From contig OX337233.1 of the NCBI GenBank assembly GCA_946965045.2, positions 3,534,001 to 3,598,000 of the forward strand: a stretch of 64,000 bases of DNA. Reading direction: 5' to 3'. Positions 1 through 64,000 of the stretch are shown here, in pieces. The DNA comes from Epithemia pelagica. Lineage: Eukaryota > Protista > Bacillariophyta. The notes under the pieces were generated by a model. The model had not been told where the DNA came from. It saw nothing but the letters and a program-made list of their open reading frames with translations, and did not search any database. A program made the translations under genes and the position numbers. Within the stretch, counting starts at the first letter, position 1. Every line of letters starts with the position of its first letter.

Positions 1-1
1 T

Positions 2-601
2 AGATTATTCCAGTCAGGGGTTATATCTGCTCCAGCAACCGTGGAAGTTGCCAAAATGTTTGGAATGAACGCGTTCTCAAGTCTGTTCTCAGAGAGTGGC
101 CGGTTTTATCAATGTGCAGAACGCATCGTAAACGCGGCAGACTATTTCATTCAACGACACGATGGTCGCATACCATCTAACATTTCCTTGCAAGAACTTC
201 TTACTCTCCCTGAAGTAGGATATAAAACGGCCGCAATCACCCTCGCGTACTCTTTTGGACGGGTTGAAGCAATCCCATCCGATGTGCATGTCATCAGATG
301 CTGCCAATTACTTGGCTGGATCCCCAAATCCTGTAACGATGGAATGCTCTGTTCCCTATTCTTGGAATCTTGGTTAGTCAACGAAGTATGGGGCGAGATT
401 AATCCTCTTTTCGGTGCCATTGGGCAAATTTTCAATGTGCCTGCATTGAAATTAGAGAGTTGCAGGATTCTGTCAGAGTATTCATCCAACTTTGATGGGA
501 ACGACGTTGACTCAACAATATACAACACCGATGTTACACAGAAGCAAATGACCTACATGCATAATCAAGTCGTCACTATCATACGAGGCTATGGGAAGTG
601 A
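2..601 (+). CDS. Endonuclease III-like HhH-GPD DNA glycosylase/AP lyase, cargo of hAT element 1 (5'-truncated by window edge)
   Basis: Helix-hairpin-helix LLTLPEVGYKTAA with catalytic Lys and IPSDVH with catalytic Asp (cf. Nth LPGVGRKTA...VDTH). Frame is open back to nt 2 (RLFQSGVISAPATVEVAK), matching the paralog at 51297-53207. No C-terminal 4Fe-4S Cys motif. Confidence 0.85.
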   Translation, partial: RLFQSGVISAPATVEVAKMFGMNAFSSLFSESGRFYQCAERIVNAADYFIQRHDGRIPSNISLQELLTLPEVGYKTAAITLAYSFGRVEAIPSDVHVIRCCQLLGWIPKSCNDGMLCSLFLESWLVNEVWGEINPLFGAIGQIFNVPALKLESCRILSEYSSNFDGNDVDSTIYNTDVTQKQMTYMHNQVVTIIRGYGK

Positions 602-752
602 CGATAAAAAGTTTCCTACTAATATTGTTTTTCTTACTTGCGACTACGTCTGTCCTAAATGGTTAGTATTCGATATTCTTCGATTTCTGTTTCTTGTTTT
701 CTGTTTTTTCAGTTGATGCTTCTCGTGTACTCTGTCATTATACATTCGGTCT

Positions 753-3700
753 TCAATCCTTGTTCAATCGAGGTGATCGACGTGGTGAGTCGACTACATC
801 ACCATTACCGTTTTGATCAGTACGAGCTGGAGTGGATTGCCCGACTGACTGGACTGACTGGGATATTGCCGTTGGAGCTGTCGTTGCGGCTGGAGCTGAA
901 GCTGGAACTGGAGCAGTCGATGCCCCAGTGTCAATAGACCGCCTTGCTTCTGTGGTTGAAGTTTGTGGAGGTGTTTTGCCTGTTGCAGTGTGTTCTGCCA
1001 TTACCTGTTCAGGGGGCGCCTTCTTTGCTCCAAACCGCAAAGCCAACGATTGCTGTTTCATTTTACGTTTCTTCTGTGAAGAAAGGCCGGTTCTTTTGGT
1101 TTTACTTGTACTTCCCTTTCGCTTTTGGGAACTGGTCTGTACCTTTTTGGAAACTGATGCTGATTGCGAATGGAACGAAGAACTTTCCGTAACCTTACTT
1201 GCGTTTGCCAAACTCTGCTCACCTGTGACTGATTGCTCTCCAGTGGCACAAAGTCGGAGACTTTGCTGCAGTGCTTGAAGTTTCTGAAGTTCCGTTTTCC
1301 GTTCTTCCACAACTTCGACCATTCTCTCGTCCGAATCCTCATTATCTTTCTCTCCTTCAATCTTTCTGTTCAATGCTTCCATCTGTTCCCTATCAGTTTT
1401 ATCCTGTACCAAGTCAATCAGTTCCACATCATCCCATTCTTCTACCTTTTCCTCGTTGTTATCGCCCAGTTTCTTGAATTTGTACGTTTGCCCGGACACT
1501 CCATTCTCTAAAGCACTTCCTTGAACGACAAATCCTTGTAGGTCCGTTGTTCCGTCTAAAATCTTCTCGAGCCGTCCTAGCTCACCTTGTGTTGATGAAT
1601 CACTCACTTCCACTATTTCACGGGCAGTATCCATTACTTCGATAGCACCTTCATGTGTAGAACCATCCTCCACTCCTGTCACAGCAGCAGCAGCAGCAGC
1701 AGCAGCTCTACGACCTTTTGGTTTGGCTTTGGAAGTGGTTTTGCGTAACTCTGGTTTCACTTTGTTGTTAGACATGTCCTTTTCTCTTTCGCTTATTGTT
1801 TTCCGGATTGGACGACTTAGACTCTCGATGGTTCTCAATTCAAAAACCTTGTTGCCTTGTCGATTCATTAGTGGATTCCTGTCGAACCAAGAGCTGGTAG
1901 AAAAAACTCTCTCTTGATACGCATTCGTTGCTGGTTTCGAAATCCATATGATTGCACTAGGAAAAATCTTGGGAAACTGTGTGCGATTGGCCATCCACCA
2001 CTGCATCACATTGAAGTATTGCGCCACGTCATGGAACTCTTCCTTGGCACAGGCGGTGAGAAACTCATCTTGCTCCTCATCTGTCCATGTCTGGGAACGA
2101 GCATCATACAGGGGTGTTGGAAATTGTTGGATAAGGTCTGCCCATGAGTGCGAAACTACAGTCTCACAAAAATTAAGATAGGCACCGAATTCATTGTCAC
2201 ATTGCTTGTAGAATTTTGCTCTTTCTGTCTGATCTCGTCCATTCCCCGCTGCTTGGCCAGTCATAGAAGTTAGTGTGGCATGTTCTCTTTCTCTAGTCCT
2301 TCGGTGTGCTTTGAAAATGTTGAATGCATCCATCACGTTAGCAACACTGTTTGTTGGTTGCGCTTGACTTGCGTCTCTTAAATCATCAGTACTGGCGTTG
2401 TCCTCCACATGAGGTGTTTCTTGAGTGCTTCCAGAGACAGAGGATGTTGACGATGTTGGAGATGTAAATTTTTGTACCACATCCATGACAAACTGGCGAC
2501 GAATCCTTTTGATGTCGTTGTCGTCATAAACTTCTATGTCCTCCTTCATTATAGATGGTCCAAGATAGCACAGAAACGGGTGACCAAGCATGGCATGTTC
2601 TGCATGAACATCATCCCCTTCCATCATGTAGGTCTTGTATTCGATCAAAATCCTATCAATCAGTTTCTTTGTTGATTCGAGTGCGTCATTATAGGGCAAC
2701 ATGGTCCGCTTCGATTGCAATGAGTGGATTGTTTCCGATGCATCCCAGGGTGTCACTCCTGGAGCATCTCTGTCCAGTACCAGAACCGGTATGCCCTTTT
2801 CTTTCATGATTTCAACACAAAACTTGCTGTTGTAAATTTCCAACAAGGATCCTGCCGAGGCAGAAGGATCATCCACTTGCAGTGACATGGCACATTTCTT
2901 CAACGGTAATAGAACACCTTCAAACTCTGCAAGGGCTTGCCATTCACTCTCTTTAGGGTACTTTGAGACAAAGTCCTTGTCTTTGTTTGTCTCAAAACTC
3001 TGTTGGTTTTTGTATGCATCCATGGTATGCTTGTCCCGAAAGAGGTCATGCGTCATAATGATGCATCCTGTTACTCTGGTTGTATTAGGCATTTGGATCT
3101 TGATTATGTGTCGGTGATTCTTTTGAGCATATTCTTTAAGACGCTGGAATCGCTTGGGGGACCGGGAACTCATAAGCCAGGATGAGAACTTGAAAAAGAT
3201 TTGATATATCTTCATAAAGGAAGGATTGCTGTCGATTACTTCCCCATGCCTCTTGCGTACTGCTAGACCGGTGGCGTGTTTGAGTATCAATTCCGCTCTG
3301 TGCATGTCGCACTTTCCACCACTGTTGTTTCCAATAATGTATTTGCCAGCAAGGACGGCGGAATTAGTGTTGTCGTTCACAGAACTGCACAAGTCAGTCT
3401 GTGTGAACGAAACATTCTTCAGGATTTTAGCCGTATGTTCCGCAACCTGGACAGCAGTATGCCCTTTGACATTAGCAAGACCAATGGGGATTTTATAGTT
3501 TTCACCGTTTCTTGGATCAGTGAAGACCAGGGTTATCCCCAAAATATCCTTGTTGTTGCCTTGCCATATGTCGTGACATATGGTGGCAAAGGCAATGGGC
3601 TTTCCGCATAACAAGGCATATGCGGCTCTAACCTTATTTCCCAACATGGTCACTGTTGCGACAAACTCATTGTATGATAGCAACCGCATTTTTGTTATTG

Positions 3701-4715
3701 CCTTGTTGCTGATTTCACAGTCCTTGGGAGAAAGTTTTGGGGCATTGGCTATTGCACATTGCAGTAGTTCTCGGAAAGAGTCTTTCTCCACAGTTCGAGC
3801 AGGGAATCCGTTGTCGTTCACAAACCTGTATATGGCTTGGTGAAGTAAGGACTTGGCATCCGAGCGAGATACCATTGTTCCAGAGTATTGCTTCATCGTT
3901 GATTGTGTAGGATCATTATTGGTATCATCATCTTTCAAACTTGCGCTGATGTGAGGGTGTTTAGCATCGTGGTGTTGCTTGATGTTGGAGGAAATGCCAT
4001 CACCCAGGCCAAGAAGACACTCGTCAAGGGATTTATTGGGGTTCTCAAAACATAGAGGGCAGACAACCATCCTCTTGTTAATGGTCTTATAAGTGTCGTT
4101 TTCACGTATGTCATCTTCGGAGGCCTGTTCTAACATGTCAAAACAGCGAAGGAGACCCTCCATTCTCAAAAGACTGTCCTCGGAAATCTTGCCTTTGTGT
4201 GTCGACAGCTTCTTGTAGTCAATGTATCGAACCGTGCCCCAAAAAGATCTGTAGAAATTACGAAATTGTTTTGATCTTGCAATAGATTGGAACGAAATGA
4301 ACGACTTTTCAAGTTTTATTTCTTCTCTTCGTTCGGGAGAAACAGATTCATCGTCTTCGTTATCGTTGTCGTTGTTTTCGTTGTTCATATTGAGATTCAC
4401 GTTGTCTGATGGATTGGTGTTGTTGTTAGTTGCACGGTTGTTGGGAACTGATGATTCCAAAGATGAAACAGAAGCTCGGCGAGATTGTCCTCTTGTGTTG
4501 GTAGGGGGCGGGGACATTGCAATGGTTGGAGGAGAAAGAGTTGAAACAGCCGGTGAATTATTGATACTCGTTATGACAAGCCCCAAGAGACCCTGAGACA
4601 TGTGGGTGAGAAGTGAGAAGGTCTCTGGAGTCTCGAATATGCAAAACAGTTGGTGAGTTGGGAGTGGGAAGCACCTCTTTTCTATACAGACTGGAAACTG
4701 GCAACTGATGGTCAC
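753..4715 (-). CDS. hAT-superfamily transposase (element 1)
   Basis: BED-like Zn finger (CPLC...HHDAKH), D1 CHDIWQ, D2 VNDNTN, CxxH (CDMH), TRVTG at the usual TRWNS position, C-terminal PATNAYQERVFS with catalytic Glu. True ATG probably 4601 or 4517. Confidence 0.9.
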   Translation of the reverse strand: MTISCQFPVCIEKRCFPLPTHQLFCIFETPETFSLLTHMSQGLLGLVITSINNSPAVSTLSPPTIAMSPPPTNTRGQSRRASVSSLESSVPNNRATNNNTNPSDNVNLNMNNENNDNDNEDDESVSPERREEIKLEKSFISFQSIARSKQFRNFYRSFWGTVRYIDYKKLSTHKGKISEDSLLRMEGLLRCFDMLEQASEDDIRENDTYKTINKRMVVCPLCFENPNKSLDECLLGLGDGISSNIKQHHDAKHPHISASLKDDDTNNDPTQSTMKQYSGTMVSRSDAKSLLHQAIYRFVNDNGFPARTVEKDSFRELLQCAIANAPKLSPKDCEISNKAITKMRLLSYNEFVATVTMLGNKVRAAYALLCGKPIAFATICHDIWQGNNKDILGITLVFTDPRNGENYKIPIGLANVKGHTAVQVAEHTAKILKNVSFTQTDLCSSVNDNTNSAVLAGKYIIGNNSGGKCDMHRAELILKHATGLAVRKRHGEVIDSNPSFMKIYQIFFKFSSWLMSSRSPKRFQRLKEYAQKNHRHIIKIQMPNTTRVTGCIIMTHDLFRDKHTMDAYKNQQSFETNKDKDFVSKYPKESEWQALAEFEGVLLPLKKCAMSLQVDDPSASAGSLLEIYNSKFCVEIMKEKGIPVLVLDRDAPGVTPWDASETIHSLQSKRTMLPYNDALESTKKLIDRILIEYKTYMMEGDDVHAEHAMLGHPFLCYLGPSIMKEDIEVYDDNDIKRIRRQFVMDVVQKFTSPTSSTSSVSGSTQETPHVEDNASTDDLRDASQAQPTNSVANVMDAFNIFKAHRRTREREHATLTSMTGQAAGNGRDQTERAKFYKQCDNEFGAYLNFCETVVSHSWADLIQQFPTPLYDARSQTWTDEEQDEFLTACAKEEFHDVAQYFNVMQWWMANRTQFPKIFPSAIIWISKPATNAYQERVFSTSSWFDRNPLMNRQGNKVFELRTIESLSRPIRKTISEREKDMSNNKVKPELRKTTSKAKPKGRRAAAAAAAAVTGVEDGSTHEGAIEVMDTAREIVEVSDSSTQGELGRLEKILDGTTDLQGFVVQGSALENGVSGQTYKFKKLGDNNEEKVEEWDDVELIDLVQDKTDREQMEALNRKIEGEKDNEDSDERMVEVVEERKTELQKLQALQQSLRLCATGEQSVTGEQSLANASKVTESSSFHSQSASVSKKVQTSSQKRKGSTSKTKRTGLSSQKKRKMKQQSLALRFGAKKAPPEQVMAEHTATGKTPPQTSTTEARRSIDTGASTAPVPASAPAATTAPTAISQSVQSVGQSTPARTDQNGNGDVVDSPRRSPRLNKD

Positions 4716-5179
4716 TGGTCACTGGTCACTTCATTCATGTCTTGAATGAGTGATGAGTGGCGAAACATGTCGAGAGGCGAGAGGAATATCAAGCAACATG
4801 TGGAACGAAAGAAGTGATCTTAGTGTGTGTTAGGAAGTAATTGACTGGAGTATATTGTAGGCTGGTAGGAGAGAACAAAGAAAATTGGAAATAGATTTGT
4901 ACAGAAAAGTTGGAACCGATGACTATGAGAATAGACTTTTGATAGTAAGTCAGAGGAGAATTGCGAGGAAATTGAATGCAACTTAGGGAAATTATGCTGA
5001 ATGTAAAGTTGCAATTTATCGACGAAAAGTCATAGAAATATTCGTTGCGAATGAATTATAGACACGAAGTTGGTAAAAAAAGGGGGGGAAATGAACTAAA
5101 AATGGTGAAAATGCAACTTTTTTGGTAAAAATATTTGGAAATTGGAAAATGGCCAAGTTCAACTTCCACACCCTGATCC

Positions 5180-6289
5180 TCAACACAAACTCTTGTCCAC
5201 AAGAGACAGTGTTTCACCCGGATATTCCTCAACAAATGCTCCGAGCGTTACAATGCCGGTTGGAACTGCAACCACGCTATAAAGTTGCTTATCCACCTTC
5301 ATTTCTGGTAGCTGCCATATAATGTTGCGTTGCGTGTCCAGCACCTCCCCAGCATGCGAGTACAGAATTTTATTATGTGTCCCTCCTACTACGACAAGGC
5401 AAGATCCCATGCGGACCACGACATGTGCACGTCGAGGACTGCCAAGAACAAGATCTTTGTGAATCGTCCACGATTTGGTAAACGGGAACGCTGATGTTGT
5501 ACTCTGAGGGGTCCCCGCTTTCCGCCAATCATCAAATTCAAGGTACTCGACAGACTTCAAGTCCGTGAAGAAAGAGCCAATATCATTTTCGTCCCTCTCA
5601 TCATTTTGCCCAAAACCACCAACAACATAAATACGTGAACCAACCACCGCCATTCCAAAGGCACTTCGAGCCACATTCATTGGTGGTCCAGATATGACAA
5701 AGCATTGGCTTTGGGAGCTTGTGTCAATAATATCGACTGATGAAAGAAGATAACCTCCACATTGTCCACCCGCCACAACAATGAATCTGTCATGTACGAC
5801 GACAGCGGCGCAAACACATCTGGGGCTTGACAAACGACATTCCAACGTCGTCCATTCGTGATTGTTTTGATTGCTTGCGAAAGACGAAAAAAACAAATCA
5901 GTAATATCAATTCTTTCAATGGTGGCCAAACCTGGCTCATTATTTTCTCCGCCAATGGCGTAAAGAGCTCCATTGCATACCACGGTAGCACAGAACGCGC
6001 GTGCTTCGTTCATAGCTCGTCCTTCTCGCCACACTTTCTTATGATCCTTAACATTCAACAGAAGAACGGAATTCAAGCGACAGTAATCATCATCCTGTCC
6101 TCCCAATACGACCACAATTTGTCCTTGGCTCTTGTCGGGGTGATCCACAACAACGAATGCGTGTCGTGTTCGCCCACCGTCTGGCAATGGAGGCCAATCA
6201 GATGGCCTCCATGTTGGATCCTCTTGAATGTTAGGAGAGTTCAAAAACGCCAGTCCGGATAACTGCGCTTGTTGGCGGAAGTTCGTCAT
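5180..6289 (-). CDS. Kelch-repeat beta-propeller protein, copy 1 (C-terminus shortened at hAT junction)
   Basis: Repeated kelch blades with GG doublets and Trp (VVVLGG...VWREG..MNEAR...LYAIGG...WTT; IVVAGG; IYVVGG). Ends SLVDKSLC* where paralogs continue. Confidence 0.85.
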   Translation of the reverse strand: MTNFRQQAQLSGLAFLNSPNIQEDPTWRPSDWPPLPDGGRTRHAFVVVDHPDKSQGQIVVVLGGQDDDYCRLNSVLLLNVKDHKKVWREGRAMNEARAFCATVVCNGALYAIGGENNEPGLATIERIDITDLFFSSFASNQNNHEWTTLECRLSSPRCVCAAVVVHDRFIVVAGGQCGGYLLSSVDIIDTSSQSQCFVISGPPMNVARSAFGMAVVGSRIYVVGGFGQNDERDENDIGSFFTDLKSVEYLEFDDWRKAGTPQSTTSAFPFTKSWTIHKDLVLGSPRRAHVVVRMGSCLVVVGGTHNKILYSHAGEVLDTQRNIIWQLPEMKVDKQLYSVVAVPTGIVTLGAFVEEYPGETLSLVDKSLC

Positions 6290-6722
6290 TGTCTGTTGCT
6301 TTGTTTTGTTACGAGTATGAGATAGAAAGGTAAATATATTGGTTGTTCTCAGATCTCAGATGGCGCCATTCATCCGATACACACATAAGCCTCATCCGAT
6401 GTACATTAATAGGTATGGATTACAATAGGCTATTGTATTGTTTTGATTTGAAATGACTCCTATCGCCGGGCGATGATTCATTCATGTCCAATGTACACCT
6501 CCGCTCACAGGAATGGTTCTCGAACCTCATAGTCGCGAACGAATATAGCACCCTCAGTTGAAAGACAAGATCGAGCATCTAGATATAGCCATAAAAGGGA
6601 TAGACTATTTCACTGCCGAGGCGCCATTTCGACGTTGATTTTGCACCCTTTCACTGTCAAACGAGAAAGGTGACGCAAACGACTCAGTATATTTTACTAC
6701 AAGGTCCCAAGGATTACTATTT

Positions 6723-7905
6723 TTAACTGAGGGCTGATTGAAAAACCATCCATTCTTCCTGATTCGTTTTCAATCCGAAATTATTCCGAGGCAATGTTGG
6801 AAGCTAACCGTGAGACGATCCGAACAAATGTCAAGCGATGGCCCGAGGAGACCATCCACAAACGTGCCGAGAAATGCTTGGTTTGAAAGGACGATTGTGA
6901 CAAGGCATAAGCTACCGTTGTTGTTGTTGTGGTGGTGGTGGTCGTTTAGGAATCGCCAGTGATGGGTGGCAACTTACTCAAAGGAATCCTCCTCCACTCA
7001 GCGTTGTGGACTCGGATACTTTGGTCAGAACCGGGTCGGGCTGAGTGGTGCGCCGACAAGACTTTCCCCACCATGGTGGCCATTTGATCTGAGGAATCCT
7101 CCTTCACTCGAGTGGCGGAGGACGTTGTGGCCTCAGATAATTTGGCCCAAAACGGGTGGATCTGAGTGATAGTGGTAGTAGTTGACGAAGATCCTGCTAC
7201 TCTTGCTGCTGCAGGAGGTACCAGAATGACGACCAATGCGGTCCTTGTTTTTGTCGTCGATATCATCGTCATGGGAGGTGTGGGGTCCATTACCACCACG
7301 TCGGGACGCCAAGGGTAAGGAATCATATCAGCTTGCGTGGGATTCCAATCCGCGGGTAAAGCTTGTGCCTGCACCAAGGCTTGTCGACCTTCTTCTTGTT
7401 GTTGTTCTGGCGTATCGTACAAGTCACTGGGTGCCCAAGGCGACACAGGATTCGGGTGTCATGCTGTTGCTGTATCAATCCGACGTACTCACTGACACCA
7501 CCAAAGCATGCTGCAGTTTTATGGGCATGAAGAGGAAGTTTGAGAGTAAAGACAACACTTGGAAGATCGTCGTCTTGTAGCAAGGCTTTGGACCGTCGAA
7601 AGATTGCAACTTTTTGAAGCTTCCATCCATTGCGCATGTTGCAGCGGTTGTCGTTGCTTGGTCAACAATCGTGGTGCATATTTCTGCGTGTGCTGTCCAT
7701 AAGCTCGTTTGGACTGCCAAGTGACACGTTCCATCCTAGTGTCTTCGATGTTGAGTTTGCTTTGATTTTCACCCCAGAGACGCACATCTGGGCATTGTTT
7801 CGGGGCAAGGCAACGTAACAACTGCTCGACCATCTCAAGGCAATGTATGTGACCCCAGCTCGAAAATCAACTTGTGGTGATTGGACAAATGGTGGTATCG
7901 ATTGT
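6723..7905 (-). pseudogene. Arrestin-like pseudogene, unit 1 (C-terminal two-thirds, frameshifted)
   Basis: Homology to 20271-22121 is split over several frames (WGENQSKLNIED..MERVTW; APSDLYD; LPADWNPTQAD). The 3' end matches the intact stop context; the arrestin-N region is not recognisable. Confidence 0.8.
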
Positions 7906-9199
7906 TGAGATGGCGGCATCAAAGAAGATAAGAATGCGTTCTTTTGTCGTTCATGCGATCTTTGTTGCTGATGTCGTTTGTACCCCCAGACAATGAATGA
8001 GTTTGGCATGTCTGTTGGTGGTTGTGGACATGCCGGCGACTCATGGTTTGAATGGCCTCGTGTGATTCTGTCCGAGCGGCTTCCAAAGAGCCATAGGTAT
8101 TGACAACACTATAATCGTCCTCTTGTGCATCGCCTGTTACTTGGAAATTGCCAGTCGCCACGGTCAACCCCATCATGACTTCGGTATCCACCAAATTTCG
8201 AGAACAACCAAGCGATTGAAGGGCAATCTTTTTTCGTTGGGAGCTGTGATAGAGCATCGGGGCTCCGGGCACACGCTGCTGTTCTTTTGTTGTTGTTGAC
8301 CACCAACGCCGATCCATACCACCACCACCATGACTGGATGCTGGAGCTGTGCCAAGGAATGGGTGGTGAATCGTCCAAGAAGTTGTCTCCTGCTGCAAGG
8401 CAGCGGTAGTAGAGCCCCCAAACCATGGTTGGATCCGTGGAGTCAATCATCCCATGACACCCCCAATGTTACGGACGTGGGCCAGAACCTGCCGACCCAA
8501 GAACATCATGGTGTGGAGAGACTTGTGGAGCAGAGCGAAGAGATACCCTCGAGGATATCGGGGCGACTCAAATGCGGCCCCAAAGGATTCCGAAAATCTA
8601 CCCATCCGTGCTATAGCTACTATACCCGCCATAACGTCCTTGTATAGAGGGAATGGTTGGAGGTTGGAGGCGGCAAGGCAACCAGAGAAGGGCAATGGAC
8701 CTGTCTCTTTCGTCTCCCAGGCGACTTACTACCAAGATGATGGGATTGATAGCTAGTACCGTAACACCCACAACCATAGACATGAGTTTCGGCTTGGGTG
8801 CAGGGACACAGCTCTTGCCAAGCTTTCCAGGTATCTGAGTCGTGACGGGGTATTAGCTTTCGCTTTCCCGGTCTTTTCCCACTCTCGCGGACTCTCGAGA
8901 CCCATCTTTGTGAAACAGTCGAAGTAATAAAAAGAGAAACAACTCGATGGAACAAAAGGCTAACCATTTTCTTGACAGCTAGAAATGATTTCAATCTGAA
9001 GGAATCTTACGAAACAAATTACCTAGGATCTCCCCAATTGATGCCGTGTTTGTGGTCTATGTCAAAGATTGGACAGGTTCTACAACACACTTGTCTCACA
9101 TGTTACTAGGAGTAGTCCCGAGCCATACATTTGCCTGAAGCAAAAAATCCGCATGACAGTACAACCACCAATGAAGCACAACCAAACTTGCACATATTT

Positions 9200-10342
9200 T
9201 CAACAGAGCTTTGGTCGGATGGGAGCCTTTCCCAGAGCCATCAATCCAGCAAAACACAAAGAGTTCTTGTCAGCAAGAGACAGTGTTTGACCCGGAATTA
9301 GATCTTCTCCGATCGTTACAATGCCAGATGAAATCGCAACCACGTTAGAACCTTGTATTGTCTTGTTCATGTTTGGCAGCTGCCATACACGGTTACGTAG
9401 CGTGTCTAGGACCTCCCCAGATCGATGGTCATAACCTTGATTATGCATCCCTCCTTCTACGACAAGGCAACATCCCACGCGGACCACAACATGTTGACTT
9501 CGAGGAGTACCAAGAACAAGATCTTTGTGAATCGTCCAGGAATTGGTGATTGACGACATGGATTTGGTATCTTTCTGTTTTTCTTTCAGCCAATCATCAA
9601 ACTCAAGGTACTCGACGGAATCAAACTTTGTATCATCTTCGCCATCCAAATAATCTAGCCCAGAACCACCGACAACATAAATACGTGAACCAATCACGGC
9701 CATTCCGAAAGAACTTCGAGCCACATTCATATGGGGTGCCCTTATGACAAAGCATTGGCTTTTGGAGCATGTGTCAATAATCTCAACTGATGAAAGAAAA
9801 TCATAATCTTCACCTTCTCCACCCGCCACAACAATGAATCTGTCATGTACAACGGCAGCGGCGCATCCTTTTCTGTCCCACGACAAACAGCATTCCAACG
9901 TCGTCCATTGCTGATTCTTTTGATTGCTCGCAAAAGATGAATAAACCAACTCTGTAATACCAATTCTTTCGATGGTGGGCAACGCTGACCATTCTTTCGA
10001 TCCGCCAATAGCGTAAAGAGATCCATTGCATACCACAGCTGCACACAAAGATCGTCCTTCGTTCATAGCGCACCCTTCTCGCCACACTTTCTTATGCTCG
10101 TCCACGTTCAACAGAAGAACGGAATTCAAATCATGACCCTCATTGTTGTATCCTCCTAAAACGACGACAATTTCTCCTTGGTTCTTATCGGGATGTTTCA
10201 TCACAACCGATGCGTGTTCTAGTCGCCAACCTCCTGGCAACGGAGGCCATTCAGATGGGCGCCATTCTGGTTCCTTTTGAATGTTGGCACGGTTGGTAAA
10301 ATGCAGTCCGGACAACTTTGCTTGTTGGCGGATGTTCGTCAT
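9200..10342 (-). CDS. Kelch-repeat protein, copy 2
   Basis: Same kelch motifs; ATG at 10342 (MTNIRQQ) aligns with the copy 1 start; ends SLCFAGLMALGKAPIRPKLC. Confidence 0.85.
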   Translation of the reverse strand: MTNIRQQAKLSGLHFTNRANIQKEPEWRPSEWPPLPGGWRLEHASVVMKHPDKNQGEIVVVLGGYNNEGHDLNSVLLLNVDEHKKVWREGCAMNEGRSLCAAVVCNGSLYAIGGSKEWSALPTIERIGITELVYSSFASNQKNQQWTTLECCLSWDRKGCAAAVVHDRFIVVAGGEGEDYDFLSSVEIIDTCSKSQCFVIRAPHMNVARSSFGMAVIGSRIYVVGGSGLDYLDGEDDTKFDSVEYLEFDDWLKEKQKDTKSMSSITNSWTIHKDLVLGTPRSQHVVVRVGCCLVVEGGMHNQGYDHRSGEVLDTLRNRVWQLPNMNKTIQGSNVVAISSGIVTIGEDLIPGQTLSLADKNSLCFAGLMALGKAPIRPKLC

Positions 10343-10692
10343 TGTCTGTCGCTTTGTTTTTCTCGGTGAGACACGTGAGAAAATAGATGTGCAGTTGCAG
10401 TGCATCAGAGTTTGAGACAATGGAGATGGTCGGTGCTCGGATGGCGCCATTCAGCCAAATGACATAAGCCCGATCCATTGGGGCGATTGTTTGATTGGAA
10501 ATGACTATCGCCGGGCGATTCATCTCTGTGAAAGACCACACAGATGAATCATGAAGGAATTCTGTCTCGAATTTGTCGGGTGGACTGTCAAGGGGAAAGA
10601 TACGAGTATAGCACCTATTCTCAGTTGCAAGAGAACGGCGAACCAAACGACTAAGAATACTCTATTCTACAACGTCCTAGGGATTACTATTC

Positions 10693-11385
10693 TTAACTGA
10701 GGACTGCTTGAAAAAGTGCCAATTCTTCTTGATTCAATTCTTCTTCAATCAGAAATCGTTTCGAGGCAATGTCGGAAGCCAACGATGAGACGGTTCGAGG
10801 TAATGACATGCGATGGTCCGGGGAGATCACCATCCACAAGCGGATCAGGACATATCCCTGGTTTGAAAGGAAGATCCCATGGCTTGGGCCAAGGCATGAG
10901 CTACTATAGTCGTCGTCGTTGTCGTCATTGTGGCCGTATGCGACAATCCGGAATCGCTGGTACGACTTGTGGCGGTTGGAACAAAGCGACAAAACTCGCG
11001 GGGGCACAACCCTTGCACGCACTGCGTCCGTTGAGGATCTTGCGCAATATAAAGGACAGGTTTTCCGGACGGTCGGCTACCAGGGGTGCCAATGGATCCA
11101 AGGAGTCGCGCCCTCAACTTGAGCGGTGGAGTACGTTATGGTCTCGTATACTTTGGCCTGAACTGTGTCGGTTTGAGTGGTGGTCGTTGCCATTGACGAA
11201 GAAGCAGCAGCTGCTACCGACAGCATTGGTGGTTCTCATCGGTGTCGGAGGTTGCCCGGGGTCCAAGACAACAACAGCGGACACCAGGCTTCCACGGAAT
11301 TCGACTCGTGTGGCATGGCTTGTGCTTGCACCAAGAGTTGACTACGAACGGTTTCATCTTACAACTCACTGGATGCTGAGGGTGA
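10693..11385 (-). pseudogene. Arrestin-like remnant, unit 2 (3' third only)
   Basis: Encodes the shared C-terminus (SDIASKRFLIEEELNQEELALFQAVLS); its 5' side abuts the 3' flank of kelch copy 3, so the arrestin 5' part is deleted. Confidence 0.8.
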
Positions 11386-11489
11386 GACGGCCGGTGCCAA
11401 CAGAGTCATTCCTTGGCCCTGTTCGCAAGGCCATTGGTCTTGTTTCCAAAAATCGAAACCACCAAGCGCAGCAAATCTTCTACCAACTA

Positions 11490-12644
11490 TCAACAGAGCT
11501 CTGGTCGGACAGGGGCCTTGCCCAGAGCCATTAATCCAGCAAAACACAACGAGTTCTTGTCTGTAAGACACAGTGTTTCACCCGAATCTTCATATTCATA
11601 AACACCAATCGTTACAATTCCACTTGAAACGGCAACCACGCCACAGCCATCCCTTCCGAGTCTAAGTGCTGGTAGATGCGATACAATGTTGCGATGCGTG
11701 TCCATGATCTCCACATAACGTGAGCACTTAACTGGATCGAGTGTCTCTACTCCTCCTACTACAACAAGGCACGGTCCCATTTTGACCACACCAGGGTTCA
11801 CTCGAGGAGTGTCAAGAATGAGATTCTTGTGAATCGTCCAGAAATTCTTTGATACCATAGCCATGGTAGATGTTTGACTTTTGGGTTCTTCTCCCATCCA
11901 GTCATGAAATTCAAGATACTCCACAGAATTAAGGTACTCTTTTCCCAACTGCCCGCCCAATACATAAATACGTTGACCAATCACAGCCATTCCAGGGCCA
12001 CTTCGACGAATATTCAACTTATTTCTGCAAAACATGACGCATTGACTTTCGGATGAGAGTGTGTCAAGAATATTGACTGATGAGAGTTCAATTCCATGGT
12101 ACCCGCCCGCCACAACAATGAATCTTTCGTGTACAGCGACCGCGGCTAAATAACATCGTTTGCTGGACAAACGACAATCCAACGTCGTCCATTTATTCTT
12201 TTCAATTCCCTCATATGATGACGGACAAAGCAAGTCCGAAACATCAATCTTTTCAATTGTATCCAACAGTTCTGCATTTTCGTTTTGTCCGCCAATGGCG
12301 TAAACAGCCCCATTGCATACCACAGCTGCATGATAAGCTCGTGCTTCGTTCATTGATGGCCCTGCTTGCCAGACCTTAGTATCATCGTCAACATTCAAAC
12401 GAAAAGTGGAATTTGTGCTATATCCATTATAGATCCAACACCATCTCTCGTATCCTCCCAATACAACCACAGTCTGTTCTTGAGTCTGGACGGGGTGATT
12501 GACAACAACTGATGCGAATCCATGGCGGTGTCGTCCCACCAATGGAGGCCATTCAGATGTCCGCCACTTTGGTTCTTCTTGACTGCTGGCATCGACGCTA
12601 ACAAAAGCCAGTTCGGATAACTGCGCTGGTTGGTGGACGTTCAT
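11490..12644 (-). CDS. Kelch-repeat protein, copy 3 (most divergent)
   Basis: Kelch motifs (VVVLGG, VYAIGG, IVVAGG, IYVLGG, LVVVGG); probable ATG 12644 (MNVHQP). Confidence 0.85.
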   Translation of the reverse strand: MNVHQPAQLSELAFVSVDASSQEEPKWRTSEWPPLVGRHRHGFASVVVNHPVQTQEQTVVVLGGYERWCWIYNGYSTNSTFRLNVDDDTKVWQAGPSMNEARAYHAAVVCNGAVYAIGGQNENAELLDTIEKIDVSDLLCPSSYEGIEKNKWTTLDCRLSSKRCYLAAVAVHERFIVVAGGYHGIELSSVNILDTLSSESQCVMFCRNKLNIRRSGPGMAVIGQRIYVLGGQLGKEYLNSVEYLEFHDWMGEEPKSQTSTMAMVSKNFWTIHKNLILDTPRVNPGVVKMGPCLVVVGGVETLDPVKCSRYVEIMDTHRNIVSHLPALRLGRDGCGVVAVSSGIVTIGVYEYEDSGETLCLTDKNSLCFAGLMALGKAPVRPELC

Positions 12645-12919
12645 TGTCCTTCTCTTCCATTGTCCTTCTCTTCCTCTTTGGTTCTGTTTGTTCGTCGTAA
12701 TAGAAGAGCGCGACTGAGGAAAATGTTGGCCAGAAGCCACAGACAGATCCGAAATAGGAGTACGAAAGAGCTATGTACTCTATGTACTACAAATCAACTC
12801 ATACAACCACCAGGAGCTCGGTGAAACCTCCAAACTCCAAACGCGACGAACGAAACGACAAAAACCGACACCATGTACAATTTTTCCTAAAAAGGAAGAG
12901 GAGAAAGAAAGTATCCTTA

Positions 12920-14390
12920 TTAACCCTGGACTGCTTGAAAAACGGCCCATTCGTTCGGATTCAATTCTTCTTCAATCATGGATCATTCTTTGCGAGGCAA
13001 TCTCAGACCCCAAGAATGAAATGGTTCGGATCAACACAAGGAAGTCGATCCGGGTGGGAGACCATCCACAGAAACAGACCAAGACATGTACAGTTTCAAA
13101 GAACGACCCGATATTGCTTGGGCCAAGGAATGAGCTACTGTCGTCGTGGCGATTTGGGACGCATCCTCGACGGTACGGCGACTCGTCGTAGACGATAGTG
13201 TGTGGCTGGAACCAAGTGACAAAAAACAATCCTTGGACTCGTTGCGTCCGCAGCGAATCTTGCAGCAGAATGGGCAAGTGTTCCCGGACCATTATAGGGT
13301 TATCCATGGATCCAGGCACGCAGCGGCCGCTTGGGCAAAAGCAGCGACCGTCGTCTGTCTTTGTGGCCGCTAGGACATGTTTCGGCGTGCCTTGCGGCGA
13401 TCATGGTAGTTATGGCCGTCGACGTGGAAGCTCATCATGGTGCAGGACGAGGTGCCAAGACCACGACCGATTCCAAAGGTGGAGAAGGGTGTGGCACTGC
13501 TGCTGTACCACCCGACGTGTGATGACGGACACGACCAAACAATGCTGCACTTGCAACAATCAACCGGCAAAGGTTTGGTGGGCATGACGAGGAAATTTGA
13601 AAGTAAAGACAAGACTGGCACGATCTTCTTCTTGTAACAAAGCTTGATGCGTAGAACTATTGGAACTTTTGGAAGCTGCCATCCAGTGCGCATATGGTGA
13701 CGATTGTCGTTGTTCGGCCAGAGTTTTGAGTACGCTGGCCATCGGCTCGTTCGGAATGCCACGTGACTCGTTCGATCCACTTTGACACTGTGTTATATTT
13801 CACGTTGAGTTTGTGCCGATATTTGGCTGCGTGTTCCGTCGGCTCGTTCCGAATGCCACGTGACTCGTTCCATCCACTTGGCACTACTGTAGTCGACATT
13901 GAGTTTGCTTTGATTCTCGCCCCCAGACTCGCACATGGGCAGCAAGGCCACGGAACATCTGCTGGACCATCTCAAGGCAACGCATGTGTCCCTGACTCCA
14001 AAACCGACGTGAAGTGATTGGAAAAATGGTGTCACGGTGCGAATCGGTATGAGGCTGACCATGGCAATCCCTTTATGGTCCATTTGAGATCATGGCGTAA
14101 AATGGAATCGTTGTCGAAAAAGTTTGAGGCCCGGTATAGGAACCATCACATGGGTCGTCGTCCAGGTTGAACAACCTCGGCCGTGAACTTTGTACCGACG
14201 CCGTCGTCCCACGCGTCGTCGTCGTCGATCGTATTCCAAAAAATACGAGGAACAACGGCAATCTCCCATCGTTCGACACCGTGCAACGACTGGCATTGCA
14301 CAAGCGTCCCATACACAAGTAGACTGGACCGACAACACAATCGTGCGGGTCCAACCGAACCGCAATTTGGAAGGAAGCTTTGGTTGCCCT
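12920..14390 (-). pseudogene. Arrestin-like pseudogene, unit 3 (near full length)
   Basis: Collinear with the intact copy from FQIAVRLD to the stop. ATG lost (AAGAAGGGC vs AAGAATGGGC), multiple frameshifts, internal ~97-bp duplication. Confidence 0.8.
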
Positions 14391-15081
14391 TCTTGCGGCA
14401 CTTTTCAAGTCGAGCCAGGCCTATCCTGGACTTTGGCAACAACACAAAACAACAACTGTTCCAGACGGTTGGTGTGGATTTTAGAGGATCTGGTTGGCCG
14501 GGTAGCAATCCCAAGGTTCAAACAGCCTTGTTAGAATGACTCCCAACATCCAGGTACCTCATCGGCGATCCGTTCCAAATGAACCGCCTTTGGAAGAGTC
14601 CTCGACGCAACCACAAACACCGCGGAGCCATAGTACCATGATGACTGCCAATCAAAAGGGTGTGGTTGTCGACCAATCGTAGTCGTCTCTTGCTTCGAGA
14701 AAGGCAGCCAAACTCTAGGCAGACGAGTATTGGTCTATAGAGTCCCATGGCCGTGGACGAGAGAACACACACAGGTGTGCTGTCGACAGATCTCCTGGTC
14801 CTCCGCCATGACGTTCATTGTCAAGCGTTCGTCCTCTGCGATCTTTACCACGACTAAAAAGCGTCCACATTTTGATCCCTGACTCACTCCCGCGCGCGCG
14901 CCCCACCTTCGAGTCGCACGTGAGACGCCACACCCATGCAACACGTCACCGGAGTGCCAAACCAACTGCACACAGTCAATCTCCAGATCGGATGATGACA
15001 CCCGACACCAAATCAGCAACCACCAGCAACAACGACAGTACCTCCCATTGAATCCATAGTATAGAAACAATCTTACGAACC

Positions 15082-15812
15082 ATGAGATCTTGTGTTGCGG
15101 TTTTGGCTCTTGTCTGGGGATCGGCTTCGGCCTTTGATGTTCCGGCACCAGCATCAGTGAGTGAAACGGGATGGATTGGAGATGATGATGATGATGATGT
15201 GTGGTATCTTTGCCGTCTTGAACACGACGACGACGACCGACCGATCGACCATCACCATGACCCTATGATTCGTTGAGTGTATTGGAATCCTCACGTTTGT
15301 TTGTGTGTGCGTCTGTGTATTTACCTTGTGTTTCATTCTAGACCACTGGTCGACGTGCCTTTTTTTCGCAGGTTGCCACGGGCGTGGCCAGTGTCGGTGT
15401 CGTGGCCACGGTGGCGCCCATCAGCCCTGCCCTTGCGGCGGAAATTGAAGTTCCGGTGCAAGCGACCGAGTACGAATTCCCGACGGATTGGGGTTTGACA
15501 TACAAGTACGAAGACGATGCCGCTCGTGTGCGCAAGCACATGGTGATTGCCACTGGTTTGGCCAAGGGGTCCACCAATATGGAAGATTTTGGCAAAAACA
15601 TGAAAAAGGAAATGGTCGACTTTGTGTCCTATTACCGTCGGTTTCCCAAGGTGGCGGGCAAACCCAGTTTTAGTACCCTCTACACCTCCATCAATGTCTT
15701 GGCCGGACATTACACCTCGTATGGATTCAAGTACCCTCTGCCCGAAAAGCGTCGCAAGCGTTTGTATCAGGAATACAACGAAATTGAAAAGTCGCTCCGA
15801 CGTGGTCGTTAA
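15082..15812 (+). CDS. psb27: Photosystem II assembly factor Psb27, 2 exons: 15082-15156 and 15342-15812
   Basis: DFVSYYRR...SFSTLYTSINVLAGHYTSYG..PLPEKRRKRL is the Psb27 signature. Exon 1 encodes a signal peptide ending ASA-F. GTGAGT donor at 15157 and TTCTAG acceptor at 15341 join in frame to TTGRRAFF (twin-arginine motif). Confidence 0.88.
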
Positions 15813-16600
15813 AGAGGGACCACCACAAAACTAGCACTCAATACTATTATGGGAGTACGTTCACTCTTTCTCGCACAGTTTGCTGATTCCGCAGCCTTCA
15901 ACGCTCCGCCTACACTATAATATAACGTTGTCATAGTCGTACACACGCCTCTCTCTCTCTTTTGTTGGTCCAATTTGTGGTATGGAATCCATCGACACAC
16001 GATTGCTATACCCAAATATCCGCAAGGAGGATGGAACAGTTTCATACGGTTCCCTGTTGATTGGTTGCTTCGTTCCCAACCAGCCCCGGTTCCCATCGCT
16101 AACTCTCTCTCTCTCTTGTAGAGAGAGAGTCGGAGCACGAGTCACCAAAAAAGAGTCGTGCTTCTCTCAGAACAGGTTGTTGTTGTTGTGGATTGGGTTC
16201 CTCGTCTCGCCTGCCGCTCCGTAGTTCGAGTCGAACCATCGAGTCGAACCAACGAGTCCTCCTGTGGAAAAAAGGTTTGGCTATAATGCATTCCGACCGA
16301 TCGACTTTGATTTCTCCCAATTGGGTTCCTCATCCAGGCCTCATGATCTTGCCATCCCCTACAAAGTTGATCTCTCGGACTTGCCATATAGGTGGAGAGG
16401 AAATCTATGTGAAAGCTATTCCAACTATGGTCTCATTAGTGAGATAGAGGGCATAGAGTTGAAGTTTTGTGAGAAGTCTTTTGCGTGTGGGCTCGCGCGT
16501 CTCTCCCTCCACAACATTTCAAAGTTTCTCTCGTCTCACAATGACACAGAAAAGTCGTTGGTCGGCAACCACCATGGTGGTCCATTCTAGGAGTAATAAC

Positions 16601-18136
16601 ATGACTGTGAGAGTGTTGGTTCCAGCCGCCCTCGTTGTGTGGCTCGCAACCTGTGTGGGACCAGCACGGGGGTTCTTGTTGGTGCCACGCACACCACCAG
16701 CAGTATTGTTGGGTGCTCCTACCAAGCATTCTTTCCTTCGACAAGGAGGACAACCACAACCACACGGAGGATGCCACACCCCGTTGCAGTTGGCATGGAA
16801 CGAGCCACCAGAAGAAGAATCCTCCTCCTCGGATCATACGGCCCAAGAACAAGAACCAGCACCACTCCGTGATATCTACCTGGTACCTTGGGATGGGTGT
16901 CTAATGCATCAAACGAATCGCCTCCGCGCATTGGGCTTGCAAGCGGCCATTTCCGTCTGGCCGGAACTCCAAGTCTTGACGCGTCATGCCGATCTGTCCT
17001 GGTTGGTCAACAAACTCGATGCCTTGCAACACGTCTTGGGACCGCCATTGTTGTGCCAAGACAACCCGTACCATCCGGCCGTCGAATATGCCATGGCCAT
17101 TCGCCTGCTGTTGGAAGAACAAGAATTGGATGAGGGAAACTCCAATGGCAGTACCGGCAAGTATGGGTCCAAGTTTCATCCGTCCGCCAATGATACGGCC
17201 TATAGTGATTTTGAACAGCCAGCACAAGGGCAACGACGACGACGACAACGGCCCTTGACGGTGGGAGAAATTGCCGTCAATTGGAAAGACACGCTGCGGG
17301 AAGCGGCGTGGATGAGGTATGCTCGCGAAGAAGAAAGCAACGAAAATCCCTTGGAGTTGTTGCACCAAGCCGTCCTGGAACACGACCTCGTCTCCTCCTA
17401 CAACAATCCTACTGGCCAATCATCATCGTCATTATCCTATGCGGAGGACCAGCCGCCGCCGAATGGCGACTGGACCCTGGCGGATCCGACCCTGGAGGCA
17501 CTCTTGAGCGCATCATCGTCCCCGGTGATTGTCGGAGTCTATCACGAATCGGACTTGGCGGCGGCCAAGGCATCGATTCGGCAACACCTGACGACCAACG
17601 ACAACGACGAAGACGACAGTGGGCCTCCGCGTGTCGTGGTCCAGTGCGAGGACATGAAGGAAGCCGTCCGTCAAGTCGGCAATGGCCATTTGCCCTTGGT
17701 GTGTCTAGAGTCGTCCACATCGTCGTATCACTCCTTGTTGCAACACGCTCCCGACCAGTGTACGGTCCACATTTTGGAATCCTATTGGTCTCGCCTACAC
17801 GATCTTGTCGGGCCCTTGTTTGGAGACCACATTCCTCGACGATTGCCACCCCAGGAGGATGATGAGGATGCTGCTACCACTACCACCAAAAGAAGAAGAA
17901 GAACCAATGGCTTGATTGGAAGCAGTGTCGTACCCGGACGCTTCTTGGAGCTGTGTTTGTGCGAATGGGCCAGTCATCCCAATGGCATTTCCTCGGCCAC
18001 CATGAATGCCTGGACGACCACCGTGACGACACGGGAATGGCTCGAGGAACTACAAGTATTGCAAGGTGCCCTGCCTTCTGCTGCTGTCAGCCAAAACCAG
18101 AATGCACTGGACCCTGCCGGTACAAGTCGACGATAA
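16601..18136 (+). CDS. Hypothetical protein, probably plastid-targeted, weak HAD-like N-terminal domain
   Basis: Long open ORF with a hydrophobic signal ending ARG-F. YLVPWDGCL...AAISVWPEL and AIRLLLEE recall the DFDGV.CDS...WP HAD-like family, with the first Asp replaced. Confidence 0.55.
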   Translation: MTVRVLVPAALVVWLATCVGPARGFLLVPRTPPAVLLGAPTKHSFLRQGGQPQPHGGCHTPLQLAWNEPPEEESSSSDHTAQEQEPAPLRDIYLVPWDGCLMHQTNRLRALGLQAAISVWPELQVLTRHADLSWLVNKLDALQHVLGPPLLCQDNPYHPAVEYAMAIRLLLEEQELDEGNSNGSTGKYGSKFHPSANDTAYSDFEQPAQGQRRRRQRPLTVGEIAVNWKDTLREAAWMRYAREEESNENPLELLHQAVLEHDLVSSYNNPTGQSSSSLSYAEDQPPPNGDWTLADPTLEALLSASSSPVIVGVYHESDLAAAKASIRQHLTTNDNDEDDSGPPRVVVQCEDMKEAVRQVGNGHLPLVCLESSTSSYHSLLQHAPDQCTVHILESYWSRLHDLVGPLFGDHIPRRLPPQEDDEDAATTTTKRRRRTNGLIGSSVVPGRFLELCLCEWASHPNGISSATMNAWTTTVTTREWLEELQVLQGALPSAAVSQNQNALDPAGTSRR

Positions 18137-18570
18137 CTACTTTGAACACATCATTGCTGGGTTACGAGTATTGGCATGCGATCAGAACCCTTGGAACAAT
18201 GGCCCCGCATTGTTATATATATGGAAGAATAGATCGGTACAAGCTAAAGGGTCGTTGTAACAGTTAATAATGATACTATACGTTTTATGTAAGTGCTGAT
18301 GCTTCATGGGAATCGACATTGGTGGTTGGGTTCCGCAATCCATCCCAGTCGCACACACAGGAATATAATAAATCTCACAATATGATAATGATGATAATGG
18401 TGTAGAGGTGGTGGTGGTAATGATTGATATCGAACAAGTGGTCTCGTTTCGAATCGGTGTACAGAAAAAGGTAGTGCGCTTCATGAGGTCCCTGCTGCTG
18501 CAAAAAGCAGATGCCGTCATTGATTTAGTCAGTTATTCATTCATTTCATCCCAGGAATGAAAGAGTGTGT

Positions 18571-19695
18571 TTATCGTTGACCAATTTGAACATCAATACG
18601 GGCACGATCTTCAAGACCCAGACTGTACGGTGTTTCATATCCAGTCAGACTTTGTCCGTTGAAACTGAATTTGAGATTTTCTTGACTCAACCCCTTGCGT
18701 TCGGAAAAGACGGTAAAGACAATGCGGAGGGTACTTCTGTATCGCAAGGAAAAGTAGGTTTCTTCACCCGAGTTGGTATCACGCAGGAAAATGGTAATGG
18801 GATCGTTGCCACTGGGAGACTTGGGCGATCGCTTCATGGCCGCCGCACCACCGGTACCAGGTGTGCCATTGTTGCCGCCGCCCGTGCTGTTGTAATTGCG
18901 CGCTTGACGCGGTGGAGAGGATGGACGACTGACAATGGGCGTGTTTTCATCGTCCGAGGAGGCCACCAAGGATCGGCCTCGCGGAGACATGGACAAGTCT
19001 CGATCCGTCGTTTGAGGAACGGCGTGTTGTTGTTGTTGTTGGCCGTGTCCACCACTCAAGGCATTGCTCGCCATGGCAACAATGCCTGCCACGGGAAGTC
19101 GCCCACGTGGTGTGCTTTGAGCCAAACCTTGCGAGGCACCGCCATGATGGTACATGTTGTGTTCTTCGGCATCAATGGCACCACCACCACCACTGGCACC
19201 ATCATCGGCATTGCCAAATTCCCAAACTTCGGGATCCAAATCGGCACCGTATCGTGCTTGAAAGGCAATCTTGGTCGTCTTGACACGGTCGACCGTGGCC
19301 CGTTCGTTCAAGCCAGCATCGGGATCATGGCCAATGACGCGGCCAAACAAGAGGAAACAATCGTCCGTGTAATTGAGATTGTCCAATAAGTGTTGTTCCC
19401 ACATTTGTTGAATGGCAAGGGGTGCCGTCAATTTGGTGGCCTGCCAATCGTTCATGACGGATTTGAGTTCCATAAACTGACGATAGCCTTTGAGGGTGCG
19501 TTCGGCAAAGTTTTGTTTCCAGCCCAAGACTCGCATACAACGTTCGACCAAGGGCGTCGCACCGCGTGTGAGGGGAGGGTCGTGTTTGCGATTCACTTCC
19601 CACCATTTTTCAATCTTGTCTTCCTTGGACGTCGACGCCGTGGCGCCCGGCAACCAAATGCCGCTTTCACTCATTGCAGGATTCGAACTCATCAT
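18571..19695 (-). CDS. GRDP-like domain protein with C-terminal SUMO/Rad60-like ubiquitin-fold domain
   Basis: GYRQFMELK...APLAIQQMWEQHLL....YTDDC..LFGRVIGHDP fits the GRDP-like pattern. The C-terminal ITIFLRD...YFSL...TL..VF..F.ERKGL....LKF.FNGQ.L...ETP..LGLED...IDV is SUMO-like. Confidence 0.7.
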   Translation of the reverse strand: MMSSNPAMSESGIWLPGATASTSKEDKIEKWWEVNRKHDPPLTRGATPLVERCMRVLGWKQNFAERTLKGYRQFMELKSVMNDWQATKLTAPLAIQQMWEQHLLDNLNYTDDCFLLFGRVIGHDPDAGLNERATVDRVKTTKIAFQARYGADLDPEVWEFGNADDGASGGGGAIDAEEHNMYHHGGASQGLAQSTPRGRLPVAGIVAMASNALSGGHGQQQQQHAVPQTTDRDLSMSPRGRSLVASSDDENTPIVSRPSSPPRQARNYNSTGGGNNGTPGTGGAAAMKRSPKSPSGNDPITIFLRDTNSGEETYFSLRYRSTLRIVFTVFSERKGLSQENLKFSFNGQSLTGYETPYSLGLEDRARIDVQIGQR

Positions 19696-20270
19696 GGATA
19701 TATCTTTACCAAATAATACTATTTCAGGTCCGTCGTTCGTTGTTTGATCTCGTTTCGCTCGCTCGTTCACTTTGGATTGTTGTTGTTGTTATATTTCAAA
19801 CTCTTGACCACAACCAACACTCTTGTTTCGACCAGCGAAGAAAATGGGCCGCTGAATTCTCCAAAAAAGTGAGCAGCCAAAGGTAGCCCACCGTCGGCGA
19901 TTGGACGGCGATCCAGACTCGTTCCGTTCACTTATGGAAGGAGGTGCCAGGTAGTCTTGCGTGCCTTTTGCGTCCTAAGTACTATCGGATTACGCGCCTG
20001 CATCTCTACTCGCAAAATTTTTCCAGCGATGCGCGCGGGGGGAGGTGCGTTTTCGTCCTCACGCTCACAGACTGTCGTGCACCTCGGGCACGGCGAGTCC
20101 CGAGCAAGAGGGACTCAAAACCGGGACCCGGATCGGTACGACTCGAGGTCCATCATCGAGACTCGGTTTTGGTGAACCTCTCGTCGTCTTCTTCTTCTCC
20201 TCCTTTGGATCCACAAATAAGAGAACAACAACCTCAAACCACAACCTTTCCGAACAGAACAGCAGCAAGA

Positions 20271-22121
20271 ATGGGCAATAAACCCTTCAAGATTGCCGTT
20301 CAATTGGACCAGCAAGAATGTGAGGCCGGTCAAGTGATTACGGGTAAGGTGTACTTGTCCATTGGACGATTGTGCGATGCCAGTAGCTTTCGAGGCATTC
20401 ACTTGTTGTTGCACGGTGTCGAACGATCGGATATTGCTGCTGCTCCTGGTACTTTGGAATACGATCGACGACGACGAGCGGGGCGACCCTTTGTGGAAAC
20501 ATCGTCGCATACCATTGTCCATGTCGATTATCCCCTTGTGGACTTGACGGGCATTTCAAGAGGTCAATACGAATATCCCTTTCAATTACCGCTACGAGAC
20601 GATCTTCCAGCCTCCGTGAAATGTGCACTGGGTGATCGAGACAAGAGTTTTTGTGAAATCAAGTACACCTTGACGGCCTATGTGGTCCATACCGGACCTC
20701 AAAATTCCGACAATGATTCCATTTTACGCCATGATCTCAAATTGACCATGAAAGGATTGCCCTCGAATCCTATTGTGGGTCTGAAACCCATTCGTACCGA
20801 TACGACCATTTTTCCAATCACCTCCTGTTGGTTTTGGAGTCAAGGACACATTGCCTTGGGATGGTCCAGCAGTTGTTCCGTGGCTTTGCCCGGCGACAAT
20901 GTCCATGTGCGAGTCTGGGGCGAGAATCAAAGCAAACTCAATGTCGAATATATCAGTGTCAAGTGGATGGAACGAGTCACGTGGCATTCGGAACGAGCCG
21001 ATGGACAGCGCAGCCAAAAATCGGCACCACGATTGTTGGCCGAACAACGACAATCGCCGCAACATGCGCACTGGATGGCCGGCGAAGATAGTACTAGTTT
21101 GAGTAGCGGTCGTTCGACGCATCAAGCTCTATTACATGACGACGATCGTCCCAGCATGGTCTTTACCCTCAAACTTCCTCGTCATGCCCGTCAAACCTTT
21201 ACCGGTCGCTTGTTGCAAGTGCAGCATTATCTGGTCGTCTCCGTCCATACATCGGGTGGATACAGCAGCAGTACGCCCGAATCCACCTTTCCGGTTTCCA
21301 TTCGAACACGGCATCGTACGAGCACTCCCTCGGCTGCTGCTGCACCTACCGCCACGGCAAACGCCGTCCCCACGTCTTCCACCGCCGTGTCACCGTCGGC
21401 ACCCAGTGATTTGTACGACACGGAACAAGAACCCTTGGTGCAAGCGCATGCCCTGCCAGAAGATTGGAATCCCACACAAGCAGATTTGATTTCCTTACCC
21501 TTGGCGTCCGCCGTAGTGGTCATGGACCCCATCCCCGTGACACCTCCAAGGACGACGACAACAACACGAACAACCGCCGAACCGGTTGTCGTCTTGGCGC
21601 CTCCTGCAGCAGCAGCAGCTTCTGCCGCTGCTTCTTTGTCAACGACCACCCCTCAGAACGACCCGGTGCGGGCCAAAGTCGTATCCGAGACCACAACGTC
21701 GTCGTCGGAGGAACCACAAAAACAGGATTCGCTGGATCAGTTGGCCACGTTGGTGGCCGACTGTCCCGAAAATTTGGCCGTCATTTTGCAAGATCCTCAA
21801 TGGACACAACGCGTGCAAGGCTTGTCTCCCCGTGAATTTTGTCACTTTGTCCAAACCACGACGACGACAAGTCGTACCGGCGATGCCTTGTCGTCGCAAA
21901 CAACAACGACTATGGTAACTCATGCCTTGGCGGAAGCCATGGGATCTTCCTTTCAAACCAAACATATCTTGGCTTGTTTATGGATGGTCTCCCCGGACCA
22001 TCGCATGTCATTACTTCGGACTGTTTCACCGTTTGCTTCCGACATTGCCTCGAAACGATTTCTGATTGAAGAAGAATTGAATCAAGAAGAATTGACAGTG
22101 TTTCAAGCAGTCCTCAGTTAA
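20271..22121 (+). CDS. Alpha-arrestin-like protein (only intact copy, unit 4)
   Basis: Arrestin-N hallmarks: KIAVQLD..ECEAGQVITGKV and GQYEYPFQLPLRDDLPAS...CEIKYTLTAYV. A second arrestin-like domain and a Pro/Thr-rich tail with PSAP follow. ATG at 20271 (MGNK). Confidence 0.8.
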   Translation: MGNKPFKIAVQLDQQECEAGQVITGKVYLSIGRLCDASSFRGIHLLLHGVERSDIAAAPGTLEYDRRRRAGRPFVETSSHTIVHVDYPLVDLTGISRGQYEYPFQLPLRDDLPASVKCALGDRDKSFCEIKYTLTAYVVHTGPQNSDNDSILRHDLKLTMKGLPSNPIVGLKPIRTDTTIFPITSCWFWSQGHIALGWSSSCSVALPGDNVHVRVWGENQSKLNVEYISVKWMERVTWHSERADGQRSQKSAPRLLAEQRQSPQHAHWMAGEDSTSLSSGRSTHQALLHDDDRPSMVFTLKLPRHARQTFTGRLLQVQHYLVVSVHTSGGYSSSTPESTFPVSIRTRHRTSTPSAAAAPTATANAVPTSSTAVSPSAPSDLYDTEQEPLVQAHALPEDWNPTQADLISLPLASAVVVMDPIPVTPPRTTTTTRTTAEPVVVLAPPAAAAASAAASLSTTTPQNDPVRAKVVSETTTSSSEEPQKQDSLDQLATLVADCPENLAVILQDPQWTQRVQGLSPREFCHFVQTTTTTSRTGDALSSQTTTTMVTHALAEAMGSSFQTKHILACLWMVSPDHRMSLLRTVSPFASDIASKRFLIEEELNQEELTVFQAVLS

Positions 22122-22486
22122 GAATAGTAATCCTTGGGACCTGTAGAATAGAATGCAAAGTGCTTTGGCTTGCCTTTCTCTTTTAACTGAGAAAGGGTGC
22201 TATAATTGTCTTTCTTTCCCCTAATATAGACCGCGGATGGTTCACTGGATATGGAATAGATCCGTCCGTGGCCATTCCTGTGACGGTGAGGGACCTTGCA
22301 CCTTCGCCCGGCGATAGTCATTTCAAAACAAAACACTTAACAATCACCTATGGGACTTGGATTGGGCTTATGTCTTATGGCCGTTTGGCGCCATGCGAAC
22401 ACCGACTGATCAGATGCACCGCATCACATCATCATCTATTCTTTCTCAATTCTCACCGAGAACAAAAAAGCGAAGCGAAAGGGACA

Positions 22487-23638
22487 ATGACGACGCACAT
22501 CCTCCGCGAACTAGCGCAGTTCTCCCGTCTGGCTTTTACAGACGGTGATGACATTCAAGAAGAACCATGTTGGTGGCCATCAGAATGGCCTTACATTCCA
22601 GGAGGTGGGCGACAACAACACGCAACGGTTGTTGTGGATCATCCCGACCAGAGCCAAGGACAAATGGTTGTCGTGTTGGGAGGACAAGGCGATTATTGTG
22701 AGGACTTAGATTCCGTTCTTCTGTTGAACGTGGAGGATCATAAGAAAGGGTGGCGAGAAGCACGAGCTAGGATGAATGAACCACGGTCGTTGTTTGCTGC
22801 CGTGGTATGCAATGGACATGTTTATGCCATTGGAGGAGAAAATGATGAGTCTCATGAGTATACGTTGTCCTCCATCGAAAGAATTGGCATTAGAGATTTG
22901 GTGGATTCATCATTCGCGATCAATAAAAAGAATCAGACATGGACCACGTTGGAATGCCGTTTGTCGAACGAAACAAGTGGATGCGCCGCGGCCGTTGTAC
23001 ACGACAGATTCATTGTTGTGGCGGGTGGAGAATACAGAGATATTTTTTCATCGGTTGATATTATTGACACGTGCTCCAAAAGTCAATGTTCTGTCATATC
23101 TGGACCACCGATGAATGTGGCTCGAACTTGTTTCGGAATGGCCGTGGTTGGTTCACGTATCTATATCGTTGGTGGCAGGGGCGTAAATTATGCTAGGGAG
23201 AAACATGATCCGTGCTACAAGAACCTTGGCTCTGTAGAGTACCTTGAGTTTGATGATTGGCTGACAGAAGGACCCCCAAGCGCAACACCTATGTTGCCTT
23301 CCACCAAGTCCTGGAAAATTCACAAGGATCTTGTCCTTTACTCTCCTCGATTTAACCATGGTATGGTCAGAGTGGGATCTTGCCTTGTCGTAGTAGGAGG
23401 GGCAACAAGTGACTTTGATTCCTTGCTTTCTACGGAGGTGCTGGACACGCATGACAACTTTGTATGGGAGCTGCCAGAACTATCCATTGAAAAGCAAGGT
23501 TCTTGTGTGGTTGCCGTCACAACTGGCATTGTAACGATGGGAGGCTCTCACTTTGGGGAAAAACATCCGGGTGAAACACTGTCTCTTTTTGACAAGTACT
23601 CTTTGTGTTTTCATGCTCTGCGATCAGGGCTTTGTTGA
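22487..23638 (+). CDS. Kelch-repeat protein, copy 4
   Basis: Kelch motifs as in the paralogs; probable ATG 22487 (MTTHIL). Confidence 0.85.
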   Translation: MTTHILRELAQFSRLAFTDGDDIQEEPCWWPSEWPYIPGGGRQQHATVVVDHPDQSQGQMVVVLGGQGDYCEDLDSVLLLNVEDHKKGWREARARMNEPRSLFAAVVCNGHVYAIGGENDESHEYTLSSIERIGIRDLVDSSFAINKKNQTWTTLECRLSNETSGCAAAVVHDRFIVVAGGEYRDIFSSVDIIDTCSKSQCSVISGPPMNVARTCFGMAVVGSRIYIVGGRGVNYAREKHDPCYKNLGSVEYLEFDDWLTEGPPSATPMLPSTKSWKIHKDLVLYSPRFNHGMVRVGSCLVVVGGATSDFDSLLSTEVLDTHDNFVWELPELSIEKQGSCVVAVTTGIVTMGGSHFGEKHPGETLSLFDKYSLCFHALRSGLC

Positions 23639-24568
23639 TAGTTTGTGGAAGTTTCGTTGCGCTTGGCATATTTGTCTATTTGTTCGGAACAAAGACCATT
23701 GGCCTTGTGAATGATATAGCCAAGGAATGACTTGGTTGGCATGTGGAACGAAGTGTGGCGTCCCTACCCACAATCCGTCCCATCTTTTACTAACCGTATT
23801 GATAAGATTCCTTCTGATTGAATGATTCGACCTAGCTAGCTAGGATGAAGGATCGTGGATGTTCCGGTCGTTTGATACTGTTTCCCTTGCTTTGTTTCTG
23901 TTTACTATGCAACAAAGAGAAAGGAAATTCATCTGAGAAAGGAAAGATAGCTCTTGGAGCTGGAGGAGTGAAAGCTACCCTTTCATGACCCTCCGAAAGT
24001 AGAAGAACAAACCCCGTCCTTCACACCATATGAGTTGAAGTGATCTCAATAGATAGGAAGAATATCGTGGACGATCGGCGTTCGTTTCATCCTGCTGTCG
24101 TCTGATGGTTTCTCTCTATTGTCTATTTCGAACCTTTAGAGAGTTAGAGATGACAAAGGAACGGCTTCACCATGGAAATGGGTAGCTACCCAGTCATGAC
24201 TCAGATACCCCTTTTCCAACATGTTAAAGACCCACGACTCACGCAATCCACTCATCGATCTTTTGAATCTCTTTCGGGAAGTCGTTTGGTTGTTGTGGTT
24301 GTTGGGCGTGATCCTCTCTCTCCATGGAACTGAAGAATGCTCAAACCGTAAAGACGAGAAACAAAAGAGACTCACGTTGGTCGTCTTGCTCAATCACTAC
24401 CGTTGGGAGCTCGCCACGAATCACATTGAAAACCACATTTCTATCCTCCAAGCTAATAAAAAGGCAGAAAAACAGGACAAGTTCCCATCATCACTGCCAC
24501 CTGCAGCAACATCCACAGAGAAAAAGTACGAGAGCTTTGGATCTGAGGTTGCTTTTCTCACAAACAAA

Positions 24569-26251
24569 ATGCCACTTTCCTCGTCGGACTATCGTCATTC
24601 GGCCTTATCGCAGACAGAAGAGGAAGACCACGATATACCAACGAAAGGCCTTCACTCTGCTGCCAAACAAGACAACAACAACGACAAGACACCATTACGC
24701 TCCGCCCCTGCCACCACCAAGTTCTCCCCGTTAGAACTTGAAGAGTTTGGATCGGAAGAACACGAGACCAATCACCAGTTTGGTACAACAACAAGTGTCC
24801 AGCCACAAAGGACGACACCCACCAGTACTTGGTCGTCATCCTTGTCCCCGCTCTTTCGTTGGATTGCCGAAACGGAACATCAACGCACTCATTCGGCAAT
24901 CTATCAGCATGTGACTGGGGACGACCATGATGACGATGATGATGATCATCCAGACGACTTGTTCCAGGAGCACACGTTGGAGGAACACAACGACGAGGAT
25001 GACGACTTGTTGGATGGAGTGACACCGGTCCGGACGTCTGTTTGTCCTTTGTTTGGAGGAAATGATGAGGATGAGGATGCAGAAGAATCGGGTAGTACAC
25101 GTTTCTGGTATCGGAGTGTCGCGTGTCTCTTGGTGGTGCTGGTGGCGGCCATTGTCCTAGTACCAGCAACGACTACGACAACTACGAGGTCTACCAATCA
25201 TCATCATGCCAGGGGATCCTATGCTCGAACTTGTCGCAAGCAAGTCTTTGACCAGGCCCAACAACTGGAGGGGGATGGCATTCATTCCTGGCAATCCTTT
25301 CAAACCTCCATGGCCACCAACCAAAATTGGTGTCGTCCTCCTCGTAACACCCACCAGCATTCAACATCAACCAGCGACTGTCTCTGTACCAGTCGCGTCG
25401 AGGCGAGATCGAGACATCCAGACGGCTCTCCCAACAGTCATAATCAGCCAGGCGATGAAGAGACTGAACCGACAAGCGCATGGGATGTGGCCGTGGCGAA
25501 ACAAAATGTGCAAACCTTGTTGAATCAAACATCGGCTGTGGATGTGGTCTTTCTCGGTGACGAGCGAATGGCTCGATGGAGAGGCATGGTCCAAGGGACG
25601 GTACGACCCGAATTGGCCGACAATACCAAGGTCTTTGATCACTTTTTTACAAGACAGCCACAACAACAAGAAGCACAAATCTCGGGTGTGTCCATGGCTG
25701 TGACGGGAGATGAATGTCCTCATCTCTTGTATCGACTGCGCCGTACCTATGCCAATGCCTTGACAACATTGGTTCATCATGCACCCATTTGGTGGTTAGT
25801 GATTGGCACCAATGACGTTGTCACACACACGTGTGCCTATCCCGGTGTTTTGGCCGGCATTCTGGCTCTGGTGACGGAATTGCAACGACAAAGTCCACAC
25901 AGTACCATTGTCATCAATTCGCTGTTGCCAACCAAGGACATGGATCTCTGGAACCACACGATTCATCCACTCAATCAAGCCTTGCAGTGTTATGTCGCTG
26001 GACTCGACTATGACGTGCATCGTGTCGAATTAATGGATGTCACCAACTTGTTTCTCGACAACCAGGATTCCTCACTCATTCCACGCCGCAATGAATCCTT
26101 ATTTGCCTCCTCGTTCCCAAATATTCATGACGATGACGACGAAGGCCACCAGGCCTATCCAAATGCCTTGGGCTATCAAATCTGGGGACAAGCCATTGTC
26201 GAGAAGATCCAGGAACTACGAGGCAAGCGACGACGACTGCAACAACAATGA
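24569..26251 (+). CDS. Membrane-anchored SGNH/GDSL-hydrolase-like protein (PAF-acetylhydrolase-like), catalytic residues altered
   Basis: One TM helix (VACLLVVLVAAIVLV); block I VVFLGDE, block II TGDECPHLLYRL, block III WLVIGTND, block V-like YPNALGYQIW. The longer ORF start at 24221 lies in a duplicated non-coding block, so ATG 24569 is preferred. Confidence 0.75.
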   Translation: MPLSSSDYRHSALSQTEEEDHDIPTKGLHSAAKQDNNNDKTPLRSAPATTKFSPLELEEFGSEEHETNHQFGTTTSVQPQRTTPTSTWSSSLSPLFRWIAETEHQRTHSAIYQHVTGDDHDDDDDDHPDDLFQEHTLEEHNDEDDDLLDGVTPVRTSVCPLFGGNDEDEDAEESGSTRFWYRSVACLLVVLVAAIVLVPATTTTTTRSTNHHHARGSYARTCRKQVFDQAQQLEGDGIHSWQSFQTSMATNQNWCRPPRNTHQHSTSTSDCLCTSRVEARSRHPDGSPNSHNQPGDEETEPTSAWDVAVAKQNVQTLLNQTSAVDVVFLGDERMARWRGMVQGTVRPELADNTKVFDHFFTRQPQQQEAQISGVSMAVTGDECPHLLYRLRRTYANALTTLVHHAPIWWLVIGTNDVVTHTCAYPGVLAGILALVTELQRQSPHSTIVINSLLPTKDMDLWNHTIHPLNQALQCYVAGLDYDVHRVELMDVTNLFLDNQDSSLIPRRNESLFASSFPNIHDDDDEGHQAYPNALGYQIWGQAIVEKIQELRGKRRRLQQQ

Positions 26252-26503
26252 TAGTCGGTCGACAGTGGAACGAATGTATATTGCACAATCCGAATACAAA
26301 AGAGTCTAGGGTCTACAGAGACAATCCCAACGAATGGTGGTTCTATGTTACGACTGGTGCAGTACATGCACGGCATTCTACGACTACTCGCGCATGGAGT
26401 CATTGTAGGCCTTATCAGTCTTGGTTGGGTGCCATTTTCCCTTTTCAATTTTACACGAGTCGTACCGTCGATTCCTTTCGTCGCGAACGCCCATGACGTC
26501 GAA

Positions 26504-26640
26504 GGTAGCTCATGCCTTGACACAAGCCATGGGGTCTTTCAAACCAAGCTTCTCTTGGCCTGTTTGTGGATAGTCTCCTCGGACCATCACATGTACAAGA
26601 ATTCAATCGGAAAGAATTGGCTAATCCTTGGGATCTTGTA
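26504..26640 (+). pseudogene. Arrestin-like remnant, unit 5
   Basis: About 135 bp matching the arrestin 3' end (HALxxAMG..FQTK..LACLWxVSxDHxM) with an internal deletion. Confidence 0.7.
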
Positions 26641-26930
26641 GAGTCATTCGGGACGCCTTACTCTTGTAATTGAGAAAGGGCGCTATGTTCGAATTTCTCG
26701 TATACGCTCGACAGTCGACTGTGAACTGTGAATGTATGGATCCGAGACAGAGAATACCTTACCATTGTGAGAGTGAGTGTGAGCGTGGATACTTTAGTAA
26801 GCCGCCCGGCGATAGTCATTTCAAACCAAAACAATCGCCCCAATGGATCGGGCTTATGTCTTTCGGCTGAATGGCGCCATATCCACTGATTGTCGTCTGA
26901 TCTCAATTCTCACCGCGAGATCGAAAGACA

Positions 26931-28208
26931 ATGATGAGCCTCCTCCGCCCACTAGCACAGTTCTCCCGACTGGCTTTTACAGACTGTTCTGACATTCAAG
27001 AGGAACCAGCATGGAGGCCATCTGAATGGCCTCCGTTACCAGGAGGTTGGCGACTACAACACACATCGGTTGTTGTGGATCATCCCGACAAGGACCAAGG
27101 ACAAATTGTTATCGTATTGGGAGGATATCACGGCCATGGTAGTGACTTAAATTCCGTTCTTCTGTTGAATGTTGACGATCATAAGAAAGGGTGGCGAGAA
27201 GCACGCGCTAGGCTGAATGAAGCACGGTCGTTGTGTGCTGTCGTGGTATGCAATGGAGCTCTCTACGCCATTGGAGGAGAATATGATGAGACTCAAGATT
27301 CTTCGTTGTCCACCATTGAAAGAATTTATATTACAGATCTGGTTTATTCATCGTTTGCAAGCAATACAAACAATTATCAGTGGACGACGTTAGAATGCCG
27401 TTTATCTGACAACAGAGGTGGGTGCGCCGCGGCCGTTGTACAGGACAGATTCATTGTTGTGGCGGGTGGAGAATATAGAGATGTTCTTTCATCGGTTGAT
27501 ATTATTGACACATGCTCCCAAAGCCAATGTTCCGTCATATCTGGACCACCGATGAATGTGGCTCGAACTTGCTTTGGAATGGCCGTGGTTGGTTCACGTA
27601 TTTATGTCGTTGGTGGTCGGGGCGTATATGATGATAGGGCGGAAGATGATCCGTACTACAAGAACCTTGGCTCTGTCGAGTACCTGGATTGTGATGATTG
27701 GCTGACAGAAGGACCCCCAATTTCAACATCTATGTCGCCATCCACGAAGTCATGGAACATTCATAATGATCTTGTTCTTGGCACTCCTCGATACAATCAT
27801 GGTATGGTCAGAGTGGGATCCTGCCTTGTCGTAGTAGGCGGGGGCAACAGTGAAAGTGCTTTCCATTTTTCTAAGGAGCCGTTGCTCTCGGCGGAGGTGT
27901 TGGACACGCAACGCAACTTTGTATGGGAGTTACCAGAAATGAAACAGGGAAAGCAAGATACTAGCGTGGTTGCCGTTTCAACTGGCATTGTAACGATTGG
28001 AGTTGAAGCACTGTCTCTTGTGGACAAGCACTCTTTGTGTTTCCTTCGGTTGATGGCTCTGGGTAAGTCGCCATACCGACCGAAAGTATTGAAACAAGGT
28101 GCAGAACCGTCAGATGAGGTAGACGCAATTGCGACTGTAGAGGAGACAAGCAAAGGTATTAAGGTGATGCAACGTGATCGAAAGAGACATAAAAGTGACT
28201 CGATATAG
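26931..28208 (+). CDS. Kelch-repeat protein, copy 5 (extended C-terminus)
   Basis: Kelch motifs; closest to copy 4 (shared DPxYKNLGSVEYL). Confidence 0.85.
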   Translation: MMSLLRPLAQFSRLAFTDCSDIQEEPAWRPSEWPPLPGGWRLQHTSVVVDHPDKDQGQIVIVLGGYHGHGSDLNSVLLLNVDDHKKGWREARARLNEARSLCAVVVCNGALYAIGGEYDETQDSSLSTIERIYITDLVYSSFASNTNNYQWTTLECRLSDNRGGCAAAVVQDRFIVVAGGEYRDVLSSVDIIDTCSQSQCSVISGPPMNVARTCFGMAVVGSRIYVVGGRGVYDDRAEDDPYYKNLGSVEYLDCDDWLTEGPPISTSMSPSTKSWNIHNDLVLGTPRYNHGMVRVGSCLVVVGGGNSESAFHFSKEPLLSAEVLDTQRNFVWELPEMKQGKQDTSVVAVSTGIVTIGVEALSLVDKHSLCFLRLMALGKSPYRPKVLKQGAEPSDEVDAIATVEETSKGIKVMQRDRKRHKSDSI

Positions 28209-28816
28209 CACATTTGCTGGGCAATATGACTACGTAATTCTCAAGTATGTTCTTTCCGTATTTTTGCCGTTGTCTCTAGAGACAGAGATCATAATCTGTT
28301 TGAAATGATTGCTGGCTAGGAAGAAGATCGCGGGCGATCGGCCTTCGTTCCCCTCTATTCAGTACAACCTTTCGAGAGAAAGGAATGTTACCATGGAAAT
28401 GTCTAGCTACCGAGTTATGCGTAATCCTCTCTCCATGGATCCAGAGGAATGAGCAAACCATAAAGACGAAACAGTAGAGACGCACGTTTGTCTTCTTGCT
28501 CAATCACCGCATCGAAGCAGAGTCGCTATCATGGTATGTTTCACTCCTTTTCGCTTCCTATATGGACACCTTTTCTAAAAAAAGAGGAGCTGATGGACAG
28601 AACATTGTGATGCTGCCTCGTAACCGAAAACACAAGTACAGGACTTCGTCTGACAATGTGCGTGAACGTGAAGTAATGCCTGTAGCTCTTGGCATGCATG
28701 TGTTTGTGTTCCCTGTGACTTGTTGTCGATGTCTCCAGTAGAGGATCAAGTGGAATCTGGATCAACATTAATTCTCATCAGGTCCGAACAACTCACGAAT
28801 CGATTGCTGGAACCTT

Positions 28817-29668
28817 TCAGTACGGCCACGAGATGTATTTGGTTCCTCCCAACAGATCTAAAAATCCATAATAGTCCATACCATCTGCAAACACAGTTTC
28901 GAGAAAGTCTAGATTCAACTCTTGTTGCTTGGATTGGTTCTTGTTGCTCGCAGCATTCCCACCATCATTTTGCTCTTCTTGTCTCGAGAGTAGAGCATTG
29001 TAGACCATGGTGATGGTCGTATCGTCAATCTGCTGTTGTTGATTCAAAATGGCATTTAATTGGGGTCGCAGGGATGTGGGCAAGGGTCCCGTCGGGTTGC
29101 GAGGATTGTACAAACCTTGTTCTTCCAAGAGTTGCATGTACACTCGCGTTTCGACGCCCTTGTTCATTTTCACCGTCTTTTCCAAGGATGACGAATCGTC
29201 CATTCCATAGGGTTTGAGGGGCCACGCAAAGTCCAACGCTCGAACGCGTTGGGCAAATTGTGCTCGAGACAGAACCACCAAGGAGTCCGACCCAGTCGCT
29301 TCTTCTTGTTGTCTTGCAGACTGGAAAAAGCCATGGCGACGCAACTCGTCCAACGTAATGAGACACGACGATCCTGGGGGTGCCATCGTTTGGCCAAAAC
29401 ACGAAGGACCGGCCAATTTGCCATAGACTTGAATCACTTGTACAATCGGAACAGAAGAAGTAGTAGGCGGCGAGGATAATGATGAGGATGACGATGACAC
29501 TTGGGCAGCCAATAAAGTGGGTACTGGCAGTTGCACCATTTCCGTTTCTGGCAGAAAGGAAAGAAGCGGCAATGGATCCGTCATGGACAATAGAAGCCAT
29601 ACCATTGGCTGGACGATTGTCGATGGCAAAAGAAGCGGAGGCAACATCATCCACATATCTCTTGTCAT
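28817..29668 (-). CDS. Hypothetical protein
   Basis: 283-aa ORF with a globular-looking core (FAWPLKPYG...NKGVETRVYMQLLE...NPRNPTGPLPTSLRP); no family recognised; start uncertain. Confidence 0.55.
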   Translation of the reverse strand: MTRDMWMMLPPLLLPSTIVQPMVWLLLSMTDPLPLLSFLPETEMVQLPVPTLLAAQVSSSSSSLSSPPTTSSVPIVQVIQVYGKLAGPSCFGQTMAPPGSSCLITLDELRRHGFFQSARQQEEATGSDSLVVLSRAQFAQRVRALDFAWPLKPYGMDDSSSLEKTVKMNKGVETRVYMQLLEEQGLYNPRNPTGPLPTSLRPQLNAILNQQQQIDDTTITMVYNALLSRQEEQNDGGNAASNKNQSKQQELNLDFLETVFADGMDYYGFLDLLGGTKYISWPY

Positions 29669-29921
29669 CCGGTAAGAAGAACGAAAAGATACCTCGAAGA
29701 AGAATCTAATTCACTGACCACAAGCCGCGATCATCCAAACCACTATGCGTCTCCAAGAAAAACCTTGCTAGCCACTCCTAGATGGACCAAAACGGCGCAT
29801 CTATGGATACAATAGAGAAGTTTAGTTGGCAGTGTAAATACCAGGCTCTATAAAGATATTAAGATATTCCATCTTAGGTACAAACAGAGGCAAAGAGCGC
29901 CAAAAGTGCTAGGCAAGCTCT

Positions 29922-30524
29922 TTAAACATCAGGGATGAGGGAGACTCCCAATTGTTCGTGGACCATAAGGGCCAACAAACCCATCATGGCGGCACGGCCT
30001 TGGTTCAATTCAATGGCACGCTTGGTCAACTTGGTCTCTTCGTCGAAAGAGTCCCAGCCATAGTCAATGGCGCCGTTGCGGAAGTCACCAGGGAATTCAC
30101 CAGGTTCGGCACCGTTGGCTTGGTCCTTCATGACACAGGCTTCCAACAAACCAACGAACAACAACAATTGCACAAGTCCACCGGCAGGGATGGCCTTGAA
30201 GGCGGCGAAACCGTTGGGGATGGAGGCGAAGGAGGTGCCAGAGAAGTCAATGTCTCCAGGAAGACGGATTCCGGCTTCTTGGACCAAGTATCCGACAACA
30301 CCCAACATGCAGATGCGGCCGTGCTTCAATTCGACGTAACGAAGGCGGTCGAACTTTTCTTGGTCACCGTCAGCGACAAGGCCGAGGGGATCGAAGAAGC
30401 CAAGAGGAGGCTGGGCGCCCAAAGCATCTTCGAAGGCGTTCAAGGCTGTGGAGGAGGCCTTTTGGGAAGCCGGGGCGAAGGCGGCGGCGGTGGCAACAAG
30501 GGAGGCAAAGATGGCGGACTTCAT
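29922..30524 (-). CDS. lhcf: Fucoxanthin chlorophyll a/c-binding protein (Lhcf), copy A
   Basis: MKSAIFASLVATAAAFAP bipartite presequence; GFFDPLG, ELKHGRICML and ELNQGRAAMMG LHC motifs; ATG 30524. Confidence 0.97.
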   Translation of the reverse strand: MKSAIFASLVATAAAFAPASQKASSTALNAFEDALGAQPPLGFFDPLGLVADGDQEKFDRLRYVELKHGRICMLGVVGYLVQEAGIRLPGDIDFSGTSFASIPNGFAAFKAIPAGGLVQLLLFVGLLEACVMKDQANGAEPGEFPGDFRNGAIDYGWDSFDEETKLTKRAIELNQGRAAMMGLLALMVHEQLGVSLIPDV

Positions 30525-31273
30525 GATTGTATCTCTGTTTTTCAAGAATATGAGAGTGAGGGAGCTTGCTTTGGTTTGGAATAGTTCCTTGTTGGTGCCA
30601 CGCACTAGAATCCAAAAAGGAGAATCTTTAATTATTTGAACCTTCAAGGATCCAGGCAGAAGGTTTCGTGCCGGTACGTGGTACTCCTACTACAGATTCT
30701 GGATTCCTGTCCCTCGTTTCATCAAAGATTGAATTCTCCCCATTGGGGAGAACATGGAACATGCAGATTGCAGGAACACGCGAAACTATGTCGGCTATGA
30801 CCTCACGCGCCCTATGCTAGCAGACAAGGCAGCATTTTAGCTTAGTACTAGCTAAACAGCTCTAGTCCTTGTCGTTTTGGCGATTGTCTCTTGTTCAAAA
30901 GACCGGGGCAATAAAAATGGTGCACCCGGTATTAAGCCTCATGACACACACAAGATGAAATTGTTGTCTTGTAATGTCCTACTTATCACTCATTAGCTAA
31001 GCCCGACGAGTAATGTTGTGTACACTACATAACTTCTCAGTCTTGTGACTTGTGAGTGTGAGCCATCGGTAAATAAGCTCAACGGCAAGGACTACGACGT
31101 GTAGCTGCTCGCCACAATAGGCTATAATATTCTTGAACAGCCCAATTCCCATTATTTGGTCTATTTAACAGTACATCCAGTACCTCTCTAGTACAACATT
31201 ACTGCAGAAGTACGAGTCGTGCTTCTATTTTGTCACGGTGCTCCCACGGGATGGTTCTCGCAAACCTCACAAA

Positions 31274-31460
31274 ATGAAGCGGACAAGACGACAAGCGGAC
31301 AAGATGAAGCGACAAGCGGACAAGAAGACAAGACGACAAGCCGACAAGACGACAAGCGGACAAAACGACAAGCGGACAAAACGACAAGCGGACAAAACGA
31401 CAAGCGGACAAAACGACAAGACGACAAGCGGACAAAACGACAAGCGGACAAAACGACAAT
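31274..31460. repeat. Minisatellite of GACAAGCGGACAAAAC (16-mer) interleaved with 8-mer GACAAGAC-type units
   Basis: Direct reading: several consecutive perfect 16-mers, with degenerate copies at the left. Confidence 0.9.
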
Positions 31461-31556
31461 CAAACCAAACGCAACAAGCACGGCGTGTTAATCTCTAGAA
31501 CTAGTTTAGTTTAATTCGTTCAATGTTTAATCCACACAATGCCATTGTTAGACAAC

Positions 31557-31638
31557 TTTGATTTTTTGCGATCCCGCGCGAGGCGCACGTGCATTGAGCA
31601 CTAGCATCCGTGTGTGCCGTATTTCATGTAGGGGCCTA
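31557..31638. repeat. 82-bp direct repeat, copy 1 (copy 2 at 33793-33874), flanking the pogo element
   Basis: TTTGATTTTTTGCGATCCCGCG...GTAGGGGCCTA is identical at both positions. Confidence 0.95.
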
Positions 31639-31836
31639 CCGTAATTTGCGGATTCCTGTCCCCCCGGAATGTTCAAAAATTTTGAGGGGGGGGGACAGGA
31701 CTACGTAAATTTTTCGTAAATTTTTTTTAAGATTCCATAAGATTCCATATCGTAGTACTATTTACAAGACAGTGTTTTTTCGCGCTTTTTTTGATTCGGT
31801 GGTGGGAGGTCCGCTCATCACTGCGTGTAAGAGCTT

Positions 31837-33171
31837 TTGACCATGGACGCTGCGGATGAAGACAACATCAACGCCCCAAAGCGATGTCGGGTTTTCATTC
31901 CCAACAAAAGGAAGGTGGAGATCTGCAACAAACTGAGGAGAGGTCGTAGATTGGATGCCAACTTTTCTTTAAAAAAGCTGGCAAGAGATGAAGATGTGGA
32001 TCCCTCTCAGTTGAGACGATGGATGAAGCAAATGCCAACGCTCCTACAGGCTTGCCACGATTCCAAGAAGTCGAAGTTCTCTGTCCACTTTGGTCGGAAG
32101 ACAACCTTTCCGAAGGCAGATGAACTGGTGGACAAGATCATGGATTTGAGAGAGTCTGGAATGCCAGTGTCCACCAACATGGCTGTCATAATGGCATGCC
32201 AGATGGACAACAACTTGCGTCGCAAGAGCTCTACAGCTAAGTATGCAATAATCAGACGCATTCTCCGTGCCAAGGGTATTGTGATCAGATCAAAGACCCA
32301 CGAGGCGCAAACCCATCCCAGAGAAAAGCAAGAAGAAGCCAAGCAGTTTGTCCAGTCTGTCCTTCCATTGATTCAACAGCCATGTCGTCATAAAGACTTC
32401 ATTGCGAATATGGACCAGACCCCTGTGTTTTTCTCAATGACTCCTAACACTACACTTGAAACACAGGGGTCGAGAAGTGTACATGTAAGGGCGTCCAGTG
32501 GGAGTACAATGAGGGTGACGCTGGCTGTGTTTGTGACTGCAAATGGAGAGATGCTCCCCCCCTACATGGTTTATAAAGGTAAAGCCAATGGAAGAATCAA
32601 CAGAGAGTTTACAGATGATAAGAACGACTATCCCAAGGACTGCTTTTATGCAGCACAGCCAAAAGCGTGGATGGATGAGCGTATTTGTCTTGAGTGGGCA
32701 GAGAAGGTGGTGAAACCATGGGCGCAGAAAGCCCCAGAAGGAATTACCCCCTTGTTGTTCCTTGACTCTTACAAGTGTCATTTGATGTCATCTGTGAATA
32801 CTGCCATTGAGGAACTCGGAGTTGAAGTGGAGTACATCCCTGGTGGATGTACTTCCCTTTGCCAACCAGTTGATGTTGGTATCAACAAGCCGCTCAAAAA
32901 TCGGATTAGAGCGGCCTGGGAGCAATACATGTTGGAGGAGGGACTTGCACAGGATAAGACAACTCCTCCAAGTCGTCCTACCATTGCCAAGTGGTGTGAG
33001 ATGGCTTTAAAGGAATTGGATGGGGATATCATTAGGCATGCCTGGCGACATGGAGAATACTCATTTTTTCCTGGGGAGGTTGCTCCATCTACACCGACAG
33101 AAACAATCCAAGAATTGGAAGATAGTATGCAAGAACTCAGTTTGTCAAGTGACAGTATTTCTATTGATTAA
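31837..33171 (+). CDS. pogo/Tigger-type transposase (CENP-B-like HTH + DD35D)
   Basis: ANMDQTP, LFLDSYKCH and CQPVDVGINKPLK, with 35 residues between the 2nd and 3rd Asp; N-terminal HTH region. Confidence 0.92.
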   Translation: MTMDAADEDNINAPKRCRVFIPNKRKVEICNKLRRGRRLDANFSLKKLARDEDVDPSQLRRWMKQMPTLLQACHDSKKSKFSVHFGRKTTFPKADELVDKIMDLRESGMPVSTNMAVIMACQMDNNLRRKSSTAKYAIIRRILRAKGIVIRSKTHEAQTHPREKQEEAKQFVQSVLPLIQQPCRHKDFIANMDQTPVFFSMTPNTTLETQGSRSVHVRASSGSTMRVTLAVFVTANGEMLPPYMVYKGKANGRINREFTDDKNDYPKDCFYAAQPKAWMDERICLEWAEKVVKPWAQKAPEGITPLLFLDSYKCHLMSSVNTAIEELGVEVEYIPGGCTSLCQPVDVGINKPLKNRIRAAWEQYMLEEGLAQDKTTPPSRPTIAKWCEMALKELDGDIIRHAWRHGEYSFFPGEVAPSTPTETIQELEDSMQELSLSSDSISID

Positions 33172-33639
33172 TTAGGCTATAGAACTGATGCTTTTTTTCT
33201 TTTTGTTCTCTTGGTCTTCATCATCATCCTTTGATACGGAACTGAGTGAACGTTTTCTTGGTGGAGTCTCCACAACTTCCACTAAAGCAGCACGACAAAC
33301 ACCACGTCCTCTGTAACTCTTTTCCCTCTCTGAAGGGAACTCTGAATCCTTTAAAAACTCGGTGACTTGAGCCAGCTTTCCATCATAGAGATGGGCATTC
33401 TTCTTGTAGTATCTTGGAAGAAACCCAACTCTGCAGCGATCCACCCCATCTGTCACCCAGAATACAGCCAGCGCCGACTCTTCTTTTCCACAAATGGTTA
33501 TTTGGACAAGTCTGATTCGAACAAGGGAGTTGTGTTGAAGAACAATACCACAAATAGGATGTTCTTCACAACATCGGCCATTTGATGAGGCCTCAATGCC
33601 CACAATATTTATGGTATCTCCCGTCAGAGAAAACCCCAT
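33172..33639 (-). CDS. pogo cargo protein, HIRAN-like domain with Cys/His cluster
   Basis: EESALAVFW..DGVDRCRVGFLPR resembles the HIRAN D.nAi.V....vGyiPr pattern; RCCEEHPIC motif; basic C-terminal tail. The stop codon abuts the transposase stop with no gap. Confidence 0.6.
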   Translation of the reverse strand: MGFSLTGDTINIVGIEASSNGRCCEEHPICGIVLQHNSLVRIRLVQITICGKEESALAVFWVTDGVDRCRVGFLPRYYKKNAHLYDGKLAQVTEFLKDSEFPSEREKSYRGRGVCRAALVEVVETPPRKRSLSSVSKDDDEDQENKKKKSISSIA

Positions 33640-33792
33640 GTTACGTGTGATACACCGATGGAAAGCTCGTAATGTCACGAATCACGTAGTGTATTCAAAC
33701 CTAACGTAGCTTACTTCCTGGTAAAGTTAGAGATCCATGTACATCACTGGGTGGGGGGGGGACAGGACAAAGGGGGGACAGGAATCCGTAAT

Positions 33793-33874
33793 TTTGATTT
33801 TTTGCGATCCCGCGCGAGGCGCACGTGCATTGAGCACTAGCATCCGTGTGTGCCGTATTTCATGTAGGGGCCTA
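33793..33874. repeat. 82-bp direct repeat, copy 2
   Basis: Identical to 31557-31638. Confidence 0.95.
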
Positions 33875-34076
33875 GGTAGGTCCTACTGTAGATTGACAGG
33901 CTTCTTCGGTCTCGCGGTGAACCGCTCGTTATGAGACGGCCAGACGGACTGGTGAGAAACAACTTCGCGACTTCGCGAACGATGTGATTCCTTGGTGTTG
34001 ACAACCTCGTGCGAGTACAAGTATAACCGAGCTTGTTCGAATAGAAATCTCTGCAGTAGTAACGATACTGTTCAGC

Positions 34077-35141
34077 ATGGGAAACACTCAAGCCAGTGTT
34101 CAATTTGAAGACGGTGATGCCGTGAACTTCGAGCATGGCGAAAAGCTGTCGGATATTATTCAATTCTACGGTCCTGGGTATCTGCGAAACTTAGAAGACA
34201 ATTCCGTCGTTTTTGCGCAGGATAAAGTTATTCCTCAAGGCAGGTACAGGTTCATTAAAAAGAAGGTTGCGGCTGTTGGATACGAGGTCAGAGCCTCCGT
34301 CTTTGGAGCCTTGTCCTGTGCGGGTGCCAGAGGGAACATTTACAAGTTGCTGGAGCGTCACCATGGAGGCTACTCCGAAGCGGAGGGTCATGGTGCAAGC
34401 GTGACTTACTCGAACAACGATCTGACAATCAACGCCTATTTTAAAAGCTACGACAAGGCGCGCGATTTTCAAAACGAATTGAACTCCTGGGAAATGCACA
34501 AGGAGCTGGTGAATCTTGCTGGTGTCAACGTTGCCCCAAAAGAGCCCCTGGAGGTTGTTTTGCCCCGTGATTTTCAACCGTTCACTCTGCTGGACTACGA
34601 CCCCAGCGCGTCAGAGTCTCCATGTGGTGATCTCAACATGCTGAGATCTTATCGCATATCTGTCCCAATCACGGAGGCGGTTGAGGACAACTCGCCTCTT
34701 GTTATGTATCAATCGGTCGACATCCGGCAACTTGGTTTGAAACACTACAAATGTCATCTTCACGACAAAGCAAAGAACAAAGCGTACCAAAACGACGAAA
34801 ACAACATGATCGCAGCTTCTTGGCCATTCCATCAAATGTTGGACGGTCTCAACACCGATGAAAAAATCCCTTTGCTTCGACTAAGTTTCAAATCGTCCTC
34901 AGCGCGCAGACAAGCAGACAATGACAACCGGTATGCAGTCACACTGGGAATTGAGTTCAAGGACGAAGCTTTAGCCCAAAACTATCAGTGCCCAGAGGGA
35001 GGGATTCAAGTTGACAACAAGAATTGGGAAGTTACAGTTCATGTGCGAAACAAGGAGATATTTGAAGAGTGTGTCAATTGGAAATACGCAGATACGACAA
35101 AAAAGTGGGAATTATACGATGAGCAGCTGGACATTGAATGA
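34077..35141 (+). CDS. Crinkler-like protein with putative HNH-type nuclease motif and N-myristoylation signal
   Basis: Intronless 354 aa; MGNTQAS (MGxxxS); header-like GYLRN...GRYRF; CHL...DENNMIAASWPFHQMLDG fits the HNH_2 pattern aHI...N.l.L...H..FD. Confidence 0.6.
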   Translation: MGNTQASVQFEDGDAVNFEHGEKLSDIIQFYGPGYLRNLEDNSVVFAQDKVIPQGRYRFIKKKVAAVGYEVRASVFGALSCAGARGNIYKLLERHHGGYSEAEGHGASVTYSNNDLTINAYFKSYDKARDFQNELNSWEMHKELVNLAGVNVAPKEPLEVVLPRDFQPFTLLDYDPSASESPCGDLNMLRSYRISVPITEAVEDNSPLVMYQSVDIRQLGLKHYKCHLHDKAKNKAYQNDENNMIAASWPFHQMLDGLNTDEKIPLLRLSFKSSSARRQADNDNRYAVTLGIEFKDEALAQNYQCPEGGIQVDNKNWEVTVHVRNKEIFEECVNWKYADTTKKWELYDEQLDIE

Positions 35142-35774
35142 GTTAGTATAAAACCTCTCTCTCTTTTCTTCAATCACGACCTGGAAAAGGCACCAATGAT
35201 CAAAGTCTTGTTTCTATCCAGGGTGTTCTGATTTTGTCTCTCCTGTCCTCTTTCAATGCACTTCACAAGAAAGAATGGAGGGATGGTACAAAGGCAAACT
35301 TCTTTGTTGCTCTTGCCAAGGGACTTCCCAAGGGACTTCTCACCGGACGGAGAACCATCCCATGTACTCCCTCCGTCCAAAAAAAGACGCATGAATAACC
35401 CATTGACCCTTCTTCTGGGTTATGGGACCCCCACGTACAGTGGTTGAATTACAAAGATCGGAGACTGAGAATTCTATTGTGGGCTTGGGTTGCAAAGGCG
35501 ACCAGGAAATGGGGTATCTTTGCATATCCGCTAGGTATTTCTGTAATTCTAAAACTAGTTTCAGCTCGCCTATGATCTTTGGCTTAACAACAACCTTTTG
35601 TCGTCGATCAGCAATCAACCGTCCAAACTCCATCTTATGACTACTAATACCTCCTATTCTATCCGCTTGAAGCGGAGTCCGAACGAAAGATACCTTTCTT
35701 GAATACATAGCTTTTGACATGGTAGTGTCACCTACTCCAACTCCAATAAGCAATGCCATCTATCTCATAATCTA

Positions 35775-36208
35775 CCGTAACTTGCGGAGTCCTGGACCCC
35801 AGGAATGTGCATGAAACGACTTGGGGGGTCCAGAACTCCACAATTTTCGATAATTTTTCTTAAGATTCCATTCACAGTGTACAATTAACTTGATAGTAAA
35901 TTTCATGATAAACATCGGAGTTGTAGAGAAGGGTTGGTCGCACTATTCCAGTAAGGGATATCACCGTGCTTCCAAGCGTAGCCTTAACCCTAATAATACT
36001 ACCCATCATGCTGTATCTCTTGTTTCTCCTCTTTGATTCACTCCCATCTAATGTTAGCCAGTGCGATAGAAAGCTCGGAACGTGAGGAATGTGGAGGTAA
36101 CCCTAAAACCCGGAAAGAACCTACAGATCAAAAGTTAGGGGGCCATGTACGTTTAAGGGGAGTGGGGGGTCCAGGACTCTGTGGGGTCCGGGAATCCGCA
36201 AATTACGG
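35775..36208. mobile_element. 434-bp non-autonomous pogo-like MITE
   Basis: TA|CCGTAACTTGCGGAGTCCTGGACCCC ... GGGGTCCGGGAATCCGCAAATTACGG|TA: 26-bp TIRs with 3 mismatches and a TA duplication. The left subterminal sequence resembles the pogo left end; no coding capacity. Confidence 0.9.
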
Positions 36209-36232
36209 TAGTTTATCTTTGATTACGCAACC

Positions 36233-36838
36233 ATGAAGTCCGCCATCTTTGCCTCCCTCATCGCCACTGCTGCCGCTTTCGCCCCTGCCTCCCAGAAGGC
36301 CTCTTCTTCGGCCTTGAAGGCTTTCGAAGACGAATTGGGTGCCCAAGCTCCTCTTGGTTTCTTTGACCCCCTTGGCCTTGTTGCCGATGGTGACCAAGAA
36401 AAGTTCGACCGCCTTCGTTACGTCGAGATCAAGCATGGCCGCATCTGTATGTTGGGTGTTGTCGGATACTTGGTCAACGCCGCCGGTATCTACCTCCCTG
36501 GTGATATTGACTACTCGGGTACCAAGTTCTCCGACCTTGGATACGGATGGGATGCTTCTTTCTCGGTCCCTGTTGCCGGTGCCCTCCAAGTCCTTGCCTT
36601 TGTTGGTTTCTTGGAACTTTTCGTCATGAAGGACTCTGCCAACGGTGCCGAACCCGGTGAATTCGTTGGTGACTTCCGCAACGGTGCTCTTGACTTTGGC
36701 TGGGACTCCTTTGACGAGGAAACCAAGCTCACCAAGCGTGCCGTCGAATTGAACCAAGGCCGTGCCGCCCAAATGGGTATGTTGGCCCTCATGGTTCACG
36801 ACAAGCTTGGAAATGTCGAAGACTTCTTCCCCAACTAA
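36233..36838 (+). CDS. lhcf: Fucoxanthin chlorophyll a/c-binding protein (Lhcf), copy B
   Basis: AAAFAP presequence, EIKHGRICML, ELNQGRAAQMG. Confidence 0.97.
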   Translation: MKSAIFASLIATAAAFAPASQKASSSALKAFEDELGAQAPLGFFDPLGLVADGDQEKFDRLRYVEIKHGRICMLGVVGYLVNAAGIYLPGDIDYSGTKFSDLGYGWDASFSVPVAGALQVLAFVGFLELFVMKDSANGAEPGEFVGDFRNGALDFGWDSFDEETKLTKRAVELNQGRAAQMGMLALMVHDKLGNVEDFFPN

Positions 36839-37455
36839 GATTTTGAATCTGCTGCTACACCAGGTTTTGGAATATGCGTTTTTGTCATAAACTAGAAAAC
36901 CTAACTTTTTCTGCTTGATTTGAAATATGATTCATACCTACAGCGCAATGGTTGTAATTGCAGGCATGTCATGGCCGGTCCAGAGATACAAACTAAGTGG
37001 TTGATCGGTTTATTTTTGCAGTCACTCTCCCGTTGCATAGAATAGATGGACTTTTCGTAGGTTTTAGAGGTCTATGCCTTCTTCAAGAACGATGTGTGCG
37101 ATGCTTCTTCTGCAAATTGGACAATGTGCAAGTGCAGAGAGTTCAGCGTGCTTCCTCACAACTTCCAGGGTTTAAGTCTATGATTAAGGTTGACAGAACG
37201 GCATCACGATGAACGATCCATAACGTCCATAAAAAAAATGGAACCGATTCAAATTTTTCGGTGAAAGTTGCTCGAAAGTTGCTCGGGGTAGCAAAACACG
37301 TGCCGACACGTGGGACTCGTAACTGGCCGTGAATGACGACGCAAATCATCTTCTCTTGCCATTTGGTCTCTTGTTTTCCTTGAAGACGAAGATCGAACAA
37401 ATACAAAGCATTTCGCTTTCCGACAGCTCACAATTCCTTGTCCGAGAAAGTAATC

Positions 37456-38058
37456 ATGAAGTCCGCCATCTTTGCCTCCCTTGTTGCCACCGCCGCCGCC
37501 TTCGCCCCGGCTTCCCAAAAGGCCTCCTCCACGGCCTTGAACGCCTTTGAAGATGCTTTGGGCGCCCAGCCTCCTCTTGGCTTCTTCGATCCCCTCGGCC
37601 TTGTCGCTGACGGTGACCAAGAAAAGTTCGACCGCCTTCGTTACGTCGAATTGAAGCACGGCCGCATCTGCATGTTGGGTGTTGTCGGATACTTGGTCCA
37701 AGAAGCCGGAATCCGTCTTCCTGGAGACATTGACCTCTCTGGCACCTCCTTCGCCTCCATCCCCAACGGCTTTGCCGCCTTCAAGGCCATCCCCGCTGGT
37801 GGACTTGTGCAATTGTTGTTGTTCGTTGGTTTGTTGGAAGCCTGCGTCATGAAGGACCAAGCCAACGGTGCCGAACCTGGTGAATTCCCTGGTGATTTCC
37901 GTAACGGCGCCATTGACTATGGCTGGGACTCTTTCGATGAAGAGACCAAGTTGACCAAGCGTGCCATTGAATTGAACCAAGGCCGTGCCGCCATGATGGG
38001 TTTGTTGGCCCTTATGGTCCACGAACAATTGGGAGTCTCCCTCATCCCTGATGTTTAA
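37456..38058 (+). CDS. lhcf: Fucoxanthin chlorophyll a/c-binding protein (Lhcf), copy C, near-identical to copy A
   Basis: The protein differs from copy A at one residue (IDLSG vs IDFSG); ATG 37456. Confidence 0.97.
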   Translation: MKSAIFASLVATAAAFAPASQKASSTALNAFEDALGAQPPLGFFDPLGLVADGDQEKFDRLRYVELKHGRICMLGVVGYLVQEAGIRLPGDIDLSGTSFASIPNGFAAFKAIPAGGLVQLLLFVGLLEACVMKDQANGAEPGEFPGDFRNGAIDYGWDSFDEETKLTKRAIELNQGRAAMMGLLALMVHEQLGVSLIPDV

Positions 38059-39796
38059 GGAGTTTGCCTAGCAAGCGCCGCTTCCCTTTCCTAACGTAAA
38101 CTAGCGACCATAGTTTCACTGGAAATCATCCGCGTTTACCATATCTAACTACCTAGGAATCTTCATGTTGGTATATTCTTCAAGGAGCTTATGGGCTGCT
38201 GCATGGCGTAAGGTCCCATCGTAACTGTTAGCAGATGAGATGAGGAAAGCTTGGACGAAGTTTTCTGTGTAGCAAAGACTGAGGTAGTGAGGCGTGGCAT
38301 AGATGATGCCTCCCGCTTGTTCTAAGGAGTCGTGGCCCCAATGTAGCGAGAGATTCAATCCGAAGAGATGTGGGCTGTGAGTAGCTGCGATTAAGATTCC
38401 TCCTCACCGATCGAACGAAAATAAGACGACGAGGAATCCTACTGAGAAGTCCATCGATTAGGCATTTTTTCTAGAACAGTAGTGCGGGTTTTGCCTCGCA
38501 TGATTCTGTTCAGCTATATTGTCATTGTTCATGCACCATTTCTTTTCGGAATGGAAAACCACCAACTGTTTCTACTTTTGAAGTTGGAGCTTCGTGGATT
38601 ACACCAGAGACGAGCGGACGAACCGTTGAATCCTCTTTGACCATAGTTCTATTGTTCAGGTTCAGGGACACTGCCATCCAGTGAGTCTCCAGGAGTAGAT
38701 GTATGTGCTCTGTAACGATAAGAAGCGAACTGTCTCTCTAGGGAGACTCTGTGCGGTCAAAGGGACGGTGTCGGGCTATGAGAACTGAAAACAAGATATC
38801 TTAGTACCATCTAGGCGAGTCACTTTTTGGTTCATCATGGCATCTAGGAGTACCTTTTTCGTTCATCCTGGCCTATCATTGTCATAGCTATGAAATGCTA
38901 CGTTGACGGTGCTCTTTGCTCGCAAATTCGAAAATCTTTGAGTGGCATGTATATCTCGGATATATAAAAAATTAGTAGTACAAAACTGGACAGGGACCGC
39001 TTGGGAGTACGTCTGATCGCTTTTCTCATATTCCAATTACGTGGGGCTTCCTCGCGTCCGGCACTATTATTTGTACATAATGCAGTATAGTCATGTACCT
39101 TCCTTCACTAAGTATTCCACAGTCGATCTCACCCGTTGGATTTGGATTTTGGATGAGCGATGAGCGATTTCTGTGTAATCTGCGCAACTCCGACGATCGC
39201 GGTTGCGTTCTTCCATCCAAGACCGAAACCACAGCGTGCGGCGTGTGTGTTGTCGTCGCCGACCGCGAAATAGTGAAGGAGCCGTTGGATGACCATTAAC
39301 ACCTTGATCTTTTCTGGAAGGCCATTCACACGAAACATTGGAAAAGCTTCTCCCGAAAAGGATTGCATGCAACGCAGCCGATAGATAGACGCAGAGCGTT
39401 GGTAGCACGTTGATTGCGTCGTTTCGAAACTTTGCAAAACCTTCCTTTTGAAGGTGCCACTGGGTGCGTGATTCCAATCACGATTTGTGTGCACACGAAG
39501 TTGGCCGATCAACTGATTGGAATCTGTGTTTCCTCTTGTCGTTTGTTTATTTTCATCGCAATAGCTTTGTCGTGGCCCTGGGTGGAGCCCGTTCTGGAGA
39601 GTGTGGAAGGTCCTCCTCATCCTTGGAACACTTGTCACACATTTGTTCCTGGAACAATTGAACGAAGGATCTTACTCGCAAGTTCCAGATACATCGGCCA
39701 CGGTCTGCAGTCGCTCTCCCCTGGCACGATCGAATAGTCATTCGTAACTTTTTTCATTTCAAGGAGCATAGTAGATAAAGAAGAAGAACAAAGGCG

Positions 39797-42700
39797 ATGG
39801 AAGCGGGTGCCTTGGCGTGGTGTCGCGACAAGGACGGCGACGAAGCATGGCTCTTGTGTGAGGTGGTCAAGAAAACATCGGATGAACTCACCTTGAAGCA
39901 TGGTGACAAGACATTCACCAAGGGATTAGCCCAAATCAGTGAAGATACGAGTGAACGAAAGTTCGAGGATGTGGAATTGGCCAATACGCCTCTCTCTCAA
40001 GAAGAAAAGGAGGAAGGACGAGACAATGATTTGATTACCTTGCCGCATTTGCACGAACCTGCCATTTTGCATTCACTGAGTGATCGTTTCTTTCGCGGCA
40101 AAATCTATACATGGACAGGTCCGGTTTTGATCGCGGTGAATCCCTTTCAACGCCTGCCCTTGTACGACACGCCGATTCTAGAAGAATATCGACGAGATGG
40201 TTTACTCAAGGCTCAAGGATTGGGTAATGTGGGAGATAAGGAACTGGAACCTCATGTCTTTGCTATTGCGGATCGATCGTATCGACAAATGATGGGTGAG
40301 CAAAGAAAATCACAAGCCATTTTGATTTCTGGTGAATCTGGTGCAGGGAAGACCGAAACGACCAAGATTGTCATGCTCTACCTAACGACTCTTGGAGCTG
40401 GAAACACCGAAGAAGCACCGGCCGTTGAAGGAGAGCCGGCGGAACAATCCATTATGCAAAAGGTTCTCCAATCGAATCCTGTGCTAGAGGCCTTTGGTAA
40501 TGCTCGTACACTGCGTAATGACAACTCGTCACGTTTCGGAAAGTTTATTGAATTGGGGTTTTCACGAGCTGGTCACTTGTTGGGAGCCAAGGTCCAAACG
40601 TATTTGCTGGAAAAGGTTCGTTTGGCGTTCCATGCGGCAGGAGAGCGAAACTACCATATCTTTTACCAATTGCTACGTGGTGCGCCGGAAAGCGACCATG
40701 CGAAGTACGAGTTCCACGAGGGTGTCACGGGAGGGTTGGATTTGCCGAACTTCTTTCACTACACTGGACAAGGTGGAGCACCGCATTTGCGAGAATTCAC
40801 GGATGAATCCGGTTTGGAATATACCCTCAAGGCGATGCGACGATTGGGATGGGACGAAGCCAAAATTGATTCCGTCCTGTCGTTGTGTGCCGGTATTTTG
40901 CATTTGGGACAGATTGGCTTTAACCTGATCGAAAAAGAAGGTAACGACTGTGCTGAAGTGGCGGATGACAAAATCATGGGATATGCGGCCCGCTTGTTGG
41001 GAGTCGACATTGACAAGTTGCACGTCGCCTTGACCGAGAGGGTTATTTTGGCTCGTGGACAAGAAATTCGCTCCTGGTTGACGCCTGACCGCGCCGCAGA
41101 TGCAAGAGATGCTCTGGCTAAAACCATCTATGGTGCTCTTTTTTTATGGGTCGTGGACCAGGTCAATGCAAGTGTTGGTTGGGCAAATGACGGAGATGTC
41201 CGGTCGTCCTGTGGTGTATTGGATATTTTTGGTTTCGAATGTTTTGCCGTCAACTCGTTCGAACAGCTGTGTATCAACTTCACTAATGAAGCTCTGCAGC
41301 AACAGTTCAATCAGTTCATTTTCAAGCTCGAGCAAGCCGAATACGAAGCAGAGGCAATCAATTGGGCCTTTATCGAGTTCCCTGACAATCAAGATTGTTT
41401 GGATACGATCCAGGCTCCGAAAATTGGTATCTTGGCCATGCTCGACGATGAATGTCGGTTGCCGAAAGGCTCGGATCGCAACTTTGCCAAACGTATGTAC
41501 GAGCAGTATCTACCGGATAAGAACATGACTGTATCGGAAAATACCCGTTTCCATGCGACGAATGTGCAAAAGGCCAAGGCGATCTTCTGTGTGCGTCATT
41601 TTGCTGGACTGGTCGCCTACAATGCCGAAACAAACTTTATGGAGAAGAATAAAGATGAAATTCCCTTGACAGCACAAGTGTTGTTCGAGTCTTCACCTAG
41701 TCAACTTATCAAAGACACCTATGCTTGTCAGAAGCGAGAAACTGAGGACCGAGCAGCCGCAGCGGATGCAAAGAAAGGCACGGGCAAAGCGCCTAAGGCA
41801 AAGACAGTTGGTCAACAATTCAAAGATCAACTGACGTCTCTTATCTCCAATGTCCAACAAACGGATCCACACTACATTAGATGTATCAAACCTAACGATG
41901 CCGCCAAGCCACTGCTGTTGACACGCAAGCGTACCACAGAGCAGCTGCGGTATGGTGGTGTGTTGGAGGCCGTGCGAGTTGCACGAGCTGGTTACCCAGT
42001 ACGACTGCATCACGCATCCTTTTACCAACGATACCGAATGCTGCTTCCGACAACTCCAGACTCCGTGCTTCCTTGGAGTCTCGAGGGACAGGAAGAACAA
42101 AAGCTGTGTATTAAGCTGGTTGAAGTTGTGCTAGAAGAAGGAAAGAAACACAAAGAAGCCACTAAAGATGGTCCCTTGGATGCAAAAGAAGAAGGAATTA
42201 CGCGCTCGGAGAAGATTCGACGGATGCAAAATCAACCGATCTCCATGGAATTTCCCCGCACCGACGTCCAGCTTGGTAAAACCAAGGTTTTCATGCGCAA
42301 ACACCCTCACGATTGTCTAGAAGCTCATCGCGTCTTCCACCAACATGCGAGTGCTACAGTCATTCAATGCTGGGCACGTGGTCTTGCGAAACAACGTGCC
42401 TACTTTATTGTTGAAGATGCCGTACAAACCATCCAACGGTGCTACCGTGGAAGCAAAGGCCGCGAACGATGGTGGCGACTCCGCAAAGCCGATGCCGGTG
42501 CCCTACTTACCAAAGTCTTCCGGATGCTCATGGCCTGGCGCAAGTACAATCGTGCTCGCAAAGGAACCATCAAGTACCAAGCCTTGTTGCGCGGATACAA
42601 CCTTCGACGGGTCTTGGCATCTGTCGTCGTTCAACGATACTTCCGTCGCTATGTCGGACGCCGAAATTACCTCAAAATGCAAGGAGCTATTTTGGCCTTG

Positions 42701-45152
42701 CAATGTCGCAAACGTGTCCGTGATGCAAGAAAGATTATGGAAGAACTCAAGCGTGAACAAAAGGATGTGGGTAAACTCAAGGGCATGAACGAAAAGCTCA
42801 AACAGGAGATGGCAAGTTTACGTGCCATGCTTGCAGCTCAAGCGAAGGAATCCAACGCTAATATTGAACACGAAAAGGCAATAAAGGAACGAGAGGATAA
42901 AATCCAAGAATTGGAAAAGAGGGTTGCTGAGATCGAAAAAGAACTGGCGGAGGCCAAGAATACCGTATCTCAATTAGAGACTAAGCTCAAGGAGCAGCAG
43001 GATACGAACAAAGCCGACAAAGAAACCATTTATCAACTCAAATCTCGTGGATACACAGGGCAAGAGGGCGGTGCCATGAATCGTCGTGGAAGTTCGAAGG
43101 GAGGCATGGTTGCAGCACCCGCGCCAGTCGTTGTGGTTGCAGCCGATGGCCAAGTTCCCGAAGGTGCGATTCAAGTTCCACCCAACTATGTCAGTCCCGA
43201 AGTTTTGGCGGAACATCGCTCTCGCGTTGCCCGCTTGGAAGATGAATTGGAAGAAGAACGAAGATTGCGTCGTGAAGCCGATGGTGAAATTATTAAGCTT
43301 CGTGCAGCGATGAATGGTGTGAAGTTGGATGACAGTATGGTGTCTGCATTGCTAGCACCCCAATTGTCCACAACTGCCTCTTCTGGCGTGAATTCTGAAG
43401 AGTCTTCCTTCTCCGGAGATGCAGATCAAACTCCCAAATCGTCCGCGACGTCAAGGTACGTTCCACGTATGTGTGTTTCGCCTCGCTTTCATTTCCCATG
43501 TGCAATATTGTGTGTTGCTTGATGTGACAAATATGTGCGTGGCTTTTGCTGTGGTCTTATATTGCCGGAATGCGCCCTGGGTTTAGGTACATTTCGCTGT
43601 TTGTGTTTGCGATGCTGGCCCAAGTTTGTTGCGCGTTGTTGCTGCTGCTTCATCGACGTCGATTGCGCGTTCTTATGCTACACGAACTCGCCCGGTCCAA
43701 GGGGCTGGGTGGAGCGAGCTCTTTCTGAGTGTATGCCAGCATCAGTTGTGTTGATGTACTGATGAGGGAGTTATTTTGTAGAGAACTCCTGTCGTCGTTG
43801 TCATCGGATTAGAACTTGTAGCTTGTTGTTTTTAATCATTTCGCATTTCGCTTCACTGTGAGCAACGAACACAAAATCATTCACACTTTTTCTTCTTTCT
43901 TGTCTTTCACAGCAAACAACGGTCTTCGGTTCCTCCCGAAGTCACTGGAGCAGAAGAGAAGTCCGATGGAGGAAGGGCTGCAGAAGTTCAACATGCTTTG
44001 GACAAGCTTGGAATCGAAGAAGATCGAAAGAAAAGTTCGTTCATGGACAACTTTCGCGTTCGTGCCGACTTTATACCAAGAATCCGTCGAGGCAAGGGTG
44101 GCAAGGAAGGTGAAGAAAAAGAAGAAGAGGACGCACTCGCAGTGGGATGGAAAGTGGAAGTCCGCAACCGCAAGGAGCGAGAAGAAATGCTTCGTGATAA
44201 TGTTCACAGCTTTGAGAGCAAGATGAGAAAGTTTGTATCGATCCTGGAGGAGGGTATGGATGTTGTGATGTGGCAGCTAAATCGAGGACAACCCGACATG
44301 TCTGGAAGTGAATCAGCGGATGAATTTGCTGTCAAGTCGTCTCATGTGACTTTCAAGATGCATCGACGCGGCGAACTTTATGTACAAGCCGTCTTGACTT
44401 TTATGCTTCGAGGAGGATACTTGAGCAAGGCGATTGGACGCAACCGCAACGTGGACAAGACGGCTCTTGAACCACTTTCCCTTCACGACATTTTGGAGGT
44501 TCGAGCTGGATGCTCCGGATACGACCACGCGGAACTGCCAGCGTCTTCGGGCAAGGCCAAAAAGAAGAAGGATGCCTCCAAGACGAACGAGAATAAGCAA
44601 GCAAGTCTGTTCATTACAATCAAGGCAACTCCCACCCCGGTCGCCTCGGCACGGTCGTACATCTTCCGTTTCAAATCTCGATCCACCCGAAACGATGCTC
44701 TCCATGCCCTTCGTGTGGTGTTGGCCGACATGCAAATTCATGAGGGTGTAGGAATCTCAAACATTCAACAATCTTCACAGGGAGATGGATCCGACCACGT
44801 GGATGATGAAGATAAGATTATGATCCCATTGTCGGCGGTCCACGACGCGATCAATCGTGAACGCGAGAACTACGATCGTATTCTGCTCATGCTGTTGCAA
44901 GGCGGAGAAGATTTGAAGGAAAAGGAAGACGAATTGTGGGGTATGCGGTCCAAGCTGGAGTCTGTGATGCAAGAATCAAAAGAAAAGGACCGAGTCCAGG
45001 CCAATGATTCCAAGCTGATTATGCAGTTAAGCAAAAAGCTGGAAACCCTTCTCATGGACAATGAAGATTTGCGAGACCAAAATGATCGTCTCAACAATCG
45101 GCTTGTTGCAGTCGAAGCGGACAAAATGAACTTGATGGCACGAAGTGGATGA
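39797..45152 (+). CDS. Myosin heavy chain, 2 exons: 39797-43455 and 43913-45152 (~1632 aa)
   Basis: GESGAGKT, LEAFGNA, NSSRFGK, DIFGFE; about 5 IQ-like motifs; coiled coil. GTACGT donor at 43456 and TTTCACAG acceptor at 43912 fuse in frame with ORF 43998-45152 (PH-like segment + coiled coil). Confidence 0.9.
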
Positions 45153-46957
45153 GAGACGTAGATCTCGCTTCGTCCCCCAAGCCATTGCAAGCCAAACAAT
45201 CTACAACAACAACCATTAAGGAAAACTACTTTTGAGATGCGATTTCCGATTCATGCACGTACGGTAGGGATGTTGTGTGTTTTGTTTGCTCCACAAAGCT
45301 AGCGGTCCATTTCAAGCACAGAATATAGGCACAACGATCACAAACTACCGAGATTAAACTAACGGAGCACCCTTTTGTAGTTGACATGTGTGGAAGGCAA
45401 GGACACGAATCCTTGTTCTGTTTCGCTAGGAGCATAGATATGGGTAAACACGGAGCATCAGCATAGTAAATGGGAGGTGCAAATGAAATACTCCTAGTTG
45501 TGGGCTTGGAGTAAGATTGCCTTGCAGAAGTAAGCCTTCTCTGCACTCTACTAGGCATGCGAATCAAACTCATCTCGACTCTATAGAAGAAAAGGTCAAG
45601 TCGGTCATTGTCGTTTGTCCACATCCATGGTCCACACTGAAGTTTTTGTGCAAGAAGTCTTCAAGTTGCAGTGACGAAATCTGCGACTGTGTGCGACCGC
45701 CGTCCATTCCTTCCGTCGGTAACAAAGTTCTTCTGACAGTAGGTCAAAAAGTAGATGCGACACTTCCACCGGCGCGCTACGTTGTTCTGGTTGCATTCGT
45801 GTTCGTTTCGCTTTCTTGGCTACCGAACCGTTTCGACCAAGCGCTTTGGTTTTTTGTGCGAACCCCGAACCCATCATCACAAATCAAAAATCAAACTTTG
45901 TCCAAAGCAGGAATATATTAGCCGAACAAGAGTGAGCTTGTGAGTCCACTCAGCCCAACAACCACAACCACACAACTATTGGTCACGCAAGAAAACACAG
46001 TGCGCGTCGAAAGTCGAAACAGAGTCTCGACACTCGACAGCAGCAGGTGGGATGGTTCTCGTTTCTTTGTCACATTCACAGTGGACAGGGTCGAACCCAT
46101 TCTTGCGAGAAGGTTGACGAATAATCTCTCAGCTTCCGCCTCTCTTGTTCTCGCGAGTAAACGGGAATTCACAAGAAGGATTGGAACGACGTGTGTGTGA
46201 CTGATTGCTCGGGAATGACAGTGATGGTGATGTCGAGTTGGAGGGGCGTTCATTCGGAAGAGCTGTTTGTGACATCGAATCACATGCTGTGAAATGGTGA
46301 TGGCCGTATTCCTCCATGACTCCTCTGTAGGGACAAACGGTTCGCTGAGGGACCAACTTTTTCTTTCATTCTCCCCAATCTGCGTGCAGCCAGAGCCATC
46401 AAGGGACACCGACACTTCGGAACGACTGTTTCCTGTTACTGCTCCTGCTGAAAAGTCCCAGAGCATCAACATGAAACAATGACCATTGTAACATGTACAT
46501 TGTTGCCAATCATCCATCGGCATTGGCTCTGTTTGACGCAGATCAGGGAGTGCCACAACATTGTTTCACCTACGTACGTTGAATGTCATGGAAGCATGGT
46601 GTCAGGTCAACCAACTACCAGAGTAAGTGCCTCCTGTATGACCACCATACTACCCATCTTGTCTGTGCACATTTTGTTCTAACGAAACTACCATTGACAG
46701 TCTCAAATGGTTCTTATGTGCGATTATTTACAGCAAAAGCACTTGCTCGAATACTTACAATCACGGTTGAATATAGCTGCGAGTGGTGGAACTCTCGGGA
46801 TTTGCTGAAGGTGCGAATATGGTTCTCGCGGGCCCAGTTGTCAGGAAACGATACAAAAGATCGGGCATCTTGGATGAACAGTGAACAGAAAAAAACAGAA
46901 AATGGTTAATGGTCTCCTTGGTCATTGTCGCCGCTCCCACTCTCATCATAATATTCA

Positions 46958-48763
46958 TCAAAGAAAATCAAAGATGTTGTCGATGGAGCTCAAATCGGTG
47001 TGCTGACTAGCTTGCGTCATGTTATCCGTTGGAAACTGAGGGATTTGGCTATTTGGGTGATGGTGGTGGTGTTGTGGATGATGATGATGAGGGGGGCCGT
47101 CGGCAAGGTGGGGGTAAGCGGCAATGGGTGGTGGTACTCGGGGATGATGATGAGGATGGTGAGGATAGTGATGATGTTCTTCATCTCGCTCGGCTTGAAG
47201 TGCGCGTTGCACAACCGCGGCCATGACGTGATCCGCAACAGGGCTCAATTCTCGTTTCGAAGTCGATGCCTGTCCTGGAGGAGGTCGAGATCTTTGGGGT
47301 GGCATGTATGCAACCGAGGGATCACCGGGGTTGGGAGGTTGGTGATGTGTCGTTGGAACCTGCGGAGGGCGAAGCTTGCTGTGATCATGGTGGTCGACGA
47401 CCAGTTTTCTTCGTTTTCGGCTTTCTCCACCTTCTCCGACGGGGGCGTTCTTGCAGGCATCCTGTTCCAATGGATGGGGACGTGTGGAACGTTCGGCCGT
47501 GGAAGATGAATCGAATCTGAAGTAGGCGGGCGGTGCTTCGCCTCTTGGTTGCCGTTTGGGGGCTTCTTGAGACTTGGTTTCTTCTTCGGGCCTCGACTCT
47601 TGTCTCCCTCGTTTGGATGGAGGACCGGATGGAGCTTCTGGTGCTTCTTCACTGCTGTTTGCCGCTAGACCAACAGACTGAAGGCGTAGCCGTATCAAGT
47701 GCTGCGTCATGGACGAAAAGAGCTCCATGACATGTTGGATCATGGTGCCAAGTGGCGACATGCGTTCGGCCTCGCTTAACACTGGATAAGGGACGTTGGC
47801 TCCCGAAAATTGATCCAAATATTCCCCCGCTCCTTGGCGAAAGTGTCCCAATGTCAAGGGAGCTTCTCGGGGAGCCCCAGACTCTGAGTCTTGTGCTTGA
47901 GATGGTTGCTGAGAGGAGAGGCTGTGCCTAGAAGAAGGAGCAGAATTCTTTTGTCGGATAGCGAATTCATGAGAGAGCGTGGCATACGAAAGCCAAGCGG
48001 CTCGTTCACCACCTAGTCGGTTCGAAGAATCATTTCTACCTTCATCGCCTCCCATGATTTGAACCACAGTGGAAGGATGCAACAAGGAAATGGTCCCCGA
48101 GCTTGTGGGCCGACTGGCGGCACCTCCGATCGTCAAGGCCTTTCTCATCCAGGCATCGTATTCGAGCATGAACTCGCTCTTGCTCTTTTCACTGTTTTTT
48201 CGGAATTTTTGCCAGTGGCTCTTGACTCGTTCATTGGTGACACCCGACATTTTTTCTTTGTTTTGGCTGCTTGGTTGCTGGGATCCCACCATATCGGTCA
48301 AGCTTCCTCTTCGCTTCCGACCGCCTTGTTCCGATGTATCAATCAACGTCATGTACTCCATAATTACGGCCGGGGAAGCGTGGCTCATACCGAGTGTAAA
48401 AATTGCTTCGACAAAGGAGCGGTGCATTTCGGGTGTCCAGGGAGGAGCTGTATCCTCGTCATCCTCCTCCTCCCCCTCTTCCTCATTTTTGCTATATCGG
48501 TCGTGGATCAATCCATGAATCTCGTCCTGTTGGTTCGTACTCTTTCGATTTGCTTTCCAAGACGAAGAAGAAGATTCGAGAGCGTCTGAACCCATGGATG
48601 GCTCTTTCGGTTTGTTGTGGTTGCGGGTGTAACGATGGTACGAGGGAGCTAGTTGATGAATCAGAGAGGACCTGCCATGCTCGTCTGGATAAACGACTTC
48701 TTTCTCTTGTTGGTCGTAATCGTCCGGGCTCAAGCAACGTGGAGACTGAGAATCAGGAACCAT
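46958..48763 (-). CDS. GARP/SHAQKYF-class single-repeat Myb transcription factor
   Basis: WTPEMHRSFVEAIFTLG...ASP..IMEYM and VTNERVKSHWQKFR; His/Pro-rich low-complexity tail. Confidence 0.85.
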   Translation of the reverse strand: MVPDSQSPRCLSPDDYDQQEKEVVYPDEHGRSSLIHQLAPSYHRYTRNHNKPKEPSMGSDALESSSSSWKANRKSTNQQDEIHGLIHDRYSKNEEEGEEEDDEDTAPPWTPEMHRSFVEAIFTLGMSHASPAVIMEYMTLIDTSEQGGRKRRGSLTDMVGSQQPSSQNKEKMSGVTNERVKSHWQKFRKNSEKSKSEFMLEYDAWMRKALTIGGAASRPTSSGTISLLHPSTVVQIMGGDEGRNDSSNRLGGERAAWLSYATLSHEFAIRQKNSAPSSRHSLSSQQPSQAQDSESGAPREAPLTLGHFRQGAGEYLDQFSGANVPYPVLSEAERMSPLGTMIQHVMELFSSMTQHLIRLRLQSVGLAANSSEEAPEAPSGPPSKRGRQESRPEEETKSQEAPKRQPRGEAPPAYFRFDSSSTAERSTRPHPLEQDACKNAPVGEGGESRKRRKLVVDHHDHSKLRPPQVPTTHHQPPNPGDPSVAYMPPQRSRPPPGQASTSKRELSPVADHVMAAVVQRALQAERDEEHHHYPHHPHHHPRVPPPIAAYPHLADGPPHHHHPQHHHHHPNSQIPQFPTDNMTQASQHTDLSSIDNIFDFL

Positions 48764-49494
48764 GGCGTCTCCTCCTCCTTTGCTGGATCGTTCGTTGCAC
48801 CTTCAGGAAAAACGAAAATGAATCGGCAGTGTGTGGTTGGTCTGTCTCCGTTTGTCTTGCCCATTGTTATGTTCCGCCAAATAGTGAGAACGCCCACTCT
48901 GTTGTCTCTCGGTAAATTTCCCCCACATCCACAACCATTCTTGAGACAAGAGAAGCGAGCTTCTTATTATTCACTTTGACTTTTACTTCCTTCCCCGGAG
49001 CATTATCATGGAAAATTTCCCTCCCTCGACTTAAGCCATTGGTTCGTGGCTCGTGGTACGGGTTTTGGAATTTAAAGCTGGCCATACATTCAGTACCGGT
49101 ACAGGATCAAGAAGGCTTATGTTCAAGACATGACCCTTGTTTGATTCCGGTTGGGACGGAATGTTTTTCGTTAAATAAGCATAAGCCCTCAAAGAGACAC
49201 GGATGGTTGGGGAAGGTGTTGAGCAAAAGCGCGTCTGGTGTCTTCCGGTTTTGGGTTTTCCATTGCTGCTCGGGATTCCGGATGCTTCCGCAAGAACAGA
49301 GGTGCTTCGCAAGAAGTCACTGCATGTGCCGTATCGCATCGTCAGTCACGGAAACAGAACCATTGCTCTCACAAAACAAACACCGAGAGTATGTGCAAGA
49401 GGAAAACGAGAACTTCTTCGTCTTTGTGCACCAACCAAAAAGCCTGTTTGGTCTCACAAAAAAAAGAGAACAACAAAACGCCACAACTGAAAGC

Positions 49495-50361
49495 ATGTAT
49501 TTGGAAACTGAACCCGCACCATGGATGCAACTCCTCCAACCTCCAGCTTCTGTGCAACCACACGATCACGATGATGACGATGCATCTTCGCTTGGCTCAA
49601 CCATGACGGCAGTGCAAGACTCCCCAAGAAAAAGCGCCTTGATGCACAAAACGAACCATACCACTACTGTGCCAAAACAACAACAAGACTCTGTCACAAC
49701 GACAAGTCGCAAAGTACGCCACACGGTTCAGTTTCGGACCGACTTGAATCAAGTTCACGAATTTGAGCGATACTCCACTACTACCACCAATGATTCTGCT
49801 ATTCCTATATCGCGAGTTCGAGAATTGTGGTACACGCCCATGGAAATTGCCATGTTTCGTGATCAGGCCGTGGACGATGCCCGACAGTTTTTGTTGGCCA
49901 GTCGTATCACCAATTCTCACTTCAGCTCCTTCCATGACGACAATGGCAAACCAATTCCTGCACAAGCTTGGAGCATGGGAATGCGTATACTGAATCGTGT
50001 CTATCAAGAGTGTACCGATCGCACCAGTTTGGATGAAATTCCCTTGTTGCATCAAAAGCTGGTCCAAGTGTACGAATGGGTGGGATCGCAACTCCTCGGA
50101 TTGGAAGAATTCTTGACGCTTCCCAATCGACCACGACGACGAAGCGTGACCCGTCAATCTTTGGACCGGATCGACCTTCTTCTGCCCGTATCCAGAGGAT
50201 CACAAGTGTTTGCTCACGAAATCGCCGTGGCCTTGCATACCTCGTTACTGCAGGAAGAAGAAGACGACGATGACGATGATGACGAGTACGACAGCGATGA
50301 CGGTGATGAAGAATACGACGCCAGTATCGTAGAAGAAGAAGATAGTGACAATGAGGACTAA
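49495..50361 (+). CDS. Hypothetical protein with acidic tail
   Basis: VQFRTDLNQVHEF...ELWYTPMEIAMFR motif of a kind common in diatom hypothetical proteins; start uncertain (ORF open from 48976). Confidence 0.6.
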   Translation: MYLETEPAPWMQLLQPPASVQPHDHDDDDASSLGSTMTAVQDSPRKSALMHKTNHTTTVPKQQQDSVTTTSRKVRHTVQFRTDLNQVHEFERYSTTTTNDSAIPISRVRELWYTPMEIAMFRDQAVDDARQFLLASRITNSHFSSFHDDNGKPIPAQAWSMGMRILNRVYQECTDRTSLDEIPLLHQKLVQVYEWVGSQLLGLEEFLTLPNRPRRRSVTRQSLDRIDLLLPVSRGSQVFAHEIAVALHTSLLQEEEDDDDDDDEYDSDDGDEEYDASIVEEEDSDNED

Positions 50362-50846
50362 AATTGTCGAGCAACGCATTTGACACAAAGCTGATTCGCC
50401 GAGTTCAGTGGATGGACTTGAAGCAGCTTGCATTTTTGAAAGTCGCAAGACACTAGACACATAAACATAGAGAAGATATAATAGACAAGCGACAAGTTTG
50501 ATTACAACAGACAACAGGAGTATTGTTTCACGGTAAAAGTATGAGATCATGGTCGGTTTTGTCTCGTATACAAATGTGTCGGAGCACAGCTACCGGTACT
50601 TCCATCCCAATCGGCGGAAGAAGTACTCCTCCTCTTTGCTCAATCTACAAAACAAACAAGTACCAACAGTAGTGTTTAGTTCGGGGAGCTAGAGTGTACC
50701 AGAAGTATACGACATTGTGTCCCATGATGTGGTACACCCACCATTTAATTATATACGACCAGAACAGCCGCACCGAAACGGAAACTCCCGAACGCTTCGG
50801 TGTATGAATGCGCAATTGCCTGCAATGGCCACAGCACGTTCTCGAT

Positions 50847-50854
50847 ATCTCAGG
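50847..50854. repeat. 8-bp target-site duplication ATCTCAGG, left copy (right copy 57644-57651)
   Basis: An identical octamer lies immediately outside both TIRs. Confidence 0.95.
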
Positions 50855-51296
50855 CAGGGTTGTGAAGTACCTTAACGACATATATGAATACAATTAGTGT
50901 AATATATCCTGCGACCAAAAATAGTAGGATAAATTAATATGATATAATTCATATCTATCTACCTTTATGAATTTCATTTTTTCAAATATTCATTGCCTAT
51001 AAAACCATTGAACTTCATTTCGGTTATATATTCATTTCTGAAAATCTAACGGAATTAATTTCTCTCATTAATTACTTCCTATAATTATGTCTTATTTCAC
51101 TTTACTTAATTAAATGATGTGAATTAATTCTGCTCATTTTAGTAATTATATTCATTCCATTGTGTTTCACACACAATATCGCTATGGCTACGTGACTCGT
51201 GACCGATCCAGTCATGTTACAGGACTGTAGGAGAGAACAGTACTTCCGAGGTGCTGCTTTTGCATCAACGCCTCACTTGTTGAACACCATGGCACC

Positions 51297-53207
51297 ATGG
51301 CACTTGCTTCCCGTCCAAATGTTATTTTCGAATCGAAATGCTTTCCCCAATACCTCATGCATTGCAACCCTTCTTTATATACCATATTGATTGAATTGAA
51401 AGGCACAATGGCCTCGCAAAATCCTTCTGTCTCCCAAACATTACATGCCATTCAACGAAAAACCATACACTGGCTCATCCGTGTTGGTGGTCAAATCGAA
51501 TGTCCTCAACATGATACTGCCACACACAAATGCTGTATTCCCACTCTCTCTTTCCAAGATAAGCTCGACTTGATTTCCAGTATCATCCATCATACTCTTT
51601 TCCGAGGAACCCCCATCGCCAAGGACCCTTCCTTTCCTACTCAACACTATTGCATTGTGGATCAGCCCACTGCTTGCACGACCATCATTCTATCTCTTCG
51701 GTGCAATACACAATTTACAATTGTTGAAAACAATGCAATGACTGACTGTCTTCATTTCATAGAACACCAGCGCACGGTTTGTCCTACCACTTCTATCCGT
51801 TCTCTTGTCACATCTTGGATGATCAGGAAGATGCCCCTTATTTGTGTCCGTCAAAGACCACAAGAAATGGATGGGTTCAATGTCCTTGATTTACCCATTT
51901 CTCCAAGAGATGAATGTTCACCTCAAACCGAGTTCTACATCCCCTCGACTGCAGCTCCTTTCCTTTCCTTGCTCGAGGATCATGCGAGCGCCACCACCTC
52001 TTGTGTCGCATCAGAAGAGGAAATAGAAATTGTTCATCCCAACCCTACACCAAATTGTCATGCAACAGGAATAACAAGTTATCAATCACCTCTTCGATCT
52101 CCAACTCCTCCGCAACAACCAACCCACAGTCTTCAATCTTCATACGAGACTCCCCAACGGCCACAGGATCTGACCCACTCCGTATCAACTATGGCTGATG
52201 TTGCTACTCATTCACCCAAAAAGCAAAGAACCTTGAATCAAAACCTGTTTCCGGCTCATCGGTATTCAACTAGAGGTCAGAATGGTAAGATCACTGAATA
52301 CCTTCTGTCCATGTCACGGTCGAAGAAAACAATTCAGTATGTTGATGGCCAGACACAGAGACACATGCCCGGAGAAAAACCACTCCTCAAACAACACACA
52401 GAGACTCATGTACCACTTCCTGATTACGACAAACATCCAGAACTCAAACTGGAGCGGATTCTACAATTTTATTCCCTTCTAAACTTTTGGGAACCCTTGA
52501 AGAAGGACGGAATCGATGTTCCTCGCGATTCCTGGGAGGATTGGGTGGATTCATCTATTTCCCTAGATGACCCACAGGCCGACAGAGCTTTCATGTTCCT
52601 GATGACAATCTGCATGAGCTCCAGTACCTCAGATGCTCAGCTCAGCACCATCATGCCGCGCGTGTTTTCATTTGGATTAACTTCTGCCACTGCCGTATCG
52701 GATATTGCTCAAAAATTTGGAATGAATGCTTTCTGTTCCATCCTCTCTGAAGCAGGCCTTTTCTACAAAAACACTGAATGCATTCTCAATGCCGCTGATT
52801 ACTTTATACAACAATATAATGGCACGGTTCCCCCCAACATATCCATCGAAGAGCTCTCTACTTTGTATGGGATTGGGTATAAAACGGCTGCGATAGTGGT
52901 TGAAGCCTCTTTTGGTCGAACCGACGGAATTCCTTCGGACATCCATGTGATGCGATGGAGCAAGTATTTGGGCTGGACTGCAAGTACATCGAATGGCTAT
53001 CATTGCTCTAAAGAATTGGAATCCTGGGTTCCCCGACATTTCTGGAATAGAGTCAATCCACTGCTTGGGTCACTCAGCCAAATGGCTGTGTCTTCTGAAG
53101 CACCCAAAGTTCGAGAGCTCCTTGTAGAGTACAAGCATATGTGCCCTGACTTCAAAGCCAAGGTATTGAGTCAATTCGACAGATATACTAAGAAGAGAAA
53201 GTTGTAG
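51297..53207 (+). CDS. Endonuclease III-like HhH-GPD DNA glycosylase/AP lyase with ~400-aa unassigned N-terminal region; hAT cargo
   Basis: FLMTICMSSSTSD (cf. Nth LIAVILSAQATD), ELSTLYGIGYKTAA (HhH + Lys), GIPSDIHVMR (Asp), LESWVP..W..VNPLLG; no 4Fe-4S motif. Confidence 0.88.
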   Translation: MALASRPNVIFESKCFPQYLMHCNPSLYTILIELKGTMASQNPSVSQTLHAIQRKTIHWLIRVGGQIECPQHDTATHKCCIPTLSFQDKLDLISSIIHHTLFRGTPIAKDPSFPTQHYCIVDQPTACTTIILSLRCNTQFTIVENNAMTDCLHFIEHQRTVCPTTSIRSLVTSWMIRKMPLICVRQRPQEMDGFNVLDLPISPRDECSPQTEFYIPSTAAPFLSLLEDHASATTSCVASEEEIEIVHPNPTPNCHATGITSYQSPLRSPTPPQQPTHSLQSSYETPQRPQDLTHSVSTMADVATHSPKKQRTLNQNLFPAHRYSTRGQNGKITEYLLSMSRSKKTIQYVDGQTQRHMPGEKPLLKQHTETHVPLPDYDKHPELKLERILQFYSLLNFWEPLKKDGIDVPRDSWEDWVDSSISLDDPQADRAFMFLMTICMSSSTSDAQLSTIMPRVFSFGLTSATAVSDIAQKFGMNAFCSILSEAGLFYKNTECILNAADYFIQQYNGTVPPNISIEELSTLYGIGYKTAAIVVEASFGRTDGIPSDIHVMRWSKYLGWTASTSNGYHCSKELESWVPRHFWNRVNPLLGSLSQMAVSSEAPKVRELLVEYKHMCPDFKAKVLSQFDRYTKKRKL

Positions 53208-53322
53208 TAGTTTTCCTTCTACTTTTTTAATGTAACTTCAATCCACGTAATACTAATTCTTGTTAATCTCTCTTTGTTCTTGTTAATCTCTCCCGTCGTC
53301 ATTACATCATCACCTTGGAGTC

Positions 53323-56300
53323 TTAATCTTCATGATGATCATTATCTTCATGATCATTCTCTTCTTCCGCATCTGAATCGGACTCTAACTCTTTCAAGAC
53401 ATCGACAATTTTGTCGTATTCGGACTTATCATTCACACCCTCATCTTCATCGTCCTCTGCATCATATTCCCGATCATCCTTCGGTGCACCCTTTCTCTGT
53501 TTGACAAGTGTCCTAATGTCCCCTTGACGCCGACCACCTTTGTCTTGTTGTTTCTCATCTATCTTTGGAGCGCACGGAGAACCCACCTGCAGTTTGTCAT
53601 GTCTCTTAGTTTTGGCTTTGCGAGGAGGAGACCTACGAGTTGGCAGGAGCTTTTGTTGTTTTGTTTTCTTACGAGAAGATCCAGTTCCACTGCCACTGCC
53701 CTTACGCTTGACCCCAGTGGTGTCTTCTGCAATAGTGAGATTAATCGTGTCCTGCACTACCGCATCCTCCAGTCCTTTCAACTCATCATCAAATACCTTG
53801 TTCATGGCGGCGTCGCTATCTTCGTCATCATCGTTGTCACTCTCGTCCGCAGATGAGTGTGGTGCTGAATCGTCATCTGGATGTCTGTCAAACCGCACTA
53901 CTTTCACAGTGTCCCATTCAATGGGTTTCTTTTTTCCTTCTTGGACCAACTTTGAAAGCCGTTGTGCATGTTGAACTCTTTTCTTTTTCGCCATTTCAGC
54001 CCGGGCTTCTGGTGTTTCCAAACTTCCAATAACCTGCTGCAAGTCATCTTCATCGCTATCGTCACTGAGGTCTTCAAAATATTGGAAGTGTACTGACGCA
54101 TCATTAGTGACACGATCCTTTTCGGCGTCTGCCTTCTTATTGTAGGCAATAAAGCCCTGAGTTGCATCTCTCATGCCACTCATTTGCACCAGGGCCATTT
54201 GTTCTGTTGAGACTTTTTCCTTGACAGGTGGCGTCTTGGTATTTACTGTCCTCCCTTGTTCTGAACCCTCTTGTGCAGTACCGGCTTCTTCCGAGATGCC
54301 GACTCCGACATAATGGCTTTGAGGTTTGTCGGAGGCCATCTGAAGCTCCATCTCCCTCTTAACAATCTCTCGTTTAATAGACCGCGTAAGACAATCAATG
54401 CTTCTCATTTCAAAATGTTTTTTGAGCAGGTTAGCCATCAGCTTGTTCTGTTGGAACCACGTTCCCAAAGAAAAAATACGCTCTTGAAACGCATTAGTAG
54501 ATGGTTTGGTCAACCAAATCATGGCCATGACGTACATCATAGGAAATTCTTTCTTGTGTGAATTCCACCAGGCCATGATATCGAAATATTTGCCAATCTG
54601 GCAATAGTTGCCGTTCCGACACGCTTTATGAAAGAAGGACTTTTGTTCATCGTTCCAATCTGGTTCCTCATTCTTGTACAGCTCAGTAGGATATTGGGCG
54701 ATTACTTCGGCCCACTTTTTATCCACGTGAACACCACACATTCTTTTGAAAGCGTCAATCGACTCTTGACACGCGTTTTTCAAAGCTAATAAGACTTCAG
54801 TCTCTGAACCAGCCAGGGATGCAGCACCAGAGATCTGCAGAAGGGCCTGTTCCTTCAGTTCTCTGGTGCGACGCATCGATTCGAAGATGTCTTCTTCTTG
54901 ATAGCGTTCTTTTTTCTTGGATCCGGCTTTGGATCCTGCTTTGGATGCAATTGGAGGAGTCATTGGGTTGTCGGTTTGTTCGTCGGAGTCTTTGTCGGAT
55001 GGTTTTTGTTGCTTGTGGATAAGAGCACCAATAGGACTAGCCGTCCCACTGCTAAACTTTTTCATCATGTCGTCCAAGAAAACTTGGCGGGCTTTGCGTA
55101 CCTTCTCCGAGTCGAACGCAGCAAGAAATTGGAAGGTATCTTCGTAAATATTTGCCAACATAGGGTTGCAGCAGACTGCCTTCAAAGCATCTTCGTCCGT
55201 ATCAAGAAGATACATACGGTACTCATGAAGAATGCGGCGAATGAGTTTCCTGGGTCCATCACCCAGCTCATGATACGCCACTCCGACGCGCAATGAGTTT
55301 AGTTCACTAATGGTTGCAGAAGCATCCCATTTCTCGTCTTCTTCCAGATCAACTTCGTTCACCGGAATGCAGGCCACTTTGCTCATCCTCATGCGTTCTG
55401 TTTGGAAGTGCGAAAGGTAGATTTCCAACAGCGTTGCCGAACTAGCGCCTGGGTCGTCAGATTGCAACGAGAGTCCAACTGCCTTCAATGGGCTCAAGAT
55501 GCCTTCGTATTGTGCTAGAAGTTCCCATTCATCTTCAGTTGGATAAAGCCGAACAAAAGTTGGGTCACTTGCTTTCGAAGTGAGGACATACAAGTCGAAG
55601 AACCATTTGTTGCGCAGAAAGGCTTGAATCAGAATGATGCAGCCCATAACGCGAGTGTCGTTAGGAATGGGTAGTAAGATCAGATGGTATCCCAGTTCTT
55701 CTGCCTTTTTCTTAAGCTTTTCCCAACGATGAAAGGCATGCTTGCTTGTCACCCAACCACCCAGTTTTTTGAATTTTCCATATAGGTCGCAAAAGTCAGG
55801 GAAAGAGTCAATGAGAACTCCTTTCCTATACCTTTCTACGAGTCCTGTAGCATGCTTGAGGACCAACTCGGCCCTATGCATATCACACCGACCTGCCTTG
55901 GAATGATCACCCACAATGTACTTGCCCGCCAGTACCGCGGCCGACGTATTGTCGTTAACCGAAGCAATTAGGTCGTCTTGGTTGAAACCAACAGACAGCA
56001 AGAGTGAGTGTGTCAGGTTGGCTACATCAGCGGCCGAATGCCCTTTGGTTTCGGCCAAACCAATAGGGATTCGGTAGACGACACTGTTTCTTGGGTCACT
56101 GAACATTAATGTGACTCCTAATACGTCATGCCGTCTTGCCTGCCAAATGTCATGGCAAACCGTCGCGAAGGGTATTTCCTGACCGCATAGAGTCTTGTAT
56201 TCTTCGCGAACATTTCTAGCAAGTGCAGCAACGGTCGACACGTAGTCCTTATAGGAATCGACACGCAACTTTGTCACTTGTCGCCTGCTCATCGCTTCGG

Positions 56301-57129
56301 CCCGGGTGTCTTTAAGCTGTCCCCCATTGTTGAATGCATATCGGAGCAATTCGCGAAATTGGGGCTTTTCGACGGTGCTCGCAGGCAAACAACAATCATT
56401 AACGAATTCGTAGATAAGTTGTTGCAATTGACCAATGGCTTTCTTTCGGGGAGAAACTTCTGCCGTGAAACCTTCAAGTGTTGTTTGGTTCAATTTGTCT
56501 TCGATCACAACTCCAAATACTTTTTCATCGCCACCATGATGTGTATCTGTGTGCTGTTTCACATTGGAAGGCTTGTTATCGCTGCAACTAATGCAACATT
56601 TCGCCAAAGGGATGTCCGGGTTTTTGAAACAAAGTGGACAAATTACCATTCGATGAGAAAGTGGCTTGTACTTGTCCTTGTATTCCTTGTTAGAAAGTTC
56701 TCCTTCAGGATCAACTGGTAGAGGATTTCCATCATTATCATATTCGGCTTCTTGTTGTGGGGGTACTCCAAGGTAATCCTCCATGAGGTCGTGGAGCTTC
56801 ACAAACCCTTTGAAGGTAGCGGGAAGATCTCTGACTGTGCCGTCCCAAAGCCATTTGAAAAATGCCTGCCAATCAACATGGAGAACCCAATCCCAACGTT
56901 TTGAAGGACTGTTCGAAAATAGAAGTTTGGGTTTCCCTTGATGAAGAGGGATGAGCTCTTTTTCGGCAAGGATGCGTTCTTGTTTTGCTCGGACTTGATC
57001 TTCTATCTCTTCTTGGACGACTTTGTTACGGGCAGCAACCGCAGACGCCTTCATCTTGGGAGGAGGAGGCTTCTTTTTCGAAGGCTTTTTGGAGGTAGGC
57101 GACATGGAAGTTGTTGTTGTCAAGATCAA
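53323..57129 (-). CDS. hAT-superfamily transposase (element 2)
   Basis: CPLC...HTDTHH Zn finger, CHDIWQ, VNDNTS, CDMH, TRVMG, PSTNAFQERIFS; acidic/basic tail; probable ATG 57105. Confidence 0.92.
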   Translation of the reverse strand: MILTTTTSMSPTSKKPSKKKPPPPKMKASAVAARNKVVQEEIEDQVRAKQERILAEKELIPLHQGKPKLLFSNSPSKRWDWVLHVDWQAFFKWLWDGTVRDLPATFKGFVKLHDLMEDYLGVPPQQEAEYDNDGNPLPVDPEGELSNKEYKDKYKPLSHRMVICPLCFKNPDIPLAKCCISCSDNKPSNVKQHTDTHHGGDEKVFGVVIEDKLNQTTLEGFTAEVSPRKKAIGQLQQLIYEFVNDCCLPASTVEKPQFRELLRYAFNNGGQLKDTRAEAMSRRQVTKLRVDSYKDYVSTVAALARNVREEYKTLCGQEIPFATVCHDIWQARRHDVLGVTLMFSDPRNSVVYRIPIGLAETKGHSAADVANLTHSLLLSVGFNQDDLIASVNDNTSAAVLAGKYIVGDHSKAGRCDMHRAELVLKHATGLVERYRKGVLIDSFPDFCDLYGKFKKLGGWVTSKHAFHRWEKLKKKAEELGYHLILLPIPNDTRVMGCIILIQAFLRNKWFFDLYVLTSKASDPTFVRLYPTEDEWELLAQYEGILSPLKAVGLSLQSDDPGASSATLLEIYLSHFQTERMRMSKVACIPVNEVDLEEDEKWDASATISELNSLRVGVAYHELGDGPRKLIRRILHEYRMYLLDTDEDALKAVCCNPMLANIYEDTFQFLAAFDSEKVRKARQVFLDDMMKKFSSGTASPIGALIHKQQKPSDKDSDEQTDNPMTPPIASKAGSKAGSKKKERYQEEDIFESMRRTRELKEQALLQISGAASLAGSETEVLLALKNACQESIDAFKRMCGVHVDKKWAEVIAQYPTELYKNEEPDWNDEQKSFFHKACRNGNYCQIGKYFDIMAWWNSHKKEFPMMYVMAMIWLTKPSTNAFQERIFSLGTWFQQNKLMANLLKKHFEMRSIDCLTRSIKREIVKREMELQMASDKPQSHYVGVGISEEAGTAQEGSEQGRTVNTKTPPVKEKVSTEQMALVQMSGMRDATQGFIAYNKKADAEKDRVTNDASVHFQYFEDLSDDSDEDDLQQVIGSLETPEARAEMAKKKRVQHAQRLSKLVQEGKKKPIEWDTVKVVRFDRHPDDDSAPHSSADESDNDDDEDSDAAMNKVFDDELKGLEDAVVQDTINLTIAEDTTGVKRKGSGSGTGSSRKKTKQQKLLPTRRSPPRKAKTKRHDKLQVGSPCAPKIDEKQQDKGGRRQGDIRTLVKQRKGAPKDDREYDAEDDEDEGVNDKSEYDKIVDVLKELESDSDAEEENDHEDNDHHED

Positions 57130-58639
57130 TTGGCGGTCAGAGGCAGCTTGTGGCTGGTGATGCTATGGATGGAAAGGAATGTGGCTGATTGTTGAACAAG
57201 ATAAAGGTACGATCTTTGGAGGTGCAGCGATCATGTGTTTCATTTCTCATCTGTTTGTTCTTGTGAAACAAATTGTCAGAGGGTCAGTGGGTATCTTGTC
57301 GTCAGTTACTGTGGAAAAACACTGTGATTGTTGCAATAGGACTATTAACTGACAAAGTGTCGGTAAATGATATAATATTCGTAGGATAAGGAGTGAATTG
57401 GGATAAGAACGGAGGCCAGACAATGATGAAGAATATCAGTAGGTAATATATTCCCGTGACGGGAATATGTAGAATTAATTTAAAAAATATATTCATGTGG
57501 AAAAATATGGGGAATTAATATGAAGAATATATTACGTGTATGGTGGTAAAGGGTAATTCATTTGAAGACAGAACTGATGGGTAATTAAATTACCAAAATG
57601 TATCAGATCATTTGAAATATGAATAAGTAACTTCACAACCCTGATCTCAGGGAGTGGTCTGACTAGGACAAACCGTTCGGATCACCACCGAATGGCGAGT
57701 CAATTCGCTGACGCCGTATAAGCGCAAATTTCCGAGTTTGTACGAGCTCCACCTCAACAAAATTGCAGCCGCAGTAGCCCGTGCTATCAAGGCCTCCACT
57801 GTTTTTTCTATAGTGATTCTAGCGTCGTAGGAAGACCACTACGGTCATTTTGCACTGCATAACACCACCATGGACAACAAGAACCGCTGTGCACCTCCAA
57901 CGAAAGGTGCTAGTACTCCTCCGACCATCCAGGATGCCTCAGAATCAAGTGTACCGTGATGGGTGAAAAGGGCGGCATTGAGTTGGCGAGTTTGATGGAC
58001 CTACGGCAAGGTTGTTTGAAGTCTTCCATTTTGGTGTCGGAAGCTCGCGACGAGAAGATCGACTATGGAGATGGATACCGATGGAATGAGCAAAGATTGC
58101 GGGGAGGGAAGTCACCTGAAGCTTTGAAATGGATGGATGAGGCATTGGAGAGCAGCAGCAAGGACACATGGCAATCAACTGGAGGATTCCGAAGCACAAA
58201 CATGACGAGAATCTCTGCAACCACAACGAAGCAAGTGACGATGAAAAGACGACGCCACTGGAGACAATGAATGCAGCAATTCACTTATCGTCCGTCCGCA
58301 TGCAACAATCAACTTCTTGTCTTTGTGTGGTCCGAACACAGCAAATGAAAGCCTCGTCGGGTTGGTTCAAACGCAACAAGCAAGAAAAGTTTGGTTCGAA
58401 CAAACGAGAAAACAAACTCAACCATGGGTGGACAAACTGCTTCTGTCGCAGCCGACAATGGTGCTGCTGCTGCTGCTGATTGTTCGTGTGGAAGAAGGAG
58501 GGGATGCCGTGGAGCTGCGGCAGCGGCAGTCGAAGATGGTGTGGTCGTCCTCCTTCTTCCACCTTGCGACGAAACAATCAACTCCCTGTCTTTTCGTTAC
58601 CCTCACCCAACAAATCGAAGCCTCGTCCAATGGTGAACG

Positions 58640-59230
58640 ACAGCAAGCGGTGACAATGACAACAACAACCCAAAGCTCGCTGAGGCCGAACGAAACACTT
58701 CGCGCAACAACAACAACAACCCAAACGCGACAATCAACTACTCGTTACCGCCGCATGAAACTCTCGGCGACCACAACAACGACAAACCCAATGCAACAAT
58801 CAACCACTCGCTGCCGCCGAACGAATCACTAGGCGACACCACTGACAACAACACGCGGACGACACAACGACAACCCAAACGCGACAATCAGCTACTCCCT
58901 GCCACCGAACGAAGAACGACCACGAAATCACTCGGCGACAACGACAGCAACAACGCTCGGCGACGACAACAACAACATCAAAGGCGACAATCAACCTCTT
59001 ATTTCGACACCAAAACAATCCGCGGCAACCACAACAAACGGAACAATCATCTCCTACTTTCTCACGGCCTCCTCGGCGATAGCAACACCACTCAACAATC
59101 AACCCCTCATTTCGCCCGAATGGAAACAACGGCAACACCACCATCCCCTTACTAAACAATCGACAACTCGCATTGATTAGCGCCACAATCAACTAGAAGA
59201 AACAAGATGAACACAACAATCAACTACTAT
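58640..59230. repeat. CAA/ACG-rich degenerate tandem repeat
   Basis: Recurrent modules CCCAAACGCGACAATCA (near 58721 and 58874), CAATCAACTACT and CCGAACGAA; strong strand asymmetry. Confidence 0.7.
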
Positions 59231-59235
59231 GGTTA

Positions 59236-61605
59236 CTATAAAAATTCCCCATCCTCCCTTGCACGCACTTCCCCATGGGCCCCAGCAATATGCTCAAACC
59301 ATTCATGGTCTTGTGGCATCCACTCTATCAGCTTTTCGAGCTGATAGGATGTCATTCGAACAAGATTTTCTTGTAATAGTTCTTCAGTAATTTCTGGATC
59401 AGGCAAGCGAAAAGAGCGCACACAATCTGTTGGACTTTCGTTATCATACACAGTGACAACCTCCACTCCAGTAGCATATCCATCTTCATCGTAAGTCGAC
59501 TTGCAACAATTTCTCACATTACAGTGTAGATTGTTGTTTTTGACAAAATTGTCGCCACCCTTTTCTTCTGCGATTGCATTCACAATCTGGTGGTGCCGCA
59601 CGAAGGCTCTGGCGAGCGTGTCCATGTCGAAGTCTTCCCAGCACTTTTCCACAGTCTCCCAAATTTCGTCAGTTGTGAAAACCTCACTCCGATTCGAAAT
59701 GCCTTGTTCCCTCGAAACGCGCTTTGATATTGCTGGAAAGATGCAATCATCCATTACATTTGTTATGGGTGAGTTGGCTGGCTGTGGAGCAAGGTACCAT
59801 CCCCGTCGTTCGTATTCACTTTTAAGGAAGGCTGTGAGCCTTGCCTCACAGTGAGGACCAGCATTATCCGACTGTTCTAGAACCACCACACGGCAATGAT
59901 CACCACGACTAGACCTCACGTCGTCTGCTAGCATGTCTAGGCTGGGCAAATGAACAGCTTCGTAGAAGTCGTGAAGAAGCGAGAACTTGGGGTCTTGTTG
60001 CGTGCCTCTCGAACTACCCGTAACTTCCATGCCCTTGAAATAGAGCTCACCCTTCTTACGAAGTAGGTTCTCGTGGATTGCTGGGTAGTGATACGACCCG
60101 TCATCTCTGTAGACACGCCGATAGGTATCACGTGACGCTTTGACCTTTCGGCCTGCTCGTACCAAGCTAACCATGTATCCATCACCTCCTTTCCTCAAGT
60201 CGTTGTCATGCGGAACGATCGCCACGGCGCAAATCCCCATAGTCTTGTCCAAGTGGTTCTTGTGCTGCACCGAATGGATCACTGGCTCGACTCCTAGCAT
60301 GGGAATTGATTTCTTGAATCGGCGAACGACAATGGACCAAAACCATTTTTCGTCCATGTGAACGACCACGACTTGGACATTGTTGAATCTCTTTGCGGAC
60401 TCCCAAAAGATCCAGAACTGTATGCTCCACCAATATCGCTTATCTTTGTGACTTTGGGTCAGATAAGGTAGGATCCGAGTACTTTTATAGGAGGACTCAG
60501 GCAACGACATGCAAAAACGTCGTATAGTTTCAGAACTAATCGGTTCTGGGTTGCCAGGCCCTGCAACCAGGGTAGCTATGGTATCCCAAGACACAGCTCC
60601 ACCAGTCTCTCGTAGGCGTTGTTGAATCTCGGGTAGAAGAAAAGTTCCACGAGACAACCATTCCTCTCGTAGAGCTACGTAAGGGGCCACGGCCTCTTCA
60701 TCTTTGATAGCTTGCCATGCATTCTTAGCCTCAGTCGCATCTGAATCAGGATGTAGTCGTCGATATTCCTTCTCAAACACAAAGCGAACGGTCCAAATTG
60801 ATTCGCGTTTCTTCTCGGAATTCAGAATCGTCAACCCCTTATCGCTTCTTGATTTGCGTGGTTGGGGTAAGGGATAAGTGGTGAAGTTCTTTAGCCATCT
60901 GAGGAGTGTGGTTGGGTTAATTCCCCATGCATGCGAAATATAGCGAGCCTTGTAATCGTGATCCCTCATGGTCTGATGAAGCATACACGCCAGTTGCCGT
61001 TCCGAAGGAGAAAGATGTGGCTGCCTTTTTTCTGCTGAAGGTTTGTAAAACGACACAAAGCTTTTGTTCTTGTTTGTTTCCCACTCCAGTTTTCTTAACC
61101 AGCCACGTGCACATTTCTTGGATCTCTTTTCAAACGTATCAAAGGCTGCACCACGTTTGTTTCTGCTGCAAAGATCCAGGAAAAAGGCTGTGGAGTTGAC
61201 TGGAATCTCCGACACTGAAGGATCCTGAGTGGCAGGTTTGGTTAGCGTTGCAGCAATCAAACTATTTTGTTGGCGTGGGTCACGATGAGTTGAAAGAAGC
61301 GAGGGATGTGTTGTTTGATCATCAGGACGGGGACGAGCCGTTGGTTCGAGCACTGCGTGCGATACACGATCAGGTGGAACATCCTGGGAGCATCGATTGT
61401 CAACAAAGTACTGGACATCAACCAAAGAGGTTTGGTCGGGTGCTGTTGACTGCGAATCAACAACAGTAACAGCTTCGTCATCACTGTCGTCATTTCTTTT
61501 TCGTTTGTGTCGGCGGACGACACCAACTCCCCCCATGGATCCTTTGTCGCTGGGTGCGACGGCAACAAGAGCACCTTTTCGAATCTTGACACTCTTACTG
61601 GACAT
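59236..61605 (-). CDS. Tc1/mariner transposase related to plant-type DD39D mariners (DD38D by direct count), with extra N-terminal domains
   Basis: VHMDEKWF, QSDNAGPH and QPANSPITNVMD correspond to plant mariner IHIDEKWF / QQDNARPH / QPPNSPDLNVLD. I could not find convincing TIRs. Confidence 0.85.
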   Translation of the reverse strand: MSSKSVKIRKGALVAVAPSDKGSMGGVGVVRRHKRKRNDDSDDEAVTVVDSQSTAPDQTSLVDVQYFVDNRCSQDVPPDRVSHAVLEPTARPRPDDQTTHPSLLSTHRDPRQQNSLIAATLTKPATQDPSVSEIPVNSTAFFLDLCSRNKRGAAFDTFEKRSKKCARGWLRKLEWETNKNKSFVSFYKPSAEKRQPHLSPSERQLACMLHQTMRDHDYKARYISHAWGINPTTLLRWLKNFTTYPLPQPRKSRSDKGLTILNSEKKRESIWTVRFVFEKEYRRLHPDSDATEAKNAWQAIKDEEAVAPYVALREEWLSRGTFLLPEIQQRLRETGGAVSWDTIATLVAGPGNPEPISSETIRRFCMSLPESSYKSTRILPYLTQSHKDKRYWWSIQFWIFWESAKRFNNVQVVVVHMDEKWFWSIVVRRFKKSIPMLGVEPVIHSVQHKNHLDKTMGICAVAIVPHDNDLRKGGDGYMVSLVRAGRKVKASRDTYRRVYRDDGSYHYPAIHENLLRKKGELYFKGMEVTGSSRGTQQDPKFSLLHDFYEAVHLPSLDMLADDVRSSRGDHCRVVVLEQSDNAGPHCEARLTAFLKSEYERRGWYLAPQPANSPITNVMDDCIFPAISKRVSREQGISNRSEVFTTDEIWETVEKCWEDFDMDTLARAFVRHHQIVNAIAEEKGGDNFVKNNNLHCNVRNCCKSTYDEDGYATGVEVVTVYDNESPTDCVRSFRLPDPEITEELLQENLVRMTSYQLEKLIEWMPQDHEWFEHIAGAHGEVRAREDGEFL

Positions 61606-62639
61606 GGTGGACGATGAAACAACAATCAACAAAGACAAAGACAAAGACAAAGACGAATGGATCGATGCAAGCAAAAGACAGGATGGGGATGAACGACGAA
61701 CGCAGACGAAACGATTGCCTGCAACCTACGACACATACAAGCATGAACTAAGTTAGGTAGGTGTTCTGTACTAGTAGCTGTTCATATGCATACGAGCTCG
61801 TAGACGAGGCGGGTTGATTGTTGTGCTAGCGCCTTTTCACCATGGAGAGTGGGTGGTGAGAATCTCCACCATGGTTGTCGGCATGTGCAATGTGCATGAG
61901 GGGTGTTAGGATTCTCACCGAAAACTAGGTGGCGAAACCTACAACTCATCGAATGATGCTAGTATTTTATGGCATCCGATGACATTTTCCTAAGAGTGAG
62001 AAAAGAATGTCGGCATGCTCGCGAAACTATAAATTTGGCCACGGCATGCTCGCAGTGCACGCGTTATCGGCGACCGCTCGGATATTAACTATGGCCCAAC
62101 ACGTGCGCGCCCAAAACTATCAAGTGCGCGCCTCTACTATCCGAGTACGCGCATCCACGATTCGACCTAACGGTCTATGTAATCAAAGCACGAATCACGA
62201 TCACGCGAGACCATATCTCTGTTCCCACAAATCCAAGAATGCAAACAGCAACGCGCCCAGGACAAGACTTATACCACGACAAAGCAAGAGCTGTTGCATC
62301 CCATACATGTTATCCATCACCCTATACATTCAATATACACCAATGCCGGTCCACTCCAACCAGTGAGGACCTATCACACCAGATCCATGGCCGTATGCAA
62401 GAGCCAGGACTTCGGCACCGTCAACCACCTTAGTTAGTAATCGTCTCACAATCAATAATATCACCATTTTAACACTCATCTTAAGACTTACCTCTTATCA
62501 GTGGACCGACTGCCCCCACCCACGGCGGACCTCGACTTGCAACTCTTCTCTGACCCGTGGAGGATTGTTGTATCGGTTGGTGATTCGATTGTCGGCTCAG
62601 CGAGCCTTTTACCTATCCTAACTATCTGTCTAACCCCTG

Positions 62640-63455
62640 TTGAATCGAGAGAAGTTTATCAGATTAACAGTCTCATCGTTTATTTCCGAGAAGCTTTCGA
62701 TGTCTCACGACGATTCCAACCTCTCTATTCGACACATCTTTCATTCCTTCCAACAAAGCGGGGAGGAACTCCATCCACCCGTGGCCCATCCGGGCGAGCC
62801 CTTGATTGAAACTCCGAAACCGACCCCGACTCAGGCCAGTGCTCCGAATCCCTTCCAGACCCCGGACCAAGTGGTCCAGCCTCCTTCGATCCCGACTCAA
62901 CCTTCGACTCCGCCTCGCCGTTTGAACCCTACTCGCACCCGACGTACGAGCCGTCTTCTTACTGCGCATATCCGACACTTCCACGAGCCGACTGAGTCGA
63001 CTACCGACCCCGACGTGATCCGTTCCACAACCGAACGCGAGATCGATTTCCAGTCCGTCCAACCCGTGACTGACCTTGAGGACATCCAACGACTTCTCGA
63101 CCTCTTGAACCAGTGCTCGAGACGCCGTTTCATTGTCCAAGCCCTGTTGGGCAACCCTGTGGAACCCATCCGTATTCGATTCATCTCCTTTGAACGTCCA
63201 ACCAACTACTTCCACACCATCTGGATCGTCAACTCGACGACGAATCCGCTACCTACCCCGACTACTCGTCTCGACGAGTACGTCTCCTTTGTTCACGAGA
63301 TCCATCTCTGCCAGGATTTCCGTGCGACTATCTACCCTCTCTTCACTCAACACGTGAACCACTTGTTGGAAGACGACGACGTTGAAGAACTAGCCACTAC
63401 AGTGACCGATTCCGCATCTCGTCTTCAGTACCGAGCCGAAAGTGACCAAGAATAA
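62640..63455 (+). CDS. Hypothetical protein, Pro/Thr-rich N-half
   Basis: 271-aa open frame, no family recognised; may belong to the adjacent putative retroelement. Confidence 0.45.
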   Translation: MNREKFIRLTVSSFISEKLSMSHDDSNLSIRHIFHSFQQSGEELHPPVAHPGEPLIETPKPTPTQASAPNPFQTPDQVVQPPSIPTQPSTPPRRLNPTRTRRTSRLLTAHIRHFHEPTESTTDPDVIRSTTEREIDFQSVQPVTDLEDIQRLLDLLNQCSRRRFIVQALLGNPVEPIRIRFISFERPTNYFHTIWIVNSTTNPLPTPTTRLDEYVSFVHEIHLCQDFRATIYPLFTQHVNHLLEDDDVEELATTVTDSASRLQYRAESDQE

Positions 63456-63789
63456 GTAACTTTACGTAGTTTCTACACCAAACCAGACACAAGACCGAGT
63501 TCCGTCCAAGACTCAAACTCAACGCACATCCGGGTACCCTTGGTCGCACAACACGCCACACATTCCCGTCAAATCGCGAAAATTCGGCGAAAATTTGTTG
63601 AAACTCGGCGAAAATTTGTCGGAATCAACGGAAATTTCCAGGAGTCGCACATCACAACACACATCCGGGTATCACATACGTGGTACATACGTGGCACACG
63701 TGGTACATCCGGGTTCACATCACATCACACATTAAATAAACCACATCACACCGCACATTAAATAAACATCGAACCAACCAAATAACATC

Positions 63790-64000
63790 ATGGAAGCGAC
63801 ACCTCCCAAGACACCGTTTACTCCTCCTGAGGACAAGTCAAGTCATATAACCGACCAAGATCTCTTCGACCATATAACTAAAGGCATCTTTGGTTGTAAT
63901 GATGAACGAGCCCAATCACTTCAAAAGTGGATGCGACATCATGGTTTTGAACATATCCTTCATGTCCTCGACCATGTTGCAACTGATCCCGAGGAGACAC
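63790..64000 (+). CDS. 5' end of an ORF running off the window, possibly gag of a diatom copia (CoDi-like) LTR retrotransposon
   Basis: ATG at 63790 is open to the window end (MEATPPKTP...LFDHITKGIFG...LQKWMRHHGFEHILHVL) and is preceded by a repeat-rich leader; the gag resemblance is weak and by eye. Confidence 0.4.
   Translation, partial: MEATPPKTPFTPPEDKSSHITDQDLFDHITKGIFGCNDERAQSLQKWMRHHGFEHILHVLDHVATDPEET

What the first reader, a model, noticed from the sequence alone, without database searches (positions are those of the whole stretch)
1..5175. A second, diverged hAT element with the same glycosylase + transposase layout
Seen: an Nth-like ORF (+) converges on a hAT transposase (-) with a 151-bp gap, the same layout as element 2 (115-bp gap), and ends in a related TIR. 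Both protein pairs are clearly diverged, yet the catalytic Lys/Asp and the DDE residues are kept. Inference: the glycosylase is a long-standing, selected part of this transposon family, not a one-off captured host gene.
Basis: partly seen in the sequence, partly recalled or inferred. Interest (0 to 1): 0.85.

Follow-up and report, generated by a model that had tools for sequence, protein, structure and literature searches.

The report
Second glycosylase-carrying hAT transposon lineage
Window 1-5175 is the right three quarters of an intact, recently mobile cut-and-paste (hAT) jumping gene that carries its own DNA base-excision enzyme gene beside its transposase. Comparison with a very diverged second element in the same window and with ten more copies shows that the two genes have been inherited together for a long time.

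Summary

**Anatomy.** The tail of an endonuclease III/NTH1-like ORF (2-601, +) converges on a 1282-aa hAT transposase (753-4601, -) across 151 bp. The element ends in the TIR CAGGGTGTGGAAGTT (5161-5175).

**Left end.** I fetched the window's own contig. The predicted left end is there, with the same 15-nt TIR and a perfect 8-bp duplication (ATCCTCAA). The element is 6,926 bp and starts 1,751 bp before the window.

**Recent mobility.** A second copy, 99.7% identical, lies elsewhere with a different duplication, nested inside another hAT of the same family.

**Family.**
- Nine genomic copies have TIRs and perfect 8-bp duplications that enclose both genes.
- Four metagenomic contigs show the same gene pair.
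- The glycosylase and transposase trees share every strongly supported clade (Mantel r 0.69; AU test finds no conflict).
- dN/dS is 0.13-0.20 where it can be measured.
- The catalytic Lys and Asp and the transposase D, D, E are invariant.

**Differences from Nth.** The enzyme lacks the Fe-S cluster cysteines. It has a duplicated N-terminal module with no fold match.

**Function.** Untested. Anti-silencing base excision is my best guess, at about 0.4.

**Prior reports.** This scan has reported the same family at least nine times on other DNA of this genome. I found no published description.

The parts
2..601 (+). C-terminal 199 codons plus stop of the 605-aa glycosylase gene. The gene starts 1,217 bp before window position 1, at L002 17506. 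This part holds the HhH motif, the catalytic Lys481 (224-226) and Asp500 (281-283), and no Cys4 cluster.
602..752 (.). 151-bp spacer between the two convergent stop codons
753..4601 (-). hAT transposase, 1282 aa. It has a BED-type C2H2 finger (C181, C184, H210, H215), D344 (3570-3572), D410 (3372-3374), CxxH (C431/H434), TRV in place of TRW (508-510), E897 (1911-1913) and the hAT dimerisation domain.
4977..5119 (.). Subterminal repeats. The 8-mer TGCAACTT occurs at 4977-4984 (+), 5006-5013 (-) and 5112-5119 (+), with three more copies near the other end of the element. There are none in the 6-kb interior. These are candidate transposase-binding sites.
   Evidence: (7 matches in 21 kb, 0.96 expected; 6 of them within 370 bp of the element ends)
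5161..5175 (-). Right terminal inverted repeat, CAGGGTGTGGAAGTT. The same 15 nt form the left end at L002 18026-18040.
   Evidence: Contigs of public DNA runs break exactly at 5175 and continue into other flanks.
5176..5183 (.). 8-bp target-site duplication, ATCCTCAA. The other copy lies directly outside the left TIR at L002 18041-18048. It contains the stop codon of the neighbouring Kelch gene.
50855..57643 (.). Element 2, the comparison element: a complete 6,789-bp hAT with a 20-nt TIR (18/20) and the duplication ATCTCAGG. Its glycosylase is at 51297-53207 (+) and its transposase at 53323-57129 (-).

Best explanation
**What it is (shown).** Window 1-5175 is the right 5,175 bp of a 6,926-bp autonomous hAT DNA transposon. 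It moves by DDE-transposase cut-and-paste and makes 8-bp target duplications. It has moved recently: at least two copies are 99.7% identical and sit at different sites.

**The family (shown).** The element belongs to an old clade of hAT elements, deeply split within this one genome and also present in environmental samples. Every member I examined carries a second, convergent gene.

**The second gene's product.** It has four parts:
- a duplicated alpha/beta N-terminal module of unknown fold;
- a disordered linker;
- a conserved basic motif (TR...SRSK..I.Y...RH.PG.PPKLK);
- an endonuclease III/NTH1-derived HhH-GPD domain that keeps the Schiff-base Lys and the catalytic Asp but has lost the Fe-S cluster loop.

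**Status of the gene (shown).** It is an integral part of the transposon under purifying selection, not a chance neighbour or a one-off capture.

**What it does (inferred, about 0.4).** The enzyme is a bifunctional glycosylase/AP lyase. It excises a modified base from the element's own DNA (5-methylcytosine or one of its deamination or oxidation products) and so counters CpG-methylation silencing or decay. This would parallel the TET/JBP genes carried by fungal DNA transposons.
For: **Structure of the element**
- The TIRs and a perfect duplication were found on the window's own contig.
- A second copy in L001 has a different duplication (ATTCTACT) and 18 differences in 6,926 bp.
- In public DNA runs the element's depth is about 2.6 times that of its flank, and contigs continue from 5175 into further, different flanks.
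- Subterminal TGCAACTT repeats occur only near the two ends.

**Family**
- Nine TIR- and duplication-bounded genomic copies enclose both genes.
- The same pair is on contigs from sediment metagenomes and two Logan runs.
- 41 clusters at 50% identity score 200-358 bits on the catalytic-domain profile, against 103 bits or less for all other Nth-like proteins. None of the 41 has the C-x6-C-x2-C-x5-C motif.

**Co-inheritance**.

**Selection**
- dN/dS is 0.13-0.20 over the whole gene and 0.25-0.33 for the N-terminal part.
- The catalytic part has dN 0.20 with dS saturated.
- 38 columns are invariant, including K481 and D500.

**Fold**
- The AF2 model has mean pLDDT 82.
- The best PDB matches are human NTHL1 (TM 0.72 normalised by the target) and endonuclease III-DNA complexes.

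**Context for an anti-methylation role**
- Between two 98.8%-identical copies, 20 of 49 transitions are in CpG context.
- CpG o/e of the elements is 0.73-0.87, against 0.93 for host DNA. The elements therefore appear to be CpG-methylated.
- DNA transposons with TET/JBP demethylation genes, including hAT, are documented in fungi (PMC12730594).
Against: **On function**
- No biochemical, methylome or RNA evidence is available, and no RNA run holds the stretch.
- The domain is closest to NTH1/EndoIII, which act on oxidised pyrimidines, not to the plant DME/ROS1 5mC glycosylases. It lacks their Fe-S cluster and C-terminal domain.
- The CpG decay seen in the copies shows the enzyme does not fully protect them.

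**On this copy**
- It has E477 where more than 90% of relatives have Gly (GVG to EVG in the HhH hairpin).
- It has C506 for a near-invariant Trp; the Cys is shared with its nearest relatives.
- Its own enzyme may therefore be weakened. Recent transposition needs only the transposase, so it does not argue against this.

**On sampling**
- The relatives were found through a protein database, so decayed copies are under-sampled.
- Two metagenomic transposases are split into two ORFs, and one copy (L008) is interrupted by a Copia element.
Confidence: 0.85

Rival explanations
1. The glycosylase repairs, rather than demethylates. It removes deaminated or oxidised bases (T:G, U:G, 5hmU, thymine glycol) from the element, protecting it from mutational decay of methylated CpGs or from a host base-editing defence.
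For: - Its closest solved relatives are NTH1/EndoIII, and the family includes T:G mismatch glycosylases such as 1kea.
- CpG transitions are the main decay route of these copies.
Against: - CpG-context transitions still accumulate (20 of 49).
- Mismatch enzymes of this superfamily (MutY, Mig) usually lack the Lys nucleophile, which is invariant here (the statement about MutY/Mig is my own knowledge).
Confidence: 0.22
2. The enzyme takes part in transposition chemistry itself. It might flip or excise a base, or nick DNA by its AP-lyase activity, at the element ends or at the target or donor site. This could make up for the transposase's missing TRW tryptophan.
For: - All 24 aligned transposases have TRV (or another residue, but not W) where I expect the hAT TRW motif.
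- The association of the two genes is strict in all pairs examined.
Against: - No hAT is known to need a glycosylase (my own knowledge).
- The equivalence of TRV with the Hermes W319 position was not confirmed by a computed alignment.
- The TIR and the subterminal repeats contain no obvious modified-base site.
Confidence: 0.12
3. The protein has a non-catalytic role. It might serve as a DNA-binding or bending accessory factor, or as a regulator of the transposase, with the glycosylase fold reused as a scaffold.
For: - The N-terminal module and the linker motif are conserved (dN/dS 0.25-0.33).
- The helical half of the N-terminal module weakly resembles three-helix DNA-binding domains (Z 3-4).
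- This copy tolerates G477E.
Against: - Lys481, Asp500 and most pocket-lining columns are invariant across 31 sequences at about 30% identity. That is hard to explain without catalysis.
Confidence: 0.1
4. The gene is a neutral passenger: a host NTH1 copy captured by chance that hitch-hikes, or simply the host's own gene lying next to a transposase.
For: - Gene capture by DNA transposons is common (my own knowledge).
- dN/dS between the two 99.7% copies is about 0.9, but this rests on only 4 differing codons.
Against: - The gene lies inside the TIRs at nine sites.
- It has co-diverged with the transposase to about 30% identity with open frames kept.
- dN/dS is 0.13-0.20.
- The family is discrete and has no Fe-S cluster.
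Confidence: 0.03

Closest known systems
hAT superfamily DNA transposons (Ac, hobo, Hermes)
   Same: - 8-bp target duplication and short TIRs that begin CAG.
- Subterminal short repeats.
- BED-type zinc finger; DxW and xDNxxN blocks; CxxH.
- C-terminal ERxFS and dimerisation domain (Pfam PF05699; aligned to Hermes).
   Different: - Carries a second, conserved gene.
- The transposase is very long (about 1,250-1,350 aa), with a low-complexity C-terminal tail.
- It has Val where the TRW tryptophan is expected.
Endonuclease III / NTH1 (HhH-GPD bifunctional glycosylase/lyases)
   Same: - Fold: best PDB matches are 7rdt and 1orn.
- HhH motif with the catalytic Lys, and Asp 19 residues downstream.
- Sequence E-values of 1e-12 to 5e-16 to human NTHL1.
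   Different: - No [4Fe-4S] cluster cysteines; two helices stand in their place.
- About 350 extra N-terminal residues with a duplicated module of unknown fold.
- Multi-copy and transposon-borne.
- Pfam HhH-GPD score is below its cut-off.
TET/JBP-encoding DNA transposons of fungi (PMC12730594), including hAT7 families
   Same: DNA transposons, some of them hAT, that carry an enzyme gene acting on modified DNA bases. This is read there as a counter to methylation silencing.
   Different: - A different enzyme class (dioxygenase versus glycosylase) and a different host group.
- That paper infers frequent transfer of TET genes between transposon superfamilies. Here the cargo and the transposase co-diverge.
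Plant DEMETER/ROS1 5-methylcytosine glycosylases
   Same: HhH-GPD domain with Lys and Asp. These are bifunctional base excision enzymes that oppose DNA methylation. They serve as a functional model only.
   Different: DME/ROS1 have an Fe-S cluster, a split glycosylase domain and a conserved C-terminal domain (my own knowledge). None of these is seen here, and no specific sequence affinity was found.

Membership tests
hAT superfamily transposon | 8-bp target-site duplication flanking short TIRs | tested here: met
   The duplication TTGAGGAT/ATCCTCAA stands on both sides of a 15-nt perfect TIR. The same holds for 8 further copies.
hAT superfamily transposon | hAT C-terminal dimerisation domain with the catalytic Glu (ERxFS) | tested here: met
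   Pfam PF05699 scores 27.8 bits against a 21.4 cut-off. The profile aligns to Hermes 441-486, E 6e-07. E897 is invariant.
hAT superfamily transposon | Two catalytic Asp in the DxW and xDNxxN blocks, plus the CxxH motif | tested here: inconclusive
   HDIW (D344), NDNT (D410) and CDMH (C431/H434) are invariant in 24 sequences. Their equivalence to Hermes D180 and D248 rests on motif recognition, not on a computed alignment or a structure.
hAT superfamily transposon | Conserved Trp of the TRW(N)S motif (base-stacking residue in Hermes) | tested here: not met
   The family has PNxTRVxG. T508 and R509 are invariant, and V510 is present in at least 90%. The motif equivalence comes from my own knowledge.
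Endonuclease III / Nth family | HhH-GPD fold | tested here: met
   Foldseek: 7rdt E 3e-06, TM 0.72 normalised by the target; 1orn E 3.5e-05.
Endonuclease III / Nth family | Catalytic Lys in the HhH motif and Asp about 18-20 residues downstream | tested here: met
   K481 and D500 align to the Lys and Asp columns of NTHL1 and are invariant in 31 sequences.
Endonuclease III / Nth family | [4Fe-4S] cluster loop, C-x6-C-x2-C-x5-C | tested here: not met
   The motif is absent from all 41 family representatives and present in about half of the next-best Nth-like hits. The alignment shows no conserved Cys after FGQ.
Endonuclease III / Nth family | Pfam HhH-GPD (PF00730) above the gathering score | tested here: not met
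   Element 2 scores 17.4 bits against a 26.2 cut-off. The 199-aa piece in the window gets no hit.
DEMETER/ROS1 5mC glycosylases | Fe-S cluster, a bipartite glycosylase domain and a DME-type C-terminal domain | tested here: not met
   There is no Cys4 motif. Pfam finds no further domain. The best sequence and fold matches are NTH1/EndoIII.
DEMETER/ROS1 5mC glycosylases | Excision of 5-methylcytosine | not testable with these tools
   This needs an enzyme assay.

The most novel reading that the evidence does not exclude
Base excision is part of the transposition reaction in this hAT clade. The transposase has lost the base-stacking Trp. The element-encoded glycosylase/AP lyase would then supply base flipping or a strand break at the ends, the donor flank or the target. 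That would make this a two-enzyme DNA transposon with a new cleavage chemistry.
Probability: 0.07. Interest if true: 0.95.

Novelty: new variant of a known kind. Interest (0 to 1): 0.7.

Why it matters
No DNA glycosylase is reported as a transposon gene in the literature I could search.

This finding adds the evolutionary argument. Two lineages only 32-36% identical share the same two-gene plan in one window, and a dozen pairs co-diverge. The enzyme is therefore kept by selection acting on the element.

If the enzyme removes methylcytosine or its derivatives:
- it would be a transposon-borne counter to DNA-methylation silencing in diatoms;
- it would be a second origin of demethylating glycosylases outside plants;
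- it would be a compact, Fe-S-free EndoIII scaffold of possible use as a tool.

If instead it works in transposition, that would be new transposon chemistry.

Tried and rejected
- **Pfam.** Pfam on the 199-aa in-window piece gave nothing. PDB sequence search was needed to identify it.
- **dN/dS between the two in-window copies.** It is not computable because dS is saturated. I used a closer pair instead.
- **RNA evidence.** No RNA run holds the stretch.
- **Read laying.**
  - It used Logan contigs only and could not show an empty site.
  - The loose end before 5188 does not match the element's other flank. It probably comes from a Kelch paralogue.
  - Neither element fits with both flanks into the 6,000-letter limit, so no excision joint could be sought.
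- **Fold of the N-terminal module.**
  - Foldseek against the PDB gave no match at E 0.001 or better.
  - VIA-align against 48,161 chains gave a best Z of 4.1, on three-helix DNA-binding domains. That is within the noise described by the tool.
  - The ESM Atlas gave TM 0.31 or less, and the Atlas feature search was blank.
  - I therefore call the fold unknown, not new.
- **Host NTH1 reading.** Rejected.
- **Not done.**
  - I did not identify the host's own NTH1.
- I did not determine the organism.
  - I built no tree against cellular Nth proteins, because the library gives no taxonomy.
Full report
**What is in the window**

- ORF 2-601 (+) runs off the window start. It ends 151 bp before the stop of a long ORF on the other strand, 753-4715, whose called start is the ATG at 4601 (1282 aa).
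- The minus-strand protein is a hAT transposase.
  - Pfam's hAT dimerisation domain scores above its cut-off.
  - A profile of 24 relatives aligns its PATNAfQERvFS block to the Hermes transposase.
  - Invariant columns include a C-x2-C...H-x4-H finger, HDIW, NDNT, C-x2-H and ERxFS.
- The plus-strand piece matches human NTHL1 (E 1e-12) and bacterial endonuclease III. Lys (codon 224-226) and Asp (281-283) stand in the catalytic columns.
- The element ends at 5175 with CAGGGTGTGGAAGTT (- strand), followed by ATCCTCAA.
- Element 2 (50855-57643) has the same gene layout with a 115-bp spacer, 20-nt TIRs (18/20) and a perfect 8-bp duplication, ATCTCAGG.
- The two glycosylases are 51% identical over the in-window part and 32% over 600 aa. 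The two transposases are 36% identical over 981 aa.

**The missing left end**

- The neighbouring Kelch protein led to the window's own contig, L002. Its coordinate x equals 16290 minus the window coordinate.
- The same 15-nt TIR stands at L002 18026-18040, followed by TTGAGGAT, which is also found directly before the other TIR.
- The element is 6,926 bp and begins 1,751 bp before the window. The complete glycosylase gene (605 aa, L002 15689-17506) lies inside it.
- The 8-mer TGCAACTT occurs six times within 370 bp of the two ends and nowhere in the interior, as expected for hAT subterminal binding sites.
- The insertion sits 4 bp past the Kelch gene's stop codon, which lies inside the duplication.

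**Recent activity**

- The transposase protein also led to L001 on another contig.
- L001 holds a second copy with 18 differences in 6,926 bp and a different duplication, ATTCTACT.
- That copy is nested 318 bp inside the end of another family member, which has TIR CAGGGTTGTGAAGTAC, duplication GTCATGAG and its own transposase and glycosylase genes.
- In contigs of public DNA runs the element is about 2.6 times as deep as its flank.
- Those contigs stop at 5175 and go on into further, different flanks, so there are probably more than two copies.
- A different lineage (L012 and L013) also has two copies that differ by 3 bases, with different duplications.

**Is the glycosylase part of the transposon family?**

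*Gene pairs collected:*
- I collected the gene pair from 12 further places besides the two in the window.
- Nine genomic copies have TIRs of the form CAGGGT..G.A.GT and perfect 8-bp duplications that enclose both genes.
- Four contigs from other samples (two sediment metagenomes and two Logan assemblies) show the same convergent pair.
- One copy (L008) has a Copia element where the transposase should be.

*Co-divergence:*
- Apart from the near-identical copy pairs, the pairs are 28-46% identical.
- Maximum-likelihood trees of the two proteins share every starred clade: {A, A2, I}, {C, J}, {B, G, H} and {D, E, F, K}.
- Patristic distances correlate at r 0.69, reached by 22 of 20,000 permutations.
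- Three bipartitions are shared, against a mean of 0.26 under label shuffling.
- One grouping is strongly supported only by the transposase. The glycosylase data do not reject it (AU p 0.42).

*Selection:*
- dN/dS between the two in-window copies cannot be computed, because dS is saturated.
- Element 2 against L013 gives 0.13-0.20 for the whole gene and 0.25-0.33 for the N-terminal part. The catalytic part has dN 0.20 with dS saturated.

*A discrete family:*
- An exhaustive profile search found 43 clusters at E 1e-30 or better.
- On a catalytic-domain profile the family scores 200-358 bits, and everything else scores 103 or less.
- None of the 41 family members has the Fe-S motif, whereas about half of the next hits do.

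*Sampling bias:* relatives were found as called proteins, so decayed copies are under-represented.

**The protein**

- The AF2 model (pLDDT 82) shows four parts: a structured N-terminal region (1-218), a disordered linker (219-275), a conserved motif region, and a helical catalytic domain (332-604).
- The catalytic domain's best PDB matches are NTHL1 and endonuclease III-DNA complexes.
- Folded alone, the N-terminal region (pLDDT 87, pTM 0.78) is two repeats of a beta-beta-alpha-alpha-beta-alpha unit, each with a conserved Trp (W59, W174).
- No library gave a convincing match for it.
- The window's copy deviates at two near-invariant positions, E477 for Gly in the HhH hairpin and C506 for Trp. 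Its own enzyme may therefore be weaker than its relatives'.

**How it may work**

*Shown:*
- a mobile hAT element;
- an integral cargo gene under purifying selection;
- intact Lys and Asp.

*Inferred:*
- The invariant Lys points to a bifunctional glycosylase/AP lyase.
- The elements seem to be CpG-methylated.
  - Between two 98.8% copies, 20 of 49 transitions are in CpG context, where I estimate roughly 9% would be expected from the share of CpG sites.
  - CpG o/e is 0.73-0.87, against 0.93 in host DNA.
- My preferred reading, at about 0.4, is excision of 5mC or its derivatives from the element to oppose silencing. The concept parallels the TET/JBP genes of fungal DNA transposons (PMC12730594).
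- The rivals are repair of deaminated or oxidised bases, a role in transposition chemistry, and a non-catalytic role.

**Novelty**

- Four literature searches found no transposon-borne DNA glycosylase.
- This scan has already reported the family on other DNA of the same genome, and element 2 in this window. Those notes agree with what I tested.
- This finding adds four things:
  - the confirmed left end;
  - the second deep lineage in one window;
  - the nested insertion;
  - an explicit co-divergence test.

**Not established**

- The organism was not determined here.

Noticed in passing
L001 9109-23518 (contig ctg1356l): Nested transposons. A 99.7% copy of the finding's element (9427-16352, duplication ATTCTACT) is inserted 318 bp inside another glycosylase-carrying hAT. 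The outer element has TIR CAGGGTTGTGAAGTAC and duplication GTCATGAG, and a 98.8% twin in L010.
   Followed up: yes
window 5176-5183 and 5180-6289 (-): The element inserted 4 bp past the stop codon of a Kelch-repeat gene. The TGA lies inside the 8-bp duplication, so the coding sequence is untouched but its 3' UTR is replaced by transposon DNA. Two more Kelch paralogues lie nearby on the contig (L002 3646-4800 and 5948-7090).
   Followed up: partly
window 3075-3083 (transposase residues 507-509 region; motif PNTTRVTG) and element 2 residue 492: Both transposases, and at least 90% of 24 relatives, have TRV where hAT transposases are expected to have TRW, the base-stacking Trp of Hermes. The equivalence to Hermes W319 was not confirmed by an alignment.
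   Followed up: partly
L002 16847-17506 (-) = glycosylase residues 1-220; homologous part of element 2 at window 51297-52001: The N-terminal third of the glycosylase protein is a tandem duplication of a roughly 100-aa alpha/beta unit with a conserved W-x-x-R. The model is confident (pLDDT 87), but there is no convincing match in the PDB or the ESM Atlas.
   Followed up: yes
L002 glycosylase residues 278-320 (outside the window); element 2 about window 52230-52380: A conserved basic motif lies between the linker and the catalytic domain: TR....S..L..SRSK..I.Y.....RH.PG.PPKLK. T278, R279 and Y301 are invariant. Its function is unknown; it could be a nuclear-import or DNA-contact element.
   Followed up: no
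L008 9764-15451: A Ty1/Copia-type retrotransposon (RVT_2, 1895-aa ORF) occupies the place where the transposase of another family copy should be. The glycosylase ORF of that copy is still open.
   Followed up: no
L003 2293-6124 and L011 539-4526: In two metagenomic copies the transposase is called as two overlapping ORFs. This is either a frameshift or a short intron; it was not resolved.
   Followed up: no
window 39797-43522 (+): An intronless 1241-aa myosin gene. It is ordinary host content and shows how gene-dense and intron-poor the region is.
   Followed up: no

What the first reader, a model, noticed from the sequence alone, without database searches (positions are those of the whole stretch)
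50847..57651. Intact hAT transposon that encodes its own base-excision DNA glycosylase/AP lyase (best candidate novel system)
Seen: perfect TIRs and a perfect 8-bp TSD enclose exactly two intact convergent genes, a hAT transposase and an HhH-GPD enzyme with catalytic Lys and Asp, so the enzyme moved with the element. A diverged sister element at 1-5175 has the same pair. Established: autonomous hATs normally encode only a transposase; HhH-GPD enzymes include Nth, MIG/MBD4 (T:G repair) and the DEMETER/ROS1 5mC glycosylases; diatoms methylate transposons. Inference: the cargo could be an anti-silencing demethylase, a guard against deamination or oxidation damage, or a helper for excision-site processing. 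I know of no described hAT family like this but cannot search the literature.
Basis: partly seen in the sequence, partly recalled or inferred. Interest (0 to 1): 0.93.

Follow-up and report, generated by a model that had tools for sequence, protein, structure and literature searches.

The report
Transposon carrying its own DNA glycosylase
A cut-and-paste jumping gene (hAT type) in a diatom-like alga carries, besides its transposase, a gene for an endonuclease-III-like enzyme that removes bases from DNA; the two genes have been inherited together for a long time, I found no report of such a cargo, and it may let the element remove silencing or damage marks.

Summary
The element spans 50855-57643. 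Its inverted ends are perfect for 14 bp (18 of 20) and it is flanked by a perfect 8-bp duplication, ATCTCAGG. It holds two intact convergent genes. One is a 636-aa protein (51297-53207, +) whose C-terminal half is a confidently modelled fold like NTHL1/endonuclease III, with the catalytic Lys and Asp but no iron-sulfur cluster. The other is a 1260-aa hAT transposase (53323-57105, -) with the full DDE/CxxH set.

The same gene pair, in the same order, was found at all 12 loci with enough flanking DNA:
- this copy and its sister at 1-5175;
- seven other loci of the same genome;
- three contigs from separate environmental metagenomes.

Trees of the two genes share 7 of 7 internal splits. dN/dS for the catalytic domain is 0.07. 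Two 99.96 %-identical copies sit at different sites with different 8-bp duplications, which shows recent transposition.

So the glycosylase is an old, selected part of this hAT clade, not a passenger gene. Its substrate and role are not shown. I favour removal of a methylation-linked base (anti-silencing) over self-repair. No RNA data were available. I found no published description. The scan had already noted this family on other pieces of the same genome.

The parts
50847..50854 (.). Left copy of the 8-bp target-site duplication, ATCTCAGG
   Evidence: Read directly; identical to 57644-57651.
50855..50874 (+). Left terminal inverted repeat; starts CAGGGTTGTGAAGT
   Evidence: pair I3: 20 nt, 90 % complementary, outer 14 perfect. 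Unitigs from other genomic copies join the element exactly at 50855 (loose ends).
50875..51296 (+). AT-rich left subterminal region (GC 32 %) holding the GAATTAAT and ATATTCAT short repeats; presumed transposase-binding sites and glycosylase promoter (inferred)
   Evidence: GAATTAAT occurs 5 times in the two subterminal regions, 0 times in the element interior and 2 times in the rest of the window. GC.
51297..52007 (+). Glycosylase ORF residues 1-237: two tandem copies (1-112, 113-237) of a roughly 110-aa module with a conserved W-[LIM]-[IV]-R motif (W59, W174); fold without a known match
   Evidence: Alignment A3 and its N-terminal blocks. AF2 pLDDT 85-95 over residues 5-190. hhalign of repeat 1 against repeat 2: probability 96 %, E 1e-9. 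No structural match (Z at most 5.3; Atlas features score 0.71). dN/dS 0.36.
52008..52265 (+). Glycosylase ORF residues 238-323: disordered linker rich in Pro/Ser/Thr/Gln
   Evidence: pLDDT 31-36; poorly conserved; composition.
52266..53207 (+). Glycosylase ORF residues 324-636 and stop: NTHL1/endonuclease-III-like HhH-GPD domain without an iron-sulfur cluster. Catalytic Lys529 at 52881-52883, Asp548 at 52938-52940
   Evidence: AF2 pLDDT 95.3, pTM 0.90. Foldseek 7rdt E 1.7e-7. VIA Z 18.1 to NTHL1 and 15.4 to EndoIII. Invariant D, K, D, H. The four Cys of the Nth cluster are absent. dN/dS 0.07.
53323..57105 (-). hAT transposase, 1260 aa from the first Met. Contains a C2H2 BED-like finger (56536-56640), D319 (56149-56151), D385 (55951-55953), CxxH at residues 407-410, E875 (54481-54483), the hAT C-terminal dimerisation region (54463-54672), and a roughly 360-aa acidic, unconserved tail
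   Evidence: Pfam Dimer_Tnp_hAT E 6.2e-7, 29.6 bits, above the 21.4 cut-off. Match to Hermes transposase. Invariant residues among 8 diverged relatives. Codons checked.
57106..57623 (+). Right subterminal region (GC 37 %) with the same short repeats; holds the presumed transposase promoter (inferred)
57624..57643 (-). Right terminal inverted repeat
   Evidence: pair I3. A unitig spans 57617-57742, and another copy's flank diverges at about 57646.
57644..57651 (.). Right copy of the 8-bp target-site duplication, ATCTCAGG
1..5175 (.). Diverged sister element, left part cut by the window edge. Glycosylase C-terminus at 2-601 (+) with Lys and Asp intact; transposase ORF at 753-4715 (-); right end at 5175
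   Evidence: tblastn 51 % and 37 % identity. Translation. End sequence. The full 605-aa glycosylase of this copy is on the same contig (P0176).

Best explanation
SHOWN. This is an autonomous, recently active member of a distinct clade of hAT DNA transposons in a fucoxanthin-type (diatom-like) alga. Every member examined carries two convergent genes. One is a hAT DDE transposase. The other is a protein built of a duplicated N-terminal module of unknown fold, a disordered linker, and a C-terminal domain like NTHL1/endonuclease III. That domain keeps the Schiff-base Lys and the catalytic Asp of bifunctional glycosylase/AP lyases but has lost the 4Fe-4S cluster. The two genes have been co-inherited since the clade's common ancestor, and the catalytic domain is under strong purifying selection. 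The enzyme is therefore a working part of the element's life cycle.

INFERRED (about 35-40 % for this specific mechanism). The protein is made from its own promoter in the left subterminal region, enters the nucleus, flips out a modified pyrimidine and cuts the abasic site. The base is most plausibly methylation-linked: 5-methylcytosine or one of its oxidised or deaminated products. Host base-excision repair then puts back a plain base. This keeps copies of the family transcribable, and secondarily slows their CpG decay. It would be a catalytic counterpart of known transposon anti-silencing devices. The mostly acidic N-terminal module more likely docks the enzyme to a protein partner (the transposase, chromatin or repair factors) than to DNA.
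For: Mobility and intactness:
- TIRs and 8-bp TSD.
- Junction unitigs for this insertion, and other flanks entering the element exactly at 50855.
- L007 and L008 are 99.96 % identical over 6799 bp at different loci, with TSDs TTGTTCAC and ATTCAGGC.
- L001 and L002 have perfect TSDs.

Transposase: Pfam hAT domain, Hermes match, and invariant C2H2, D, D, CxxH and E.

Enzyme:
- 34 family representatives at E below 1e-30, then a gap to Nth-like proteins at 1e-21 to 1e-17.
- Model pLDDT 95.3.
- Nearest structures are NTHL1 and EndoIII.
- Lys, Asp and further residues are invariant across the family and the Nth outgroup.

Linkage:
- The gene pair is present at 12 of 12 loci with flank, three of them from unrelated metagenomes.
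- The ten-taxon trees of the two genes share 7 of 7 internal splits.
- The family is monophyletic against 65 canonical NTH-like proteins.

Selection: dN/dS is 0.07 for the catalytic domain, 0.36 for the N-terminal module and 0.20 overall.

Methylation link (weak):
- 33 of 110 substitutions between this copy and a decaying copy fall on CpG sites, which make up 7.6 % of positions; 22 of 53 transitions are at CpG.
- CpG o/e is 0.77 in the element, 0.85-1.12 in host genes and 0.47 in a pogo element of the same window.

Precedent for transposon-borne enzymes or factors acting on epigenetic marks: TET/JBP in fungal DNA transposons including hAT7, SET domains, and VANC (PMC12730594; PMC5735166). Unchecked scan notes report TET/JBP-carrying transposons in this same genome.
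Against: No activity, substrate or expression data exist: no RNA run was found.

The domain is structurally nearer to NTHL1/EndoIII, which act on oxidised pyrimidines, than to ROS1 (Z 11.7 against 18.1). It lacks the features of DME/ROS1.

The Gln wedge of Nth (LSSQTxD) is replaced by Ser (MSSSTxD), so DNA interrogation may differ in unknown ways.

Copies still show CpG-biased decay, so any protection is incomplete.

The N-terminal module gives no hint of sequence-specific DNA targeting: pI is 4.8-6 in most lineages.

Host 5mC methylation was not shown directly.
Confidence: 0.55

Rival explanations
1. Self-maintenance repair. The enzyme works like ordinary NTHL1 or a mismatch glycosylase. It removes oxidised pyrimidines or deamination products (T:G, U:G, 5hmU:G) and slows the mutational decay of the family's copies, without changing their epigenetic state.
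For: Nearest sequence and structure relatives are NTHL1/EndoIII. CpG sites are the main mutational hot spot in these copies. The elements are less CpG-depleted than the pogo element in the same window (0.77 against 0.47).
Against: A diffusible repair enzyme would benefit the whole genome, and the host should already have canonical NTH-like enzymes. It is then hard to see why selection on the element would keep the gene with dN/dS 0.07. Known T:G enzymes (MIG, MBD4) lack the Lys nucleophile that is invariant here. CpG decay is still seen.
Confidence: 0.2
2. Transposition helper. The glycosylase/AP-lyase nicks or processes DNA at or near the donor or target site. For example, it could create breaks that recruit homologous repair to restore the excised copy, or it could prepare chromatin or DNA for the transposase. 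The N-terminal module would bind the transposase.
For: Strict co-inheritance with the transposase. The N-terminal module is fast-evolving, mostly acidic and lineage-specific, which fits a partner-binding role. The gene arrangement is convergent and tightly packed, with 115 bp between the two stop codons.
Against: Established hAT chemistry (Hermes, Ac) needs no base excision. No other hAT clade has such a gene. No interaction evidence could be obtained here.
Confidence: 0.12
3. Non-catalytic use of the fold. The HhH-GPD domain serves only as a DNA- or lesion-binding module (a reader), for example to tether the element's proteins to modified DNA.
For: Loss of the Fe-S cluster and of the Gln wedge. 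Pfam score below threshold.
Against: The Lys nucleophile, the catalytic Asp and the surrounding GxGxKTA and (S/T)D(I/V)H motifs are invariant over very deep divergence. Pseudo-enzymes usually lose these residues.
Confidence: 0.08
4. Passenger or neighbour. The glycosylase-like ORF is a captured host gene fragment, or an adjacent host gene that happens to lie between hAT ends, with no role for the element.
For: DNA transposons do pick up host fragments (general knowledge).
Against: The gene pair is present at 12 of 12 loci, including three unrelated metagenome contigs. Tree topologies are identical. Purifying selection is strong. The start codon is conserved and the ORF stays open for about 1.8 kb in lineages that share only 30-40 % identity.
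Confidence: 0.03

Closest known systems
hAT superfamily DNA transposons (Ac, hobo, Tam3, Hermes)
   Same: 8-bp target-site duplication. Short TIRs with AT-rich subterminal short repeats. DDE transposase with a BED-like C2H2 finger, a CxxH motif and the hAT C-terminal dimerisation region.
   Different: A second, clade-wide conserved gene. The transposase is about twice the usual length, with a roughly 360-aa acidic tail. Relatives of the transposase were found only in ENA and Logan assemblies, not in NCBI or UniRef proteomes.
NTHL1 / endonuclease III (Nth) bifunctional DNA glycosylase-AP lyases
   Same: Fold (VIA Z 18.1 and 15.4; Foldseek E 1.7e-7). HhH motif with the Lys nucleophile. Catalytic Asp in the (V/S)D(V/I)H motif. 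22-30 % identity to eukaryotic NTH-like proteins.
   Different: No 4Fe-4S cluster Cys ligands. The Gln wedge is replaced by Ser. A roughly 55-aa ordered N-terminal extension, a disordered linker and a duplicated roughly 240-aa N-terminal module are added. It is carried by a transposon. It forms its own clade apart from 65 canonical NTH-like proteins.
DEMETER/ROS1 5-methylcytosine glycosylases of plants
   Same: HhH-GPD enzymes with Lys and Asp, derived from an Nth-like ancestor. They counteract silencing by base excision, which is the role proposed here.
   Different: Structurally more distant (Z 11.7). DME/ROS1 have an Fe-S cluster, a split glycosylase domain and a conserved C-terminal domain; none of these is present here. 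They are host genes, not transposon genes.
DNA transposons encoding TET/JBP dioxygenases in fungi (Kyakuja/Dileera/Zisupton, Plavaka, hAT7 and others; PMC12730594)
   Same: Cut-and-paste transposons, including a hAT lineage, that carry an enzyme acting on DNA bases, interpreted as anti-silencing.
   Different: A different enzyme class (dioxygenase, not glycosylase) and a different host kingdom. The fungal genes were exchanged often between transposon superfamilies, whereas here gene and transposase co-diverge strictly.
VANC anti-silencing proteins of Arabidopsis VANDAL (MULE) transposons (PMC5735166)
   Same: An accessory, fast-evolving, element-encoded protein kept because it counters epigenetic silencing of its own family.
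   Different: VANC is a sequence-specific DNA-binding protein without known catalysis. Here the accessory protein has a complete glycosylase/lyase active site.
Clusterless MutY (MutYX, PDB 8uuc)
   Same: A precedent for an Fe-S-cluster family of HhH-GPD glycosylases losing the cluster while keeping the fold (Z 13.5).
   Different: An adenine glycosylase without the Lys nucleophile; bacterial; not on a mobile element.

Membership tests
hAT superfamily transposon | 8-bp target-site duplication | tested here: met
   ATCTCAGG on both sides. Four other copies also have perfect 8-bp TSDs.
hAT superfamily transposon | Short terminal inverted repeats | tested here: met
   14 bp perfect, 18 of 20. The same CAGGGT start is seen in L001, L002 and L009.
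hAT superfamily transposon | Transposase with the hAT C-terminal dimerisation domain and a DDE triad with CxxH | tested here: met
   PF05699 at 29.6 bits, above the 21.4 cut-off. Hermes alignment. D319, D385, C407-H410 and E875 are invariant.
hAT superfamily transposon | N-terminal BED-type zinc finger | tested here: inconclusive
   C156, C159, H185 and H190 are invariant, but no Pfam BED hit was reported.
HhH-GPD superfamily | Helix-hairpin-helix followed by a Gly/Pro-rich loop and a catalytic Asp; the two-lobed helical fold | tested here: met
   Model pLDDT 95.3. All top structural matches are HhH-GPD enzymes. Asp548 is invariant. The Pfam score alone is below threshold (17.4 against 26.2).
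Endonuclease III / NTH family | Lys nucleophile in the HhH motif (bifunctional glycosylase/lyase) | tested here: met
   K529 sits in GIGYKTA and is invariant in 36 of 36 aligned sequences.
Endonuclease III / NTH family | C-terminal Cx6Cx2Cx5C ligands of a 4Fe-4S cluster | tested here: not met
   The Cys ligands are absent from all members of the transposon family and present in most canonical NTH-like outgroup sequences.
Endonuclease III / NTH family | Excision of oxidised pyrimidines, beta-lyase activity | not testable with these tools
   Needs an enzyme assay.
DEMETER/ROS1 5mC glycosylases | Fe-S cluster, glycosylase domain split by a long insert, conserved C-terminal domain | tested here: not met
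   The domain is contiguous, has no Cys cluster, and the protein ends about 40 aa after the domain. ROS1 ranks 11th at Z 11.7.
MIG / MBD4 mismatch (T:G) glycosylases | Monofunctional: the Lys nucleophile is replaced (general knowledge of MIG and MBD4) | tested here: not met
   Lys is invariant here. MIG Z 14.2 and MBD4 Z 9.1 are both below NTHL1.
Transposon-encoded anti-silencing systems (functional class, not a sequence family) | The accessory gene lowers epigenetic silencing of its own element | not testable with these tools
   Only indirect evidence: CpG-biased decay suggests the copies are methylated. No methylome or expression data.

The most novel reading that the evidence does not exclude
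The hAT-borne enzyme is an independently evolved DNA demethylase. It would be a clusterless NTH-derived glycosylase that excises 5-methylcytosine or its TET-oxidised forms from the family's own copies. Together with the TET/JBP-carrying transposons that unchecked scan notes report in this genome, it would make up a demethylation pathway encoded by transposons rather than by the host.
Probability: 0.25. Interest if true: 0.92.

Novelty: new variant of a known kind. Interest (0 to 1): 0.78.

Why it matters
By general knowledge, hAT elements are single-gene transposons. The known transposon-borne counter-silencing devices are a DNA-binding protein (VANC), SET methyltransferases and TET/JBP dioxygenases. 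A base-excision glycosylase kept under strong selection through the whole history of a hAT clade adds a new class of enzyme to that list. It also extends the idea to a major group of marine algae.

If the substrate is a methylation-linked base, this would be a second, independent origin of glycosylase-based demethylation, known so far from plant DME/ROS1. It would also be a compact enzyme without an Fe-S cluster, of possible use for epigenome editing.

If the substrate is ordinary damage, the case would show that a selfish element can profit from carrying its own repair enzyme, which is also unexpected.

The duplicated N-terminal module is a conserved domain with no detectable relatives.

Tried and rejected
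- **RNA evidence.** The second run search (kind rna) returned only the same three runs of unstated kind, whose long contigs (up to about 500 kb) suggest DNA. Expression and introns therefore could not be tested, and both read-laying runs were used on junctions. No empty-site allele was seen. A stretch spanning both ends would exceed the 6,000-letter limit.
- **Wider sampling.** The environmental evidence therefore rests on three contigs reached through protein look-ups.
- **N-terminal module.** No Pfam hit. The Atlas features score of 0.71 is at noise level. The best structural match has Z 5.3. The Atlas shape search returned only the glycosylase domain. I considered a DNA-targeting domain like VANC and dropped it as the first choice, because the module is acidic in most lineages.
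- **Membership.** DME/ROS1, MIG/MBD4 and canonical Nth were each considered and rejected on tested features.
- **Chance capture or a neighbouring host gene.** Rejected.
- **dS saturation.** dS is saturated for all but the two closest pairs, so dN/dS for deep pairs is not given.
- **Literature.** Five full-text searches found no transposon-borne glycosylase. Repbase Reports and closed journals are not covered.
Full report
**1. The observation**

The window is nuclear DNA of a photosynthetic eukaryote. It has 48 % GC and long intron-poor ORFs. A light-harvesting gene at 36233-36838 has a feature profile that matches fucoxanthin-chlorophyll a/c proteins, most often those of diatoms.

At the coordinates given, an 8-bp direct repeat, ATCTCAGG, lies at 50847-50854 and 57644-57651. 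It brackets inverted ends at 50855-50874 and 57624-57643. These are perfect for the outer 14 bp and match 18 of 20 overall. The terminal 13-mer occurs without mismatch only at these two places in the 64 kb.

Between the ends lie two long convergent ORFs:
- 51297-53207 (+), 636 aa;
- 53323-57129 (-), with the first Met at 57105, giving 1260 aa.

The two stop codons are 115 bp apart.

The sister at the window's left edge is real. tblastn finds the glycosylase C-terminus at 51 % identity and the transposase at 37 % identity, in the same arrangement. The frame at 2-601 is open, with Lys and Asp in place. The right end at 5175 resembles the TIR. The two elements share no detectable nucleotide similarity.

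**2. The junctions in independent data**

Three public runs of the organism hold the element. They are probably DNA, since their contigs reach about 500 kb. Unitigs bridge both junctions of this insertion: 50558-50883 and 57617-57742. Other unitigs match the element from exactly 50855 inward but continue outward into at least four different sequences. On the right side another flank diverges at about 57646. Word depth inside the element (about 300-360) exceeds that of the junction unitigs (about 60-130).

So several near-identical copies exist at other sites, and the element ends where the TIRs say it does.

**3. The transposase**

- Pfam gives the hAT C-terminal dimerisation domain above threshold.
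- phmmer aligns this region, and more weakly the first catalytic Asp region, to Hermes transposase.
- Among eight relatives that share as little as about 37 % identity, 145 residues are invariant. They include a C2H2 pair (C156, C159, H185, H190), D319, D385, C407-x-x-H410 and the Q-E875-R-x-F-S motif.

This is the hAT catalytic set by general knowledge of Hermes and Ac. The last roughly 360 residues are acidic and unconserved.

**4. The second protein**

Pfam alone is weak (HhH-GPD 17.4 bits, cut-off 26.2). A full phmmer search of 1.84 billion representatives with residues 380-636 finds 34 cluster representatives below 1e-30. Most are 500-640 aa long with the match at the C-terminus. After a gap come hundreds of hits at 1e-21 to 1e-17 and about 30 % identity. 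The ones I scanned are ordinary HhH-GPD/HhH proteins, and one has the endonuclease III Fe-S motif.

An AlphaFold2 model of residues 330-636 built on a 36-row alignment has pLDDT 95.3 and pTM 0.90. Its best matches are:

| Structure | Score |
|---|---|
| Human NTHL1 | Foldseek E 1.7e-7; VIA Z 18.1 |
| Endonuclease III | Z 15.4 |
| MIG | Z 14.2 |
| MutY | Z 13.8 |
| ROS1 | Z 11.7 |
| MBD4 | Z 9.1 |

Swiss-Prot models give eukaryotic NTH1 homologues first.

In the alignment the following are invariant across the family and the Nth-like outgroup: the HhH Lys (K529), the Asp of the (S/V)D(I/V)H motif (D548), an upstream Asp (D446), and several Trp, Asn and Gln residues. The four Cys of the Nth cluster are missing from every family member. 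The Gln of the Nth LSSQTxD motif is Ser here.

By sequence and fold this is a clusterless NTH-like enzyme with the residues of a bifunctional glycosylase/AP lyase. Activity itself is not shown.

**5. The N-terminal half**

It is poorly conserved in sequence, yet it stays open in all lineages and starts at a conserved Met. A full-length model gives pLDDT 85-95 for residues 5-190, a disordered stretch at 238-323, and then the enzyme.

The region is a tandem duplication of a roughly 110-aa module with a conserved W-[LIM]-[IV]-R motif. Profile-profile comparison of the two halves gives 96 % probability and E 1e-9. I found no relative by Pfam, language-model features or structure. The module is acidic in most lineages, which argues against a simple DNA-binding role.

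**6. Is the gene part of the element?**

Every family glycosylase whose contig gave at least 3 kb downstream is followed by a convergent hAT transposase:
- this copy and its sister;
- seven more loci of the same assembly, ENA ERZ21939226, to which the window belongs;
- three contigs from unrelated samples: two sediment metagenomes (L009, L013) and a JGI metagenome (L012).

L009 contains a whole element with 14-bp perfect TIRs that also start CAGGGT. L001 and L002 have perfect 8-bp TSDs.

L007 and L008 are 99.96 % identical over 6799 bp, lie on different contigs and have different perfect TSDs. This means transposition was recent.

Maximum-likelihood trees of the transposase and of the glycosylase domain for ten elements have the same topology, sharing 7 of 7 internal splits. 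There are about two million possible topologies for ten taxa.

In a 96-row tree, 23 of the 24 family rows form a clade with SH-aLRT 99, apart from 65 canonical NTH-like proteins. The divergent P0033 and the outsider P0045 sit just outside it.

Nei-Gojobori dN/dS between this copy and the L007 lineage is 0.20 overall, 0.36 for the N-terminal module and 0.07 for the catalytic domain. Deeper pairs are saturated at synonymous sites.

The gene was therefore acquired once, before the clade diversified, and has been kept by selection acting on the element.

**7. Distribution and prior knowledge**

All relatives of both proteins come from ENA assemblies, Logan assemblies or JGI metagenomes. JGI labels them 'endonuclease III'. 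None is held by NCBI or UniRef.

Five full-text literature searches found no transposon that carries a DNA glycosylase. A December 2025 paper that lists transposon-borne epigenetic counter-measures names VANC, SET-domain genes and TET/JBP dioxygenases, including a fungal hAT7 lineage, but no glycosylase (PMC12730594).

The scan itself had already noted this family on other pieces of the same genome, and two follow-ups reached the same structural conclusion. I repeated the key tests independently on this copy.

**8. Mechanism**

Shown:
- a mobile element;
- an intact transposase;
- an accessory protein with an intact NTH-type active site;
- strict co-inheritance of the two genes;
- purifying selection.

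Inferred: what the enzyme does for the element.

Two weak observations link the family to cytosine methylation. First, 33 of 110 differences between this copy and a decaying 98 %-identical copy (L006: right end truncated, transposase broken) fall on CpG sites, which cover 7.6 % of positions; 22 of 53 transitions are at CpG. Second, CpG o/e is 0.77 in the elements, against 0.85-1.12 in host genes and 0.47 in a pogo element nearby.

Unchecked scan notes also report MULE, Plavaka and Ginger-like transposons with TET/JBP-like genes in this genome. If true, transposons here repeatedly recruit enzymes that act on modified bases.

I therefore rank the explanations as follows:
- removal of a methylation-linked base (anti-silencing), about 35-40 %;
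- self-repair of oxidised or deaminated bases, about 20 %;
- a helper role in transposition, about 12 %;
- a non-catalytic reader, about 8 %;
- a passenger gene, about 3 %.

Against the first choice, the enzyme resembles NTHL1 more than ROS1, and nothing is known about its substrate pocket.

**9. Verdict**

The element is a member of the hAT superfamily by all tested criteria. Its cargo belongs to the HhH-GPD superfamily and is NTH-like, but it fails the Fe-S criterion of canonical endonuclease III and the criteria of DME/ROS1 and MIG/MBD4.

I class it as a new variant of a known kind: a hAT transposon with a new class of long-kept accessory enzyme. The function is open and directly testable.

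Noticed in passing
window 57742-58000: Just right of the insertion, summed unitig depth jumps to 4,400-7,700, and several loose ends sit at 57741/57742. This suggests a high-copy repeat starts there, so the hAT copy may have landed next to or inside another repeat.
   Followed up: no
L006:7546-14201 (same genome, ctg1298l): A copy 97.8 % identical to this element is truncated at the position equivalent to window 57529 and has a broken transposase (1160 + 43 aa), while its glycosylase ORF is still open. The same truncation point appears as a loose end in the reads at 57529.
   Followed up: partly
window 51663 -> 53868: One low-depth unitig in run X3 joins these two points, skipping 2204 bp (most of the glycosylase gene and the transposase 3' end). 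It may be an internal-deletion derivative, but the shorter side is only 24 letters.
   Followed up: no
window 5180-28208: There is a cluster of at least five paralogous Kelch-repeat genes (5180-6289, 9200-10450, 11490-12740, 22268-23638, 26931-28208), interspersed with an arrestin-domain gene at 19944-22121.
   Followed up: no
window 31837-33171: A pogo/Tc1-type DDE_1 transposase ORF has strong CpG depletion (o/e 0.47), much lower than the hAT elements or host genes. Another scan note reports a convergent cargo gene beside it.
   Followed up: no
L009:78-6527 (sediment metagenome contig): This is a complete relative with 14-bp perfect TIRs and dense subterminal repeats of a different motif (TCACTTAAGTGA-like). 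The 8 bp on its two sides do not match, perhaps because the assembler joined flanks of different copies.
   Followed up: partly
proteins P0045, P0056, P0037: Other clusterless, divergent HhH-GPD proteins lie between the transposon family and canonical NTH. P0045 and P0056 share the family's PR(D/E)xW motif upstream of the domain. P0037 (796 aa) matches in two stretches.
   Followed up: no
window 50587: Unitigs in all three runs match the left flank up to 50587 and then continue into a different sequence for about 250 nt. This may be a haplotype difference or another repeat boundary 268 bp left of the insertion.
   Followed up: no
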